Shown piece by piece: positions 1 through 64,000 of a DNA stretch of 64,000 nucleotides. The first letter of the stretch is position 1; every line of letters starts with the position of its first letter. The translations under genes and the position numbers were made by a program. Source of the DNA: Peribolospora baueri (taxonomy: Eukaryota); the NCBI GenBank assembly GCA_029717555.1, contig JAMDHS010000037.1, forward strand, positions 124,001 through 188,000, read 5' to 3'. The notes under the pieces were generated by a model, which was not told where the DNA came from, searched no databases, and worked only from the letters and a program-made list of their open reading frames with translations.

Positions 1-3000
1 AGCGAGTTAAACGCACAGAAGCCCGTGTTAGGCGCGCTGACGGGTCCCCAAAAGGTGGCGAGACAGTGCATGTGCTCGGGCGTGTACTTGAGCATCCGGT
101 TTCGCTGTCCGCCGTTGTCCTCGATCGAGTAGATCGGCACCGTCTGGAAGCGCCTCCAACCGAGTGAGAAGATGAGCGGGTCGTTCGTCTTGAGAATCTT
201 TTGGTGCCACCGATGCCGCTTGATCCGCACTTGGAGGTACCCGAACGTCTCTTCACTCGCCAGCAGACCGCCCACGAGGAGCGGGTAGGACGGGTCAAAG
301 TGCTCGATCAACTCATACGGCACGTCATCCAGCTCGATGCGCACATACGAACCCGGTCGGTAGCCTTCAACGGCCAACCGCGTCTGCGGGTCCGCATCGG
401 CAAACTCTTCCCGGTTGAGCGCCGCTTGTCGAGCCATCTCCTCCTTCTTCTCCTCGTAGAACGTCTTCTTCTCTCCGTCCGACGCGTCCGGGTCGTCGTA
501 CTGCTCGTCGAACTTGCGCTTCAATGCTTCCTTCTTCTTCGCCAGCGCCTTTGCTCGCGCCTCCTCGTTTTCCTCGGTAGAGGCGCCGTCGCCGTCGCCG
601 TCGGCCTCGAGATCCTCGAACCCGCCTTCGTCATCATCGTCCCCCTCCTCTCCATCCGACCCAGCCGCTCCCTTCCCATCATCGTCTTCACCTCCGTCGT
701 CGCCGGTGATGAAGAGATGCCGGATCGAGTCGAGCATCCCCTCGTCCTCCCACTTTGCCAGGTCGGCCGCTCGTCTCCTTTGTCGCCGGCCCATGAGCTG
801 GTCCGGCACATCCCTGCTTGCTTCGTCCGCTTCGTCTTCGTCCCGCTCTCCTGCGCCGTTCGTTTCCAATTCGACAGGCTTGAAAAAGTCCTCCTCCTCC
901 TCCTCCTCCTTTCCCCCTTCTTCTCGTCCCTCATTCGCTCGCCCGCCCCTCCCCGTCCGTTTTCCGTTCTCCACCTCACCGCTGACGATCTGCTCCGCAG
1001 GTACGTCGCTTTGGTAGATGAGCCTCATGAGGTCTTGGCGACGCTGGCGCTGGTGAGAGAAGAAGGAGTCGGCTGCGCGCTCGGACAGGTTCTGCTTCCA
1101 CCGCGGCGCGTCCTCGTCCTCGTCCTCCAAATCCTCTTCCGCCAACGATCCCACCTCCTCCGCCGCTTCCTCCTCCTCCTCGGACCCGAAGCCAATCTCC
1201 GAGTCAGTGTCCGCGAATGCGAAGGTCTCCTCCTTGCCGTCATCGGCGTCAGCGTGCGAAGGGAGCGCTCTCGCCCGACTCGGAGGGCGTCCCTCGCCCT
1301 CGTCGTCCTCCCACTCATCGTCGTCCCCTTGTTCGCTGCTCCCCCCTTCTTCATCATTGTCATCGTCGCCCTCCTCGGAAAGGGGCTCCTCGTCTTCAAA
1401 GGCGGCACGCCGCACCCTTCTTGCACCCGAAGTGCTGCCCTCCGCTTCGTCTTCTCCCTCCTCGTCGTCATCGTTCACGCCGCCCACGGTGAGAGGTGCT
1501 GAGGAGGAGCCGAAGAGTCGGAGCGTGGAGGCGCGCACGCGGTCGTCGAGCGTCTCCTGCGCATCTTGCAGGTCCATCACCATTCGCACTCCTTCGTCTG
1601 GAGCAGCTGCATTGCGAGCCAGTCATTATTGAACTTGGTCAGCTCAATGTTACCGGCTCCTCTCAAATCGGACAGCACCCAACTCACCATCGTCGTTGAC
1701 GAGCTCCCCGTCCTCGCCTCTCGCGCGCGTAAAGTGGCCAGGCACATTGATGTACACGGCGTCCTTGTCAAAAATGACACCCCCAACGTCGCTCATGGGC
1801 GCGTGAATGAGCTTCTGCTTGTCGCTAAGCTTCCTCTTTTTCTCGCTGTCCTGAGTCGGCAGAGGGCAGGGGTCGGCAAGAAGCTCGATGCTGGTGATGC
1901 TCATGTCTCCCGAGCCGGGGATGTGTACGCGCTGGGATGGTTTGAGGTTCGTACCGTGCAGATAGCCGTATAAAGTCACCTTCCTGTCGCACTTCGGCAT
2001 CGTCCGAATGAGCTCCCGGGGAGTCAGGTCCTCGATACGGTCGGCCAGTATGTACGGGTGAGCGTTGCGGAAGATGAGCGGGCGGAACTTCATGACAGAG
2101 ATGAATCGGCTAAGGTTCTGGATCTCTTGGTCGGGATAACGACCGTTGATGACGCCGGAGAAATAGAAGAGCTTGGCCCCTTGGTAGATCTCCGTCCAGA
2201 AGCGCTGCTTCAGGCGCTTTTTGGTCGCGCGTAGCACCTTGGGCTTTTTGATCAGATCGAGGTGGGTCAACACGCCGATTACTTTGGGGAAACCATGCGC
2301 TTGGAGAATGTTAAGGAATTCCATAGTTTCCTGAAACGAGTGAAATGGGCGGCATGAATGAGTGTCCGAGGGAAGCAACAGCGAATGGGAGGCAATAGAC
2401 GGCCCCGCAGACAGGTAAACTCACCATCTCAAACCCGAAGCTTCCATCGATCATCAGCAAAACAAGGTCTGCCACCTTCCCGATGTCGATCATGGAGTTC
2501 AGGTCGTTATTGCACTCCACGAAAGTGACCCTCCGTCTCTTGCCTGAAGCGAAAACGAGACCATAGGAACATGCGACATTAGGTCATGTTCGTCTGCGAG
2601 AAATTTGCGGCGAGCCCCGAGCCCGAACTTGCCACGTCCACTCACCGCTCACGACCGTAACAGGCCCCTTGATCTCCCCGAGCGAATGCTTTGTGTACCT
2701 CCGAATCAGACTCCGCATCAATGTCGTCTTCCCCACGCCAGAGGGCCCAACGATGGCGACGATCACAGGCGGCGGTTCGTCGTCAGGCGTGCGGTCCACG
2801 AGCGGGACGTGCAGACGCTGCTGGTCGCGCTCGGCATTGCGGCGGATTTGGCGCTCTGCTGCACGGGAGGAGGCGTTGACGAAGGCCTTGGGGGAGCAGT
2901 GAAAGGAGCATGTGTGAGGTCGGCAGCGACCGGTCGAGTCGCGCAGAGCCTGCTAAAAAAGCGCACCGGGCGACTCACCTTTGGATTATGCGCATTCTCA

Positions 3001-3074
3001 TGCTTCTTCGCCTTTCCTTTTCCCTTGTCCGCCTTGGAGGTAGGCCGGTGGGCCTTGTGCTGTTGCTCGGACAT
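1..3074 (-). CDS. BMS1: Ribosome biogenesis GTPase Bms1 (spliced; 3' end outside window)
   Basis: Exons encode MSEQQHKAHR...HNPKAF, DRTPDDEPPPVIVAIVGPSGVGKTTLMRSL (P-loop), ECNNDLNSMIDIGKVADLVLLMIDGSFGFEM, HGFPKVIGVLTHLD...FWTEIYQGAKLFY, an acidic middle region, and C-terminal RHRWHQKILKTNDPLIFSLGWRRFQ...RMLKYTPEHMHC. ATG at 3074; first intron 2887-2978. Confidence 0.97.
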
Positions 3075-3291
3075 GGCCACACGGCTAACCAGGAGGGAGT
3101 TCGAAAGTCGGTTCGGTCGAGAAGGAAATCGCGAATGCAGAGCACGGCCGAACGCCGCAGCTTTTCGAAAAAACCTCCGCCTATACCCGCAGTTGCCTAC
3201 CGCAGCGCGTCCGGGCGAACTCATGCCGCCGGCCGAAGATAGCACGACGAGCCCACCCTTCCGCACCATTTAGATTCCCAAAAGTCCGGCA
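3075..3291. promoter_or_regulatory. Short bidirectional promoter between BMS1 and the MgtE-like gene
   Basis: Only about 217 bp separate the divergent ATGs (3074 and 3292). Contains a TTTTCGAAAAAA tract. Confidence 0.6.
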
Positions 3292-5815
3292 ATGGCTGTA
3301 CATCGGCACAGCTACGAGCTGGCAGCCGAAGAGACAGCGCATACGGGCAAGGAAAGTGCTCCACGCTCGGCGGGGGAGGACATGGATGTGGGGAGAGACG
3401 AGTACGGAGGCGGAGAAGGGGAGGGAGAGGACGACGCGGAGACACGGTTACTTCCTTCGGCTTCGAAGAGTCGGACATCTTTGCCGCAAGTGGGAGAGGG
3501 AAGCACAGGCGGCCAAGGGCGCATGTCGGGAGAGGGCGAAGGCGACGGCGCACTTCCGATACCAAGAAGGAAGAGGAAAGGAAGGCGACGAAGGAGGGCG
3601 GAGGACGGGATGGCTGATGGACCAAAAGTACGGGCCACCATCTTAGAGATCGGGAGGGAGGTGAGTGAGATGTATTTGCCGAGAGGCCGTGAATACACAC
3701 TTGAACTTATCCAAGTTGTTGGTTGGTACGACTCGTCTGGCACGCTGCTGTTAGGCGCTACCCACCCTTCTCGTCAGCGTGGTGTCGCTCATCTTCGCAG
3801 GCGAGCTCCTGGCAGTCCTCGGAGTGAGTTCGGTTCCTTATAACACCCGGCTTTGTTCATGATCACCTCACCGTTTATCCTACTCTTCCCAGGACTTTAC
3901 GGTTTTCATTCGCGTCGAAAAGCTCTTCATCCTCGTTCCCATTCTCCTAAACCTGAAAGGCAATCTGGAGATGAATCTCGCACTGCGCTTCTCTACCTCT
4001 GCCAACATTGGCGAGCTAGACTTGCGCTCCACGCGACGCACCCTCGTCAAGGGGAACCTCGCGCTGCTTCAAGTGCAGGCGCTCATTGTAAGCGGGTTGG
4101 CGGGCGTGCTCGCCTTTCTGCTCGGGCTCGCCAACGAGGATAAGGCGTCAATGAAGGGAGGCGGGGAGGGCGACGGGGCACGAGTACGCACGTTGATGAC
4201 AGCCTTGGTTTCGAATGGTCTTCGGCGTCGATATCGAGTACAACCTTCAAGATCACGGCCACCGTTTGTCAAGCGTCTTCCTTCCCTGCCTTCGACCGCT
4301 TCCTTGCGCAACGGATACTTCGAGTTCGTCCTCGTCATCGCAACCGGCATGCTCAGCGCCAGTCTGAGCAGCGCCATAATGGGGAGCTTTATGTGCGCCG
4401 TGGTCATTGCGACGAGGAGATTCGGAGGCAATCCCGGTAAGGTGTTCTGATCAACCGAGTTGCGAACTCTCAGTCTACCCAATATACAACCTTGACCGAC
4501 CGTGATCGGATGGACCATCCTTTTCTCTCTTCTTTGCAGACAATATCGCCTCACCTCTTGCATCATCCCTGGGCGACATCCTGACGCTCACAATCTTTGG
4601 TCTTCTGGGCTCGTTCTTTATTCGCTTTGAGGGTGCGATGAACTTCCGTCAGCTTTCCTTGCCAGTCCGCCCCAGCTTGGTCGCTGACGTTCTCTGGTGT
4701 TCTGTTTCCCGTCGGATGGCGGTCCGTTTCACGCGTCGCATCCAACTGTAGGGACTATCCTTGCCACGGTCGTCTTCGTCCTCCTCCTCGTCTCATGCAC
4801 AACTTTCGTCGTGATGGTCTGGCGGAACGCCTACGTGAAGGAGCTCTTGTTTTCCGGATGGGTGCCGCTCGTGGTGGCGATGCTCGTGAGCAGGTGAGGA
4901 ATCAATCGGTATATCGCTTTACCGAACTGGTCAGGTGAACTCGTTCTCAACGCCTCTGTCTTGCCTTCATTTCCTGGGCCCCGTTGCCACTCTGCTTTCA
5001 GCGGCGCGGGCTTGGTGTTGGAAAGCTTCGTAGACCAATACGAAGGTTTCGCCCTCCTCGCCCCCGTCTTAACCGGTCTTCCAGGAGCCTGTGCTGCCGT
5101 ATTTGCGAGCCGTATCTCCACGTCTTTGCACTGTTCCTCTTCCTCTGTTGTCGCCCCTTCGTATGGGCCTTCTGCGGCTGCCCCCGGTGTTGGAAGCCTG
5201 AGAGGGAAGAACTGGCTCGCTCGTCGGTGGGAGGTCTTGCGTGCTCAAGCGGCGGAAACGATGGGCTTCGGTGGAGGAAGAAGAAGCAAGAAAATGTCAT
5301 GGGCCGAGCTCGTTGCGCCGTTGACGCTTCTCCTCATCGGCATCCTCATCCAAGCGGGCTTCCTCGCTTTCGTAGGGCTCTCGGGACAGCTCGACTTTGG
5401 ATGGATGTTCACCGTGGCATGGTTGGGCGTCAGCACTTTGGCGGTGAGTGGATGTGCCGGGCGATATGCTGAGTGTGCGGTGCGGTGTGGCGCTGAATGG
5501 CTGCATTCGGAATCCGACGAACAGGTGGCCTCCGCGCTCTTTCTCGCCCATTTCATCTCTCACATGCTCTGGGTGAACAACTACGACCCAGGTGCGTTGG
5601 GCCGCTCGTTTGCGCTATTCAAAGCGCCCCGCCGCTGACCTGCGCGAGCGCATCCCGTTCTCCTATACGCTACAGATCTGTACGCAATGCCGTACGTGTC
5701 GTCGACCATCGACGTCCTGGGACAGCTGCTCCTCGCGCTCGCGTTTTCCGCGTGTCGCGCCTTAGGAAGCAAGGTCGGGCTGCCTGCCTCCGAGTTGTCC
5801 GAGCATAGTTTGTAG
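3292..5815 (+). CDS. MgtE/SLC41-family divalent cation transporter (spliced)
   Basis: Motifs ILLNLKGNLEMNLALRFSTSANIGELD, GNLALLQVQA, NPDNIASPLASSLGDILTL and NYDPDLYAMPYVSSTIDVLGQ assemble across GT-AG introns. Many hydrophobic segments. Stop TAG 5813-5815. Confidence 0.88.
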
Positions 5816-6859
5816 CCTCCTGACTAGATGGGATCTCGTCTCGCTCTGATCTTGCTGTTCGTCTGGTCGACGGCAGATCATGGATCGGAGATGGCGTTCT
5901 CAGTGCCTTTTGCCTCCACATACTTCACTTTCGGACACTGGCGTCCTCTTCTGTTTGTCATCGACACCGCATTCGGGCGCTGAAATGGACTCGTCTCCGA
6001 TCATTTTGTGCTGGAGTGCCTGGACTACGACAGGCCATGGTGGCGGTGAACGTGAAGGAGCTGCCGAACGTTCAGCTGATGCAACCTGTGAGAAATCGCA
6101 GGGGGTCGCCGGGGCTGCGGCAAATGCGATAGACCAGGACCGACTAGGCTTCAAATGGACAAGGTGGTAACCGAGCATATTGGCCGACTGTGAGCTGGTA
6201 GATGGTGGTGTCTACATGGTGTACCTCCTCACAGGGAGTACAGACAGTGGGGTTCCCATCCTCTATATATACGTTTCTCGAGAGGAATAGGCGCTCGGAG
6301 CGTACACAAAGGGGTACGCCGAGAACAATAGAAGTGATCGACGGCCTAGGAAATAGACGGTCGTAAACGGGGTCGCGACGCGGTGATCACACCCCCCTAC
6401 CCTGACGACACAACCCCAGAGTCACGTGCCGCCTCGACCACCGATCTTCGTTCCATGTCTCGGCGCTAGTTCGCGACTCGCATCCAGCTCGTGAGCGGCG
6501 ACGGGTTCGGCTCGCTGGCTGTCGCAACCCAGGTCGAGCGTCCAGTGCGGCAGCGCTCCTTTTCTCTGCTCGGAGCTCCCGGCTCTGCTGCTTCGCTGCT
6601 GCTCTGCTCTGCTCTCTCCCCCTCTCTCGTCTCTCGTCCACGAAGCAGCTCGCTTTCGTAGCTCCGCAAGGGTGGTCAGTCGTTCGTGCTGAGGGGCCGG
6701 AGCGTGGGTGGGGCCAGAGACCGTCAGGCCGTTACTTGTCGTCCGTCTTAGCGTCCTCCACTGCACTTTGCCGTCAACCGGATTAGCTTTTCCTTTTGGC
6801 TCTGCTCTCCCTTTCTCCATTCGTCCTTTCCCTTTGCTCCCCTTCCCGCACGACCGGCC

Positions 6860-7464
6860 ATGGCGGACCTAACCGACCGTAACTACGACCCTACCTTTAA
6901 TGGCCTCGTCACGACCTCCTCCATCACCTTGGTCATTGGTGGCGTGTGTCTCGTCGGGTTTGAGACTCTCCGTCAGCTGCGGCGGTTGCCCCAGCTTGGC
7001 TTTGTTTTCTGGCCACCTTGGTGGTGGGGGCGGCGACTCGTCGGCGGACATGGGGAAGAAGAGAAAGACGACGCGCGAGGAGAAGAAGTTAGGAGGAGGA
7101 AGAAGCCGAGGAAGAAGATGACGGCGGAGGATTGGGAGATGGGACATCTTTATCAAGCTCGTGTGTATAACGCCAGGTGGGTCTCGCTTCGTTCTCGTTC
7201 GTCTGGATACGGAATTGAGCGATGCTGCGCGTCTCCTTCGGCTCTCTCACCCGATTTTTCTCTCTCTCCCTCGTGCCCACCGTTCTGTTTACTTCCCTCT
7301 CGACCCGATGCTCACCTCACTCACGCGTAGGAACCCGGCTCCCCCATTACCCAAATGGCCGCTCTTGTGGATATGGCAATCATTTTGGTTCACCGAGGAC
7401 TTTTATGCTCGGACTTCTGGTCTCGATGCCACCGTGTATGTGCGCTTTTTGAGGGGATGCAGTA

Positions 7465-7515
<51 letters not shown>

Positions 7516-10500
7516 CTCCTTCTAGCGTGCAGATCCGGTTTCTAGTCATTTCATTTTAGTCTGACCTGGCATAAATCTTTCCTTGCTCCGTTCACTTTCT
7601 TTGTTACTCTCGCCAGCCTGGTGGGTCCTTCTCCAAATGTGCACCCTCGCCCCCGTCCTCTTAAGCATCCATCTTTCCTATTCGACCGAGCCCGACAAGC
7701 TCGACATGACGCGCGCTTCTCTCTCCTCCATTGTCGAAAGCCCCAAAGGTCAATCCCTCCTTTGGGTCCACCTCGTCCTCCTCTGGTGGCTAAGCCTAAC
7801 TTGGTGGGCGACGCTGGCCTGGATTGGCCGAGGCGCGCTCAGGCATCGCAAGGCGCAGGTACAAAGGATCTGGGAGCAGAGACAGAAGGAGAGGGACGAT
7901 GCGGTCGCTAGGGGAGAGGGGGAGGCATGGAGAATGGCCGACGGGAGGGGATGGAGGGCTAGAACTCTCATGGTTTCGTGAGCTTACGAGCTTTGTTCTT
8001 CCATGTTATAGAGGCATTGGCGGCTAACGGCCTCGGTCTGCTCTCTTTCCCTTCTTTCTCATCCAGCAACCTCCCTGCTAACCTTCGCGACGAAGGCGCT
8101 CTGCGAAAGTACTTCGAAGACTTGCTCAATCCGGATAACGACACGCTCTCCGTCTCGGATCGCGGGGCAGGTAGCAGTGGACAACCCCAGGCCGTCGCGC
8201 CCCCCATACAGGCCTATCATCCGACCGGTACCGATGAGAAGGGCGGCGTTCATACGCGGAAGGATGGGGTCATTGACAAGCTTATGACCCCGCCGTCGCC
8301 GGTCAATCACAGCGTCGTCAGCGAGAGCTGCCAGCTCACCCGTTCTCCCAGCGAGGGACGGTGTCTATCCGAAGCCGGACAAGATGGTGGAGATCGCGAC
8401 GCGAACAGCGCTCGCCCCGTCCCTGACCTCGGTCCTCTGTCCTGTGAGGCCACTTGGGCCGTAGAAGCCACCGCAAAGGATCGTAAGTTTGGTGACACGA
8501 TCCCGGGTCCCGCTCCCGCGCACATCCCCCAAGGCCCCGCACCGGACACAGACGTGCACCGGTACGACCTCAGCCCGGTGCAGACCGTCGTGCTGGTGCG
8601 AAAGATGGGCGAGCTCAGGACGTTGCTGGCTCGTAGACAGGATGTGTTGGGACAGTTGGAAGCGGCGCACATCAAGCTGGCTCAGAACGTAATGGACGCT
8701 GTTGAGAAGAGGGTGGCGGCCAAGAAGAGGAAGGGTTCGCGGGGCGTTGGCGAAGGGATGGGGCGAGGATGGTTGGGTTGGATGAGCAGGGTGAAGGAAG
8801 AAGGCGAGAGCGGGGTGACGACTCCGCGGGAGAGGGAAACAGAGCCTGCGCACGAGCCCGGAGCCGGTGGTGACGGCGCAGCGAAGAGAGGGGAGGGAGA
8901 GGACGTGGAAAAGGCCGCTCAAGCCAAGGCGGACGCCGCCGTCGCCAAGGCCAACCTGGATGACCTGGTCGAACAGCTGGGCCGCTTCGCTCCTTCTGGG
9001 GACTCGGCATCGCGCAAGAGCAATGATGCCGTCGCTGGAGACGTCGATCACGCTGACGTGCTTCCCGAGACAGTGTGGGAGGCCCTGGCAGCCGCCCCTC
9101 GTCACTTGCTTGACCGGTATCAACCTCTGACGCGGCTGAGCGCGCTTTTCCGAGGCCAAAACGTGCCCACGATCGACTACCTTCTCGCAAAGCTCAATCT
9201 GCTGACGGCGCTCGTGACGGACCTACGAAGCAAATCTCCGTCCGATTACGAGGCCACTTCGACCGCCTTTGTCACCTTCCGAGATCCCAGACAAGCCAGG
9301 ATGGTGTGGAGGGAGCTCAAGACACAGATCGTAATCAAGGTTCGCCTGGCGCCCGAAGTGAAGGATCTCGACTGGGAGAACCTCATGAGGACGAGCTTCA
9401 CGGGAGACGTCGTCAGAGGGAGCTTTGTCCACGCCTTCTTTTGGGGATTCACCATTTTCTGGGGTGAGTCGTGCGTTCTCTGTCCCGCCGTGTAAATCCC
9501 ATGCTGATTTCTCTCCCTCCAACCCGTCCTTGTTTCAGTCATCCCCATCCAGGCGCTCACGACGACTCTCGTCTCACTGCAGAACCTGCAAGCCGTCATT
9601 CCCCCCCTGCGAAGCTACTTCCAGAAACATCCCAGCCAGGAATCGTTCTTCTCCCTCACCCTGCCCACCTTGCTAGTTGCGCTAATAACCATGTCTGTGC
9701 CCGAGATCGTGTTCCAGATCTCCAAACGGTTCCAGTCTTTTGTGAGTACACATCCGCTCGCTTGCGTCGTGAAGTCGCCCTGCGCTCGGTGGCTCAGCAT
9801 AGAGCCCGCACCCGATCCTTCCTCCTCGGCAGGTCACCTTCTCCAAGCTTTACGACCAATGTCTCTGCAGGTATTGGAAGTTCCTCATTTGCAACGTCGT
9901 CATCTTCTTCTGCATCGGCGTCACCACCTTCGAGTCCATCATCAATGGTCTCACTTCTGGAAAAGTCGATCTCCTTAAGATCGTGGCCTTTGCGTTCCCT
10001 AAGGGGGCTCCTTTCTTTGTTTCGTGAGTTTGTCTCTGCTTCAGGCCTCGTGCATTTTGGTATTGGTCGGACTGTGGCTTGTTCGTTCTTCATCGACGGT
10101 GTGGTCTTGAGAACCCGTCGGAACACTATATCAACTCATGACTGAGTTGGTGCTTACTCGAATTTCTTTCTTGAGCAGTTGGCTCATCCTCGGCATATCC
10201 ATGCAGTCTGGCTTTGAACTGTTCGGTTTCATGGTACCCCTCATCCAACACCTCGGAGCACGTAGTGCCGTTACGCCGCGGTGAGTGGTGCCATGACATT
10301 CATGGCTGAGCCGTCTTCCACTAACCCGACCGATACCTGTCCTCGCCCACCTGATTTTTATTTGCCCGCCATGATATTGGCCGCTGCCGCTCTCCTAGGG
10401 CTCGCGCGATCAAGACCCAGCCGAGGAACTTCAATCGGTTAGTATAAGGCGGAATGTCGGCACGCGGAGTGAGGCGCTCTGTTTACGGACTTTTGCACGT

Positions 10501-13121
10501 CTCTACTTTCAGGTTCTACTGGCTGCCTTTCCACCTGCTGGTTTTGTCGATCGTCTTCATCTTCGCCATTCTCAACCCGCTCGTCGTGCCATTTGCGTTC
10601 GCGGTGAGCCTCTCCCACTGTTTCACGCTGTGTTTCACCGCGCGGTTTCCGTCCAGATTGCATGCTCGGCACTGACTGCCTACGTGCTCTTTAACCGCAT
10701 CGTCTTCGTTCATAGTACCTTTGCGTCGCGCTGATAGTCTTCAAGAAGCAATTCGCCCAGTACTACTACCGACGCTTCAACGAGAAGGACGGAGTAGTTT
10801 ACTACACTCGCTTGCTCCGCTACTCCCTCGACTCCCTCGTCTTGTCTCAGGTTGTGATGCTTGCGTTCTTCGCTGTGGAGAAATTGCCGTCGGTTTACAT
10901 CGGCATGAGTGCCGTTTTGATACCGTTGACCGTCTTCTTCAAAATGGCCGCGACGCGCCTGTGGAAGAGCCAGTGTCGTGCCCTCGAGGACGACGAGGCG
11001 AACGCTCAGTGCGGCATCGACCCAACGCTGGCGAGGCACCGGGATGGCCAAGGCGAAGAGGACGCGTCGAATTGTCGGGCCCCGGTGGATGCCAGGGCCA
11101 ATGGGAGGTACCCGTCGGTGCCTCAGTACTCCTCCTCCACCAAGTTCGGGCGAGACTGGCAGCGCATGATCGACAGCTTCTACGCCAACGGGAACGATCG
11201 GTTCACTCAACTTCCAGTGCGGACCGACAGACAAGGAAGCTCGCGCTTCAAGAGCATCAGACGAGGCGCGAGGGTGGCGGCATATCCTGCGACCGCTGCT
11301 ACGCAAGCGGTGACGCGGCGGGCGGCTCCCTTCCACCTGGCCGCAAAGCAACAATTGGGAAATCTGATGGAGCGCGACAAGCCGGATAAAGACCCCCGAG
11401 AGCACTCCAAGACGCGCGGCTCGGATGAACGTCCTTTTCTTGACGGTGTTGACGCCGCGCTCGGCCACGCGGCCGCTGGGGCGGAGCCCACGGCGTCAAA
11501 CTATCCCTCGAAAACAGGTGAAAAGCCGGTGCCAAGGGCGACGTCTTTAGCGACATCGCGCTCGCTCAAGGTCCGTCCCACCTCGCCCCGCCTGTCCGCT
11601 CTGGCTGCGAGCGATGCTTTCTCCGAGGACGTACAAGCTTGTCGGCCGCTCGTCTGCACTCACCCCAAACTTAGATGGGATGACACGCCGGATGCAGACG
11701 CGCGCTACGACAACCCCTTCTATCGGGATACCTTGGACCCTTACCTTTGGTTGCCACGCGATCCGCTCAAGCCGCTCGACCTGTGCGACACGATCGAGTG
11801 GCATGGCCCTGCCTTTGTCAGCAGCGAGGGCGGCGGTGGGGTGATGGGCGAGTGGGAGGAGGAGGGAGAGACTCAGACGGACGAGGGAGAGGACGTGGTG
11901 CCGATCGACGGGCGGCAGCACGTTAGCGTCCGCTACGGCCCGCTCGCTCTGCGCTTGGAGGAGATGGACGAAGAGGAGAAGGAACAGCGTCGTTTTCATT
12001 GGTCTCATCATCGCCACCATGACGTTTCTATCCCACGGAATGTCATGGCCGACTGGCGCAGCATAGTCCATCGGTCTCCCTCCAGCCGCGCGTCGCAAGG
12101 AGTGAGCCAGTTCGGCGCTGCCGACGATCAACAGCACCGACGTTTCGCTTCTGGACCTACATCGACAAAGTCGGACTATTTCCAACCTCACGTTCCCTCG
12201 GCTTTGGCTTTGCAGGCTCCTTGTAAGGAGAATGCTCCCTCTTCCGCCCCACCGGCAGGGGCCGATGAGCTGATGCTCACTGACTCTCCCAGGTCGAGCC
12301 GACTGGAGGCTTTACCGACCGTGCAGACCCTTTCGGCTGAAGCAGCTGACAAGCCGGGAGCGAATTATTCAGTCTTTTCGCGCCATATGCTTTCGCCACC
12401 TAGCGGCATCCATTCGCCGATTGCGAGGCCGTCGTCTCATCCAGGCCGAGGCGGGGCGTCGACCGACCACGCTTCGCACTCTGTCTCTCCCTCCGAGCAC
12501 CGACATAGGCGAGGAAGTGCCAACATTAGCGTCGGGAGTCACGCGGGTACTTGCAGCCTTCACGACGCTTTGCGTGCGGAAGTGTTGGAAGAGGAGAGGC
12601 AGCTATCTAAGAAGGAATGGGACGTGAAGAAGAAGGACGACGTCGACGGGCACCATGCCGACGAGCCTCGGCCGTCGCTGAGGGATCGAAGGGGGAGTAG
12701 CTACAGCGCCAGCTTGGAGCGCCAGCTCGGCAGACGGCCTGGCGCTCACCGGGGAGACAGTGGTGGGAGCGGCGTGGGTACTGTGGGGACGAGGGAGCGG
12801 CCGTCGTCGATTTTGACACGAGCACGCGTAGGCAGCGCAAGCGGCAGCACGAACGCAGGCGCTGGTGCTGGCAGTCCTGGTAGTCCGGGACAGGATCTGC
12901 ACGAGCTGCGGCCGTCCCGTCCGATGGCTGGAAAGGAGATGGAGAAGGTGGAGGTTACTAAGAGGCGAGCGGACGCCGGTGCAAACCTCGAGGACACTAG
13001 CATGCGGGCGCAGTCTGTTCGCCCCAGCCGCGAACGTGAGACGCGGACGAGGCTCAGCACCATATTCCCTCGCATTAAAGGCGGCACCGCGTCGTCGTCG
13101 TCTGCTCCTCGTGCTCCATGA
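6860..13121 (+). CDS. OSCA/TMEM63 (CSC1/RSN1, DUF221) calcium-permeable stress-gated channel (spliced)
   Basis: N-terminal TM followed by FETLRQ; SGLDATVYVRFLRG; LWVHLVLLWW; ARTLMVSNLPANLRDEGALRKYF; AFVTFRDPRQA...LAPEVKDLDWENL; multi-TM C-terminal half (ILNPLVVPFA, FKKQF..YY); long low-complexity tail ending at 13121. Confidence 0.92.
7467..7515 (+). repeat. Poly-T run (49 nt) directly after an intron donor (GTAAG at 7462)
   Basis: Directly visible homopolymer. Confidence 0.95.
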
Positions 13122-14178
13122 TTCATTTATACACGTTCATATACCCAGCCCTCGTCCCTGCGTCGAGAGGCCATTCTAATATCATTTTCCATCTTCGGCG
13201 TCATACACGTAATATTTTCTTCTTTTCAGATGCCTGCCCAGGTATTCTAGGGGTTCGGCGTGGAATAGTATTATTGCCGTGGGTTTGGAAGACGACAAGG
13301 TCGGACCGCCGGGACTAGGCCGACGCGATACGCTCACTCACCTATCGAGAAGAATTTGTGCGCACGATTTTCATGTCCAGAGGCAGTGGACTTGTTTCTT
13401 CTCATTCACCCGGCGCGAGACACAGCGTTCTCCGCTTTGGCATTGAACCTCTAAGTCGCAGCACCGGTTGTCGCACACATGCTTTCTCAAACGAAGACAC
13501 AATTGGTTCTCACACGCACCTTTCGCTCTCGTCCTCACTCGATCATGAGGCAGGCCAGGTGTTGTGCTTGCACGTCCGGCTCCTCTCTCTCTTTTACCTT
13601 GGAAGTCGGCCAACGTATGAAGCGGTGGTCTAGGATCGAGCGATTTTTGACCAATACGTTTCGTGAATATGCAAGAAAAACCAATCCCATGCATCACGCC
13701 CGCCGCAACTGAATCGGTGCACTCGGTCGACTACTTCGAAGTGGTGTGGACAATTCGTTTAGCTCCATCTGTCCGTGGTCGGCTAAATGGTAATACGAAA
13801 GATGAAAAGTGAGTAGACTAGCCAGGACATGGTCCGATGGCAGCGAGACTACCGCGTCGCCGCCGATTAGATAATCTAGCTATATTTCCTTCGAGCGCCT
13901 AAGTCCGATTGCCGCAGCGGTCGCTCGATCGCGTCGCGCTCCCGACGTGCAAAGTGACGCGTCTCAGGGTCGGCCCTCACCCACTTTTCCCGTCCTCCGT
14001 CAGCCTGTCTCCATCGCACGATATCGCCCGGTCTTGCTCCGTTCCCATATCCCTCGTCAGGTCCTCTCCTAGTTTTCTTTGTCCAGGCAAGCACTATTCA
14101 GTGTGCCTTTCATCCATCTCCTTTTCGTCGCCGCGCAACCATCCGGCTGCCCTTCCCGACTCTCCTTTTCCCATTTCC

Positions 14179-17100
14179 ATGTCGTACTCGCCTGGATCGA
14201 AGGAGAACATGGCTCCAAGCGCTGTGGACGGTCCTGTGTAAGTCGGAGCGTCCAATATGGGTTGTGATATTTATTGTTTTAAGCCGGGTGCCAGGCTGAT
14301 GTTTTTGTGCCTTCTCTGCTCATCTCGCCTCGCCTCTCCTCGGTTTCAGCGCGAAGGAGGAGGCCTCTCCGCCCATGCCGAAGAAGAGGCGGTTGGCAAA
14401 GCAAGCATCCGGGAGCTCGTTTTCCCAAGCCGGTCCATCATTTACCGAGACTCTGGAAAAGCTCAAAGATGAGACGGAGGCGACCGGAGGTGAGCTTTTT
14501 GTGGCTCGCCCGTCTGACTCGCGTGATCGCGTCAACGCGTCGTTTTGCGAAATGTCATGACGATCTACCTTTCTTTCACTCTTACTTATCTACTTTCTCA
14601 TGTATTCGTTACGTTTGCGCATTTTTCTTTTGCAGAGGCCTTTGAGAGCAAACAGCAATGGGCTCGTCCGGCCTTGGACAAGATCGATCCCAAGACGGAC
14701 ATGATCAGTGAGGCATTTTCTATGTGCCTATCCCTTGCTGTGGACCGCGTCCGCCTGTTTCCTTTTTCAGCATCCTTCTGATGCCCCTCGTCCATGCCTG
14801 CTTTTGTCAAAAAGCTTTTCAGCAAATCGACATCGACGAGGACACCAGCGCTGGATCAGGACCGCTTTTGAGTGTCTTTGGTGTTACCAAGGCGAGCGTT
14901 TATCTTCTTCTCCTCCCCGAGAGACTACGGACTGTCACGTCTAAGCTACAGCTACGTATGCTGACCCGGGATTATTCGCACACCTCTCTCTTCGGGCTCG
15001 CAGAAAGGTCACTCCGTTCTCGCCCACGTGCACAACTTCCAGCCGTATTTCTACGTCGCCGCCAACCCAGGCATACGAGCGCAAGATTGTAGGGACTTCA
15101 TGAACAGTCTCAACGTGAGTTTTACTCGGTCTTGTGCGCATGCCCTCACGTCGCTGTAGAGCTTGAGCTGTACCTGGAATTCCCTCTGTCAACAGTCTTC
15201 GCTCTCTGCCGGCCGCGTCGTCACCGACATCCAAATCATGAAACGCAAATCTCTCTGGGGCTATCTCGGTGACGACGACGTGCCCTTCCTTAAAATCATC
15301 GTCACCGATTCTCGGGCCCTCCCCAAAGTTCGCGGCGCGTTCGAACGCGGTGAGGTCAAGTTTCGGGACATCTATGAACCTGGTATCGAGACCATGACGT
15401 ATGAGAGTAATATTCCCTACGTCCTAAGGTTCATGATTGATCACAAGGTGAGTCCCGGTGGACGGGTTCTTACGAAGATTGCTAGGAGAGAGCATTGACT
15501 GAGGTGCTTGGTCCTTCCATTCGACAGATCGTGGGCATGAACTGGCTGCAGATCAGGGCGGGACAGTATTCTCTGCGCCAAGAGCAGGCGAAAGTTTCCC
15601 ATTGCCAGATCGAGCTGGATTGCAAGTGAGTGTTTGACCATGGTCAGAGCCGCGCTTTCCTCGGAAGGGGTCACTGAAGCATTTCTCGTCATCCGGATAT
15701 TTTTCACAACGTTTTGTCGCCATGTCTTCAGCTGCGATGCCCTCATCTCTCACCTGGCCGATGGGGAATGGGCCGACGTCGCGCCGCTGCGCATTCTCAG
15801 CTTCGACATCGAATGCGCCGGCCGCAAGGGCATCTTCCCAGAAGCCCAGCAGGACCCCGTCATCCAGATCGCCAACATGGTCACCCGACAGGGCGAGAGC
15901 AAGCCATTCATCCGCAACGTCTTTACGCTCAATACGTGTTCGCACATTGTAGGCACGCAGGTGCTCGAGTTCAGGACCGAGCAGGCCCTTTTCTCCCAAT
16001 GGCGGAAATTCGTTGAGGAGGTCGACCCGGACGTCATCATCGGGTACAACATCGCGAACTTCGACTTTCCTTACCTTCTCGACAGGGCAAATGTGGTCAA
16101 AGCGACGGACTTCCCACATCTTGGCCGATTGAAGAGTGAGCGACGCAGTCGTGCCAGCCGCAAACGGTCCAGCTGACCATATCATATCTTGGCGGATATC
16201 CGCTTGGAATTGGGACGTTTGTTTCAGGAGTCAAAACCGAAGCCAAGGAGACACACTTCTCCTCGAAAGCCTACGGCACGCGTGACTCAAAAACGACGAA
16301 CACCGAAGGCCGGCTCCAGCTAGACATTCTCCAGCTCATGCAGCGAGACTACAAGCTGCGTAGCTACACGCTCAACTCTGTCTGTGCGCATTTCCTGGGA
16401 GAGCAGAAGGAGGACGTGCACCATTCGATGATTACTGAGCTTCAGAATGGCACACCGGAATCACGGAGACGTCTTGCCGTTTACTGTTTGAAAGTGAGTT
16501 GCTCCATCCTTTCTACTTTCTTCCTGTTGTGCACAAATCTCACGCATTCTCGTGCTTTCACGTTCCAGGACGCCTACCTTCCGCAGCGGTTGATGGATAA
16601 GCTAATGTGCTTCATCAACTACACGGAGATGGCGCGCGTTACGGGCGTCCCATTCGGTTACCTCCTCTCTCGGGGCCAACAAATAAAGGTTATCTCTCAG
16701 CTGTTCCGAAAAGCGAACGATGACGGCTATCTAGTCCCGGCGCTCAAGCAGGAGGGCAGTGACGAGCAATACGAAGGCGCTACGGTTATCGAGCCAAGGA
16801 AAGGGTACTATGACGTGCCCATCGCCACGCTCGACTTCAGCTCACTTTACCCGTCTATCATGATGGCACACAACTTGTGCTACACCACGTTGATCAGGCC
16901 CGAGATCGCTCAGAAACTCGGTCTGGTGAGAGGCCAGGACTACGTCGTCACACCAAACAACGGTCAGTCCTGCGAGCAGCGCCCTTTCCTTCCTGTGCAG
17001 TGCTGCAGTATTTCTTACTTGATGTCGCTTCTGTCATGTCGCAGACTGGTTCGTGACTGCCAAGAGACGAAAAGGTCTCCTGCCGACGGTCCTAGAAGAC

Positions 17101-18817
17101 CTTTTGGCAGCCAGAAAACGCGCCAAGGCAGACCTGAAGAACGAGACCGATCCATTCAAGCGAGCCGTGCTAGACGGTCGGCAGCTTGCTCTCAAGATCA
17201 GCGCCAACTCGGTGTACGGCTTTACGGGTGCGACGATCGGCAAGTTGCCGTGTCTACCCATCTCGATGAGCGTCACGGCGTACGGACGACAGATGATCGA
17301 GGAAACGAAGCGGCAGGTTGAGGCGAGATTCAACCCGGAAACGGACCCGCGGTACGAGCACAGGGCCGAAGTCATCTACGGCGACACCGACTCGGTCATG
17401 GTCAAGTTCGGCTGCAAGGACCTCGAGACGGCTATGAAACTGGGCGCCGAGGCGGCCGATTTCGTCACGCAGAAGTTCGTTAGGCCGATCAAGCTCGAGT
17501 TCGAAAAGGTGTACTTCCCTTACTTGCTCATCAGCAAGAAGCGGTACGCGGGACTCTATTGGACGCGCACGGACAAGTACGATAAGATGGACACGAAAGG
17601 TATAGAAGTGAGTGGCCTTTGGACACCACTCCCAGAATCAATTCTGTCACGTTCTGATTCAAGTATCATTTGTCTTCCCTCTCAGACTGTGCGACGCGAC
17701 AACTGCCGGCTGGTCCAGACGGTCATCGAGACCTGCTTGCACAAGATGCTCATCGACCGCGACGTCCGGGGTGCGGAAGAGTACACGAAACAGGTCATCT
17801 CGGACCTACTTCAGAACAAAATTGACATGTCCCAGCTCGTGATTACCAAGGCGCTCGCCAAGGCAGACTATGCCGCGAAGCAAGCGCACGTCGAGCTGGT
17901 GGAGAGGATGAAGAAGCGCGACGCTGGCTCGGCGCCTACGCTCGGTGATCGTGTGGCTTATGTCATTGTCAAAGGCGCCAAAGGTGAGGATCGCAGCTTG
18001 GTCGTTGAAGCTTCCATGGGATCGTGATGATCGCTGATTCGATTGGTTCACTCTCTGCGCTGGAATGCTCGTAGGCGCGGCTGCTTATGAGAAATCTGAA
18101 GATCCGATTTACGTTCTCGAGAACAACATTCCCATCGACACGAAGTACTATCTTGAGCAGCAGCTCTCTAAACCGTTGATGCGAATTTTTGAGCCTATTC
18201 TCGGCGAAAAGGCCTCTACTATATGTGAGCAAATGACCATGACCGCGTACGTGTTCGCAGCTCGGTTCATGTCTGCGGCATCTGATATACCACCGTGTAC
18301 GCGTTTCAGTGTCCGGGGATCACACCCGGACAATCCAGGTGGCGACGCCGACGGTGGGAGGCCTGATGAAGTTCGCCGTTCGCAAAGCTATGTGTCTAGG
18401 ATGTAGGAGTCCGTTAAAAGACGAGAGTGAGTGTTTCCTAAAGCACTCCTTTGACACTTTCGTAGTCGCTGACCGTATTCGTGTCCTCCATGACGCAGAC
18501 TCGCCGGTGTGTCGGAACTGCAAGGGCAGAGAAGCCGAGCTGTATCATCAGCAGCTCCAGCGAGCCTCATCACTCGAAGTGCGCTTTGCTCGTCTCTGGA
18601 CGTGCTGCCAGCGATGTCAGGGCTCTGTGACGCAGGATGTGCTCTGTACGAGCAAGGACTGCCCCATCTTCTACATGCGGAGTGAGTCGTGCAAGACGTT
18701 ACCTTACTCTAAACCCCCTTCTCACCTTCTCCTTTCCGCGTCCCTGTTGCAGAGAAAGCTCAGAAGGACGTGGCCGACGCGCAGGCCTCTCTAGAGCGGT
18801 TCGATGCGTCGTGGTGA
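14179..18817 (+). CDS. POL3: DNA polymerase delta catalytic subunit (spliced)
   Basis: Exo [11 protein letters not shown], Exo [13 protein letters not shown], region [20 protein letters not shown], region [21 protein letters not shown], region [11 protein letters not shown]-terminal CysA (CLGC...CRNC) and CysB (CQRC...CTSKDC). Stop TGA 18815-18817. The start ATG is inferred. Confidence 0.98.
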
Positions 18818-19133
18818 GGAGGAAATGGAGGGGTAGCGGATTTCCAGTATTCTTGTTCCGCCTCCTCCGTCGTCGTCGACATCACCTGCTTGTATAGTAG
18901 CTACCGTCATGCGGTCCAAGGAACCATCATATACCGAAGCAGCCTCGTACATCTTTGGCACTGGCGGTCTTCTGCTCCTTCTGGCCCCCGAGAGGCAGGA
19001 CCTGGGCGGAGGTGCCGAGCGGAGTGGGAAGTCCCAAGGTGAGGGAGACGCAAAGAACGTCCCGTCCAATTTTAGAGTAGAGGAAGGGTAAACTTCATAG
19101 TCAGGGTATAAAGTATACAGCTCCAAGTTCTAA

Positions 19134-20059
19134 CTAAGCCTTCGCATCCTTTTCCACCTTGGCCATGATTTCCTCCGCTTCCCTCGCCCACCGCTTCGTC
19201 TCCTCGCCCGCCTGACTGTGCACTTTGATCTCTCCAAAACGCCGTTTCCAAGTACGCCACCTTTGTAAAGAGTAATGCCAGTCCGAATCATCCGGATCGT
19301 GTACTTTGGCAGTCTCCCTCTTGCTGCAGTGGCGAAACAATAGTGGACCACTAAAACGGATCCATTCGGCCGCGACGGGAACGAGTCTGTCCAGCCTGGC
19401 ACCCAGCTTTTGGTATGCCCGGGCACGAGGGTCGGGCTCTTTTTCCTCAAGCGCTAAGCTCAAGGCCAGCGTGGCGTAATAGGTGCCATCGTAGAGGGGG
19501 TCGACGTCTCGAGTGAGGCGCATGGCGAAGCCGTGAAAACTTTCCCAGCGGTGACGATCTTCGTCGTCGTCACCGATTTCTGAAGGGATTAGTGGGCAAA
19601 CATGAGTGAGGGGAGAAGTGAAAGAGGCGAAGAAGAAGCAAACGTTGTGGGGAGGACTGGAGACTCACGGTGTATCTCTTCCGTCATAGTATGCCCCAGC
19701 AGCGGCAGATCATACCAAAGCATCATTTCATCTGTCCCCCAGATGACTACCCTCTCGCTTGGAAGATGGGCGAGCGTGTTGATCAACTCGACAAGCCTAT
19801 CTAGCGAGGGGTGCTCCCACGGAATCTGCCGTACCATTAAGGTGATGCATTCCCAAAACTCCAGGAGAAAACTCCCTGCATCCTCCTTTTTTTCTCCTTC
19901 CAATGCGGGACGATTGTCAGGGAAAAGACGGTTCAACTGCTGAGCGGCCGTCGTCGGCGAGACCGTGCTGGACGGCTGGAGATAGTCGTTGAGGATATCG
20001 AAATATTCTTGCTCGACGTGCCACTCATGGTCAGGGCGTTTGAAATGGAGATTCGCCAT
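19134..20059 (-). CDS. DUF3632-like uncharacterised fungal protein (2 exons)
   Basis: Exon 1 has FLLEFWECITLMVRQIPWEHPSLDRLVELINTL...WYDLPLLG. The GT-AG intron 19580-19668 (CTAAT branch) joins in frame to RWESFHGFAMRL...LALEE...VAAEWIRFSG...YSLQRWRTWKRRFGEI. This matches the DUF3632 pattern as I recall it. Confidence 0.8.
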
Positions 20060-20388
20060 GGGAGATGATCAACTGTGAAGGAAGGGTTCGGATGTGGTGG
20101 GAGAGAGACAAAGAACGGAGCGGGCGACATCGAAAAATATATAACTAGACTATTCATAAATCACTCCCGAGGCTGTGCTGTGTTCTCGAGTCACGGCGCC
20201 AACTCGAGTCACGACGTTTGAAATGGAGAGTCACCATGGGAGATCCACTGCGAAGGGAGGATTTGGATTTGGTGGAAAAGAGACAACCAGGAGCGAGCGA
20301 CGTTCGAAGTATGTAGCCAGACGAAGCATAAGATAGTCCCTCAGGCCGTGTTTCTCTAAGCATAAGATACTCCCGAGGCCGTCTTCGC
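20036..20388. repeat. Diverged tandem duplication (~180 bp period) of the DUF3632 start/promoter region
   Basis: CGTTTGAAATGGAG..CCATGGGAGAT..ACTG.GAAGG..GGAT.TGGTGG..AGAGACAA..GGAGCG.GCGAC occurs at ~20037 and again at ~20215. Confidence 0.85.
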
Positions 20389-20770
20389 TAGGCACTAGGC
20401 CAAGTGGAGTCACGCACGACGCCAGCTCTTCATACTGGAACGCCACCGTTGGCCAATGAACCTAAGAGGCTCTGTTGCTTTTGGAAGGCCCATATGTGAC
20501 TTGCAGGGTTCCTGTTCGTCATGCAGGGCATTTGCGCTGTTGACGAGAAAACCCAAAAATAAACAAATGAGCGACTCATTTTAGACAGTAGCATCACGAG
20601 CAGACGCCCACCTCATCATGTAGCAACCCTGAGCCTTCCGAAAAGCAAAGAGAAACTTCGCCTTGGCCTGACCTGAAAAAGGTTGGGAATTGCGCTTCTT
20701 GCGGGTGTCGACAGTGTCCCAACGAATAATCGCCTGAATAACATGAAATTGGCAAAGGCGAATGGGCATT

Positions 20771-21550
20771 TCAAACCCAAAAACTGAGGAAGACGAAGTC
20801 ATCAGTGTGACGAGGAGTTGTATTTCTAGACATGGCACTGAAGGGACACTTGCTTCTGCGGAGAGCATTGTATTCTGCTTGATCTTTGTCGATCATGGCA
20901 TGTCCAGGCATCCAGCCTTTCTCGGCAAATGGCTGTGCTCTCTTGACAATCTCCTCTTGAGATATACCCTTCACCTGACACTTGGAAGGATCTGAAAAAA
21001 CATTGTTCCAATCCTGGCCGCACCTCATCCTTGGTCCGGGATCCTACAGCCACCTTGCTTCCGCATCTATATCTTTGATTGCTGGCCAGGCCCCGAAAGA
21101 AAGTGAACAATTCATTTGGAGGAAGCAGGCAGTACACGTTAGGAAAAGAGGATGATAGGCTTGCAGGGGAGAATCGCAAATGATTTAAAAGAATAAGAGG
21201 TGAGGTTCGGGGATTGAGGGAAAAGAGGCAGGGATTCCGGGAGAAGAGGCGGGGATTCTGGGAGAAGAGGTAGGAATTCTGGGAAGAGAGGCGGGGATCG
21301 CGGATTGGGGAGCGCTCTTTATCGTGTCCTGGATGCGCGAGTTATTGCGCCAAAATGCAGGTCGTCGCCGAAATTGCTGCGGGTACAACAAAATTTCGGA
21401 CGCGAACCTGAGTTGCCCGCGCAGGATGACGACCACGTTATGATCTCGAAGCATATAGCTCCAATGCATACAGAGGTAAAGAGGATGCATAACAGAAGCG
21501 CTGTGTCCATCGCAATTGAAGAAACCGAAGGGCAACAAAACGAGACGCAT
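20771..21550 (-). pseudogene. Possible degenerate gene relic or orphan ORF with two in-frame stops
   Basis: ORFs 21185-21550 and 20771-21028 share one frame, broken by TAA (21185-21187) and TAG (21044-21046). No family recognised. Confidence 0.3.
21210..21296. repeat. 21-bp imperfect tandem repeat (~4 copies)
   Basis: GGGATT(C/G)..GG(AG/GA)AAGAGG(C/T)(A/G) units. On the minus strand they read IPASLPR/IPTSSPR/IPASSPG/IPASFPS. Confidence 0.85.
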
Positions 21551-21598
21551 GCGAGAGAAGAAAACACGAAGCCTGTGAATGTGCGGGCGCAGCGCATG

Positions 21599-24359
21599 CT
21601 ACTCCGGATCGAAAGCCTTCCGGTCAACTGGCTGGACCGGTTCGAGCCACTTCAAACAGCCTCTCGAGCAGCCTTGCCAGAGGATAGGCACGCGCTGGCT
21701 GCCTTCATCCACGTCGTAGCCCAGCCACTCCTCCCAGTCCATGTCGTCGTCGCCGTCGCGGCCGCCGCTAGGCAGGATCGTCTTCGTTGCGGTGTCCTCT
21801 TCCGTTGCGGATAGCGTCGGGTCGAGCTCGTCTGCGGGACGAAGAGGCGGGCTGGAGCCAACGACATTACATCCGCCAATTGTCGTAACCCACTCGAGAC
21901 GCTCCTCGACCGGGTTGAGAAACATCGGCCGTTCCGGCGGAAGATGGTGAGGTGCTGGGCACACGTTGAACCACGGATTCTCCGCCGCATCCTCGCCTGA
22001 GCCAAGTGACCTCCGTCTCTTTCCAGTCAGAGCGGCATCGATTTCGTCTTCGCTGTCTCGCCCTGAAGACGAGGAATCCTCCGAGTCCCACCCACGCCTC
22101 CCCTCCCAGGCCCACCTGCCGCGACCGCTTCTGCTCGGATCGGTCCAGCTCTTCGTCGCCGACCGCGCTGCGGCACCGAGGCGTAGACTGAGAGCCTCGG
22201 AAACGCGCAGATCGCCGGCGTCCGTGATGTCCGCTAGCATTGGCCTCTCCATCGCCATCGCTGGGTCTACTGACGCGAAAGATCGCGTGATCGAATTCAT
22301 CGAGCTGATGCTCGATTTGGACGACCTTGCGCCGTGACCACGAGAGAACGCCGTCGCCGCTTTCAAAGGGTCGACCTCGGGAGCGAGAAGGCGGCGAGCG
22401 GCCAACTCTTCTAGGCTTGAGACGCCACCACGCCTGATCCGAAGCTTACTAAGCAGCCGCGGCGGGCAGTCCTCATCGTCAAAACCCTCGATCTCCGCGA
22501 ACTTGGATGCAGTGGACTTTGCCAACTCGGCTTGACGTTGCCGCCGAGAGAGAGGCTTGAGGAACGGGTTGGGGAAGAGAACGATGATGTCGAGCTTGAG
22601 ATCTTGAATCGACGAGGGAAGATAACGCTGCGCAGCAGATAGAATGATCTAAATGTTAGTTTCGACGCCGATGAACGGATTGAAGGGAAATTTGACGGTA
22701 CCAGATTGTTACAGGCAACGTTCAGCTCCTTCAAGTTGACCAGCTCAGAGATGGCAGATGGCAGCCGCTCTATCTGGTTGTGACCTAACAAAAAGCGCAC
22801 ACAGGCCGGAGGCGTCAGCAAGCTGTCAGTCACATCGATTTTCGCCATGACAAGCTGTCAGTCCGTAAAAGCGCCAATGCGAATGCAACACTCACGAAGG
22901 CTCAATGCCTTCAGACCCTTGACCTCGAACAGAGCGCTGGGCAAACATGTGAGCATATTCTTCCCCAAATACAGCTCGATCTTGCTCCTGTCCCGGACAC
23001 GCTCATCGTCTTCAGCCGCAGAGCTTGTTCTGGACAGTCCAGCCCTAGGCGCAGAGGTCGTTCGGGCCAAGATAGACCTGTTTGATGGCAGCGGCGCACC
23101 TGTCGTCCCAAAAACCGCGGTCGAGGATGCAGCTCGAGCAAACGGGCGCGAGCCGAAGGAAGCCACTTGTGAAGGCGCGAAGGAGACGGAAGGTCTGGAC
23201 GTCGCGGGTGCGGAGCCAGCGGCGTTCGTATCCTCAAAAGGGGCGGTGGAACTATGCGATCGGGCGAATGCCCTGGTTTTTGCAGGGAGAGTGCCCGCGC
23301 TCCCAGAAGCCGACGCCTGAGCAGATGCCGAAGACGAGGGTGCCATGGACCGAGAGGAGACGGGAGATTCGAAATGAGATAACGAGTGCTTTGGTGCAAT
23401 GGTCACTAGATTCGCGAGGTCGGATATGACCGGGGGGATGCGCCTGATTCCGCTCTCCCTGTCATTCAACGAAGGAGCTGGGAGGGTCAGCATATATGCG
23501 GCTAGAACGAAACGCATAAAAACAACGACTAAGTGCCTCCTCACTCGAGATGAAAAATGGTCTCGACGTTGTCAATAGCCTTGCTGACCAGTCCGAACCA
23601 ATCGACTTCTCCCGGTCTGGGCGATCGCCTCTTCTTCGGTTTGCGGACTCGGGGCGTCACGATCTTGGTACCAAACACATCACGGCCGTCGCCTCCCTCA
23701 TCCAAGTCCATTAGCGCCTTCGCCCCGCGCGCTCTGGACGCCCCTTTCAACTTTGTGCCAGATGTCAGTTCCAACGGCGCTCCGAGCATACTGCGCGAGG
23801 CTGGAGTCAGGAATGGCGGGCTGCCTGAGGGTGAGTCTAGGGGAGAGTTGAAAGGGCTCGTCGGAGGACTGTGCCGTCGTCTACGCTGAGGTGTCGGGGG
23901 GCCGTGAGATGGGGAGCTGGCGCTAGCCAGGGAGAGGCCTCGAGCGGGCGAGGAGAGGAAGCTCTTGTGGCTAGTGGACAACTCCGGCTGGAGAGCCCGC
24001 GCTCCCGCCTGGTCGCCCGACTTTTCCACGTCAACGTCCGAGCTCGCTTCCTGGTCTTCTCTCCAGAAACAAAGCCTTTCCTTGCGAAAGTCCTTCCGAA
24101 TCGTCTGTTGCAGGGAGGCCTGGGGCGGAGTGTTTGGCAACGCTCGTTTGCCGCCAGCCTGCTGAGGCTGGAGTGGACTGCGGGGTGGTAGCCTGCCATC
24201 GACGCCAGCACCGCGTTGCTTCTCGTGGTAAAGCGGCCGTAAAACCCGTTGACTGGCGGATAATGGGTCCACGAGAATGGAGGGCGAAGCGGTGGGGTCG
24301 TAGTCAAATGACGTGGGCGAAGAAGTGGGGAGAAAGGGAGGAGATGATGAAGGCGACAT
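21599..24359 (-). CDS. Leucine-rich repeat protein with Ser/Pro-rich N-terminus (spliced)
   Basis: LRRs LYLGKNMLTCLPSALFEVKGLKALSLRHNQIERLPSAISELVNLKELNVACNNLRYLPSSIQDLKLDIIVLFPNPF are assembled across GT-AG introns. The start is taken at MSPSSSPPF (24359) and is inferred. Confidence 0.85.
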
Positions 24360-24707
24360 GGCGTGCGGCGGAGTCGTGTGCCGCCGTGTTCGCCGGCGAA
24401 TAGGACGAAAACCTGAGGGTGAGAAAAAATAGCCGAAAGCAGACCCGCCGGTGGATAACAACCGTACTCGAGCTGCTGTCGCCCCTTGGCGAGCGCTTGC
24501 TTCACCGTCGAAGCGTGGAGCAGAAGGGGGCGAAAATGGTGGTGAGAAAGAAGATGGACGACGGCCGGCTCGCCCGCGTCTCTTGACGCGATCGTGTCAG
24601 CCGAACAGCCGACGAGCCGAACGGCCGGCGCTCACGTCCGGCAACTCTTATCATCGGCTACTCGCTCGTAACCACCAACCTGGCTGTCCACGGCCCAACT
24701 GTCCGAC

Positions 24708-27700
24708 ATGGCCCATCGTCCGCCGGCCGTGACGGGCTCGCGGCATTCGTCCGCTTCGCGCGCCTCTTCCCACCGCAACGCCCCGCCCTCGTCACCCATC
24801 CGCCCCTCCTTGCCTCGCACCACGACGCTATGGACGCACGACCCGTCCTTCTCTACCTCCGATGTCGTCGTCAACCCCGACAGCCTTCCAGAAGGATGCG
24901 TCCCCGGGTCGCTCATTCAAATCATAGATGCCGCACACGGATTGCCCACCGCGCTTGGAGGGCCGAGGGACAAGGAGGCAAAGAAAGCACAGAGGAGGAG
25001 CTTGGTCGTCAAGGTGCCGCAGAGGGGGAAGGACAAGGAGGTCCTTGCCAAGCAGCCCCAGATCCACATCAGCATCTCCAAGACCATGGCGGCGCCTTTT
25101 GGACTGAGCAACCGCTCAGAAGTATACTTGACAAAGGTGGGCGGTTGCCCTCGAGCCGATCGGACGTCGGCCCTTTCGCTGAAGTTCTCCCTCTTCCCAT
25201 CACTGGCTGTTCCTTCGACATCGCTTCTAGGTCTCCCGCCGAAATATGGCCATTTCGCACGTTGAGATCCATTTCCGGGACCAATACATTGGCCGTTCGG
25301 ATATGTGGCGCATGTCCATGTCCCTTGAGGATACCTGCGTCTATGTCGGTCAAAAGGTCGTGTTTGCTGGCTGCGTGCGCGCTACCATTAAGGCTATCTA
25401 CATCAATGCAAAGAGGGTAAGCTGCCGCCTATTCTCTAGTGCGCTACCCGACTCACGCAATGCGGTGCCTGCCATGGATGCGCATACCATGAATGATATC
25501 CTTGGCTCACGCTCCCCACCTCTACTTCTCTTGATCAGGTCTCGTCCGGTTACATGACGTCCTCTACAAGGACCATCTTCCGCTCCGAGTCGGCCAAATA
25601 CTACATCTTTATCCAACTTTCTCGGGAGATGTGGGAGTTTGACGAGGACGGAGAGCTGTACTACGAAAAGGCCGTTCAAGGTTTCCTCCCGGACCTCCTG
25701 CATCGCTGGCGGATGATAGGCACCAACCACGTTGTAACGGTCGTCCTGTTCGCAAGGGTGTTATACTACCAGAGCGAGGCAGAATGGATCAAGAGCCTCA
25801 AGGGGGGCCAAAGTATGGCACTGAGACAGGCCAAGGATGGAAGCTACTACAAGGACTTCTTCAAGGTCATCGTCGATCTCGAGACCAGCACCGATTGGGG
25901 AAAGGCGTTGACGTCGCTCAAGGAAGAGTTTTTTCGGTTCCAGCATGACGTCCTCCTCATTCCCACTTCTGCTTCACCCGCTCCCGCGGCTCCTAGCCTG
26001 AATTCAAAGGCTGCAGGTGCCATTACAACGTCAACGTCCGGATCGGTTCGGTTGGCCGGTCATCTCTCTTTCTCCTTTGAAGGATCCATCCTCGAGGCCA
26101 TCAACCTGGCTCTCAATCCATTTGATGAGCACTACATTGACCGCGATCTTCTTCGAACTGGCCTCAGCATGCTCGTCGTCACCGCTGGCACGGGGCATTT
26201 CGAGGTGGATAAAAAGCTCTTGCGGCTCACGACCGAAAGGATGATCGATAATGGCATTGGACTAGACGTCGTTTGTTTGACAAAGATGCCCCTTCATAGT
26301 GTGCCTCGTGAGTGGTCTCATTTCTTGGTCAACTGGAGACGTGTTGCTTCTCAACCATCTCCATCTTTCAGCGTCTGTCGCTGACATTGCCCTCCCTTCA
26401 GTCTTTCACTTTCGTTCTCATGTACCGGAGCTCCAGAGCACGGAAGCTACCGTGGCGGCAAAGTCGACGATCAGAGTATCTGCGTTGAATGCTGGCGCCA
26501 TCAGCACAGCTTCCGGAGCCGTGGCCTCAGGGACCCGGCTACCACCCGATCTCCACCTCGCTTCCCAACGACTGTCGCCCGGTACTCCAGACCCTCTGTA
26601 CTTCGATGCTCCGAGAGAGACGCAGGAGGAGTCTGCGTTCTATTCGGTTCCTTACTGGGTCGACTGCTCCTTCTACAACCTCCAGCAAGACAAGCCTTTC
26701 CGTGAGGATCGTTTCGTGCCACGATGCAAGATGCACGAGGTGCAAATGAGGGGCATCATGGAACATGAGATCTCGAGCATCACCATTCCTTTTCTCGATC
26801 CGTCGCTGAGCAAACCTAGCGCAAAGGCCCTTTCCGCCGCACAGGGTGCGAGCGGTGTGGACGCCTTGGGCTCCACCGGTCAGGCGGAGCTGAGTCAAAG
26901 GGAGCAGCGGAGGCTCGCCAGGGCGAGGTTTGACTTGGATACCTTTGCTCGTCGTGCACCAGCTTCTCAACAGCCGTCTTGTGATCGACTCGACGGGCCT
27001 CTCACCAGGTTGCATGGTTCGCCGCGAGGTGTGCTCAGGCCAACAGGTGTGTTATCCACGTCGCTGCGGGCGAGCCAGCGCCGGCTTGAAGATGACGGGC
27101 GGCGACCTCCAAACGCGGTATCGCGAATGGATAGCGACGTTACGAGCTTGTTTGCGCCGGGAGCCTCCTCTGACACGCCGCGTGCCTCGCCGAGTACGAC
27201 CATGACGACGGACAGTCCGTCCGTGAAGAGCTCAAAGGGCGGCACGTCTTCGACGAGGAGGAACTCTGTCGCGACCGACGTCGACGCGTTAGAGTCCACG
27301 GCGGAAGACTCCACAGTGGAGGACTCGAGGGAAGAGGCGACGGGGAATGGAGAAGGAGGGTCAGGCAGCGTCACGGAGAAGGATTCATTGGCCTCTCGAC
27401 CCATGTCGCCGGACAGATCGACGGCGACCAGCGTGCGAAGTTTGTCGCCAATGGTCCCTCGATTCCGGCCGCTAGAACCATTGGGCAAGTCGAAAGCGTC
27501 TTTGGGCACCTTCAGCTCAACTTCCATCTCCTCGATGTCGCACGCACATTCCACGGGGGGTACCGATTACAGTTCTGATGGTGGTGAGACCACCACGTCC
27601 GCACACACTACTGCGGCGTCAGTTGCCGGAATTGGAGGCACACTTCAACCGCACAAGACCCTCGGATCGAGATTGGGTGCCTCCTGGCTCTGGACTTCCA

Positions 27701-30539
27701 TCGTAGGAGATCGATCTGGGAAGGGGCAGGAGGAAAAGAGCGCTGCGGCCGCCTTGCAGAAGATGGATTCGAGCACGTCCTTGGGCAAGAGGAAAGTTGG
27801 CGGTGTGGCCACGCCCCCAAGGGCGAGCGTGCCTCTGCCAAAGGAGACTTCCGCGGAGCCCTCCAAGTCGTCCGGCGCTGAGGAAACCGCAAGCCAGATC
27901 AGAGCCAAGGCAGATACTCGTCCGTCTCCTCCAAAACCCATTTCGATTCAAACAGACGCCGGTGGCCGAGGGCGTTCTGACTCTGCTTACCGAAACAGGG
28001 CGGCTGGAAGTTTTGAGGATGAAGCGAAGCAGGAGACGGGCAAGTCGCCGGTGCAGAGGCAGCAGAAGGTCAACAAGCAAATGCTTATCAACCCATCTAA
28101 TCCGAGCAAAAATTTGGCGCCGCTTAACCCAAGTCAGACGCGGCGCTGGCAACACCTCTTCCCAAGACCAGTGAATCGTCACACCGTCAAGTGGAAGAGC
28201 ATGTGCACACCAGCTTGCCTGCCTCTTACTACAGATTACTTCCCTTCACCGGACGAGCTTCGCAAGTTGTGGCAGGAGTATCCTTTCACAGTCACCATCT
28301 CGTCCGACACGACGAGTGTCTTACTCAAGCCGCCGGACGGTAAGACGCCGAGGGCAAAGGCCTTCATGCGGGAGATGGTCTCGCAGCGTCTCGCACAGGG
28401 CTTCCAGTTCATTGTCTCTCCGGAGGGACTCGTCCACCTCTCTGAGGATGCGCGCAAGACGACCTTCGCCACTGGTGCGCAGGCTCTCGAGGAAGGTAAA
28501 CTGGCTGCCTTGCGTCCCGCCTCAGAAACGCTCAATTCGGAAAGCCGCGTCGTGGGCGTGCCGATCTACCTCAGCATGAGCAATCACATTCACCGCCTCT
28601 CTTATGATCCCGTCGCCCAGACTGTGGAGGTGAAGCGATACGTTCGCCGGATCGGCTATTCTACTGAACCGGTCGACTATTCTTGCATGATTTGGTCTCG
28701 GCATGCCCCCGGCTATCACCCCGTCCAGACGCGCTTTTCGTACCCCAATGTCGGCGCTTACAACTGGAATTATCTCGACTCGCTCATCTCCGGCTTCGAG
28801 GAGGAGCTGACGGATTCGCTGCGGTACTGGCGTACGCGGTTCATCCTCATACCGTCCGAGGTACCGCCAAACCCCATGAAAGCTCCCACGGGCGAGCCTC
28901 TGAGCGACGAAGAGATTCGGCTCTTGGGAACCGACAAGCTGGCAGAGCTGTTTGCAAAGGCTCGTTGGCTTAGGCCAGGGGAGAGGCCAGAGCGCTTTGG
29001 TCCGCCGCGTTTCTTCAACACGTCATTGGACCCTTCGACCTGCCTCGGGGACGAGAACCTTATTAAGAGCATGGCGGAGGCCAAGAACTATGTTCCCGCC
29101 GGCGCGCCTAACAAAGTGTTGAAGGGCTCGACGCTGGCGCAAATTGCGAAGGAGATGAGATCGGAGAGGACAGGCGTCAGGATCAACGACAGGCTGTGGC
29201 ATCGGATCCTGTACGCTGACACGTTCATTGGCTTTGACTTCGTCACTTGGCTCTGTCGGACGTACCGCGACGTCAGGACGAGAGAGGACGCGGTGGAGTG
29301 GGGCATCAAGCTTCAGAAAGACGGTCTTTTCGAGCACGTCAACAAGGTGCACGGCTTTCTCGACGGCCACTACTTTTACCGGCTCAAGGGAGAGTACGCG
29401 CTTCCTCGAGCCAGCAAGAGCTGGTTCGGCAGCACGAAAAAAGGTTCGGATGCCGCGAAAGGCTCCGATGCCACGAGCGACTCGTCTGACGCCGAAGACG
29501 ATGCCGGCCGCGCAGACATGTCTGACGCAGTGGCGCTGGATGGGGATAAGGTACAGGGCAAGTCAGACGCAAAGGCGGGTGGGGCAGAAACTCGCCGCAG
29601 TGGGGCTAAGAGCAAACCAGTCCGAAAAGCCAAGCTGGAGATGAGCAAGTCCATCATTATCGACGTCGACCCGGCGCGGAAGAGCGACCGGGCGGAAATC
29701 GCCTTCCTCCACCACGATTTGGCTCATAATCCTGCCAACAGCTTGAGCTTCCAAATCCACTGGCTGGGCACGACAACGAGGTTTATCGAGGACATGCTTC
29801 AAGGTTGGAGTCGGACTATCGAGAAGTACGGCTTAAGGCTCGTCGAGGCGCCCGTGGAACAGGTCAAGGACATTCCGAAGCATAACCCTTTCCAGTCAAC
29901 AATCCCCATCCCCTTGGCCTTCCCTCCACCGCCGGAGAGCGAGTACGAGTCGCGCCTGCCGGAAAAGGTACAGGCGAAAGAGTATCTCGAATACGCACTC
30001 TTGCGCAAATTCAATTTTGTCCTGGACTCGGAGGCGGCGGACAGATTCCCAAAAAACGTGCAGATCGTGTATTCTTCCCGACGTGGTGAGCCATCGTCTC
30101 CCATTTGATTTCTTGATGGCTGCCCCAGTGCCATCGCGACCGCATATTGATATATATTGACCCTTGTTCGCCTTCGGCAGAACACTTTGACCACACCCAA
30201 TTTATTCATCGCTCTGGCGTCGCCTTCGTCCAGGTGATCGGCGGCTCGGAAGGCTTCATCTGGTTGCCTAACCGTCTTTTCACCTCACGTCATTGGCGGG
30301 GCGCACCGGACCCCGACGCGCTGCGGAAGGAGCTCGAGGCCTTTTGTTCGAACAAAGAGGCTCTGGAGAGGTTCTGGAAGGAGACCATTGACGCGCTCCC
30401 CACGCCGCTGAGCACGCCCTCTCTTCCCGCCTCCTCTTCCGGATCAGCGACGACGCCCGCAGCGGCCCTCGCCGTCGATTCGCCGGACGTCTCGAACGGC
30501 GGCGCGGGAAGGCAGGCCGATGTGAATGCCATCGCCTAG
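24708..30539 (+). CDS. IML1: Vacuolar membrane-associated protein Iml1 / DEPDC5 (SEACIT/GATOR1 subunit; spliced)
   Basis: [90 protein letters not shown] domain ([22 protein letters not shown]...[10 protein letters not shown]), and [12 protein letters not shown]. Confidence 0.96.
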
Positions 30540-31145
30540 ATTACGGACGACGTTTCGACGCATGCATGCAATGCGACTCTGGCCAACTTTAGTTGTGTTA
30601 TTGTGCCTTATTCCCCCAAACTTGCTTTCTTAGGTTCGATCTCCCCGTTCCTGCAACTCTCCTTCGTTGTACGTTAGGTAGGCCGGTCGGGCGACACTCG
30701 GACGGTCGGTCGGTCGATGATAGGCGTCCGACCTTAGTTTTTTGCTAGTACCAGCGAAGCGCTCTACAGCGAGTCTTTCGCGGTCCCAGGTCAACCGCCT
30801 CGCGACAGCCCTTTGGAGCACGACTACGGGCGGACGCGTCTAAAACCGAGCATGCGTTGCAATCGAAGCCAATAGTCGTACAAGAATGTGCAGAAAGAGG
30901 AAGAGTCGAACGTCCGGCCTGAGAAACAGAACGCGGTCTCCCCTGTCCGTTAAGAATTCCGCGTCCTTCCCTTCCCCGTCCCTTTTCCCTTAAATTTTTT
31001 GTTGGAGGTTGAGGAGACGAGTGGCCGGAAGAAACGACATCGGAAGCATGGAAAGCGCGGCTCGACGACAGGGATGAAAGAAGCAGAAAAAAAAGGAAGA
31101 AAGGGAGGAATACCAAGCAAGCTGACCCGATGCAATCTAACAGCA

Positions 31146-33445
31146 TCATTCCCGATGTACGTCTTCCGAAGCGTACACTCCCAGCCGCATCAACTCGTCA
31201 TACAGGCTACCATCGCCATTGTCGCCGTTGACTGTTCTTGTGTGCATCCGATTTTGATCTGGGCTGGAGTTTGGATTCGGGTATTGGGTAGAGGAAGACG
31301 AATTCTGAGTCGAAAACGAGGACTTCGGTATTCGTCCGTCGTCGGTGCTCGAGTGGTCTCGTGGGGGAGATAGAGACAGGCGAGACATGAGGATCTCGTA
31401 GCTGAAGTGGAGCAGAGGAAAAAGGCAGGTATACGTCAGGCGGCCGTTGGCATAAAGGGAAATACGAAGAGCACGCATAAGCTTGCTCCTAAGGAGAGAG
31501 CGCAAACAGTAACGGAGGCTCACGTCAAAATGGTTATAGCCGAGCTCGGCACAGTCCTCAAAAGGTTGACGCCCATGCCCTTATAGAAGCCCGTCAGGCC
31601 TTCCTCAGCGAGAATCTTCTTTCCTGTGGCAAGGACACCTCGATACCTGCGCGTAGCTGCGAATGCTGTCATATTCGCACTGTCAGCGGGAGGCCGACCG
31701 GGAATGATGGTGTCTACGGCGCCTTTGGCCTTCTCAGCGACGGCATGGAGCGGGCTAGACGTGCCCATAGGCCCCGTGAGCGGTTGAACAGGTCGTGGTG
31801 GCGGTGGAGACGGGGCATGATGACTTCGTTGGATTTGAAGTCTTGTGCGAAGTACCTCGTGCGGGTACGTCGTTACTGAGGCGATCATCTTTGCAAGGGA
31901 GGAACAGACCAGAATGTACGATGGCGGGAGGTCGGTTCGGTCTGGAGGGGTGTATCGATCTGGTGTGGCGTGCAGAATAGTAAAACCGGTAAGTGGCCCT
32001 TTGCCTTGTGCGAATAGGAAGACTTTTGTCTCCGCGCGCCTGGAATAAACAGCGAAGATATCACACTTACGGGCCCAAGATTTAAACTGCTCGTACAACG
32101 GGAACTGCACAGCAACATGACTGACGCCGAGCAAGCTGGGCAGCAATCCTCGGTAAAAACCTCGTACGCCTTCTGCTCGGTAGATGGTCCGGAAGGCATC
32201 GAGAGTGTGTTTGTATCGTTCTCCTTTTCCTGTTGCTGATTGGATCTGGAGGGAGAGATAAGAATGAGTAGACCGAAGAGGCTGCAAAGGCGGTAACACG
32301 ACGAGTCTCACCATAAATCGAGTTTTGACAACCCAGAGCGGGTTGGTGACGATCGTGCCCGTCGCACCCGCTGACATGGCCGCGATGATGTGATTGAGCC
32401 ACTCTGGAGAAGACTGCGAGTAGCCTGAAACAATCAAGAGAGTGGAGGCCAATGAAATGCACAGAATTATCGGTAAGCCAGAAGGGAAAAGAGTCAGCAA
32501 AGCGATAGTGACTCTCCACGCGCTCCTTCCCTCCCAATATCGCAGCCCAAAACGATCAGAGTCTGGTTATCATTGATCCTCATCCGAGGGAAGAGCAATA
32601 TCGCTCCGATAGCGAAGGATAGCTCTATGCGACCCGCTCAGAGGGTGGTGAATGGCTAGTCGTCAAATCGTTCATCCCTCCCCCACTTGACCAGGACCCG
32701 CGCCTCGACTCCATCCATTCGAATAGAGACGAGTTGCTCTTCCGTCTCTACGGCCAAGCTTCCGTCCATCTTCTTTTCTCCCAATGCAGTACCACCCCAC
32801 TCAATCGAGTCGACAAACTATAAAGAAGTAGACGAACTCACCATCCCTGCTCAGAACAACCTTGATGTCGTCGTACACGGTGAAGTAGATGGCCCACGTG
32901 GGAAGGTAGCCGAAGATCGTCGGACCGAGGCCTCGGTAGAAGCCTCGGAAGCCATCGTCAATGTAGATTCGTCGCAGAGTCCCTGAAGAGGGGACAGGGT
33001 TGGGGGGGGGGGGAGCGGCGATGCACGAGCAGTGAGCGTCAATCTGCCGTCACTCGAGACATCTATCCATCGGACCAGATCTCTCCTAATAATCTTCAGC
33101 TCGCGACTTGCGCGATTCGAATCTTTTGGCAAACTTTCGCGTTCCAAAGGACCGCACCGCAAACGTCCACTCACCCATCAATCCATGATAAGCCCTCTTC
33201 TTCGCCGCCTCCGCAATGCTGCCCTGCGCCTGAAGTTTGGTCTTAACGACATCCAGCGGACAGGTGACAATACTGCTGACCAGGCCGGCACCTGCTCCAG
33301 AAAGAGCTGACGGAGAGAGTCCAAGAAAGATAGCCGCCGTGGGTAGTGGGGAGTTTGAGTTGTAGCGATCGGCACGCGAGTTGGAGTTGGACACCGAGTG
33401 AGAAACAGAGGATGTGGATGGACCCGCCGAGCCCGAAGCGGGCAT
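31146..33445 (-). CDS. Mitochondrial carrier, NAD+ transporter type (Ndt1/Yia6-like; spliced)
   Basis: Three carrier signatures CPLDVVKTKLQ, NPLWVVKTRFM and YPHEVLRTRLQ; also GLGPTIFGYLPTWAIYFTVYD and GVSHVAVQFPLYE. Confidence 0.92.
32551..32672 (-). ncRNA. Intronic box C/D snoRNA (snR55/SNORD33-like guide)
   Basis: On the minus strand: terminal stem AACGA/TCGTT, C box TTGACGA (32666-32660), D' CTGA (32641-32638), C' ATGAGGA (32583-32577), D CTGA (32559-32556). The D' guide GCCATTCACCACC is complementary (1 mismatch) to conserved 18S GGUGGUGCAUGGC. It lies in a 417-nt intron (32425-32841), in the host gene's sense. Confidence 0.8.
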
Positions 33446-34347
33446 CGTGTGATTAAGGATAGTCTCGGAGGAGAAGGGGGGGCTGAGAGCGAAGCGAGGC
33501 AGGGCGAGGCGAGGAGTGGGTTAAAGAAGGCAGGGGGCCGAAGAGGGCGGCGATAAGAAGGCGGCTACCTTCCTGTTCAGCAGCGGCCGGTGGAAGGAGA
33601 AGGGAGCGCGCTGAGCGAGTGTTAATCTAACCGACTATAGCAAGAATGCGGTCGCTGTAAGTGGTCAGTCGGCGTGAATAGCGTGAATGTCGGAGTCACT
33701 GAGAGCGAAGGTGAGGATGGGGAAGCCGATGCCCTGGTCGTCCCGATCGGTGCCGCGCGGGCCGGCTCGATCCGGTCGGACTGGTGATTCTCCAGCGGCG
33801 GCCGACCAAGGCGACGCGAAGACGGGAGGCAAGGCTGCCCACGAGGAACCAAGGAAAAGACGTGAAGAACAAGCGGCGGCGAGACCGGGATGGGGTCGTG
33901 GGGGAAGCGAGGAGGAGGATGAGAAGGAAAAAGGTCAGCAGGAAATGGGAGGAAAGGAATCGAACGGGTCGTGCGAGGAGGGACTAGCACGTCATTATCG
34001 CCGGCCAGCGCCGCATACCGCCGGCAATGGGTTGAGGAGGCACGTGGTCAGCGATCACAGCGGGCGCCGCAGCAACGCAATGTTCCCACGCCTGCCGTTG
34101 GGCGCCCCTAAGCTTCGCCGCGTTCGCCGATCACGGCGGTCAGCGGCGGAGGCGGAAGATAGAGGGCGGGATAGCCATCAATCATCTATCTCATCTCATC
34201 TCCTCATCCCCTCATCTGCTCCTCGTCTCCACAAGCCGTTAGTTACCTCGTCATTTTTCCTGATCATTTCCAGCGAGCGACCGACTGCCTCGTCGACGAC
34301 CCTACCCTCCGTTTTACCCTGCACTTGGAAGACGAGCATCACTCGCC

Positions 34348-37057
<2,710 letters not shown>

Positions 37058-37515
37058 TTTAGAGCGTGGCGAAGCGAGGATCCGTCGTGTATCCATCATG
37101 ACTGACTTGCTAATCGACTGACTACACTGAATGACCAACTATAGCCATTCACCTGTCTGATGCGGCGGCCCTGAGCAGCTGCGAGTTTCATGGGGATGCC
37201 AGTAGGGAGATGGCCATCTCTGGGAAAGATGATCTTAAAAAGACTCGAGCGGTTCCGCGGGACGAAGCTAAGTCTAGTTCCCTGGGCCCCTACAGCTATC
37301 CTCCGAATTTGAATTCGACGAGCCGGGGGGAGTGGGTCACACGCTCGAGAAGGAAGGAGCTCGAAGACGTGCGGACGGCCTCGAGGGCGGTCGTTAAGCG
37401 AAAGGACGAGAATCGGAGGAAAACAAAAAAAAAAGATCGGGCGCAACGCAAACGCAACGCATGTCCCTTCCGCGCGTGCTCGCCGTGCCGTGCCGTGCCG
37501 TGCCGTACCGTACGT

Positions 37516-39669
37516 TCACAGGCCGTCCATCGCTCTCCTGGCCGCCTCAAAGCCTTTGTAGGTGATGGCATACTGGCGGAAGAGGAGGGCGGTGTCTCAA
37601 AGTCAGAGACGTGGCGGTCGAACCGACACCCCTCCCGAGTCTGGTGGACGGCCCAAACAGACAACCCCGCGCTCACCTCGGTGATCCCGCGATAGTCTGA
37701 CGGATCCACGCCAGCGCCGGTACGTCGCTTGTTCCACTCCTCAAAGCCTTCGGAGCGGGCGAATTTATGAATGTATGTGGCTCGGGGTTTGCGCACGCGC
37801 TCGTACTCTGCGAGCGAGAGGGCGAAGGAAGGAAAAAGAGGCGGGTGAGAAAAAAGATCGAGCGAGGATTGACTTTATCAGGGCGAGGAGGCGACCGACC
37901 GGCTCACCTCGAAATGCTTTCTCGACGGCCTGCTCGAACGCTTCCCCCTCGAGGTCGGCTAGAGGAGGGAGTAAAACTGCGAGCGCCTCGACGTCTTCGA
38001 GGGTGAGCCCTGCGCCTTGAGCGACGAACCTGTGATGGCGGGAACGAGCAACGGGCTCACGTCAAAGTCAAGGACAAGCGCCAGGGGCGGGCAGGCCGAG
38101 CTCACTTGCGCCGCACCGCACCGCTCGACCGCGCCAGGCGACTGACTCACGGCAAAACGGCGTGACAAGCGTCGCCGATGACGACCGCCTTGGACTTGTA
38201 GGACCACGTAGGCAAGGGCGGGACGTCTCGAAGGACGTGCAGGCTGATTTCTTGGCCCATCCTGCGGTGCGTGGAAGTCGAGCGGGCCGAGAGTAGTCAG
38301 GCGATTCATGAGCATACGCCCGAAAACGGGATGGATTTGAACGCTCGCTCACCTGATCATCTTGAGGATCCTGGGGTCACTCTCGGCATATTGGGCCTCC
38401 AACACCTTGCGTACGGTGTCGACGTTCCGCTCGTTCTTCTCGTACAACTCGAGTGCCTTGCTGAGCGAAAAGTGAAAGGTGCCTGTGAAGTACTCCTTGG
38501 CGTGGATAGGGAAGAAGATGGCGCGAGCACGGAAGTCGCTGGAGGGGAGATTTTCCACGCGACGTCGGGAGAGCGGTGAGTGAGACAGACGGGCAAAAGC
38601 TAAACTTTATTTTCTTTCCGCACGGCCGCTCCTCGGGCCAGGGACGCGACACCCACCGCCCTTGCGCCAAGGAAGCGTTAGTAAACTGGCAGAGTCGGCA
38701 TTCGTCCAGCCCCTCGCCATCGGTGGTCATCGTGACAAGGGTCGAGAGCTCCTCGTCGGCTAAGACGTCTTGGATCGGGATGAAAACGCGTGCAGCGGCG
38801 TCGCCTGGGACGCCGGGCGTGTGTTGGCCGACGATGGCGGTACGGAGAGGCGAGTTGACGCCGTCGGCGGCGATGATGAAGTCTCCTTGGAAGCTTTGAC
38901 CGTCCGTCGAGATGACCGTGCCGGTGTCGACGTCCTGCCGGAGCGGGACAGGAGGACGAGGAAACAGGGTCAATTTCTCCCACCAGAGGTTGCCGCCGCA
39001 AGACGCACCGCCTTTTCGACTTGGACTCCGAGCAACACAGTCGCCGGGTCACCCTGCAGGCCCAACTCGGCAGACGGAGCGGTGGCTAGGCGAAGCAGCT
39101 CTCCCCGGAGATCTCCCCTGCGGGGGACGAAAAAGAAGAGGAAGGGATCAATTTCGGGAGGCGCTCAACGGCGTTGGGCAAGCGAGCTGCGGCCTCGACA
39201 GAGAGGGGATAAAAGAGAACGGACCACTGAAAGACCAAAGCCTTATGGCCCAACCTCTCCTCCAACCTTATATCCTCCTCTCGCAACTCAAAATTGGCAA
39301 GGTCTCCCACAGCATACGTGGTAAAGTTGAGCGCTCGCATTCGGACCGGGTCGGCGCGAAGGGTGCGGAGGATGCGGGTTGCTTGCGGGGTGACGGCGAT
39401 GCCGCCGCCTCGTTTTGCCACTTCGTCTTCTGCAGGGCGGCGAGAAGTGAGGGGTCATTTGTGTGACGAAGGAGAGGCAGAAGCGAGGGAGACTTTTGCC
39501 AACACGCACTCTCCAATACCACCACCTCATACTTCTCCCTGAGAGCGATCGCTGCCCCGAGTCCGGCGATGCCGCCTCCAGAGATGACCACCCGCTTGCG
39601 AGGCGATCTGGCGGCGTCGGAGGGGGCGTCGACGGGCGACGTGGTGGATATAGGGAGAGAGTGCGACAT
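37516..39669 (-). CDS. FAD-dependent monooxygenase (salicylate hydroxylase-like, group A; spliced)
   Basis: Rossmann motif VVISGGGIAGL, DG motif FIIAADGVNS, GD motif VVIGDACHAVLPFVAQGAGLTLED, and EYERVRKPRA. The exons join in frame via GT-AG introns. The last exon YAITYKGFEAARRAMDGL* ends at 37516. Confidence 0.9.
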
Positions 39670-40026
39670 TTGCGACGAGTTTGTTAGAACAGGCGGTCTG
39701 GGAACCGGAAACTGGAAAATGGAAATGGTACGAGGGGGAAGAGAACGTAGTGATTTATGGTCACCCTCTCTCTGCCCCGTCTGTCGACGGCGGACCGTAG
39801 TTAGTCAGAGGCGAGTCCGAGCGCCGTTGGGCCACGCACGCATCTGTGTGGCTGTGCGTTCACTACGCCTAACCGGCTGCCCATCTGGGGCCCGTCCGTG
39901 CGCCATGCGATGGCATCGCCCACAAACCGCAAACTGTAATACGAACCGACGACGTCCGCCGAGAACGCCGACCGAGTCTTGACATCGAGTCAAGCACCGC
40001 CTCGCACGAGCGCCGCGACGCTATCG

Positions 40027-40039
40027 TGAGTCACGTGAC
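40027..40039. promoter_or_regulatory. Palindromic GTCACGTGAC E-box overlapping TGAGTCA, in the divergent monooxygenase/VNX1 promoter
   Basis: Sequence TGAGTCACGTGAC is seen directly. Function is inferred. Confidence 0.5.
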
Positions 40040-40998
40040 GAGCGCGGCAAAAAGAGGAGCAACGGCCGGATGGGATGGGAGACGGAAGGGCGAAGAAGTG
40101 CGTGAGCAGGACGGGCCAAGTGGAACAGCCGGGCTGCACTCTGTCTGGCTGCGAAAAGCGCTCTAGCTGGCGTCCACCGCGGAGGACGACGGGCGTCGAA
40201 ACGAGCGAGTTGGCCATCTGTGATTCTTGCCTGGATGATCGCGAGTGGATGCTTGGACGGCGAATGGCTCTCTCTTCTCTCTCGCCACCGCTCTCTTTGT
40301 CCCGATCGGCCTGAGCGAGTTCGGCCGTGATGTGCTGAGGCCGCCGCTTCGTTTGCAGGTTCATCGGCTACCGAGATCGGATCGGCCTCGCCTACTCTCC
40401 TTCCTCCGTTCGCACCCCGCCGATCCCTGACCAAGGGAAGAAGAGATAGCAGCAAGCTCTCCCAGTCGGGCTCGTCCGTTCCGTTCCGCTCCCTCCCGTC
40501 CGTCGCCTTCGCTCGCCATCGGAGCGTGTGGATCCAAGTTTGCGAAGCATCCCGGCGGCGGCACTTTGAGTCTGGTTGAAATCCGGCTTACATCATCCTC
40601 ACGCGCTCGCCACGCCTCGCGACGGCTGCTGCGGCGAGCTGGCTCGCTGTGGCCCCTGTCGAGATACGGCACAGGCGGAGCGTCCGGCGCGCCGGGCGGG
40701 AGGACGAAGGGCGATGATGATGGAGGTCGTCCGACTAGTCAAAAGTCAGGTCGACCTCGCCGGCGCTCGACGGCGACGACGAAGACCACCACCATCATCA
40801 CGACCACGACGACCACAGCAACGACCGACCCAGTGCGCTCCCTCCTATACATCTTTCCTTCATATCACCCCCTTTTCACCCGCCCCCTATCCTAATTGCC
40901 CCCGTGCTCGATCACAACTCATCCGCCCGTCCTCACAACAACCTCATCCTTCCTTCTCCCCACCGCCCTGCCCTCGCCCTCGCCCCCGCTCCAGCACA

Positions 40999-43959
40999 AT
41001 GGTCAAGCGAGGAGGCTACAGGAACAGCGTGGACAGAGAGGCCGCTAGGGCCGCCGCCGTCGCCGCCGCCGCCGCCGTGGAGGAGGCGGAGGAGGAGCGC
41101 GAGGAGCAGGAGGAGGAAGCCGAGGTCGGCCAGGTGGAGGCCGACGCCGACGCCAGCGGCTCGACGAGCGGTACCGAGGAGGGGCAAGAGGTCGAGTATA
41201 CCGTCAAGGACAGACAGGATGTGAGTACCCCGTTACCCCTCCTCCCACTCGCCTTGCCTAGCCCATTCACTCACCCGCCACGTATTCGCGCCCGCTCCCC
41301 CCTCGCAACCGCAGGCCATCAACATCGAGCACCCCTTCGGCCTGCCCATCTGGAAGCCTGCGCTGTACAAAAAGTCTCGCTCGGTGACGCGCAACGCAGA
41401 GTCGGCCCTGCATTCCATCCCCTCCGCTGCCGCCGAACGACACCTCCTCCCGGGCAACCTGCTCTGGACGCTCCTCTTCGGCTGGTGGCTTGCCCTCCTC
41501 ACCTTCGTCGTCTCCGCCCTCCTCTCCGCCGTTCCCGACGGCGGAAGCCGAGCCGCCCATCTCGTCTTTGGTCTCGGCTGGTACCTCTTCTGGCCCTTCG
41601 GCAAGTACGTAGAGAAGGAGCTCTCCGAGGAGGACGCGGCGCGTCGGCTCGAGCGAGAGGAAGGACGCGACGCCGGAGCTCATGACGACGCGAGTGCGCC
41701 TTGGACGCCAGGCACGGCTCGATGGTCCTCGGACGTCAGCGAGACGCTGGACGAGACGGAGGAGGAGGACGAGGAGGAGGAGGAGGGCGGCCTTGGGCGC
41801 GTCCGCACCCTTCGTCCCGGAGACATCCCCGGCGCGCACGCCGCCGCCGCCGAGCGTCCCACGTCCTCCGCTTCGGCTGCGCGTCAGCAGCGCTCCGACA
41901 GGGCGGAGGGTGGGAGCGGTCTCCCTCTTGGGGGAGAACGGGCGCCGCTTCTGTCGCACCTTGGCAAGGGGAGGCCGAGGGTGGAGAATGGATATGGGGC
42001 CATGAACGCTCCCGGCTCGGAGGATGGCGGTCTCGGGAGGGAAGGCGAGGATGGAAGCGTTCACATCGGCCTTGGCGGTCGCATCGCCTTCTTCCTCGTC
42101 TTCTGGCTCATCCTCGCTCCGGCGATGGGCATCGTCTGCCTCCTCTGCTGGGGAGGCGTTTTCACCATCCCAATGGCCAAGCTCAACTGGGTCCTTCTCA
42201 AGCACCTCGCCAAGGACCCTTTCTTGCTCCACTTCCGCGCCGCGCCCAGGGCTCCTGAGACCTCCGCGGAGGACGGTGGTGGCAAGCAGCACCGCTTCCT
42301 CCGTCTTCGCCCCGGTCAGCTCGCGCCGAGAATGCGCACGTCCAGCTTCATGTCCACTCCCGGGAAGGGCCGCCACCGGCAGAGCACCATCCTCCTCTGT
42401 ACGTATCGCGCCGTGGGACTGCAGTACTACAAATACACCGTGGGAGGCGTCAACATTCTCTTTGTCGATCTGCTGCCCATCATCTTTTTCGTCATCTTCG
42501 ACGCCTTCGTCCTCGAGCCCTACGTCCACCGACACCACTCTGGCGGCCTTCTCAAGGCGATCACCTCCCAGGCCGTCATCTTTGTCCTGGCGCTCGCGAG
42601 CGTGATCCCACTGAGCTACTTTATCGGCATGGCCGTCGCAAGCATCAGCGCGCAGAGCAGCATCGGCATGGGCGCGGTGATCAACGCGACGTTCGGAAGC
42701 GTCATCGAGGTCATCCTCTACGGCATCGCGCTCAAGCAGGGCAAGGGACGTCTCGTCGAGGGGTCCATCGTCGGCAGCTTGCTCGCTGGCGTCTTGCTCA
42801 TGCCCGGCTTGAGCATGGTCTCCGGCGCGACGAGGAGGAAGGAGCAGAGGTTCAATGCCAAGAGCGCGGGCGTGACGAGCACCATGCTCATCATGGCCAT
42901 CGTCGGCATCCTCACTCCCACCTTGTTCTACCAGATCTACGGGACGGTGAGCGCTCGTGGAATGGCTTAGCCACCTTGGCCGACTAGTCGCTAGTCGGGT
43001 TCATTTGAACAGAGCCAGACTCAACTTCATTCTGACACGTTCGCCTTTTCCTGTCCACTCGGACATTCGCACGCACGCACGCAGTTCCAATTGACCTGCC
43101 AAGGCTGTCCCACCGAAGTGCCTCCGTCGCCAACGAGCGCGTGGACGTGCAAGCGATGCTTCTACGAGCATGTCAACCCAGCCACGGACCCTTTCTACCA
43201 GAAGGACGTCAAAGGGCTTATGTACTTTTGTGCCGTCATTCTCGTCCTCGTGAGCGAAGCATGGCGCGCGCCTCCAGTTTCGCTGAGATGGCCTCGCCAG
43301 GTGCTCATGCGACGTTCGTTTTTCGTTCCCCCCCCCCCCCACCCTCCTCCTTCCCCGCAGTCATATCTCGTCGGCCTTTGGTTCTCTCTGCGCACGCACG
43401 CCTCCCAGATCTGGCAGTCTCCGCAGCCCATGACGGCGCACGACGTGACGGGAGGCGCCCAGCAAAACTTGCCTGCCGCTCAGCGAGCGAGCATCTACAA
43501 GCGTCTTCTTCCCACCAACGTGGTGAACCAACTCTTGCCCACGCACAGACACTCTGCTTCCGGCACCGGCCTCACTCCCACCTCCGCCGGGAACGTCACC
43601 CAGCCACTGCCTAGCGCCGCGCCCGCAGGCACGCCGCAGCAACAGCCGAGCGCGGGCGGCCAGGGCGGAGGGACGACGACCTCGTCCGGCGGCGGGCGTC
43701 CGCCAAGCCTACAGCTTCCGGAAAACGTATCGGCCGAAGACTTCCACCGCGTCGTCGCTCTCACCGCCAGCGCCTTCCGCTCCGTCCTCCAACAACACCA
43801 CCACCAGGCTCCCGGAAGCGCCGCCGTTCGAGCGAGCTTGCACGAGCACGAAGAAGAGGCTCACGGAGGTCATGATGCGCCTAGTTGGAGTAGGATTACC
43901 AGCGCAAGCGTTCTTTTGGCCTGCACGTTTCTCTATGCCGTCATTGCTGGTGAGCGTCC

Positions 43960-43991
<32 letters not shown>

Positions 43992-44915
43992 CACCGAGTC
44001 CCATCGTCGTCTCTCCGTCCACCCACTCACTCCCTCCCCTCCCTTCCTCACCCACCCATGCAAATCAGAAATCCTGGTGGACGTCGTGGACGTCGTCCTA
44101 AAGGGCTCAGGCATCGACGAAAAGCTCCTCGGAATCACGCTATTTGCGCTCGTGCCCAACACGACAGAGTTTATGAACGCCATGTCGTTTGCCATGAATG
44201 GAAACATCGCCTTGAGCATGGAGATTGGCTCGGCGTATGCTCTTCAAGTGTGTTTGCTTCAGATTCCCGCCATGGTCGCTTTTAGCGCCGTGTATGGAGC
44301 TAGTGGTAGGAAGGAGATGTTGAACTATACGTTTACGTGAGTCGTCCTTGTCTCCATCACTCTTTTCTTCTTCCGTTTTTTCCTCGGACGGATATTGGAC
44401 TGGGCCGTGTTTAGTTTGTTTCGGAGCTCGCTGACATGTGCGTACTCTCTGATTTGACGTCCTTCTTCGCTGATCGCTCCGGCAGACTCATCTTTCCGCG
44501 ATGGGACGTCATCGCCATCATCTTCTCCGTCTTCCTCCTCACCTACACGTACATCGAGTCCCGAAGCAGTGAGTTTTTCGCCTCCTAGACGCGTCGCACC
44601 GGAGCTTTCGCCTCCTAGAGGCATCGCGCCGAAGCGACGCGGACAGACGTACTCACGCTTCCGTTCATCTCCGTTTTTTCCGGCTGGGGCACAGACTACT
44701 ACCGAGGCAGTATCCTCATCTTCTCCTACCTCGTCCTTGGCGCTGGCTTCTTTTTTGCACCCTCGAATGGCGACGAGGAGTACCCCGGCGACCATCAACT
44801 CAGCTTCCCTCCATCCTCCAACTTCGGACTGTCGTCCACGGCGGCCGCCGTCTTGCCCGCGCTCGGCGTGCTCGGTGAGGCCAAGGCGTGGCTGCTCTCG
44901 CTGTGGGCTAGGTAG
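40999..44915 (+). CDS. VNX1: Vacuolar cation/H+ exchanger, Vnx1-type CAX with N-terminal YccF/DUF307 region (spliced)
   Basis: KDRQDAINIEHPFGLPIWKPALYKKSRS, GNLLWTLLFGWW, YYKYTVGGVNI, GAVINATFGSVIE, LVPNTTEFMNAMSFAMNGNIALSMEIGSAYALQVCLLQIP, NYYRGSILIFSY. Stop TAG 44913-44915. Confidence 0.93.
43961..43991 (+). repeat. Poly-T run (31 nt) just inside a VNX1 intron
   Basis: Directly visible; the donor GTGAGC is at 43950. Confidence 0.95.
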
Positions 44916-45504
44916 CCATTCGTCTAGCCGCCGTGTCAGACTTTTTTTTTTTTTCGATCTCGCGGAGGACCGGACGGGGGAAGCTGTTTAGGTCGGACTC
45001 CGAGGACTCGCACAAGTAGCAAGCGAGGAACGCCTCTTCGCTCTTTTTCCCACCATCTCTTGCATCTCCTTCCTTCTTCCGCTCTACCAGTCATCTCGTT
45101 TCCAAGTCCCACGTCGTTTTCTCTCATCCTTGGCTCGCATCGCGGCTTTTCATACCACACACCCTTCTCGGCGCCCACCTTCCTTTCTTCTTTTTTTTTT
45201 CCCTGCTTCACTTTTGCGAAGAAACTAGATACTTTTCACCTCGCCTGTCCGCTCATTCCCGTTCCCGTGTCATCGTTGTTTGTCACCGTAGCGACTCGTA
45301 CCGACCGACCGACCGGTTTTCGTGCTTTCGCCGATTCCGATTCCGATTCGGGGCTGGGCTCAATAACATAGGACAGCACAGCACAGCGTTCTCCATGGTT
45401 CCCGTTCCGGTCGCAAAAGGCGAGCTGCTGCATCATACATACATACGGACGACTCGAGAACGACGACATACGGGGAGGACGTGCGAAGAAGCGGTCGGTC
45501 CTCG

Positions 45505-47196
45505 TCACGCTTCCATGTCCCTCCGGAACGATGATGATGGATCATTCGGCCCGCGCCCACCGTCACCGTCGGCCCACAACCCCGCTCTCACGCCCTCCCA
45601 ACCAGGGGCCACCCCTAGCCCCTCACCAGGCCCATGCCGACACCTCTCCTCCGCCTCGTCGAGTTCCTTCGACCGCTCAGGATAGCCGTACCACTTGGCC
45701 GAAGAACCGGGCCACCAGGGAGGCATGCAGCCTTGGAAGTGGGATTGGAGTTGGAGCATTGCCTTGTCGTATGCGTTTGCAGGCGATGGTGGAAGGAGGT
45801 CTACCGGTCCATCGCGCGACTGATCTTCGCTGCCCTTGCTCCCCGGGGGAGGGCGACCGTGGGACGGGGTCGGGATAGAGGCCTTCGGAAGCGGGACGGG
45901 GATGGCAGAGGCGGAGGTGGAGGCGGGAACGGCCGCGAAGAAAGGAAGGGCATGGACGCCGGTGTTGTTCCCCGGCGCGTCAGGGACGAGCTCGACACCG
46001 AGTCCGGCGCCTACGTGTCTCAACAAGCTGTACGCCCTCTGTCGTCGTCGCTCCCTGTCCAAAAGGACGCATTCCGGTCGCCTCTTCGCGCCTGTCAGGC
46101 CGTACCACGACGCGTCCGTGCCGCGCCACCAGGTCGGGACGCAGAGGTCAGGGCCAGGTCCCCGTTCTGGTCTTTGATGGAAACGAGTGGTCGACGGCGA
46201 AGCGGACGCGGCGGCGGTTGATATGGATGAAGAAGGCGTGACCATCTGGCTCGAGCAGGCGACGGCGAGACAGGTGGTCGCGCGGCCGCTGGCCGAGTCG
46301 GGCTTGTCCGGTGGCGTGCTGGGCCGCTTGAGGACGGTGGTACCGTCGAGCACGCCGGGCCCGTCTAGAGGACCGAGCGAGTCGCGTTGCAAATGTGAAT
46401 CTCTGCCGAGGACGGTCAAGTGCTTCCTCAGCGCGTTCTTCTTGCCCTTCCACGCCTTGCTCCATAAAGCGCTTTGCGGGCGATATCGGTGTCGGACGGG
46501 CTTCTCCTTGCGCTGTTGACCAATCGACACTCCCGCATAGGGTGTCTCGGCGTCAGCGAGACATTTGGCCTTCCGCCTTTGCCCATCATCTGTCGGGCCG
46601 TACCAGCTATCCTCGGAGCCTCCCCACCAGCTCGGTTTGCACCCTCCCCATGTGAGGTCAAAGCGCGCGGGTATGAGCGGCGACGGCGAAGGCGGCATGG
46701 TTTCCGGCTCCTCTTTGGGCGGGTCCCATAGCCAGGCGGGCGGCTTGTGATACGGCAGACGGGGCGGGCGGGGAAAGGGGCTTTCGTGGGCCGCGTGCCA
46801 GGGCCGATTACCCGTCTCGCACCACGGAAGGACGTGCTCACTGCCGTACCACGACTCCGCCGGGCCGTCCCACCACTCCGGCTGACAGCCGTTGGTCTTG
46901 AGGCGGAGCTCGAGCGCCGAGAGGTCTTGTCCGTCACTGTGGTGATCGATGCGATGTGGTTGAAAGGCGTCTTGCTCCGACGAAAGCGAGCGCAGAGAGA
47001 TGGGAGGACGAGGTTTGACTTGGGCGCGCTCGTCGGGGCGACGGACGATGAGGGCGTTGTGGACGGGATGAATGCGGATGGCGCTGGTTCGGTGGCGAAA
47101 GGGGCGAAAGTCGCTCGCGTTCGCGTCCAGAAGCGGAACGGCCAGCCCGGCAGAGGTGGCGAAGACGGTGAGAAAGACGACTGTCGCAAGTTTCAT
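45505..47196 (-). CDS. Secreted protein (~563 aa) with four Cys/Trp-rich CxPxWWxGx4WYG modules; family not recognised
   Basis: Signal peptide MKLATVVFLTVFATSAGLA at ATG 47196; uninterrupted ORF; four protein-level repeats; probable 5'UTR intron acceptor just upstream; TATA-like element at ~47413. Confidence 0.85.
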   Translation of the reverse strand: MKLATVVFLTVFATSAGLAVPLLDANASDFRPFRHRTSAIRIHPVHNALIVRRPDERAQVKPRPPISLRSLSSEQDAFQPHRIDHHSDGQDLSALELRLKTNGCQPEWWDGPAESWYGSEHVLPWCETGNRPWHAAHESPFPRPPRLPYHKPPAWLWDPPKEEPETMPPSPSPLIPARFDLTWGGCKPSWWGGSEDSWYGPTDDGQRRKAKCLADAETPYAGVSIGQQRKEKPVRHRYRPQSALWSKAWKGKKNALRKHLTVLGRDSHLQRDSLGPLDGPGVLDGTTVLKRPSTPPDKPDSASGRATTCLAVACSSQMVTPSSSISTAAASASPSTTRFHQRPERGPGPDLCVPTWWRGTDASWYGLTGAKRRPECVLLDRERRRQRAYSLLRHVGAGLGVELVPDAPGNNTGVHALPFFAAVPASTSASAIPVPLPKASIPTPSHGRPPPGSKGSEDQSRDGPVDLLPPSPANAYDKAMLQLQSHFQGCMPPWWPGSSAKWYGYPERSKELDEAEERCRHGPGEGLGVAPGWEGVRAGLWADGDGGRGPNDPSSSFRRDMEA

Positions 47197-47412
47197 CTCG
47201 ACCTGCGAGAGAGAGAAAAAGAGAGAGAGGGTGAGAACGTGAAAAAGAGACGGCACAGCCGTGAAGCGCCAGGCTTTGATGGATGAGAAGAAAGAGAGAC
47301 GGAAAGGCCAGCCTGCCGTCGAAGGAAGAGAAAAAAGGAAGTGAGCGGGGACAGGAAGGAGGTGGGGGTCGGGGAGAACGAAGACGACATGGGTCCGAGC
47401 ACGCTGCCTGCG

Positions 47413-47420
47413 TATATATA
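47413..47420 (-). promoter_or_regulatory. TATA-like element upstream of the secreted WW-repeat gene
   Basis: TATATATA in a GC-rich context, ~220 bp upstream of the ATG, followed by a pyrimidine-rich leader on the minus strand. Confidence 0.55.
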
Positions 47421-48308
47421 CCCCTCGCTGGGCTCTAACCTACGCCCGCCACCGTCGACAGCTTCAACAGACGAGAACAGACTAGCCTGGCGCGCATCCT
47501 TGCGACACGACGCACGCGACGCGACGCGATGCGACGCGACGCGACTCTGCGGAAGCGTGCGATTTGTGCGACGATGACGACGAGCGACCGTCACCTCCAT
47601 AAGACTTCGGATAGAGCAAAAAGGGTTTCCAGTTCCATTCCATTGGACCCCGCTCTCTTTCCCCGAGTGCCCGAGTCGGCGTGTGGGACCAGTGAGAATC
47701 GGTCGCATAGAGTAGACGGCCGCGGGCGAAGCGAGACCAAATACTATGACCAAGGGGGGAGGGGAAGATGTAGACGCGGGTCAGGCGACTCGCGAGTGTA
47801 ATCTTCGAGAAACGGACGGGAAGAACGGTACACCGTTTGCTAACCCAGGTGACTATAGTCCGGCGTGTACGTATGAACGAGGAGGGTGAGGTATCGCAAG
47901 AGGGATGTTGGGAGCGGATTGAAGACCAAGATAAGGCCGTATAGAAGGGGTGATTCGACTAGGGAGAAGTGTACATTGTCAACATTACGAGGGAGAAAAA
48001 ACGAGCGACAGAGAGGAGAGAAAAGTGTCCGTGTGCAGGGCGTATGCTCGCATCCGTGGGTATGACGTGGGGCGAGTGAGAAGAGCGAGCGTTGACGGGT
48101 ATCGGAGACGGAGAAAGCTTTGGAAAAGGGGAGGGATCGGCGACAGGGTGTAGGTCCGAGCGGTGTCGGCCGTCGAAAGCAGAGAAGAAAGACGAGAGGC
48201 GGCGCAAACTCCCACCTGCCCAGTCGGTCCACCTCTGTGCCATCTTGTCCCTTTCTCCCCCACTCCATCTCAGCCCACCTCACCTGACACTGACAGACAG
48301 ACGCGGGT

Positions 48309-50216
48309 CTAGGACCTTCGGGACGCCGGGAACGCCGGGGACGAGGGCAAAGCGTCGTACATCGCTTCGCCACTCATTTTCGGGCCTTCCTTCCTCGGTG
48401 CTGGAGCCGCCGATCGGGCACCTGTCCGTCGAAATTCTGAGCTTTTGGCGGTGGTGGAGAGAGTAGGGGGCGGGACGGCAAGGAAATTGCCTCCACCGTA
48501 GCTGGTGTTCTGTGGGCGGCCCGCATATCCTCGACCGGGCGCAGAAGAAGGGGGAGGAGCATGAGGAGAAGCAGGAGAGTGTGGAGGAGCAGGAGAATGA
48601 GGAGAAGCAGAAGAGTGGGGAGGAGCAGGAGAACGAGGAGAAGCAGGAGAGTGGGGAGGGGCAGGAGAACGAGGAGAAGCAGAAGAGTGGGGAGGGGCAG
48701 GAGAACGAGGAGAAGAAGAAGAAGGAGAAGCGGGGAAGGGAGCCAAAGCTCGTTGGCTTCTCCGCTGCTCCGTCCTCTCCCCATTTCCGAGCGCCATCGC
48801 CAACCCGCCCGCCGTTCCAGTCCCACTCCTGCTCCCATTCACGCCGCCCTTGCCTGCGCCCGCTCCGACATGGCCATCCGAGCCGCCTCTCGAAAGCGCG
48901 GAAGAGGCCTTGGAGACGGTCCGGAGCGGACTGGGGCGGACTGGCTTGGAGGTGGAAGGGGGGGAGGAGGAGGCGGGGGAGGGGGTGGTGCTGGGGTTGG
49001 GAAGGGCTGGGGAGGTGGAGGACGGAGGAAATGACGATTGCTGCCGCTGCTGCTGTTGCAAAGGGGGCTGCGAAAGGAAAGTCGGTGGCATCGACGGCGG
49101 GGGAGCCAAGTGCCGGTTGGTCGGGGCTGCGAACGGGAGGTGGTAACCCGGGTTCAGCGAGGGGTAATTGTGTCCCATCGGAGCGGGCAGCGGGTTGGGC
49201 GTCGGGTACGGATTGAACGGCGCTTGTCCCCAGCTCTGTCCTTGTTCTCGTCCCTGTTCGTGTCCCAGTTGATTATCACGCCCACGCCCACCTCCACGTT
49301 CACGTCCTCTTGTTGATTCTCCATACTGGTCGGATGGGGAAGGGGCCAGAAGGCTGGAAGATGAATGGGGCGCGGACGCGGCTGCGGGCGAGGACGATCC
49401 CGGATGCGGCATCTCCCATCCAGCCCAGTTGCTCCCCGCGCTGAAAAAGTTGGCACGCCCCGGCGAATGCCGGTCGCCATGGGTTGAGGCTTCTGCGGCA
49501 CCTCCAGTGAAAGGCAGTGGATTGTCAACCCTGCTCGGCCGCCTGGCGAAGGATGGGTGCTGCCACGGCTCGTGCACATGCTCCGATCTGTGTGGCGACG
49601 TCAACGTCGGCCGAAGTTGAGCGGAGAAACGAGAAGCGGAAGGAGTACGGGGAGAGTGCTGGGATCGAGGGAGGGTAGGTAGCCCGAGCGCGGGCGGCAT
49701 TGAGGAGCTTCTGATTTCGCCGTGGCGATGGCCGTCCTCGTCACCAGAGAAGGAAGGCCTGTTCTTCTTCTGTAAGAGCTTCTTTCCAATGCTGAAGGAG
49801 CTTCTCAAAGATGCCTCAACCGCCCGGCGGCCGCGGTCCGGTTGGTCGACGGCTCTGCGCTTGCCCTTGCCGGCTTTGCGCTTGGTCATCTCGAGCTCGG
49901 CTTGCTGCTGCCCGTACCAATCCAGATACACGCCTTGGCCATGTGCACGTCCTCCTGCGCGTCCGCCGGCACTGGTGCCGGACCGTCGTCGGTCATAGAC
50001 AAGCTTCAGCCTCCAGGCGAGGAAGACGACAATGGCCACGAGAACGAGGGAGCCGGCGGAAAGGCCGATGACAGCGCCGACGGAAAGAGAAGAGCGGGTT
50101 GGAGACGCGGTAGGGGTAGGGGAAGAAGGAGATGCCGCAGAGGTCGGCGTAGAAGCGTCGGACGAGGTTATGTCCGCAGGGTCTTGACGAGCGACGAGGG
50201 CGAAGGGAGCAGGCAT
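48309..50216 (-). CDS. Single-pass membrane protein with short S/T-rich ectodomain and long Pro/Ser-rich cytoplasmic tail
   Basis: MPAPFALVARQD, an S/T/P tract, the TM segment VGAVIGLSAGSLVLVAIVVFLAW followed by basic RLK..RRR, then ~570 aa of low complexity. Single long ORF. Confidence 0.75.
   Translation of the reverse strand: MPAPFALVARQDPADITSSDASTPTSAASPSSPTPTASPTRSSLSVGAVIGLSAGSLVLVAIVVFLAWRLKLVYDRRRSGTSAGGRAGGRAHGQGVYLDWYGQQQAELEMTKRKAGKGKRRAVDQPDRGRRAVEASLRSSFSIGKKLLQKKNRPSFSGDEDGHRHGEIRSSSMPPALGLPTLPRSQHSPRTPSASRFSAQLRPTLTSPHRSEHVHEPWQHPSFARRPSRVDNPLPFTGGAAEASTHGDRHSPGRANFFSAGSNWAGWEMPHPGSSSPAAASAPHSSSSLLAPSPSDQYGESTRGRERGGGRGRDNQLGHEQGREQGQSWGQAPFNPYPTPNPLPAPMGHNYPSLNPGYHLPFAAPTNRHLAPPPSMPPTFLSQPPLQQQQRQQSSFPPSSTSPALPNPSTTPSPASSSPPSTSKPVRPSPLRTVSKASSALSRGGSDGHVGAGAGKGGVNGSRSGTGTAGGLAMALGNGERTEQRRSQRALAPFPASPSSSSPRSPAPPHSSASPRSPAPPHSPASPRSPAPPHSSASPHSPAPPHSPASPHAPPPSSAPGRGYAGRPQNTSYGGGNFLAVPPPTLSTTAKSSEFRRTGARSAAPAPRKEGPKMSGEAMYDALPSSPAFPASRRS
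48558..48716 (-). repeat. 36-bp coding tandem repeat (~4.5 copies; SPRSPAPPHS[SP]A)
   Basis: GAGGAGAAGCAG(A/G)AGAGTG(G/T)GGAG(GA/GG)GCAGGAGAA(T/C) units are seen directly. Confidence 0.9.
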
Positions 50217-50665
50217 CACTGACGACGAGCACGGCGCCGTCCGTAGCGCTCCTGTCCAAGCTCGTGGTCGTTTACAGAAAAGAGCGTGACGAGTGGGGTG
50301 CGCAAGCGAGCAATGGAGGGGAAAGGACGTGATGGTGCAAAGCAGCAAAGCGGAAAGGGGTGTAGAGCTCAGGAGCGTGCAGGTTGGGAGCGCCGGTGTG
50401 TGTGTGCGCAGTGAGGGATGGAGGAAAGTGGCGGTGGTCCTAAAGAGGTGGACTGTCCAGTAGAGCAGCTAGGAGAGGAGCAAGGTGCAGAGGGGGACGT
50501 CTGGCTGAATGCGGGTGACACGGCCGAATGTAGGTCACGCGGCACTCGGAGGCTTAGACGGATGGCAGGAGGCCATGACGGTCGGGCGTAGGATGGCGAG
50601 GAAAGGGAGGGTGGGCGGTGGTGGAGACCGGTTGAGGGGGGGAGTCGTCGTCGATCGCTGCCGTC

Positions 50666-50719
50666 GGTGGTGGTGGTGGTGGCGGTGGTGGTGGCGGTGG
50701 TGGTGGCGGTGGTGGTGGT
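50666..50719. repeat. (GGT)n microsatellite with periodic GGC interruptions
   Basis: Directly visible, in the divergent intergenic region. Confidence 0.9.
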
Positions 50720-51190
50720 CGTTGCCTTCGTTGTCGCCGGCGACGCTTCGACCGACCCCGGCGAGCGACCGAACAGCGGGAGCGGCGGCCGATGACTTGA
50801 TAGCGAGATCACCACAGCCAAGCCGCAGCCTCCTTAGCCGCGCCGTCGTCCCCGATCGGGGCTGCGGCAGCGCGCGGGGAAACCGACACCTGGTTCCTGC
50901 GTGCGCTTGCGGCGATCGGCAATCTTCACGGCAGTGCCGCAGCAGCGTCTGCACGTGGCGCTATCGCACGAGAACGACCCAGAGCCTTCCATCCGGCCGT
51001 AAAATGGAGCCGGACCGGGCGGAGGCGGAGGGGTACGATAAGACCGGAGGGTCCGGGACGGATAAGGACTTTGGCTCGCACGACCATCATCCATACTACC
51101 ACCACCACCATCTTCAGCCGGCTCTCAGCCCAGCCCCTTGACCTCTCCCACTTTCACTTTCCCTCGCGCGGTCCGCCTGCAGCCTTCGGC

Positions 51191-52307
51191 ATGGACTCCC
51201 AACGCCACCGCTCTGATTCTTCTCCCAATCCACCCAATTCACCTCGCACCTCTGGAGACGACGACGGTTCGGGCCAGAGCTCGCCACCGCCACCACCTGT
51301 CGCCGCACCTCAGTCCTCATCTCCGGCACCAGCGCCATCTTCCTCCTCGGGGGCGCAGTCGCCCGACGGCCCCAGCTCCACTACTTCGAGCGCCCAGCCG
51401 CCTGGCGTCGTCGTCTTCACTTGGCCCGTCTATCACGTGCTCCCTCCTGGCACGCCGACGCCGCTGCCCTCGAGCCAACCTGCTCCTGTCAACGCTGGCA
51501 CGAACGTATTGGATGCTGTCGCGGCACCCACCGCTTCCCCCGCAACAGCCGGCGTCGCCGACGCCCCCGCTGATGATCCGCCCGAGCAGCTTCCCGATCC
51601 AGCTCGTTCCTCCATCGTAGCCGGGCACGGGCAGGACTCGCAGGAACAACAAGGTCCTGACAGCGGTCCTGGTCAGCGTACTTCCACAGAAAGCCGTCCT
51701 TCCTTCAGCCCGTGGGCTGCGGTGATGAACATGTGGGCGAACGCAGCCGGCGCCTTCATTCAGCGCACGCCCGATCAGCCTGGTCCCACAGCCACATCTG
51801 GTGGTGCCCAGCCTTCTTCACCTGAACAGGCCTTCCAACCGTCTTCCGGAGATGCCACTGCGCCTGCACTAAGGAGCATTCAGACGAACCCCGCGACAGG
51901 CGTCTCTTGGGTCTTTCGCGCGCCTACCGTAGCTTCGCCTCAGACGCCCGGCACTGCGCCGCATCCTTCCGATGACGCAGCTCAGCTACCCCAAGCGACA
52001 ACAACACCGACGGGTGCCCCGGCCGGAGCTTCCGGAGCTCCAACTGGCGACCAGCAACCGCCAGCGTGGTTGCAACCCGGAGTTCCGGTGATCATCTTTG
52101 ACACACCTCATGGCCGCGCCATTGCGCCCCTCTTCGGCAGCGGCGGGGTGTTTCAAATGGGCCCTCCGCCGCCGCCGCCTCCGCAGCCCAACCCAGAGCT
52201 CACGAAGCGCTACGTGGCCAACCTGGAGCGCGCGGACGCGGAGATTCGGGCCCGCATGCGCAGGGTCGGCATGGGCTCGGAGGGGTGCGGCGTGTGCTTG
52301 AACGAGT

Positions 52308-52340
<33 letters not shown>

Positions 52341-53095
52341 TCGGTATCGTCGCCTTGCCCAGATGTCACCACCTCCTCCACGCCTCCTGCTTGGCCTCCT
52401 GGCTCGACACCCTCGCGCCCTCCAACTGGTCGTGCCCTTACTGCCGCGATGACCTCTCGCCTCCCGCGCCGGCCCCTTCGCGCCCTTCCACGGCCGCTGG
52501 AGGACGAGGTGGGGCAGACGCGAGCGCCGACGCGGGCGACTTGCCGACGCCCTCATCTTCGTCTCTAGGCAAGCGCAAGTCCCGTCCCGACGCTCGCGGG
52601 TCTCTGAGCCTGCACGAGGAGGTGCGGAGCAGGGAGCGTAAGGCGCATATCATCTGCGACGACCCGACGTGCGAGTCCTGTCCACTCCCCTCCGCCGCCG
52701 ACCTGCCCGTCGACCCGTCCACGGGCATTCCCAGGGCACCCCGGCCGCGCACGCTGACGCTCTCCCCATGCGCCCACTCGCTCCACCCCGACTGTCTCCT
52801 CACGAGCCTCCGCGTCTCCGGCTACGGCGACATGGTCACCGAGGCGGTGGAGGAGCACCGGCAAGCGCTCCTCAGCAGGGAGCGCCTCACTATGGATAAG
52901 GTGCGGAACCACGTCGCGCTGCGCTGCCCTGCATGCAGGAAGGAGTGCTTTGTCGCGAGGGAAGAGTTTGCAACGGCTATGCGCGAGGCCATGTGTACGC
53001 CTGAGGAGGAGGGGGACGGGGTGGGAGCGGCGCCGGCGACAACGACAGCGACAGCGACGGCTGCGACGGCGGAGGAGATGCGCACGGGACAATAA
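51191..53095 (+). CDS. RING-finger protein (putative E3 ubiquitin ligase) with two RING-like domains; intronless
   Basis: RING-H2: CGVC...PRCHHLLHASC...WL...CPYCR. Second RING-like unit: CDDPTCESC...PCAHSLHPDC...CPACR. Disordered Pro/Ser-rich N-terminus. Confidence 0.85.
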
Positions 53096-53759
53096 ACTCA
53101 CGGACCCAATAAACTCAACCTCGCCGAGGCGTGGGCAGGATAGCCAGGGCGGGCGCGCGAACCCACAAAGCCTCTCTCCGTGTCTCGCACGATACAAAGA
53201 TTTGACGCTTTCGTCGGATGACACGGCGCACATATTTTGTTTTGCTCAGGGCCGCCTCGCACCTTTCCTTATTCCGGCTCGTCGCTTCTGCTCGTTTTTT
53301 CTCATCTGACTGTACCCTTCCTCTTGGCCGTGTGCATCGTTTTCGTCCCTTCTTCATGCACCTTGTACTCGTAGTGTAACAGTATCGTATCGCACCGCGT
53401 CCCCTCCTTTCCCTTTCATATTCGTCTTCCTATCTACCCAACTCGGTCTCGTCCCATCTTTCTTTGCCCTTTCCTTCCATTTCGACCAAACTCGATCCAT
53501 CCGAGCCTGATCCGGATCGACCACGCATAGCTACAATTACGATCATGGATACGGAGACAAGATAATAGCTAATAATACATACGATACCTCTACACACACA
53601 CCCATCCCCGTCTGCGCCGCATGAGACTAGCTCGCTCGCTCAGAAATCCTTCGTCGATGCTAATCCCACGTCTGAAAAATCGTCCCATCGCTCCGGAACG
53701 GATCGTAAAAAAGGAACGGGTCGGATGAGGTACCGATGAGCGCGGAGCACGGGCGACGA

Positions 53760-54420
53760 ACCGACCGAACGAAAGAACGAACGGGCCAGGTCGGGTCGGG
53801 TCGACATGGCCATGGATGACATCCACAGCCAGCCCAGTCAGGTTCAGTCAGTCGGCTATCATTTGCCTATCCACCCATCTATCTAGATATCTACCCATCC
53901 ATCTATCTGTCCCTTCGTCTTCGATCGCTCGGGCCGCGTCGGTACGGTACGGCGCGGCGCGGCGCGGTGCGGTGCGTCCTTACTTGATTGAGCATCTCTC
54001 GCCGATCGTTCATAGTTAGTGGCCGGGTCAAGGAATAGAATAGGACTACCATCCATCCATCCATCCATCCATCCATCCATCAGACATTGCGATGACGTTC
54101 GCCCCATGACATGTCATGTCACGTCACGTCACGTCATCCGCAAGGACGATTCGATCATCCACCCGAGTCGCCCACCCCTCTTAGCTGGACCCAATGGGCC
54201 AGCGGCTGTCCTCGCCGGAAGGGTCTACGATCACCACTCGCCAGGCGCTGAGGCAGACGACGTAAGCAGTACTGTATGTAGGTGCCGAGACATGTAGGTG
54301 TCGGGGCGCGAGATGGCAATTCGAAGCCGACGTCGACCGGACGCGGCCTCGTGACCGTCGAACGAACGAACGAATGAACAAACAAACAAACATACAAACA
54401 AACAGATAGACAGACGACGG
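53760..54420. repeat. Cluster of microsatellites ((CCAT)n, (GTCAC)n, (GAAC)n, (AAAC)n, (GCGCG)n)
   Basis: Directly visible in the convergent intergenic gap between the RING and fasciclin genes. Confidence 0.9.
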
Positions 54421-54744
54421 ATGGTTGGCCGTTCCGCCCGTTTGGGCTGTACCTGTCTTTGTACATGTAGAAAGAGAGGAAGTGGAAGGAAGGGGAAAAG
54501 CGAGCGAAGGGAGATTGCGAGGAACGAGCGTGGGAGCGAGGGGAGAACAGGAAAACGATCACAGGGAGTAAAGAGAGGTGGGAAGGACGGGAAGAGGGGG
54601 AGACGGAAGAGGGACGACCCGACGCGACGTGAACACGGACACGGACACGAGGGAATCGTAACAAGGAAGAGGCGCGACAAGTGAAGAAAGGAAAGAAAGC
54701 GTAGATGGAGCACACACGTACGGGTGAACGAAATGAAATTCATC

Positions 54745-57242
54745 TCAAATCAACCCCCGCAGATCGGCCTGCCAGATCTCCTCCCAGCTCATGTACTCCT
54801 CTCCCTGCCCCACCGTCTCGTCCACCTTCCTTCCCTTCTCCTCACCCGGCTGCAGCAGGACGCTCTTGTGCCACAGCGGCCTGAGCAGCGTGTCCACGAC
54901 GTGCACCGCCCCGTTCCTTGCGATCCAGTCGCGCACCAGCGTCCTCACGCCGCGACCGCGACCGTGGTCATGGCTGTGAGAGTGGCCGTGATGAGCGTTC
55001 AGCTCGAGCGCGAAGAACCGAAGTCCACGGCCTCTCTTCCACGGGAACTTTGGACGAAGGACGAGCTGGTCGACGAGGATCGTCTGAAACTTCTGCGCCT
55101 TTTGGTCGACCGTGTCGAGGGAAGAGCGACCCTCGAGGAGGGTGGAGAGGTTGTGGCTCGTTCGGTTCACAACCTCCAGCAGCGGAGGCCAGTGGTATGA
55201 GAGTCGACGCCTTGGGCGGCCGCCGCGGCCGCGGCCGGGGCGGGGTGCTCGTGGCGGGCCGCGGGGAGGACGCGGTGCGGGAGGAAGGCGACGAGGACGC
55301 CGTCGGCCGGGGAGGGGGGAGGAAGGGATGTCTTGAAGAATTATGGAGTCGTCCTGGTCGTCTTTACCCTTCGCCGCTACCGCAGCATCAACGTGGTGAA
55401 GGTAATCCGTAAAGACAATGTCAGAGGGCACGACGTGGTACTGAAGGATCTTTTTCAGCAGGCGCTCTCCCTTCGGGCTGAATAGGTAGGCGCGGAAGCC
55501 GGGTGGGAGGCGGGAGAAGGCCCTGTTCGTGGGGGCGAACAGGGTGAGCGCGCCGGACCCCTTGTCCTTGCCCTCCGTCGCGTTAGGATCCCATTTAACG
55601 GCCTTGTCGAGGCCGGTCTTGTAGAGCGCGGTCGTGAGGACGGAGAAGAAACGGGGGTGGAAGAGGAGCTGTTGGAGGACGGAGGGAGGAGGGATGAGCG
55701 GGTGGGTGATGCCGTGGATGATGCCGTTAGAGCAGTGCACATTCGTGAGGTGGCTGAAGGGGGGCACCGTCTTCGAATGGAAGTTGAGGCGGAGGCCGGG
55801 GAAGGGAAACTGCGGACACAAATGGACGAACATGGGAGAGACGAAGCGACGAGAATCCAAAGTCACCGAGCTGTCCGTGCGTCACAGTAGAGGTAGAAAG
55901 CGCGAGTCATCACTGCGACACTCACCAGACTCTTGCTCACCCTCACCCTGAGTGGCTGGCCATCCCAAACTCCACCAAGCGGCTCCAGGTCGCCGCGGAG
56001 GAGGGTGTCGACGGTGGCGTTGTTCGCGATCTCGCGCGTCGTCAGGGGCTCGGAGAGCAGGTGGTAGGACAGAACGGCGTTGAAGAGGACCGCCTTCCTC
56101 TCGTCACTATCATGGGATTCTGACGTGACCGGGTCAGAGGCGAACAAGTATTCGAGGGACTCCCATCCGTCGTCCTCCTTGACGTGCTCACAGCCGTGGC
56201 TACGAGCAGGAGGATCCTGAGGACCCCTTCCGGGAGGAGAAGGGGAAGACCACCAGCCCAGGGACCCCCTGCCCGGAGGCGGTGGGGGTGGCGGCGCACG
56301 CGCAAGCTCACGTCCAGGTGGGGCCCTGCGTCCGGGTCCCCGACGGCGACAACGATGGGGGCGGTGGTCGACGGGAGCGAACAAGGTCAAGTTGGCCTTA
56401 GTATCGTTGAGGCTCTTGACGAGGTCGAGGTCAGAAGCGAAGGAGGCGTTGAGGAGGTGGAAGAGGCGAGTAAAGTGGGGTGAGGCAGCGAGGAAGTCTA
56501 GGATGGTTTGGTTGGTCGTCTGTGCGCGGGCGGAAGGAGAGGGCGATCAGCGAGGAGAGCTGAGGAGACGGCTATGAACAGACACACTCACCATCTCTTC
56601 CGGCTTGTGACGATGGTCGGGGAAGCGATCGATTTCGTCCTGATCTTCCTGAACGGTGAAGTCGCCCTCTTGTTCATCAAGCACGTCGTCGTCGACGACA
56701 TCGAAGCTGGCATTCATGTCTCCTTCGTGCTCGTCCACTTCTTCTTCCTGCTCCCCTTCTGTCTCCACTACATCTCCCATCTCCTCCTCCTCCTCCTTCA
56801 TGTCGACGACATCATCGTCCTCACCGCCGACGAGGTCGTCATAATCGACGTCAAGATGCTCGCCAACTGGGAGAATCCACACATCGTCCGCCTCGCCTTC
56901 TGTCTTGCCCTCCTCTTCCTCCTTCGACGCTGCCACTTGGCTCGACAACTGCGCCCTCTCGCCGTCGTCTCCGGCTTGGCTGTGAGACCATCCAAATACG
57001 TGCTCCGTCAGCTCCTCCCACACCTCCTCGGCGAGGCTCGCGGCGACCTCGAGCACGGGCTGGCCGGTGAGGTGAAAGGCGTGTTGGCGGTCGTGAGCGG
57101 CGGAGGTAGGATCGTCGCGGGGAGCAGGCTGATGCTGGGGGGAGGAGAAGAGGCGATCGATGGAGAAGGAGGTGGGGGCGGAGACGACGGAAGGGAGGAG
57201 GGGAACGAAGGCGAGGGCGAGGGAGAGGGCGAGGTGGCGCAT
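54745..57242 (-). CDS. Secreted fasciclin (two FAS1 domains; spliced)
   Basis: Signal peptide MRHLALSLALAFVPLLPSVVSA. FAS1 motifs NLTLFAPVD...VLSYHLL...SNGIIHGITHPLIPP and LTLFAPTNRAF...ILQYHVVP...ARNGAVHVVDTLL. TATAAA on the minus strand at ~57416-57421. Confidence 0.9.
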
Positions 57243-58240
57243 GGTCGGCTGGCTGGACAGCAGCCTGAAGGGTGAAGAGAGTCGAGATGGGTTGTCTTTC
57301 CTTGTCTTGTCTGTCTCCCTCCCGGTCTTGCTCGGTCGGTCGACCTGCAAAGGGAACCTGGCTGGAGGGAAGAGGGGGTGGAGGGAGGAAAGGGAAGGTT
57401 AGGGGCGAAGGGAGGTTTATATCGTCGTCGATGCTTCGCCTCGCTGCGCGGAAGGAAGAGGCACACAAGGTGAGTCGAGGCCGGAAAGCGCAGTCAGCGA
57501 CGAGCGATGAACGACGCAAATGGAGTTAGTCAGTGGGCAGACCCATCGGTCCCCCTTTGCAGCGTACGCATCGCATCGCATCAAGAACAGTTAGGACCAT
57601 CGACAAAGGAAAAAGAAACCGGGTCCTCGATCGTCCCGCCGCTGTCATCATCCGTCGTCACCCTCGTCTCACCACCGGCCGAGAAGACGGCGGCCACGAC
57701 GACGACGACGACGAAGACGATTCGACGACGAAGACGACACAACACGACGACACCACTTCTTGCTCTTATCGCCCTTTCGCCCCCTCTTCTCCCCGCCGCT
57801 CGTCCCCGTCCCGCCAGCCGCGCCCTCTTGCCACGGCCCCCTCCTCGCCGTCGTCGCTCTGCGCAGTCGTCGTTCCGCGCAGACTGATTAAGCCAACTCG
57901 CGACTGCGCACACGAGCACTGCGGACGTTGCTCACGTAAGCCGTCGCTGCGAGTCACGTGCTGAATGGCGATCGGGGTCCGAGGGCCACCACTACGCTCG
58001 TGTCATGCTCGTGCTCGTGCTTTGAGTCGATATGATATCGTATCGTATCCCCACCGCCGTCGTCCACTCCATCATTCCTCCTGTTCGCTCTCGCACTTCC
58101 TTCTCCTCTTCCCTCTTCAATTCATCTCGATCTTTCTCACTTTCTCTTTCTTCAGCCTCGCGTGCGGTTTTTCGACCCCACCACACCAAACCTCCCCCCT
58201 CCTCGCCCACCGCCTCCCGCACCCTAACCCCTGACCCACC

Positions 58241-61200
58241 ATGTCCGCCTTCTTCCCCCGCTCCTCCGTTTACTCCATCTTCCAGGATGACCATGCCGCG
58301 CTCGCCTCAGCCGCCGCCGCCGATGAGGCTTTAGACCTCGACGCGTCCGACGATCCTCACAGCCCCCGCCGTCCCACCGGCTCTGCGATCGTCGATGACG
58401 ATGATTACGACCTCGAGGTGGGACGAAAAGGAACGGCGACCGCTTCGAGAGACATGAGTAACCGGAGGTGGAGATCTCCGCCGGCCTCCACCTCATCTCC
58501 TTCCTTTCCTTCCTCCTCCACCACCCCCGCCAGGCCTTTACTTGGTCTGCTCAACCCCGCCGGCAGGGCTTTTGCCCAGAGAAGGGCCAACTGGATGGGC
58601 TACGAGAGCTTGGCGGGCGTGGAGGAGGGCAACGCGGAGGGGGCGGAGGAGGAGGGCGAAGAGGAGCGCCGGCGGACAGGCAAGGAGGTGGAGGACGAAG
58701 AGGAGCGCCGGCGGACAGGCAAGGAGGTGGAGGACGACGACGACGACGATGATGACGACGCTTCGCCCCCTGCCAGCATCATGCTCGAGACGGGCGGCGC
58801 TAGCTCCAGCCGTCGTCCACGATGGTTGTCCAAACACGGCCTCAACATCACCACGAGCCCCACTTCTGTCCCTCCAGCCGCTGCTGGTCCAAGTACGGAT
58901 GCCGCCGTGGACGACCCGTTCAACTCCCCCCTCGAAACGGGAGACCAAACGCCTCGCTCTCGGACGCCTTCCTCGTCCGACGGGCGCCGCTCTTCCTTTG
59001 CCCTCAGCACGAACTCGGCGGCGGTAGAGACAGCTGTCAAGGGCACGACCGCCTCAAAATCGCAGAAGCCCTCCTCTCCCGACAAGGCGAGGAGGACGTC
59101 TGAACCAACCTCCGCCGGCTCCAGACCGGTCGAGTCCATTCAGCTCTCTCGCACCGGTGCTGCCCGTTCCCGTTCCTTCTCCTCTTCGGCTCGGCCATCT
59201 CATCATCCGCGGTCTCAGTCCCGCTTCAGCTCGACGTCCGGCGACGGTGATCAAAATGGTGACGCCGATAGCTACGGCTACGGTTATCGGGACGCCGGAC
59301 CTTCGTCCCGGCTTGGAGGCATGTCGGGCTTGGACGAGAGGGAAAAGGCGCTGTGGAAGTGGGTGAACGTGGAAGATCTGGATAGCTTCTTGCAAGAGGT
59401 TCGTCCTCTTCTCTTTCTTTCTTTTCCCGCTCCATACTCGTCACTCGAACGCGCCAAGTTTTATTTTTCTCACCGTCCCCCTCTTTCACACACACAGGCG
59501 TACGCGTACTACGTCGGTAAAGGCCTAGTCTGCATCGTCCTCTCCCGCGTCCTTAACCTCTTCACTGTTGCCTTCGTCATCGGCTTCACCACCTTCCTTC
59601 TCGGCTGCGTCGATTACTCGCGCATCCGACACGACGGAAACTTGCACGAAGTCGTCGTGCCTCACTGCGTTTCGAGGTGGGTCGGGATGAGACGGATCGT
59701 TGCTTCGGTGTTGTGTCGGAAAAGCTCACATCATCCATTCTTCCACCCTCCCATCGTAGGTTCTCCGGCCTCACCCTCTTTCTCCTCTTCCTCTTCTCTG
59801 CCATGTTCGGCTGGCAGGTCGTCCGCTTCGGCTTCGGACTCCGCCGATTAATCGACATGTATCGCTTTTACACTCACCTGTTGAACATTCCTGACGTGAG
59901 CGCGAGCCCCTTTGTTCTTTCGCTCTGTCTCGTGCGGTCGCTGATGGATGCCTCGTCGCTCCTCCTCACCGCACCACAGGCGGACATTCAAACCATCTCT
60001 TGGTCCGACGTTGTGACTCGCATCTCTCTCATCCGCTCCCAGAACCCCTCCACCGCCTTCTCCTCTTCCCGGCCGGGCGGCCACGGGCCCCGGGAGATGG
60101 ACGCGCACGACATCGCGAACCGGATCATGAGGCAGGAGAACTACCTGATTGCCCTCTTCAACAAGGACCTCCTCAACCTCACCGTACCCTTTCCCGGCCT
60201 AAGAAATCTCAGCCCCGTCCTGACGCGCACGCTCGAGTGGAACCTGAGTTTTTGCCTCCTTGGCTACCTCTTCGATCGGAGAGGGAGGGTGAGGAGGGCG
60301 TTCGTGAGCTCGAGGCATCGCGCCGACTTGATCGAGGGGTGAGCGGGTCCGCGTCGTGTCCAACGCTCCTTTCATCGTTCCTCGCACGTCCGTCTGATGG
60401 CTCGCTCATTCGCTTTGTCTTCCCTTTCGTCCCTTTTACCGCAACTCGCCGACAGTCTCCGACGAAGATTCATCTTCATGGGCGTCCTCAACGCTATTTT
60501 TGCACCCTTCATCGTCCTCTACCTTCTCATGTATTCCTTCTTCCGCTACTTCGAGGTGCGTCCGCCCTTTTTGCTTTCTCTTCTCGTTCTCGCTCCCCTG
60601 ACCTGTACTTGCCCGGCCGCGGCCGCACCAGGAGTACCACAAGAACCCGTCGACGATCGGCTCGCGACAGTACACCCAGTTCGCTCGCTGGAAGTTCCGC
60701 GAGTTTAACGAGCTGCCCCATCTCTTCCAGAAGCGCCTCGCATCGAGCTACCCGCTGGCAAACGCTTATATCAACCAATTTCCCAAGGAAAGGGTCGCGC
60801 TGCTTTCTCGGTGAGTTGGGCGCGAACGGAGTCCATTATTTTCGATTCGGTCCTCATGTCTGTCCCTCTCTCTCTATCCCTCCCGCCAGCTTCGTCGCCT
60901 TCGTCGCCGGCTCTTTCGCCGCCGTCCTCCTCCTCGCCTCCGTCCTCGATCCAGATCTCTTCCTCCACTTTGAGATCACGTCACAACGGACGGTACTCTT
61001 CTACATCGGCCTTTTCGGCACCGTCGTCGCCGTCGCTCGGTCCATGATCCCGGACGAGAATCAGGTGTTCGAGCCAGAGGTGCTTCTCAGGGCCGTCGTC
61101 GAGCACACGCACTACTTGCCGGACTCGTGGAAGGGCAAGATGCATTCCGCCGAGGTGCGTCTCGGCCGTCTGTCCGTCCGTGGGTTCGGCCACTCACTCA

Positions 61201-62283
61201 CCCACCCTACACCCTCTTCGTTCTACAGGTCCACGCAGCCTTCGGCTCCCTCTTCACGCTCAAAGTCCTCATCTTCATCCAAGAACTTCTCTCCGTCCTC
61301 TTCACCCCTTTCGTCCTCTTCTCCAGCCTGCCCAAGTGCGCGCCTGCGTTGATCGACTTTTTCAGAGAGTTTACCGTTCATGTCGAGGGCGTTGGCTATG
61401 TGTGCAGCTTTGCCGTGTTTGACTTTAAGAGGCATGGTAACGTCCGGGTGAGTGTCGAGTCGAGCGTACGAGCCCAGATGGAGGCCTTTTTGGGCGGACG
61501 CTGAGCGTGCCGCGTTTACGTCCACGTCCGCGCGTCCCGCAGTTCGGAGCCCCGACAGAAGTGACCGATGCGCGGCTCATGTCGAAGGAAGGAAAGATGG
61601 AAAAGAGCTTCATCGGCTTCAAGGCGAGTACTCGCTTCTCATCCCCGTCTTTCTTCCTTACAAACGAAGCATCGGTCCGGTGTGACTGACTGACCGACTG
61701 ACTGATTGACTGGATGGACGGCACACAGGCAAATCACCCTGACTGGGTACCACAAGATCCGTCCAGTTCTCTCTATCTCTCCCGCCTCACCGAGCTCGGA
61801 GTCGCCGATCCGTCCCACCACCTTCGCCCAGCCACCGGCCTCACATCGCCCCTCGCCGGCCGTCTGCACGGCTACCACCCGTCCGCCTTGGCCACCGCCA
61901 CCGCCACCGCGAACCGCTTCCGATCTCCACCTGTCGACACGGGTGCGGGCGCGCCGCCGCCGCCGACGACGACGACGACGACGACGGTGGACGACGCGCA
62001 CACGAGCGGGAGAGGTCGTCATCGTCATCGCGCCGGCGCTGGCACAGGCGCAAGGAAGGACACGACTGGCGAGGGGGAGGATGGACCGGAGGAAGGGCTG
62101 GCAGGTGTATACGACGATATGGGGTTAGAAAGAGACGACGAAAGCCAAGGTGCTGGAAAGCGAAAGGGCGACGACGACGGTGAGGCAGCGGGCGTCCTAG
62201 GACTCTTAGGCCAGATATATCGTGGCGCAAGCGGGCCGGCGGGTGCGGCGGGTGCGGCGGCTGGCACGAGGACGGGGTGGTGA
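58241..62283 (+). CDS. ATG9: Autophagy-related protein 9 (lipid scramblase; spliced)
   Basis: [114 protein letters not shown]-terminal [10 protein letters not shown]. Confidence 0.97.
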
Positions 62284-62334
62284 AGGGGCCGGGCTTTACC
62301 GGACTTGAACCTAACCTGGCTTTGTCTAGCTTTG

Positions 62335-62412
62335 TTGTATGTATGTATGTATGTATGTAGGACGGACGGACGGACGTGAGCGAACGAGCGAGCGAGCGAA
62401 CGAGCGAACGAG
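62335..62412. repeat. Compound tetranucleotide microsatellite (TATG)n(GGAC)n(GAGC/GAAC)n
   Basis: Directly visible just downstream of the ATG9 stop. Confidence 0.9.
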
Positions 62413-63280
62413 CGTACTATTGCATGCACGCGTGCATGCGATCGACGTACTATGCCAGCCAGCCGTCCTTATCTGCCCTCCGCCAAGACAGACGAGATGG
62501 TCACGTTAAGACGACGGGACGGGAAGTGGGACAAACACAATCGATCGCATTTCCATGAAACACCGAAAAAAGCTAAGGAACGGGAGGGCGGGCGGGACGA
62601 GAGGAAGGACGGACGGATGGAAGAGAGTGAAAAAAAAGGGAAAGGGAGGGATAAGGAAGGCGGGTGAGTAGACGGAGATGGGTAGAGAGTAGGTGGGGTG
62701 GGTGGGTGGGGTAGGCGAATGACCGAACCGACGTGTGAGAGGGGGAGGGATAAAATACAGCGGCACGAATTGTGGCAATAGAGGTTGGAACGAATGAACG
62801 AATGAATCGAGGTAGGGAACGAACGACAAAACGGACGGGCGAGCGAGGATGGGTGGTGGGGGTTGGTGGCGTAGTAGGTGTTGGTCGGGAATATATGCGG
62901 CTCATGCGAGGGGAGCTGCGCTCGGAGTAAGATAGGATCGCGCTGGGGCGACGGTGAGGTGGTGGGATACATCGGGCGGAGCGGAGCGGACGGAGCGCTG
63001 AAGACGGCGGCGACGAGAGGAGGCGCGACGGACGAGACGAGACGAGAAGGAACGAGACGGCAAGCAAGCGCTAGCGCGACGACGACGACGATATGAACAA
63101 GAGATAGACAAGAGGTAAGGTAAGAGTGGGTAAGAGGTAGCAAGAAGGAGCACGACGGCGGGTGCGGCACAAACTGGGTCCGTACGAGGAAGCGTCCTAG
63201 GTCCACTGTGGGCGTGGAGAGGAGAGGAGGAGGAGGAGAGGAAGCGGATCGAGCCGGCCTAGCAAATGGGGGCGACGTGG

Positions 63281-64000
63281 CTAGACGTGAAAAGCAAACA
63301 TGGTTTGCGACGCGGCATTCACCGCGTCAGCGCCGCCGCACGAGTCGATAAACTCGGACAAAAAGTCCTGGCCCGCGTCGTTGAGCCCCTCAAGGCCGAG
63401 CGTCGTGCCCACGCCCGCGCCCGCGCTCGCGCCGGCGTCAAAGCTAGCTCCGGCGCCGGAAGACACGTCGTTCAGCGCGGCGGCCAACGAACCGTCAGGC
63501 ATCCAGCCATCGCCCTCCGTTGCGGCGAGGCCGACGAGGCCGCCAGACATGAACTGCGGTGCGTCGGCGTTCATCGGCGACGAGTTGGACGATGACGACG
63601 ACGAGGAAGAGTGGGTGACGGCGGCAACCAAGGACGATGCGGCGGCTTTAGCGCAAGGGGGAGCGGCGCCGCCGGGGGCAAAGACGTTCCGGACGGGCGA
63701 GTCAACCGCCCATCCGTCCGCGGCGGCCCACTTCTGTCCGAGCCTGCTCCTCAGCCAAGGGCTACCGGGCCTGGGAGCCGAGGGCGCCTCGAGCGGGGTG
63801 TGGATGACCTGCGGGAAGGGCGTCACGGGCTGCGAGCCGGCGCCACCGGTGGCGGTGCTCGCGGAGCACATGGAGAGCAGACCGACGGAGAGTTCGCCAG
63901 AGGAGAGAGCGGCGGAGGGGGCGGTGGAGCGAGTGAAGGCCTGGGCAGGCGGGATGGACACGCTGAGGTTGTGTTTGTTGATCGAGCCCTGACGTCGGCG
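63281..64000 (-). CDS. 3' part of an unidentified gene (low-complexity C-terminus; 5' end outside window)
   Basis: The frame is open from the right edge to a stop at 63281 (...DFLSEFIDSCGG...TMFAFHV*). It is followed on the minus strand by a pyrimidine-rich, UTR-like tract. No domain is visible. Confidence 0.6.
   Translation of the reverse strand, partial: RRRQGSINKHNLSVSIPPAQAFTRSTAPSAALSSGELSVGLLSMCSASTATGGAGSQPVTPFPQVIHTPLEAPSAPRPGSPWLRSRLGQKWAAADGWAVDSPVRNVFAPGGAAPPCAKAAASSLVAAVTHSSSSSSSSNSSPMNADAPQFMSGGLVGLAATEGDGWMPDGSLAAALNDVSSGAGASFDAGASAGAGVGTTLGLEGLNDAGQDFLSEFIDSCGGADAVNAASQTMFAFHV

Follow-up and report, generated by a model that had tools for sequence, protein, structure and literature searches.

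Hevein-type (CBM18) domains and CBM1 are small modules of 30–40 residues, stabilised by disulfides, that bind chitin or cellulose via three exposed aromatic residues and are frequently present in several copies joined by flexible Ser/Thr/Pro linkers. In smut-like fungi, lineage-specific secreted proteins without known domain are the rule, not the exception. Effector candidates of the Rsp3 type, for instance, are secreted, repeat-bearing and fast-evolving proteins without known domain that belong to a narrow clade of the Ustilaginomycotina.

Disulfide-closed Trp-rich loops serve as adhesin repeats in BAD-1 of Blastomyces, for which PMC3708853 describes 41 head-to-tail repeats with WxxWxxW inside a 17-residue loop and three conserved Trp per loop. 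The copies act multivalently, thereby providing heparin/heparan sulfate binding and anchoring at the cell surface (PMC3708853). Another type of repeat-bearing secreted protein is the KEP, which according to PMC6339444 is defined by a signal peptide, at least 3 near-identical internal repeats and a Kex2 (KR/RR) site between every pair of repeats; KEPs are described there as widespread among fungi, Basidiomycota included.

In this study, we analysed a 64-kb stretch of DNA, referred to as the window, and within it an ORF for a 563-aa protein with four dispersed copies of a Trp/Cys-based motif (Table 1). By analogy, BAD-1 of Blastomyces appears to be the closest described counterpart of this protein. 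Both are mostly non-globular, here as predicted, with multiple short loops between two conserved Cys, although the disulfides of the 563-aa protein are putative. Unlike BAD-1, it has 4 dispersed copies of C-x-P-x-W-W-x-G-x4-W-Y-G, loops of 21–28 residues and unrelated linkers, and neither WxxWxxW nor a 17-residue loop nor a tandem array was found (compare PMC3708853). The two proteins share no sequence similarity, and they come from an ascomycete and a Ustilaginomycotina basidiomycete, respectively. Compared with hevein/CBM18 and CBM1, which have 2–4 disulfides, there is one putative disulfide per module and no sequence match in Pfam or PDB. With effector candidates of the Rsp3 type the protein would share secretion, repeats, rapid evolution, the lack of a known domain and confinement to a narrow clade, but there is no sequence relation: the repeats of Rsp3 form an acidic tandem array, whereas the motif described here is based on Trp and Cys and is dispersed.

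The four-copy motif

A six-frame regular-expression scan with the strict pattern C.P.WW.G....WYG gave 4 matches in 64 kb, all in the frame of the 563-aa ORF and each inside one of the four intervals in which the original prediction had placed its modules. The cores follow each other at start-to-start distances of 82, 166 and 138 residues, and the linkers between them (59–139 residues) are mutually unrelated. On the DNA level, the back-translated pattern matched 4 times in the window compared with a mean of 0.00 in 100 dinucleotide-preserving shuffles, and on the protein level the motif was present in 0 of 20,000 shuffles of the protein. Unguided repeat detection found the same four copies as a 46-nt family with 63–74% identity to the reference copy, and no DNA repeat extending beyond the 46-nt copies was found around them.

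Eight residues of the core are invariant (C, P, W, W, G, W, Y, G), and their codons differ solely by third-position synonymous changes, namely TGT/TGC, CCG/CCT and GGC/GGT. The seven variable codons are free to differ between the copies, with PAES, SEDS, TDAS and SSAK as the x4 residues, all of them polar or acidic in character. A semi-conserved Ser ahead of WYG is encoded by TCG in two copies and by AGC in one. Overall, the copies share 28–32 of 45 nt and 8–9 of 15 aa in the core. Because change is synonymous at the invariant codons, free at the variable ones, and the Ser is reached via both TCG and AGC, the motif is constrained at the protein level, and codon-phased copies in one frame are not explicable by chance. 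Thus, the fixed spacing of the invariant residues and the selection on the protein proposed earlier were both confirmed.

Table 1. Features of the 563-aa ORF and its upstream region, with positions in the window.
Feature	Position	Strand	Residues	Remarks
TATA-box-like element	47413..47420	(-)		TATATATA; 217–224 nt upstream of ATG; putative promoter role
Pyrimidine-rich (CT) tract	47200..47395	(-)		between TATA-like box and ATG; (TC)n at 47207–47229
ORF (P0001)	45505..47196	(-)	563 codons + stop	intronless
Signal-peptide-like N-terminus	47140..47196	(-)	1–19	MKLATVVFLTVFATSAGLA then VP; putative cleavage site
Module 1	46819..46887	(-)	104–126	CQPEWWDGPAESWYGSEHVLPWC; core 46843–46887
Module 2	46561..46641	(-)	186–212	CKPSWWGGSEDSWYGPTDDGQRRKAKC; core 46597–46641; RR at 207 within loop
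Ser/Thr/Pro-rich stretch	46186..46320	(-)	293–337	encloses CLAVAC (C309, C314); candidate for O-glycosylation
Module 3	46069..46143	(-)	352–376	CVPTWWRGTDASWYGLTGAKRRPEC; core 46099–46143; KRR 371–373 within loop
Module 4	45640..45729	(-)	490–519	CMPPWWPGSSAKWYGYPERSKELDEAEERC; core 45685–45729

Gene model, upstream region and N-terminus

The flanking ORFs leave a gap of 4.2 kb, in which the 563-aa ORF is the sole occupant. No intron candidate with GT..AG and a branch motif was found in this ORF, and no ORF on the + strand covers all four motif sites. At the three codon positions its GC content is 0.65/0.58/0.73, so that GC3 ranks first and GC2 last, and Pfam-supported genes within the window have the same order GC3>GC1>GC2 (0.62/0.52/0.68). 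The codon log-likelihood of 0.089 was the best of the six frames (others <= -0.02); since a higher score (0.16) was obtained for an ORF antisense to a Pfam-supported gene, this measure discriminates poorly and was kept as weak support only.

The TATA-box-like element upstream of the start codon is one of only two TATATAWA sites in the 64-kb window, where 0.12 were expected, and the 4 strand-matches were reached in 0 of 100 shuffles. On the coding strand, pyrimidines make up 78% of the tract which follows it, which puts this tract in the top 0.6% among 6381 equal-sized windows, and a GA/TC dinucleotide run inside the tract was detected by TRF. CT tracts are a characteristic feature of core promoters and 5′ UTRs in fungi.

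The signal-peptide call was made heuristically from hydropathy, rank among the ORFs of the window and the residues at −3 and −1. In the whole protein, residues 5–23 are the single 19-residue Kyte-Doolittle window above 1.6 (value 2.0), and when the window's 62 ATG-ORFs with 150 aa or more are ranked by N-terminal hydrophobicity, the 563-aa ORF comes second, just behind the N-terminus of a fasciclin-domain gene, a bona fide gene for a secreted protein. The residues at −3 and −1 of the putative cleavage site, as read from the sequence, are small (G and A). The C-terminus is hydrophilic, and the protein contains no further hydrophobic window. On these sequence features, the 563-aa protein would be secreted and would carry neither a membrane anchor nor a GPI signal. 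The predicted mature protein has a pI of about 9 and a mass of about 60 kDa and is rich in Pro, Ser and Thr; the make-up of its linkers (P, A, S, G, R) is also what GC-rich non-coding DNA would encode. The signal-peptide-like N-terminus, the upstream TATA box with pyrimidine tract and the sense-type GC3 pattern together support a real gene.

Structure prediction and homologue searches

AF2 modelling of the whole protein gave a mean pLDDT of 39, 505 of the 563 residues scored below 50, and the best reading of this model is that the protein is largely disordered. For the module, modelled from a 4-row alignment, pLDDT was 60 overall and 76 over core residues 11–20 only. Searching the module model against the PDB with Foldseek gave 0 matches at E <= 10, and none of 48,161 chains aligned at Z >= 2 with VIA-align. 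As predictions, the AF2 models provide no confident module fold and no usable fold information.

On the sequence level, no Pfam family matched the whole protein at E up to 10, and the four modules searched singly matched one unrelated family only, by one of the four at E = 0.026. An exhaustive phmmer search against 1,835,955,588 representative proteins gave 0 matches. A word-indexed search among proteins of near length returned 8000 candidates, none at E <= 0.001, and a profile of the four modules run against longer proteins returned 547 candidates, none at E <= 10; segments of 45 residues were used for the module-level sequence search. In the PDB, phmmer found no match at E up to 10, and a profile search gave 4 matches (E 0.87–8.5) that were dismissed as noise. 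Neither the whole protein nor residues 95–220 had a usable match in the ESM Atlas, and the recognition value given there was 1102, below the 2300 reached by 91 of 100 proteins of known families. The motif was also searched as degenerate DNA. In metagenome contigs this gave 6 single-copy matches, of which 4 had a stop inside the motif or at most 10 codons upstream and the other 2 were mutually homologous bacterial ORFs, one of which proved to be a GH95 catalytic domain; in prokaryote genomes it gave 2 single matches, both in stop-broken frames. All of these were dismissed as chance. A full-text search found no description of the motif in the literature; among the retrieved text excerpts, 'WWxG' appears in print only within an OATP transporter signature.

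That the module is unrecognised, as the original prediction had stated, was borne out by Pfam, PDB, ESM Atlas and the sequence databases, and a check against described domains gave no confident match to any known family in Pfam, PDB or Foldseek. Speaking of a new family is nevertheless premature, with one protein and four copies known.

We consider it extremely improbable that hevein/CBM18, CBM1, PWWP, WW domain or choline-binding repeats are hidden in the modules in extremely diverged form. The aromatic-Gly-x4-aromatic spacing recalls the core of chitin-binding hevein-type domains, and module 4 alone spells P-W-W-P, a loose resemblance at the motif level only. PWWP is a beta-barrel domain of about 100 residues, and its profile was not matched (Pfam, E up to 10). 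The hevein/CBM18 profile (Chitin_bind_1 in Pfam) was matched neither by the whole protein nor by single modules, and no hevein-type chain was found in the PDB; the CBM1 profile (CBM_1) was not matched either. More generally, the known small domains are absent from the Pfam results and from the PDB profile and phmmer results at E up to 10, and with 2 Cys each the modules differ from CBM1, which has 4, and from hevein-type domains, which have 6–8.

A conserved neighbour gene is 41–44% identical to its nearest sequenced relatives, all of which are Ustilaginomycotina. Because even this conserved neighbour is so distant from sequenced relatives, missing homologues are weak evidence. The best reading of these comparisons is that the gene is probably lineage-restricted and that it belongs to a poorly sampled Ustilaginomycotina fungus related to smuts.

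The missing homologues, the AF2 model without structure and the low recognition value would also be expected if the ORF were not a functional gene as modelled but a chance GC-rich ORF, a young or decaying gene, or a partly wrong model. Spurious long ORFs are frequent in the window: 34 stop-to-stop ORFs reach 250 aa or more, and several run antisense to a real gene. The codon score is modest and surpassed by an antisense ORF. Four codon-phased copies with eight invariant residues and synonymous-only changes are, however, beyond chance, Cys is confined to paired positions, and the first ATG leads straight into the signal-peptide-like segment. Moreover, the ORF is preceded by a TATA box and a CT tract on the right strand, and the + strand offers no competing ORF over the four sites. 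Taken with these points, a non-functional or misannotated ORF is distinctly unlikely.

Cysteines, dibasic sites and neighbouring genes

Among the 10 Cys of the protein, eight form the four module pairs and two belong to CLAVAC. The pairs of modules 1–4 enclose 21, 25, 23 and 28 residues. When the six free Cys were randomised in 200,000 trials, a closing Cys at most 15 residues past all four cores occurred by chance with p = 3e-4, so the claim that a second Cys closes each module, seen in 4 of 4 cases, is upheld. The basic doublets pointed out earlier are present as well, with KR/RR at 52, 207, 290, 371–372, 383–384 and 558. Those at 207 (module 2) and 371–372 (module 3) are located inside the putative Cys-Cys loops, and RRR at 383–385 sits immediately past module 3. 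There is no KR/RR between core 1 (104–118) and core 2 (186–200), and past core 4 the first one is found only at residue 558.

Such doublets would be available if the protein were a Kex2-processed precursor of the KEP or RiPP-like kind, in which dibasic cuts free four disulfide-looped Trp-rich peptides. The signal-peptide-like N-terminus and the fourfold repetition of the motif fit this idea, and KEPs such as Rep1 of Ustilago maydis likewise combine a secreted-type N-terminus with an internal repeated motif and dibasic sites (PMC6339444). In KEPs, however, near-identical whole units are each separated by Kex2 sites (PMC6339444), whereas here the repetition is confined to the 15-residue core, with unrepeated flanks and linkers, and the sites are irregular: the interval between cores 1 and 2 has none, core 4 is followed by none before residue 558, and cutting at 207 or 371–372 would open the Cys-Cys loops.

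For the genes around the ORF, Pfam was run on 41 ORF translations across the window, 24 of them from 35–58 kb around the gene. No RiPP-tailoring enzyme family was found among them; UstYa/DUF3328, tyrosinase, P450, methyltransferase and prolyl-oligopeptidase were each absent from the 41 translations, so that tailoring genes beside the precursor gene, as in ustiloxin-type (dikaritin) systems, were not found. The named Pfam matches were DEP/DEPDC5, RING, YccF/Na_Ca_ex, ATG9, fasciclin, PHM7, DNA pol B, Mito_carr and Tsr1, together with a sub-threshold FAD motif. Because the modules are not framed by Kex2-type sites and no RiPP enzyme gene was found among the 41 translations, the peptide-precursor alternative of the original prediction is weakened, and we regard it as very unlikely.

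Possible function of the four loops

The other alternative considered earlier, a multivalent surface or effector protein built from a mini-domain, is compatible with all observations. In our favoured, still tentative interpretation, which we hold to be quite possible, the lineage-restricted gene encodes a secreted, basic and disordered protein whose four aromatic disulfide loops are multivalent binders of glycans or the cell wall. Four previously undescribed mini-modules of about 23–30 residues, or 32–39 with the preceding hydrophobic-alternating strand, would be spread along the mostly disordered chain. In each of them, the first Cys would pair with the second Cys 22–29 residues further on, resulting in a disulfide-closed loop that displays W-W and W-Y about conserved Pro and Gly turns; both the disulfides and the loop structure are predicted from the sequence. 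The loops would most likely bind a polymeric ligand at the cell surface by multivalent avidity, with the aromatic side chains as the face on which sugars stack and the flexible basic linkers as spacers. This ligand might be the fungus's own wall polysaccharide or a polysaccharide of a host or substrate. A polysaccharide as ligand class is suggested by analogy and is the weakest step of this interpretation. Rather doubtful is the wider proposal that the loops are the founding example of a single-disulfide aromatic mini-domain of ~35 residues, CBM- or adhesin-like, which would be confined to an as yet unsampled branch of the Ustilaginomycotina and would give a disordered secreted protein multivalent affinity for wall or host polysaccharide.

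If the loops fold and bind a ligand, a very small single-disulfide aromatic module would join the known fungal surface-binding domains. It would also offer a way into an unstudied Ustilaginomycotina lineage, in which conserved proteins share only about 40% identity with their counterparts in sequenced relatives. This concerns one orphan gene in one genome, and no long-standing question is opened or settled by it; its value is a well-defined and cheap target in the form of four short peptides.

Some properties of the modules speak against this interpretation. Conservation does not extend to the residues that separate the aromatics, and one putative disulfide per module compares with 2–4 in known small carbohydrate-binding modules (CBMs). 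The module pLDDT of 60 and the lack of a structural match count against it as well.

Contacts between motif and partner are the typical mode of action of disordered proteins that carry short conserved motifs dispersed along the chain. The same anatomy, a disordered chain presenting four copies of one docking or insertion motif, would also be accounted for if the four loops, in a secreted effector or surface protein, did not bind glycans but served a protein partner as short linear recognition motifs, or were Trp-rich loops active at membranes or interfaces. Two of the non-significant PDB profile matches (E about 1) touch on this: a WxG hairpin of the PPE family shares the W-x-G turn, and a viral fusion peptide has the identical W-x-G-x4-W-Y-G spacing, so W-x-G segments can form compact hairpins at interfaces. 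Both matches are nevertheless at chance level (12 bits, E 0.87–1.1), and we consider a protein-partner or membrane role unlikely; the x4 residues of the four cores are polar or acidic, unlike those of membrane-inserting peptides.

Motif Conservation and Module Architecture

In a six-frame scan of the 64-kb window, the strict 15-residue core C-x-P-x-W-W-x-G-x4-W-Y-G occurred four times, always in the frame of the minus-strand ORF 45505..47196, which encodes 563 residues. All four cores fell within the module coordinates of the original prediction, whose structural description proved accurate; the observation is real. The DNA pattern back-translated from the motif gave four matches vs. 0.00 on average across 100 dinucleotide-preserving shuffles, and the motif was absent from all 20,000 shuffled versions of the protein. 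An independent repeat search returned a single four-copy family of 46 nt (63–74% identity to the reference copy; spacings of 414, 498, and 246 nt) with no repeated sequence around the copies. According to these shuffle and repeat controls, the four-fold motif is not a product of chance.

Pairwise, the 45-nt cores shared 28–32 of 45 nt and 8–9 of 15 amino acids. The eight invariant codons differed only synonymously at the third position (TGT/TGC, CCG/CCT, GGC/GGT), the seven variable codons changed at first and second positions, and the semi-conserved Ser preceding WYG was encoded by TCG in two copies and by AGC in one. This codon-phased pattern points to selection on the peptide and is not expected from a DNA-level repeat or recent slippage. 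Eight of the ten Cys residues belong to the four module pairs and two to CLAVAC (309/314). When the six non-core Cys were placed randomly, every core was followed by a Cys within 15 residues in only 3e-4 of 200,000 trials. The 60 core residues also hold 12 of the 21 Trp.

Since three of the four modules follow a stretch of alternating hydrophobic residues that ends in Gly-Cys (LELRLKTNG-C, FDLTWGG-C, LQLQSHFQG-C), the repeat unit may be about 32–39 residues long. AF2 with the single sequence yielded a mean pLDDT of 39.2 (505 of 563 residues <50), which would fit a largely disordered chain and proves nothing. When module 1 was modeled from an alignment with the other three, the mean pLDDT was 60 (76 over segment residues 11–20), and the model suggests a hairpin ahead of the first Cys as well as a short helix at AESWY. 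Foldseek gave no matches at E ≤ 10 and VIA-align none at Z ≥ 2 among 48,161 chains; from these models no conclusion on the fold was drawn.

Features in and around the studied ORF (positions in the window; Cys positions in the protein)
Feature	Position	Strand	Remarks
Core 1	46843-46887	-	strict-pattern match, six-frame scan; Cys pair 104/126
Core 2	46597-46641	-	strict-pattern match, six-frame scan; Cys pair 186/212
Core 3	46099-46143	-	strict-pattern match, six-frame scan; Cys pair 352/376
Core 4	45685-45729	-	strict-pattern match, six-frame scan; Cys pair 490/519
TATATATA	47413-47420	coding strand of ORF	TATA-like box, 217-224 nt upstream of ORF
(GCGAC)x9	47502-47545		microsatellite, ~90 nt upstream of TATA-like box
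Ser/Pro-rich ORF, 635 aa	48309-50216	-	upstream neighbor of studied ORF, same strand
Tandem repeat	48555-48722		within the 635-aa ORF
(GGT)x18	50666-50719		microsatellite, directly upstream of RING-finger ORF 50804-53095
Fasciclin-domain gene	54745-57242	-	Pfam; ORFs 54745-55881 and 55863-56546
ATG9	58235-61352	+	two ORFs, different frames: 58235-59851 and 59895-61352
Stop-free ORF, 577 aa	41267-43000	-	antisense to YccF/Na_Ca_ex gene
YccF/Na_Ca_ex gene	41225-42970	+	Pfam-supported
Iml1/DEPDC5, large exon	26281-30108		

Support for a Protein-Coding Gene

The first in-frame ATG opens a hydrophobic N-terminus (MKLATVVFLTVFATSAGLA followed by VP), which contains the sole Kyte-Doolittle window >1.6 of the protein (2.0 at residues 5–23). 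Hydropathy gave no indication of a transmembrane segment or a GPI signal, and the C-terminus is hydrophilic. When all 62 ATG-ORFs of the window with a length of 150 aa or more were ranked by hydrophobicity of the N-terminus, this one came second, behind the fasciclin-domain gene, which encodes a typical secreted protein. The TATATATA box is one of just two such sites across the window (expected 0.12), and the 196-nt tract following it is 78% pyrimidine (top 0.6% of windows). GC by codon position was 0.65/0.58/0.73, with the order GC3>GC1>GC2 in common with eight Pfam-supported ORFs (0.62/0.52/0.68), and the codon log-likelihood of the ORF frame was the best of the six. No GT..AG intron candidate accompanied by a branch motif turned up within the ORF, although the two frames of ATG9 imply that the organism has introns.

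One point against a gene is that the linker composition (P 69, A 52, S 52, G 49, R 47 of 563 aa) would be expected of translated GC-rich DNA in any case. The codon score of 0.089 is also weak and beaten by the 577-aa ORF antisense to the YccF/Na_Ca_ex gene, which scored 0.16, more than many genuine genes; in a genome this rich in GC, neither a long ORF nor a simple codon score is thus a reliable guide. On balance, ORF 45505..47196 is very probably a real gene.

Search for Relatives

Pfam assigned no family to the whole protein at E up to 10, and the modules taken singly gave one match, of one module to an unrelated family (E = 0.026). A word-indexed search of 5.8 billion clusters (8000 candidates scored) had no hit at E ≤ 0.001, exhaustive phmmer against 1,835,955,588 representatives none at all, and the ESM Atlas no usable match. 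A profile built from the four modules and run against longer proteins yielded 547 candidates, of which none reached E ≤ 10. In the PDB, phmmer found nothing at E ≤ 10 and the profile search four matches (E 0.87–8.5). Here, the influenza HA2 fusion peptide showed the exact W-x-G-x4-W-Y-G spacing of the core, and a PPE-family WxG hairpin was likewise aligned to the profile. Both matches were rejected as not significant (12 bits, E ~1); the intervening residues of the fungal module are polar, not hydrophobic.

A degenerate DNA pattern gave six matches in JGI metagenome contigs, each single-copy. Four had a stop inside the motif or ≤10 codons upstream, and two were homologous bacterial ORFs (contigs L002:1132-3486 (+) and L006), one shown as a GH95 glycosidase catalytic domain. 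Each carries one CGPDWW(T/C)GYSYSWYG in this domain, matching all eight invariant positions, which we take as coincidence. Two single matches in 596 Gb of prokaryote genomes lay in stop-broken frames. Matches in such numbers are expected by chance when a pattern specifies ~20 bases, and none of the matches was a multi-copy locus.

For the Iml1/DEPDC5 exon, 22 proteins were found at E ≤ 1e-20, the best with 41–44% identity (Violaceomyces palustris, Thecaphora frezii, Pseudozyma flocculosa, Ustilago trichophora), and no 100% self-match in the protein collections searched. This places the organism in the Ustilaginomycotina (Basidiomycota), with neither a close relative nor its own proteome in these collections. 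A fast-evolving disordered secreted protein would escape detection over such a distance, so the absence of relatives means little. The claim of a new family rests on one protein, and secreted orphan proteins that carry private repeats are frequent in this fungal group.

Peptide Precursor or Binding Module

KEX2-processed repeat proteins are described as combining a signal peptide with internal repeats that are separated by Kex2 sites (PMC6339444). The studied protein has KR/RR sites at 52, 207, 290, 371–372, 383–384, and 558, a layout that does not match this description: none lies between cores 1 and 2, none follows core 4 until residue 558, and those at 207 and 371–372 fall after WYG but before the closing Cys in modules 2 and 3, where cleavage would open the loop instead of freeing it. 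The linkers (59, 139, and 113 residues) share no similarity. Pfam on 41 ORF translations of the window (24 from 35–58 kb around the gene) revealed ordinary housekeeping neighbors (DEP/DEPDC5, RING, YccF/Na_Ca_ex, ATG9, fasciclin, PHM7, DNA pol B, mitochondrial carrier, Tsr1) and no RiPP-tailoring family. The peptide precursor originally considered is thus disfavored and appears improbable.

The binding-module idea is plausible by analogy. A putative signal peptide, the lack of an anchor, and four Cys-bracketed aromatic loops spaced by long, flexible linkers fit a multivalent binder that is secreted or wall-associated; the mature protein (~60 kDa, pI 9.0) has two N-glycosylation sequons and a Ser/Thr-rich stretch (residues 293–337). 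Each loop would be closed by a C1–C2 disulfide and expose a stacking surface made up of W-W and W-Y, and the four together could provide avidity for a polymeric glycan, either from the fungal wall or from a host or substrate. We regard this complete model as tentative, somewhat short of an even chance; loops that address a protein partner or are interface-active, rather than glycan binders, would fit the same anatomy but seem less likely. The closest worked example of such a multivalent binder is BAD-1 of Blastomyces, for which disulfide-closed Trp-rich repeat loops are described that jointly bind heparan sulfate and retain the protein at the surface of the yeast (PMC3708853).

Hevein/CBM18 and CBM1 are small disulfide modules that bind polysaccharide via three exposed aromatic residues and are often carried on Ser/Thr/Pro linkers. 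Membership in BAD-1-, hevein/CBM18-, or CBM1-type families fails on profile matches and Cys number; the likeness would be one of 'works like', not 'is a'.

Neighboring Loci

The 635-aa neighbor had no Pfam match. It shows a single hydrophobic span (VGAVIGLSAGSLVLVAIVVFLAW) close to its N-terminal end and a tandem repeat with a 36-nt unit (4.7 copies, 93% matches) encoding SPRSPAPPHS-type units. The fasciclin-domain gene is divided between two or more ORFs, which implies introns, and has a signal-peptide-like start (MRHLALSLALAFVPLLPSVVSA) at 57242.
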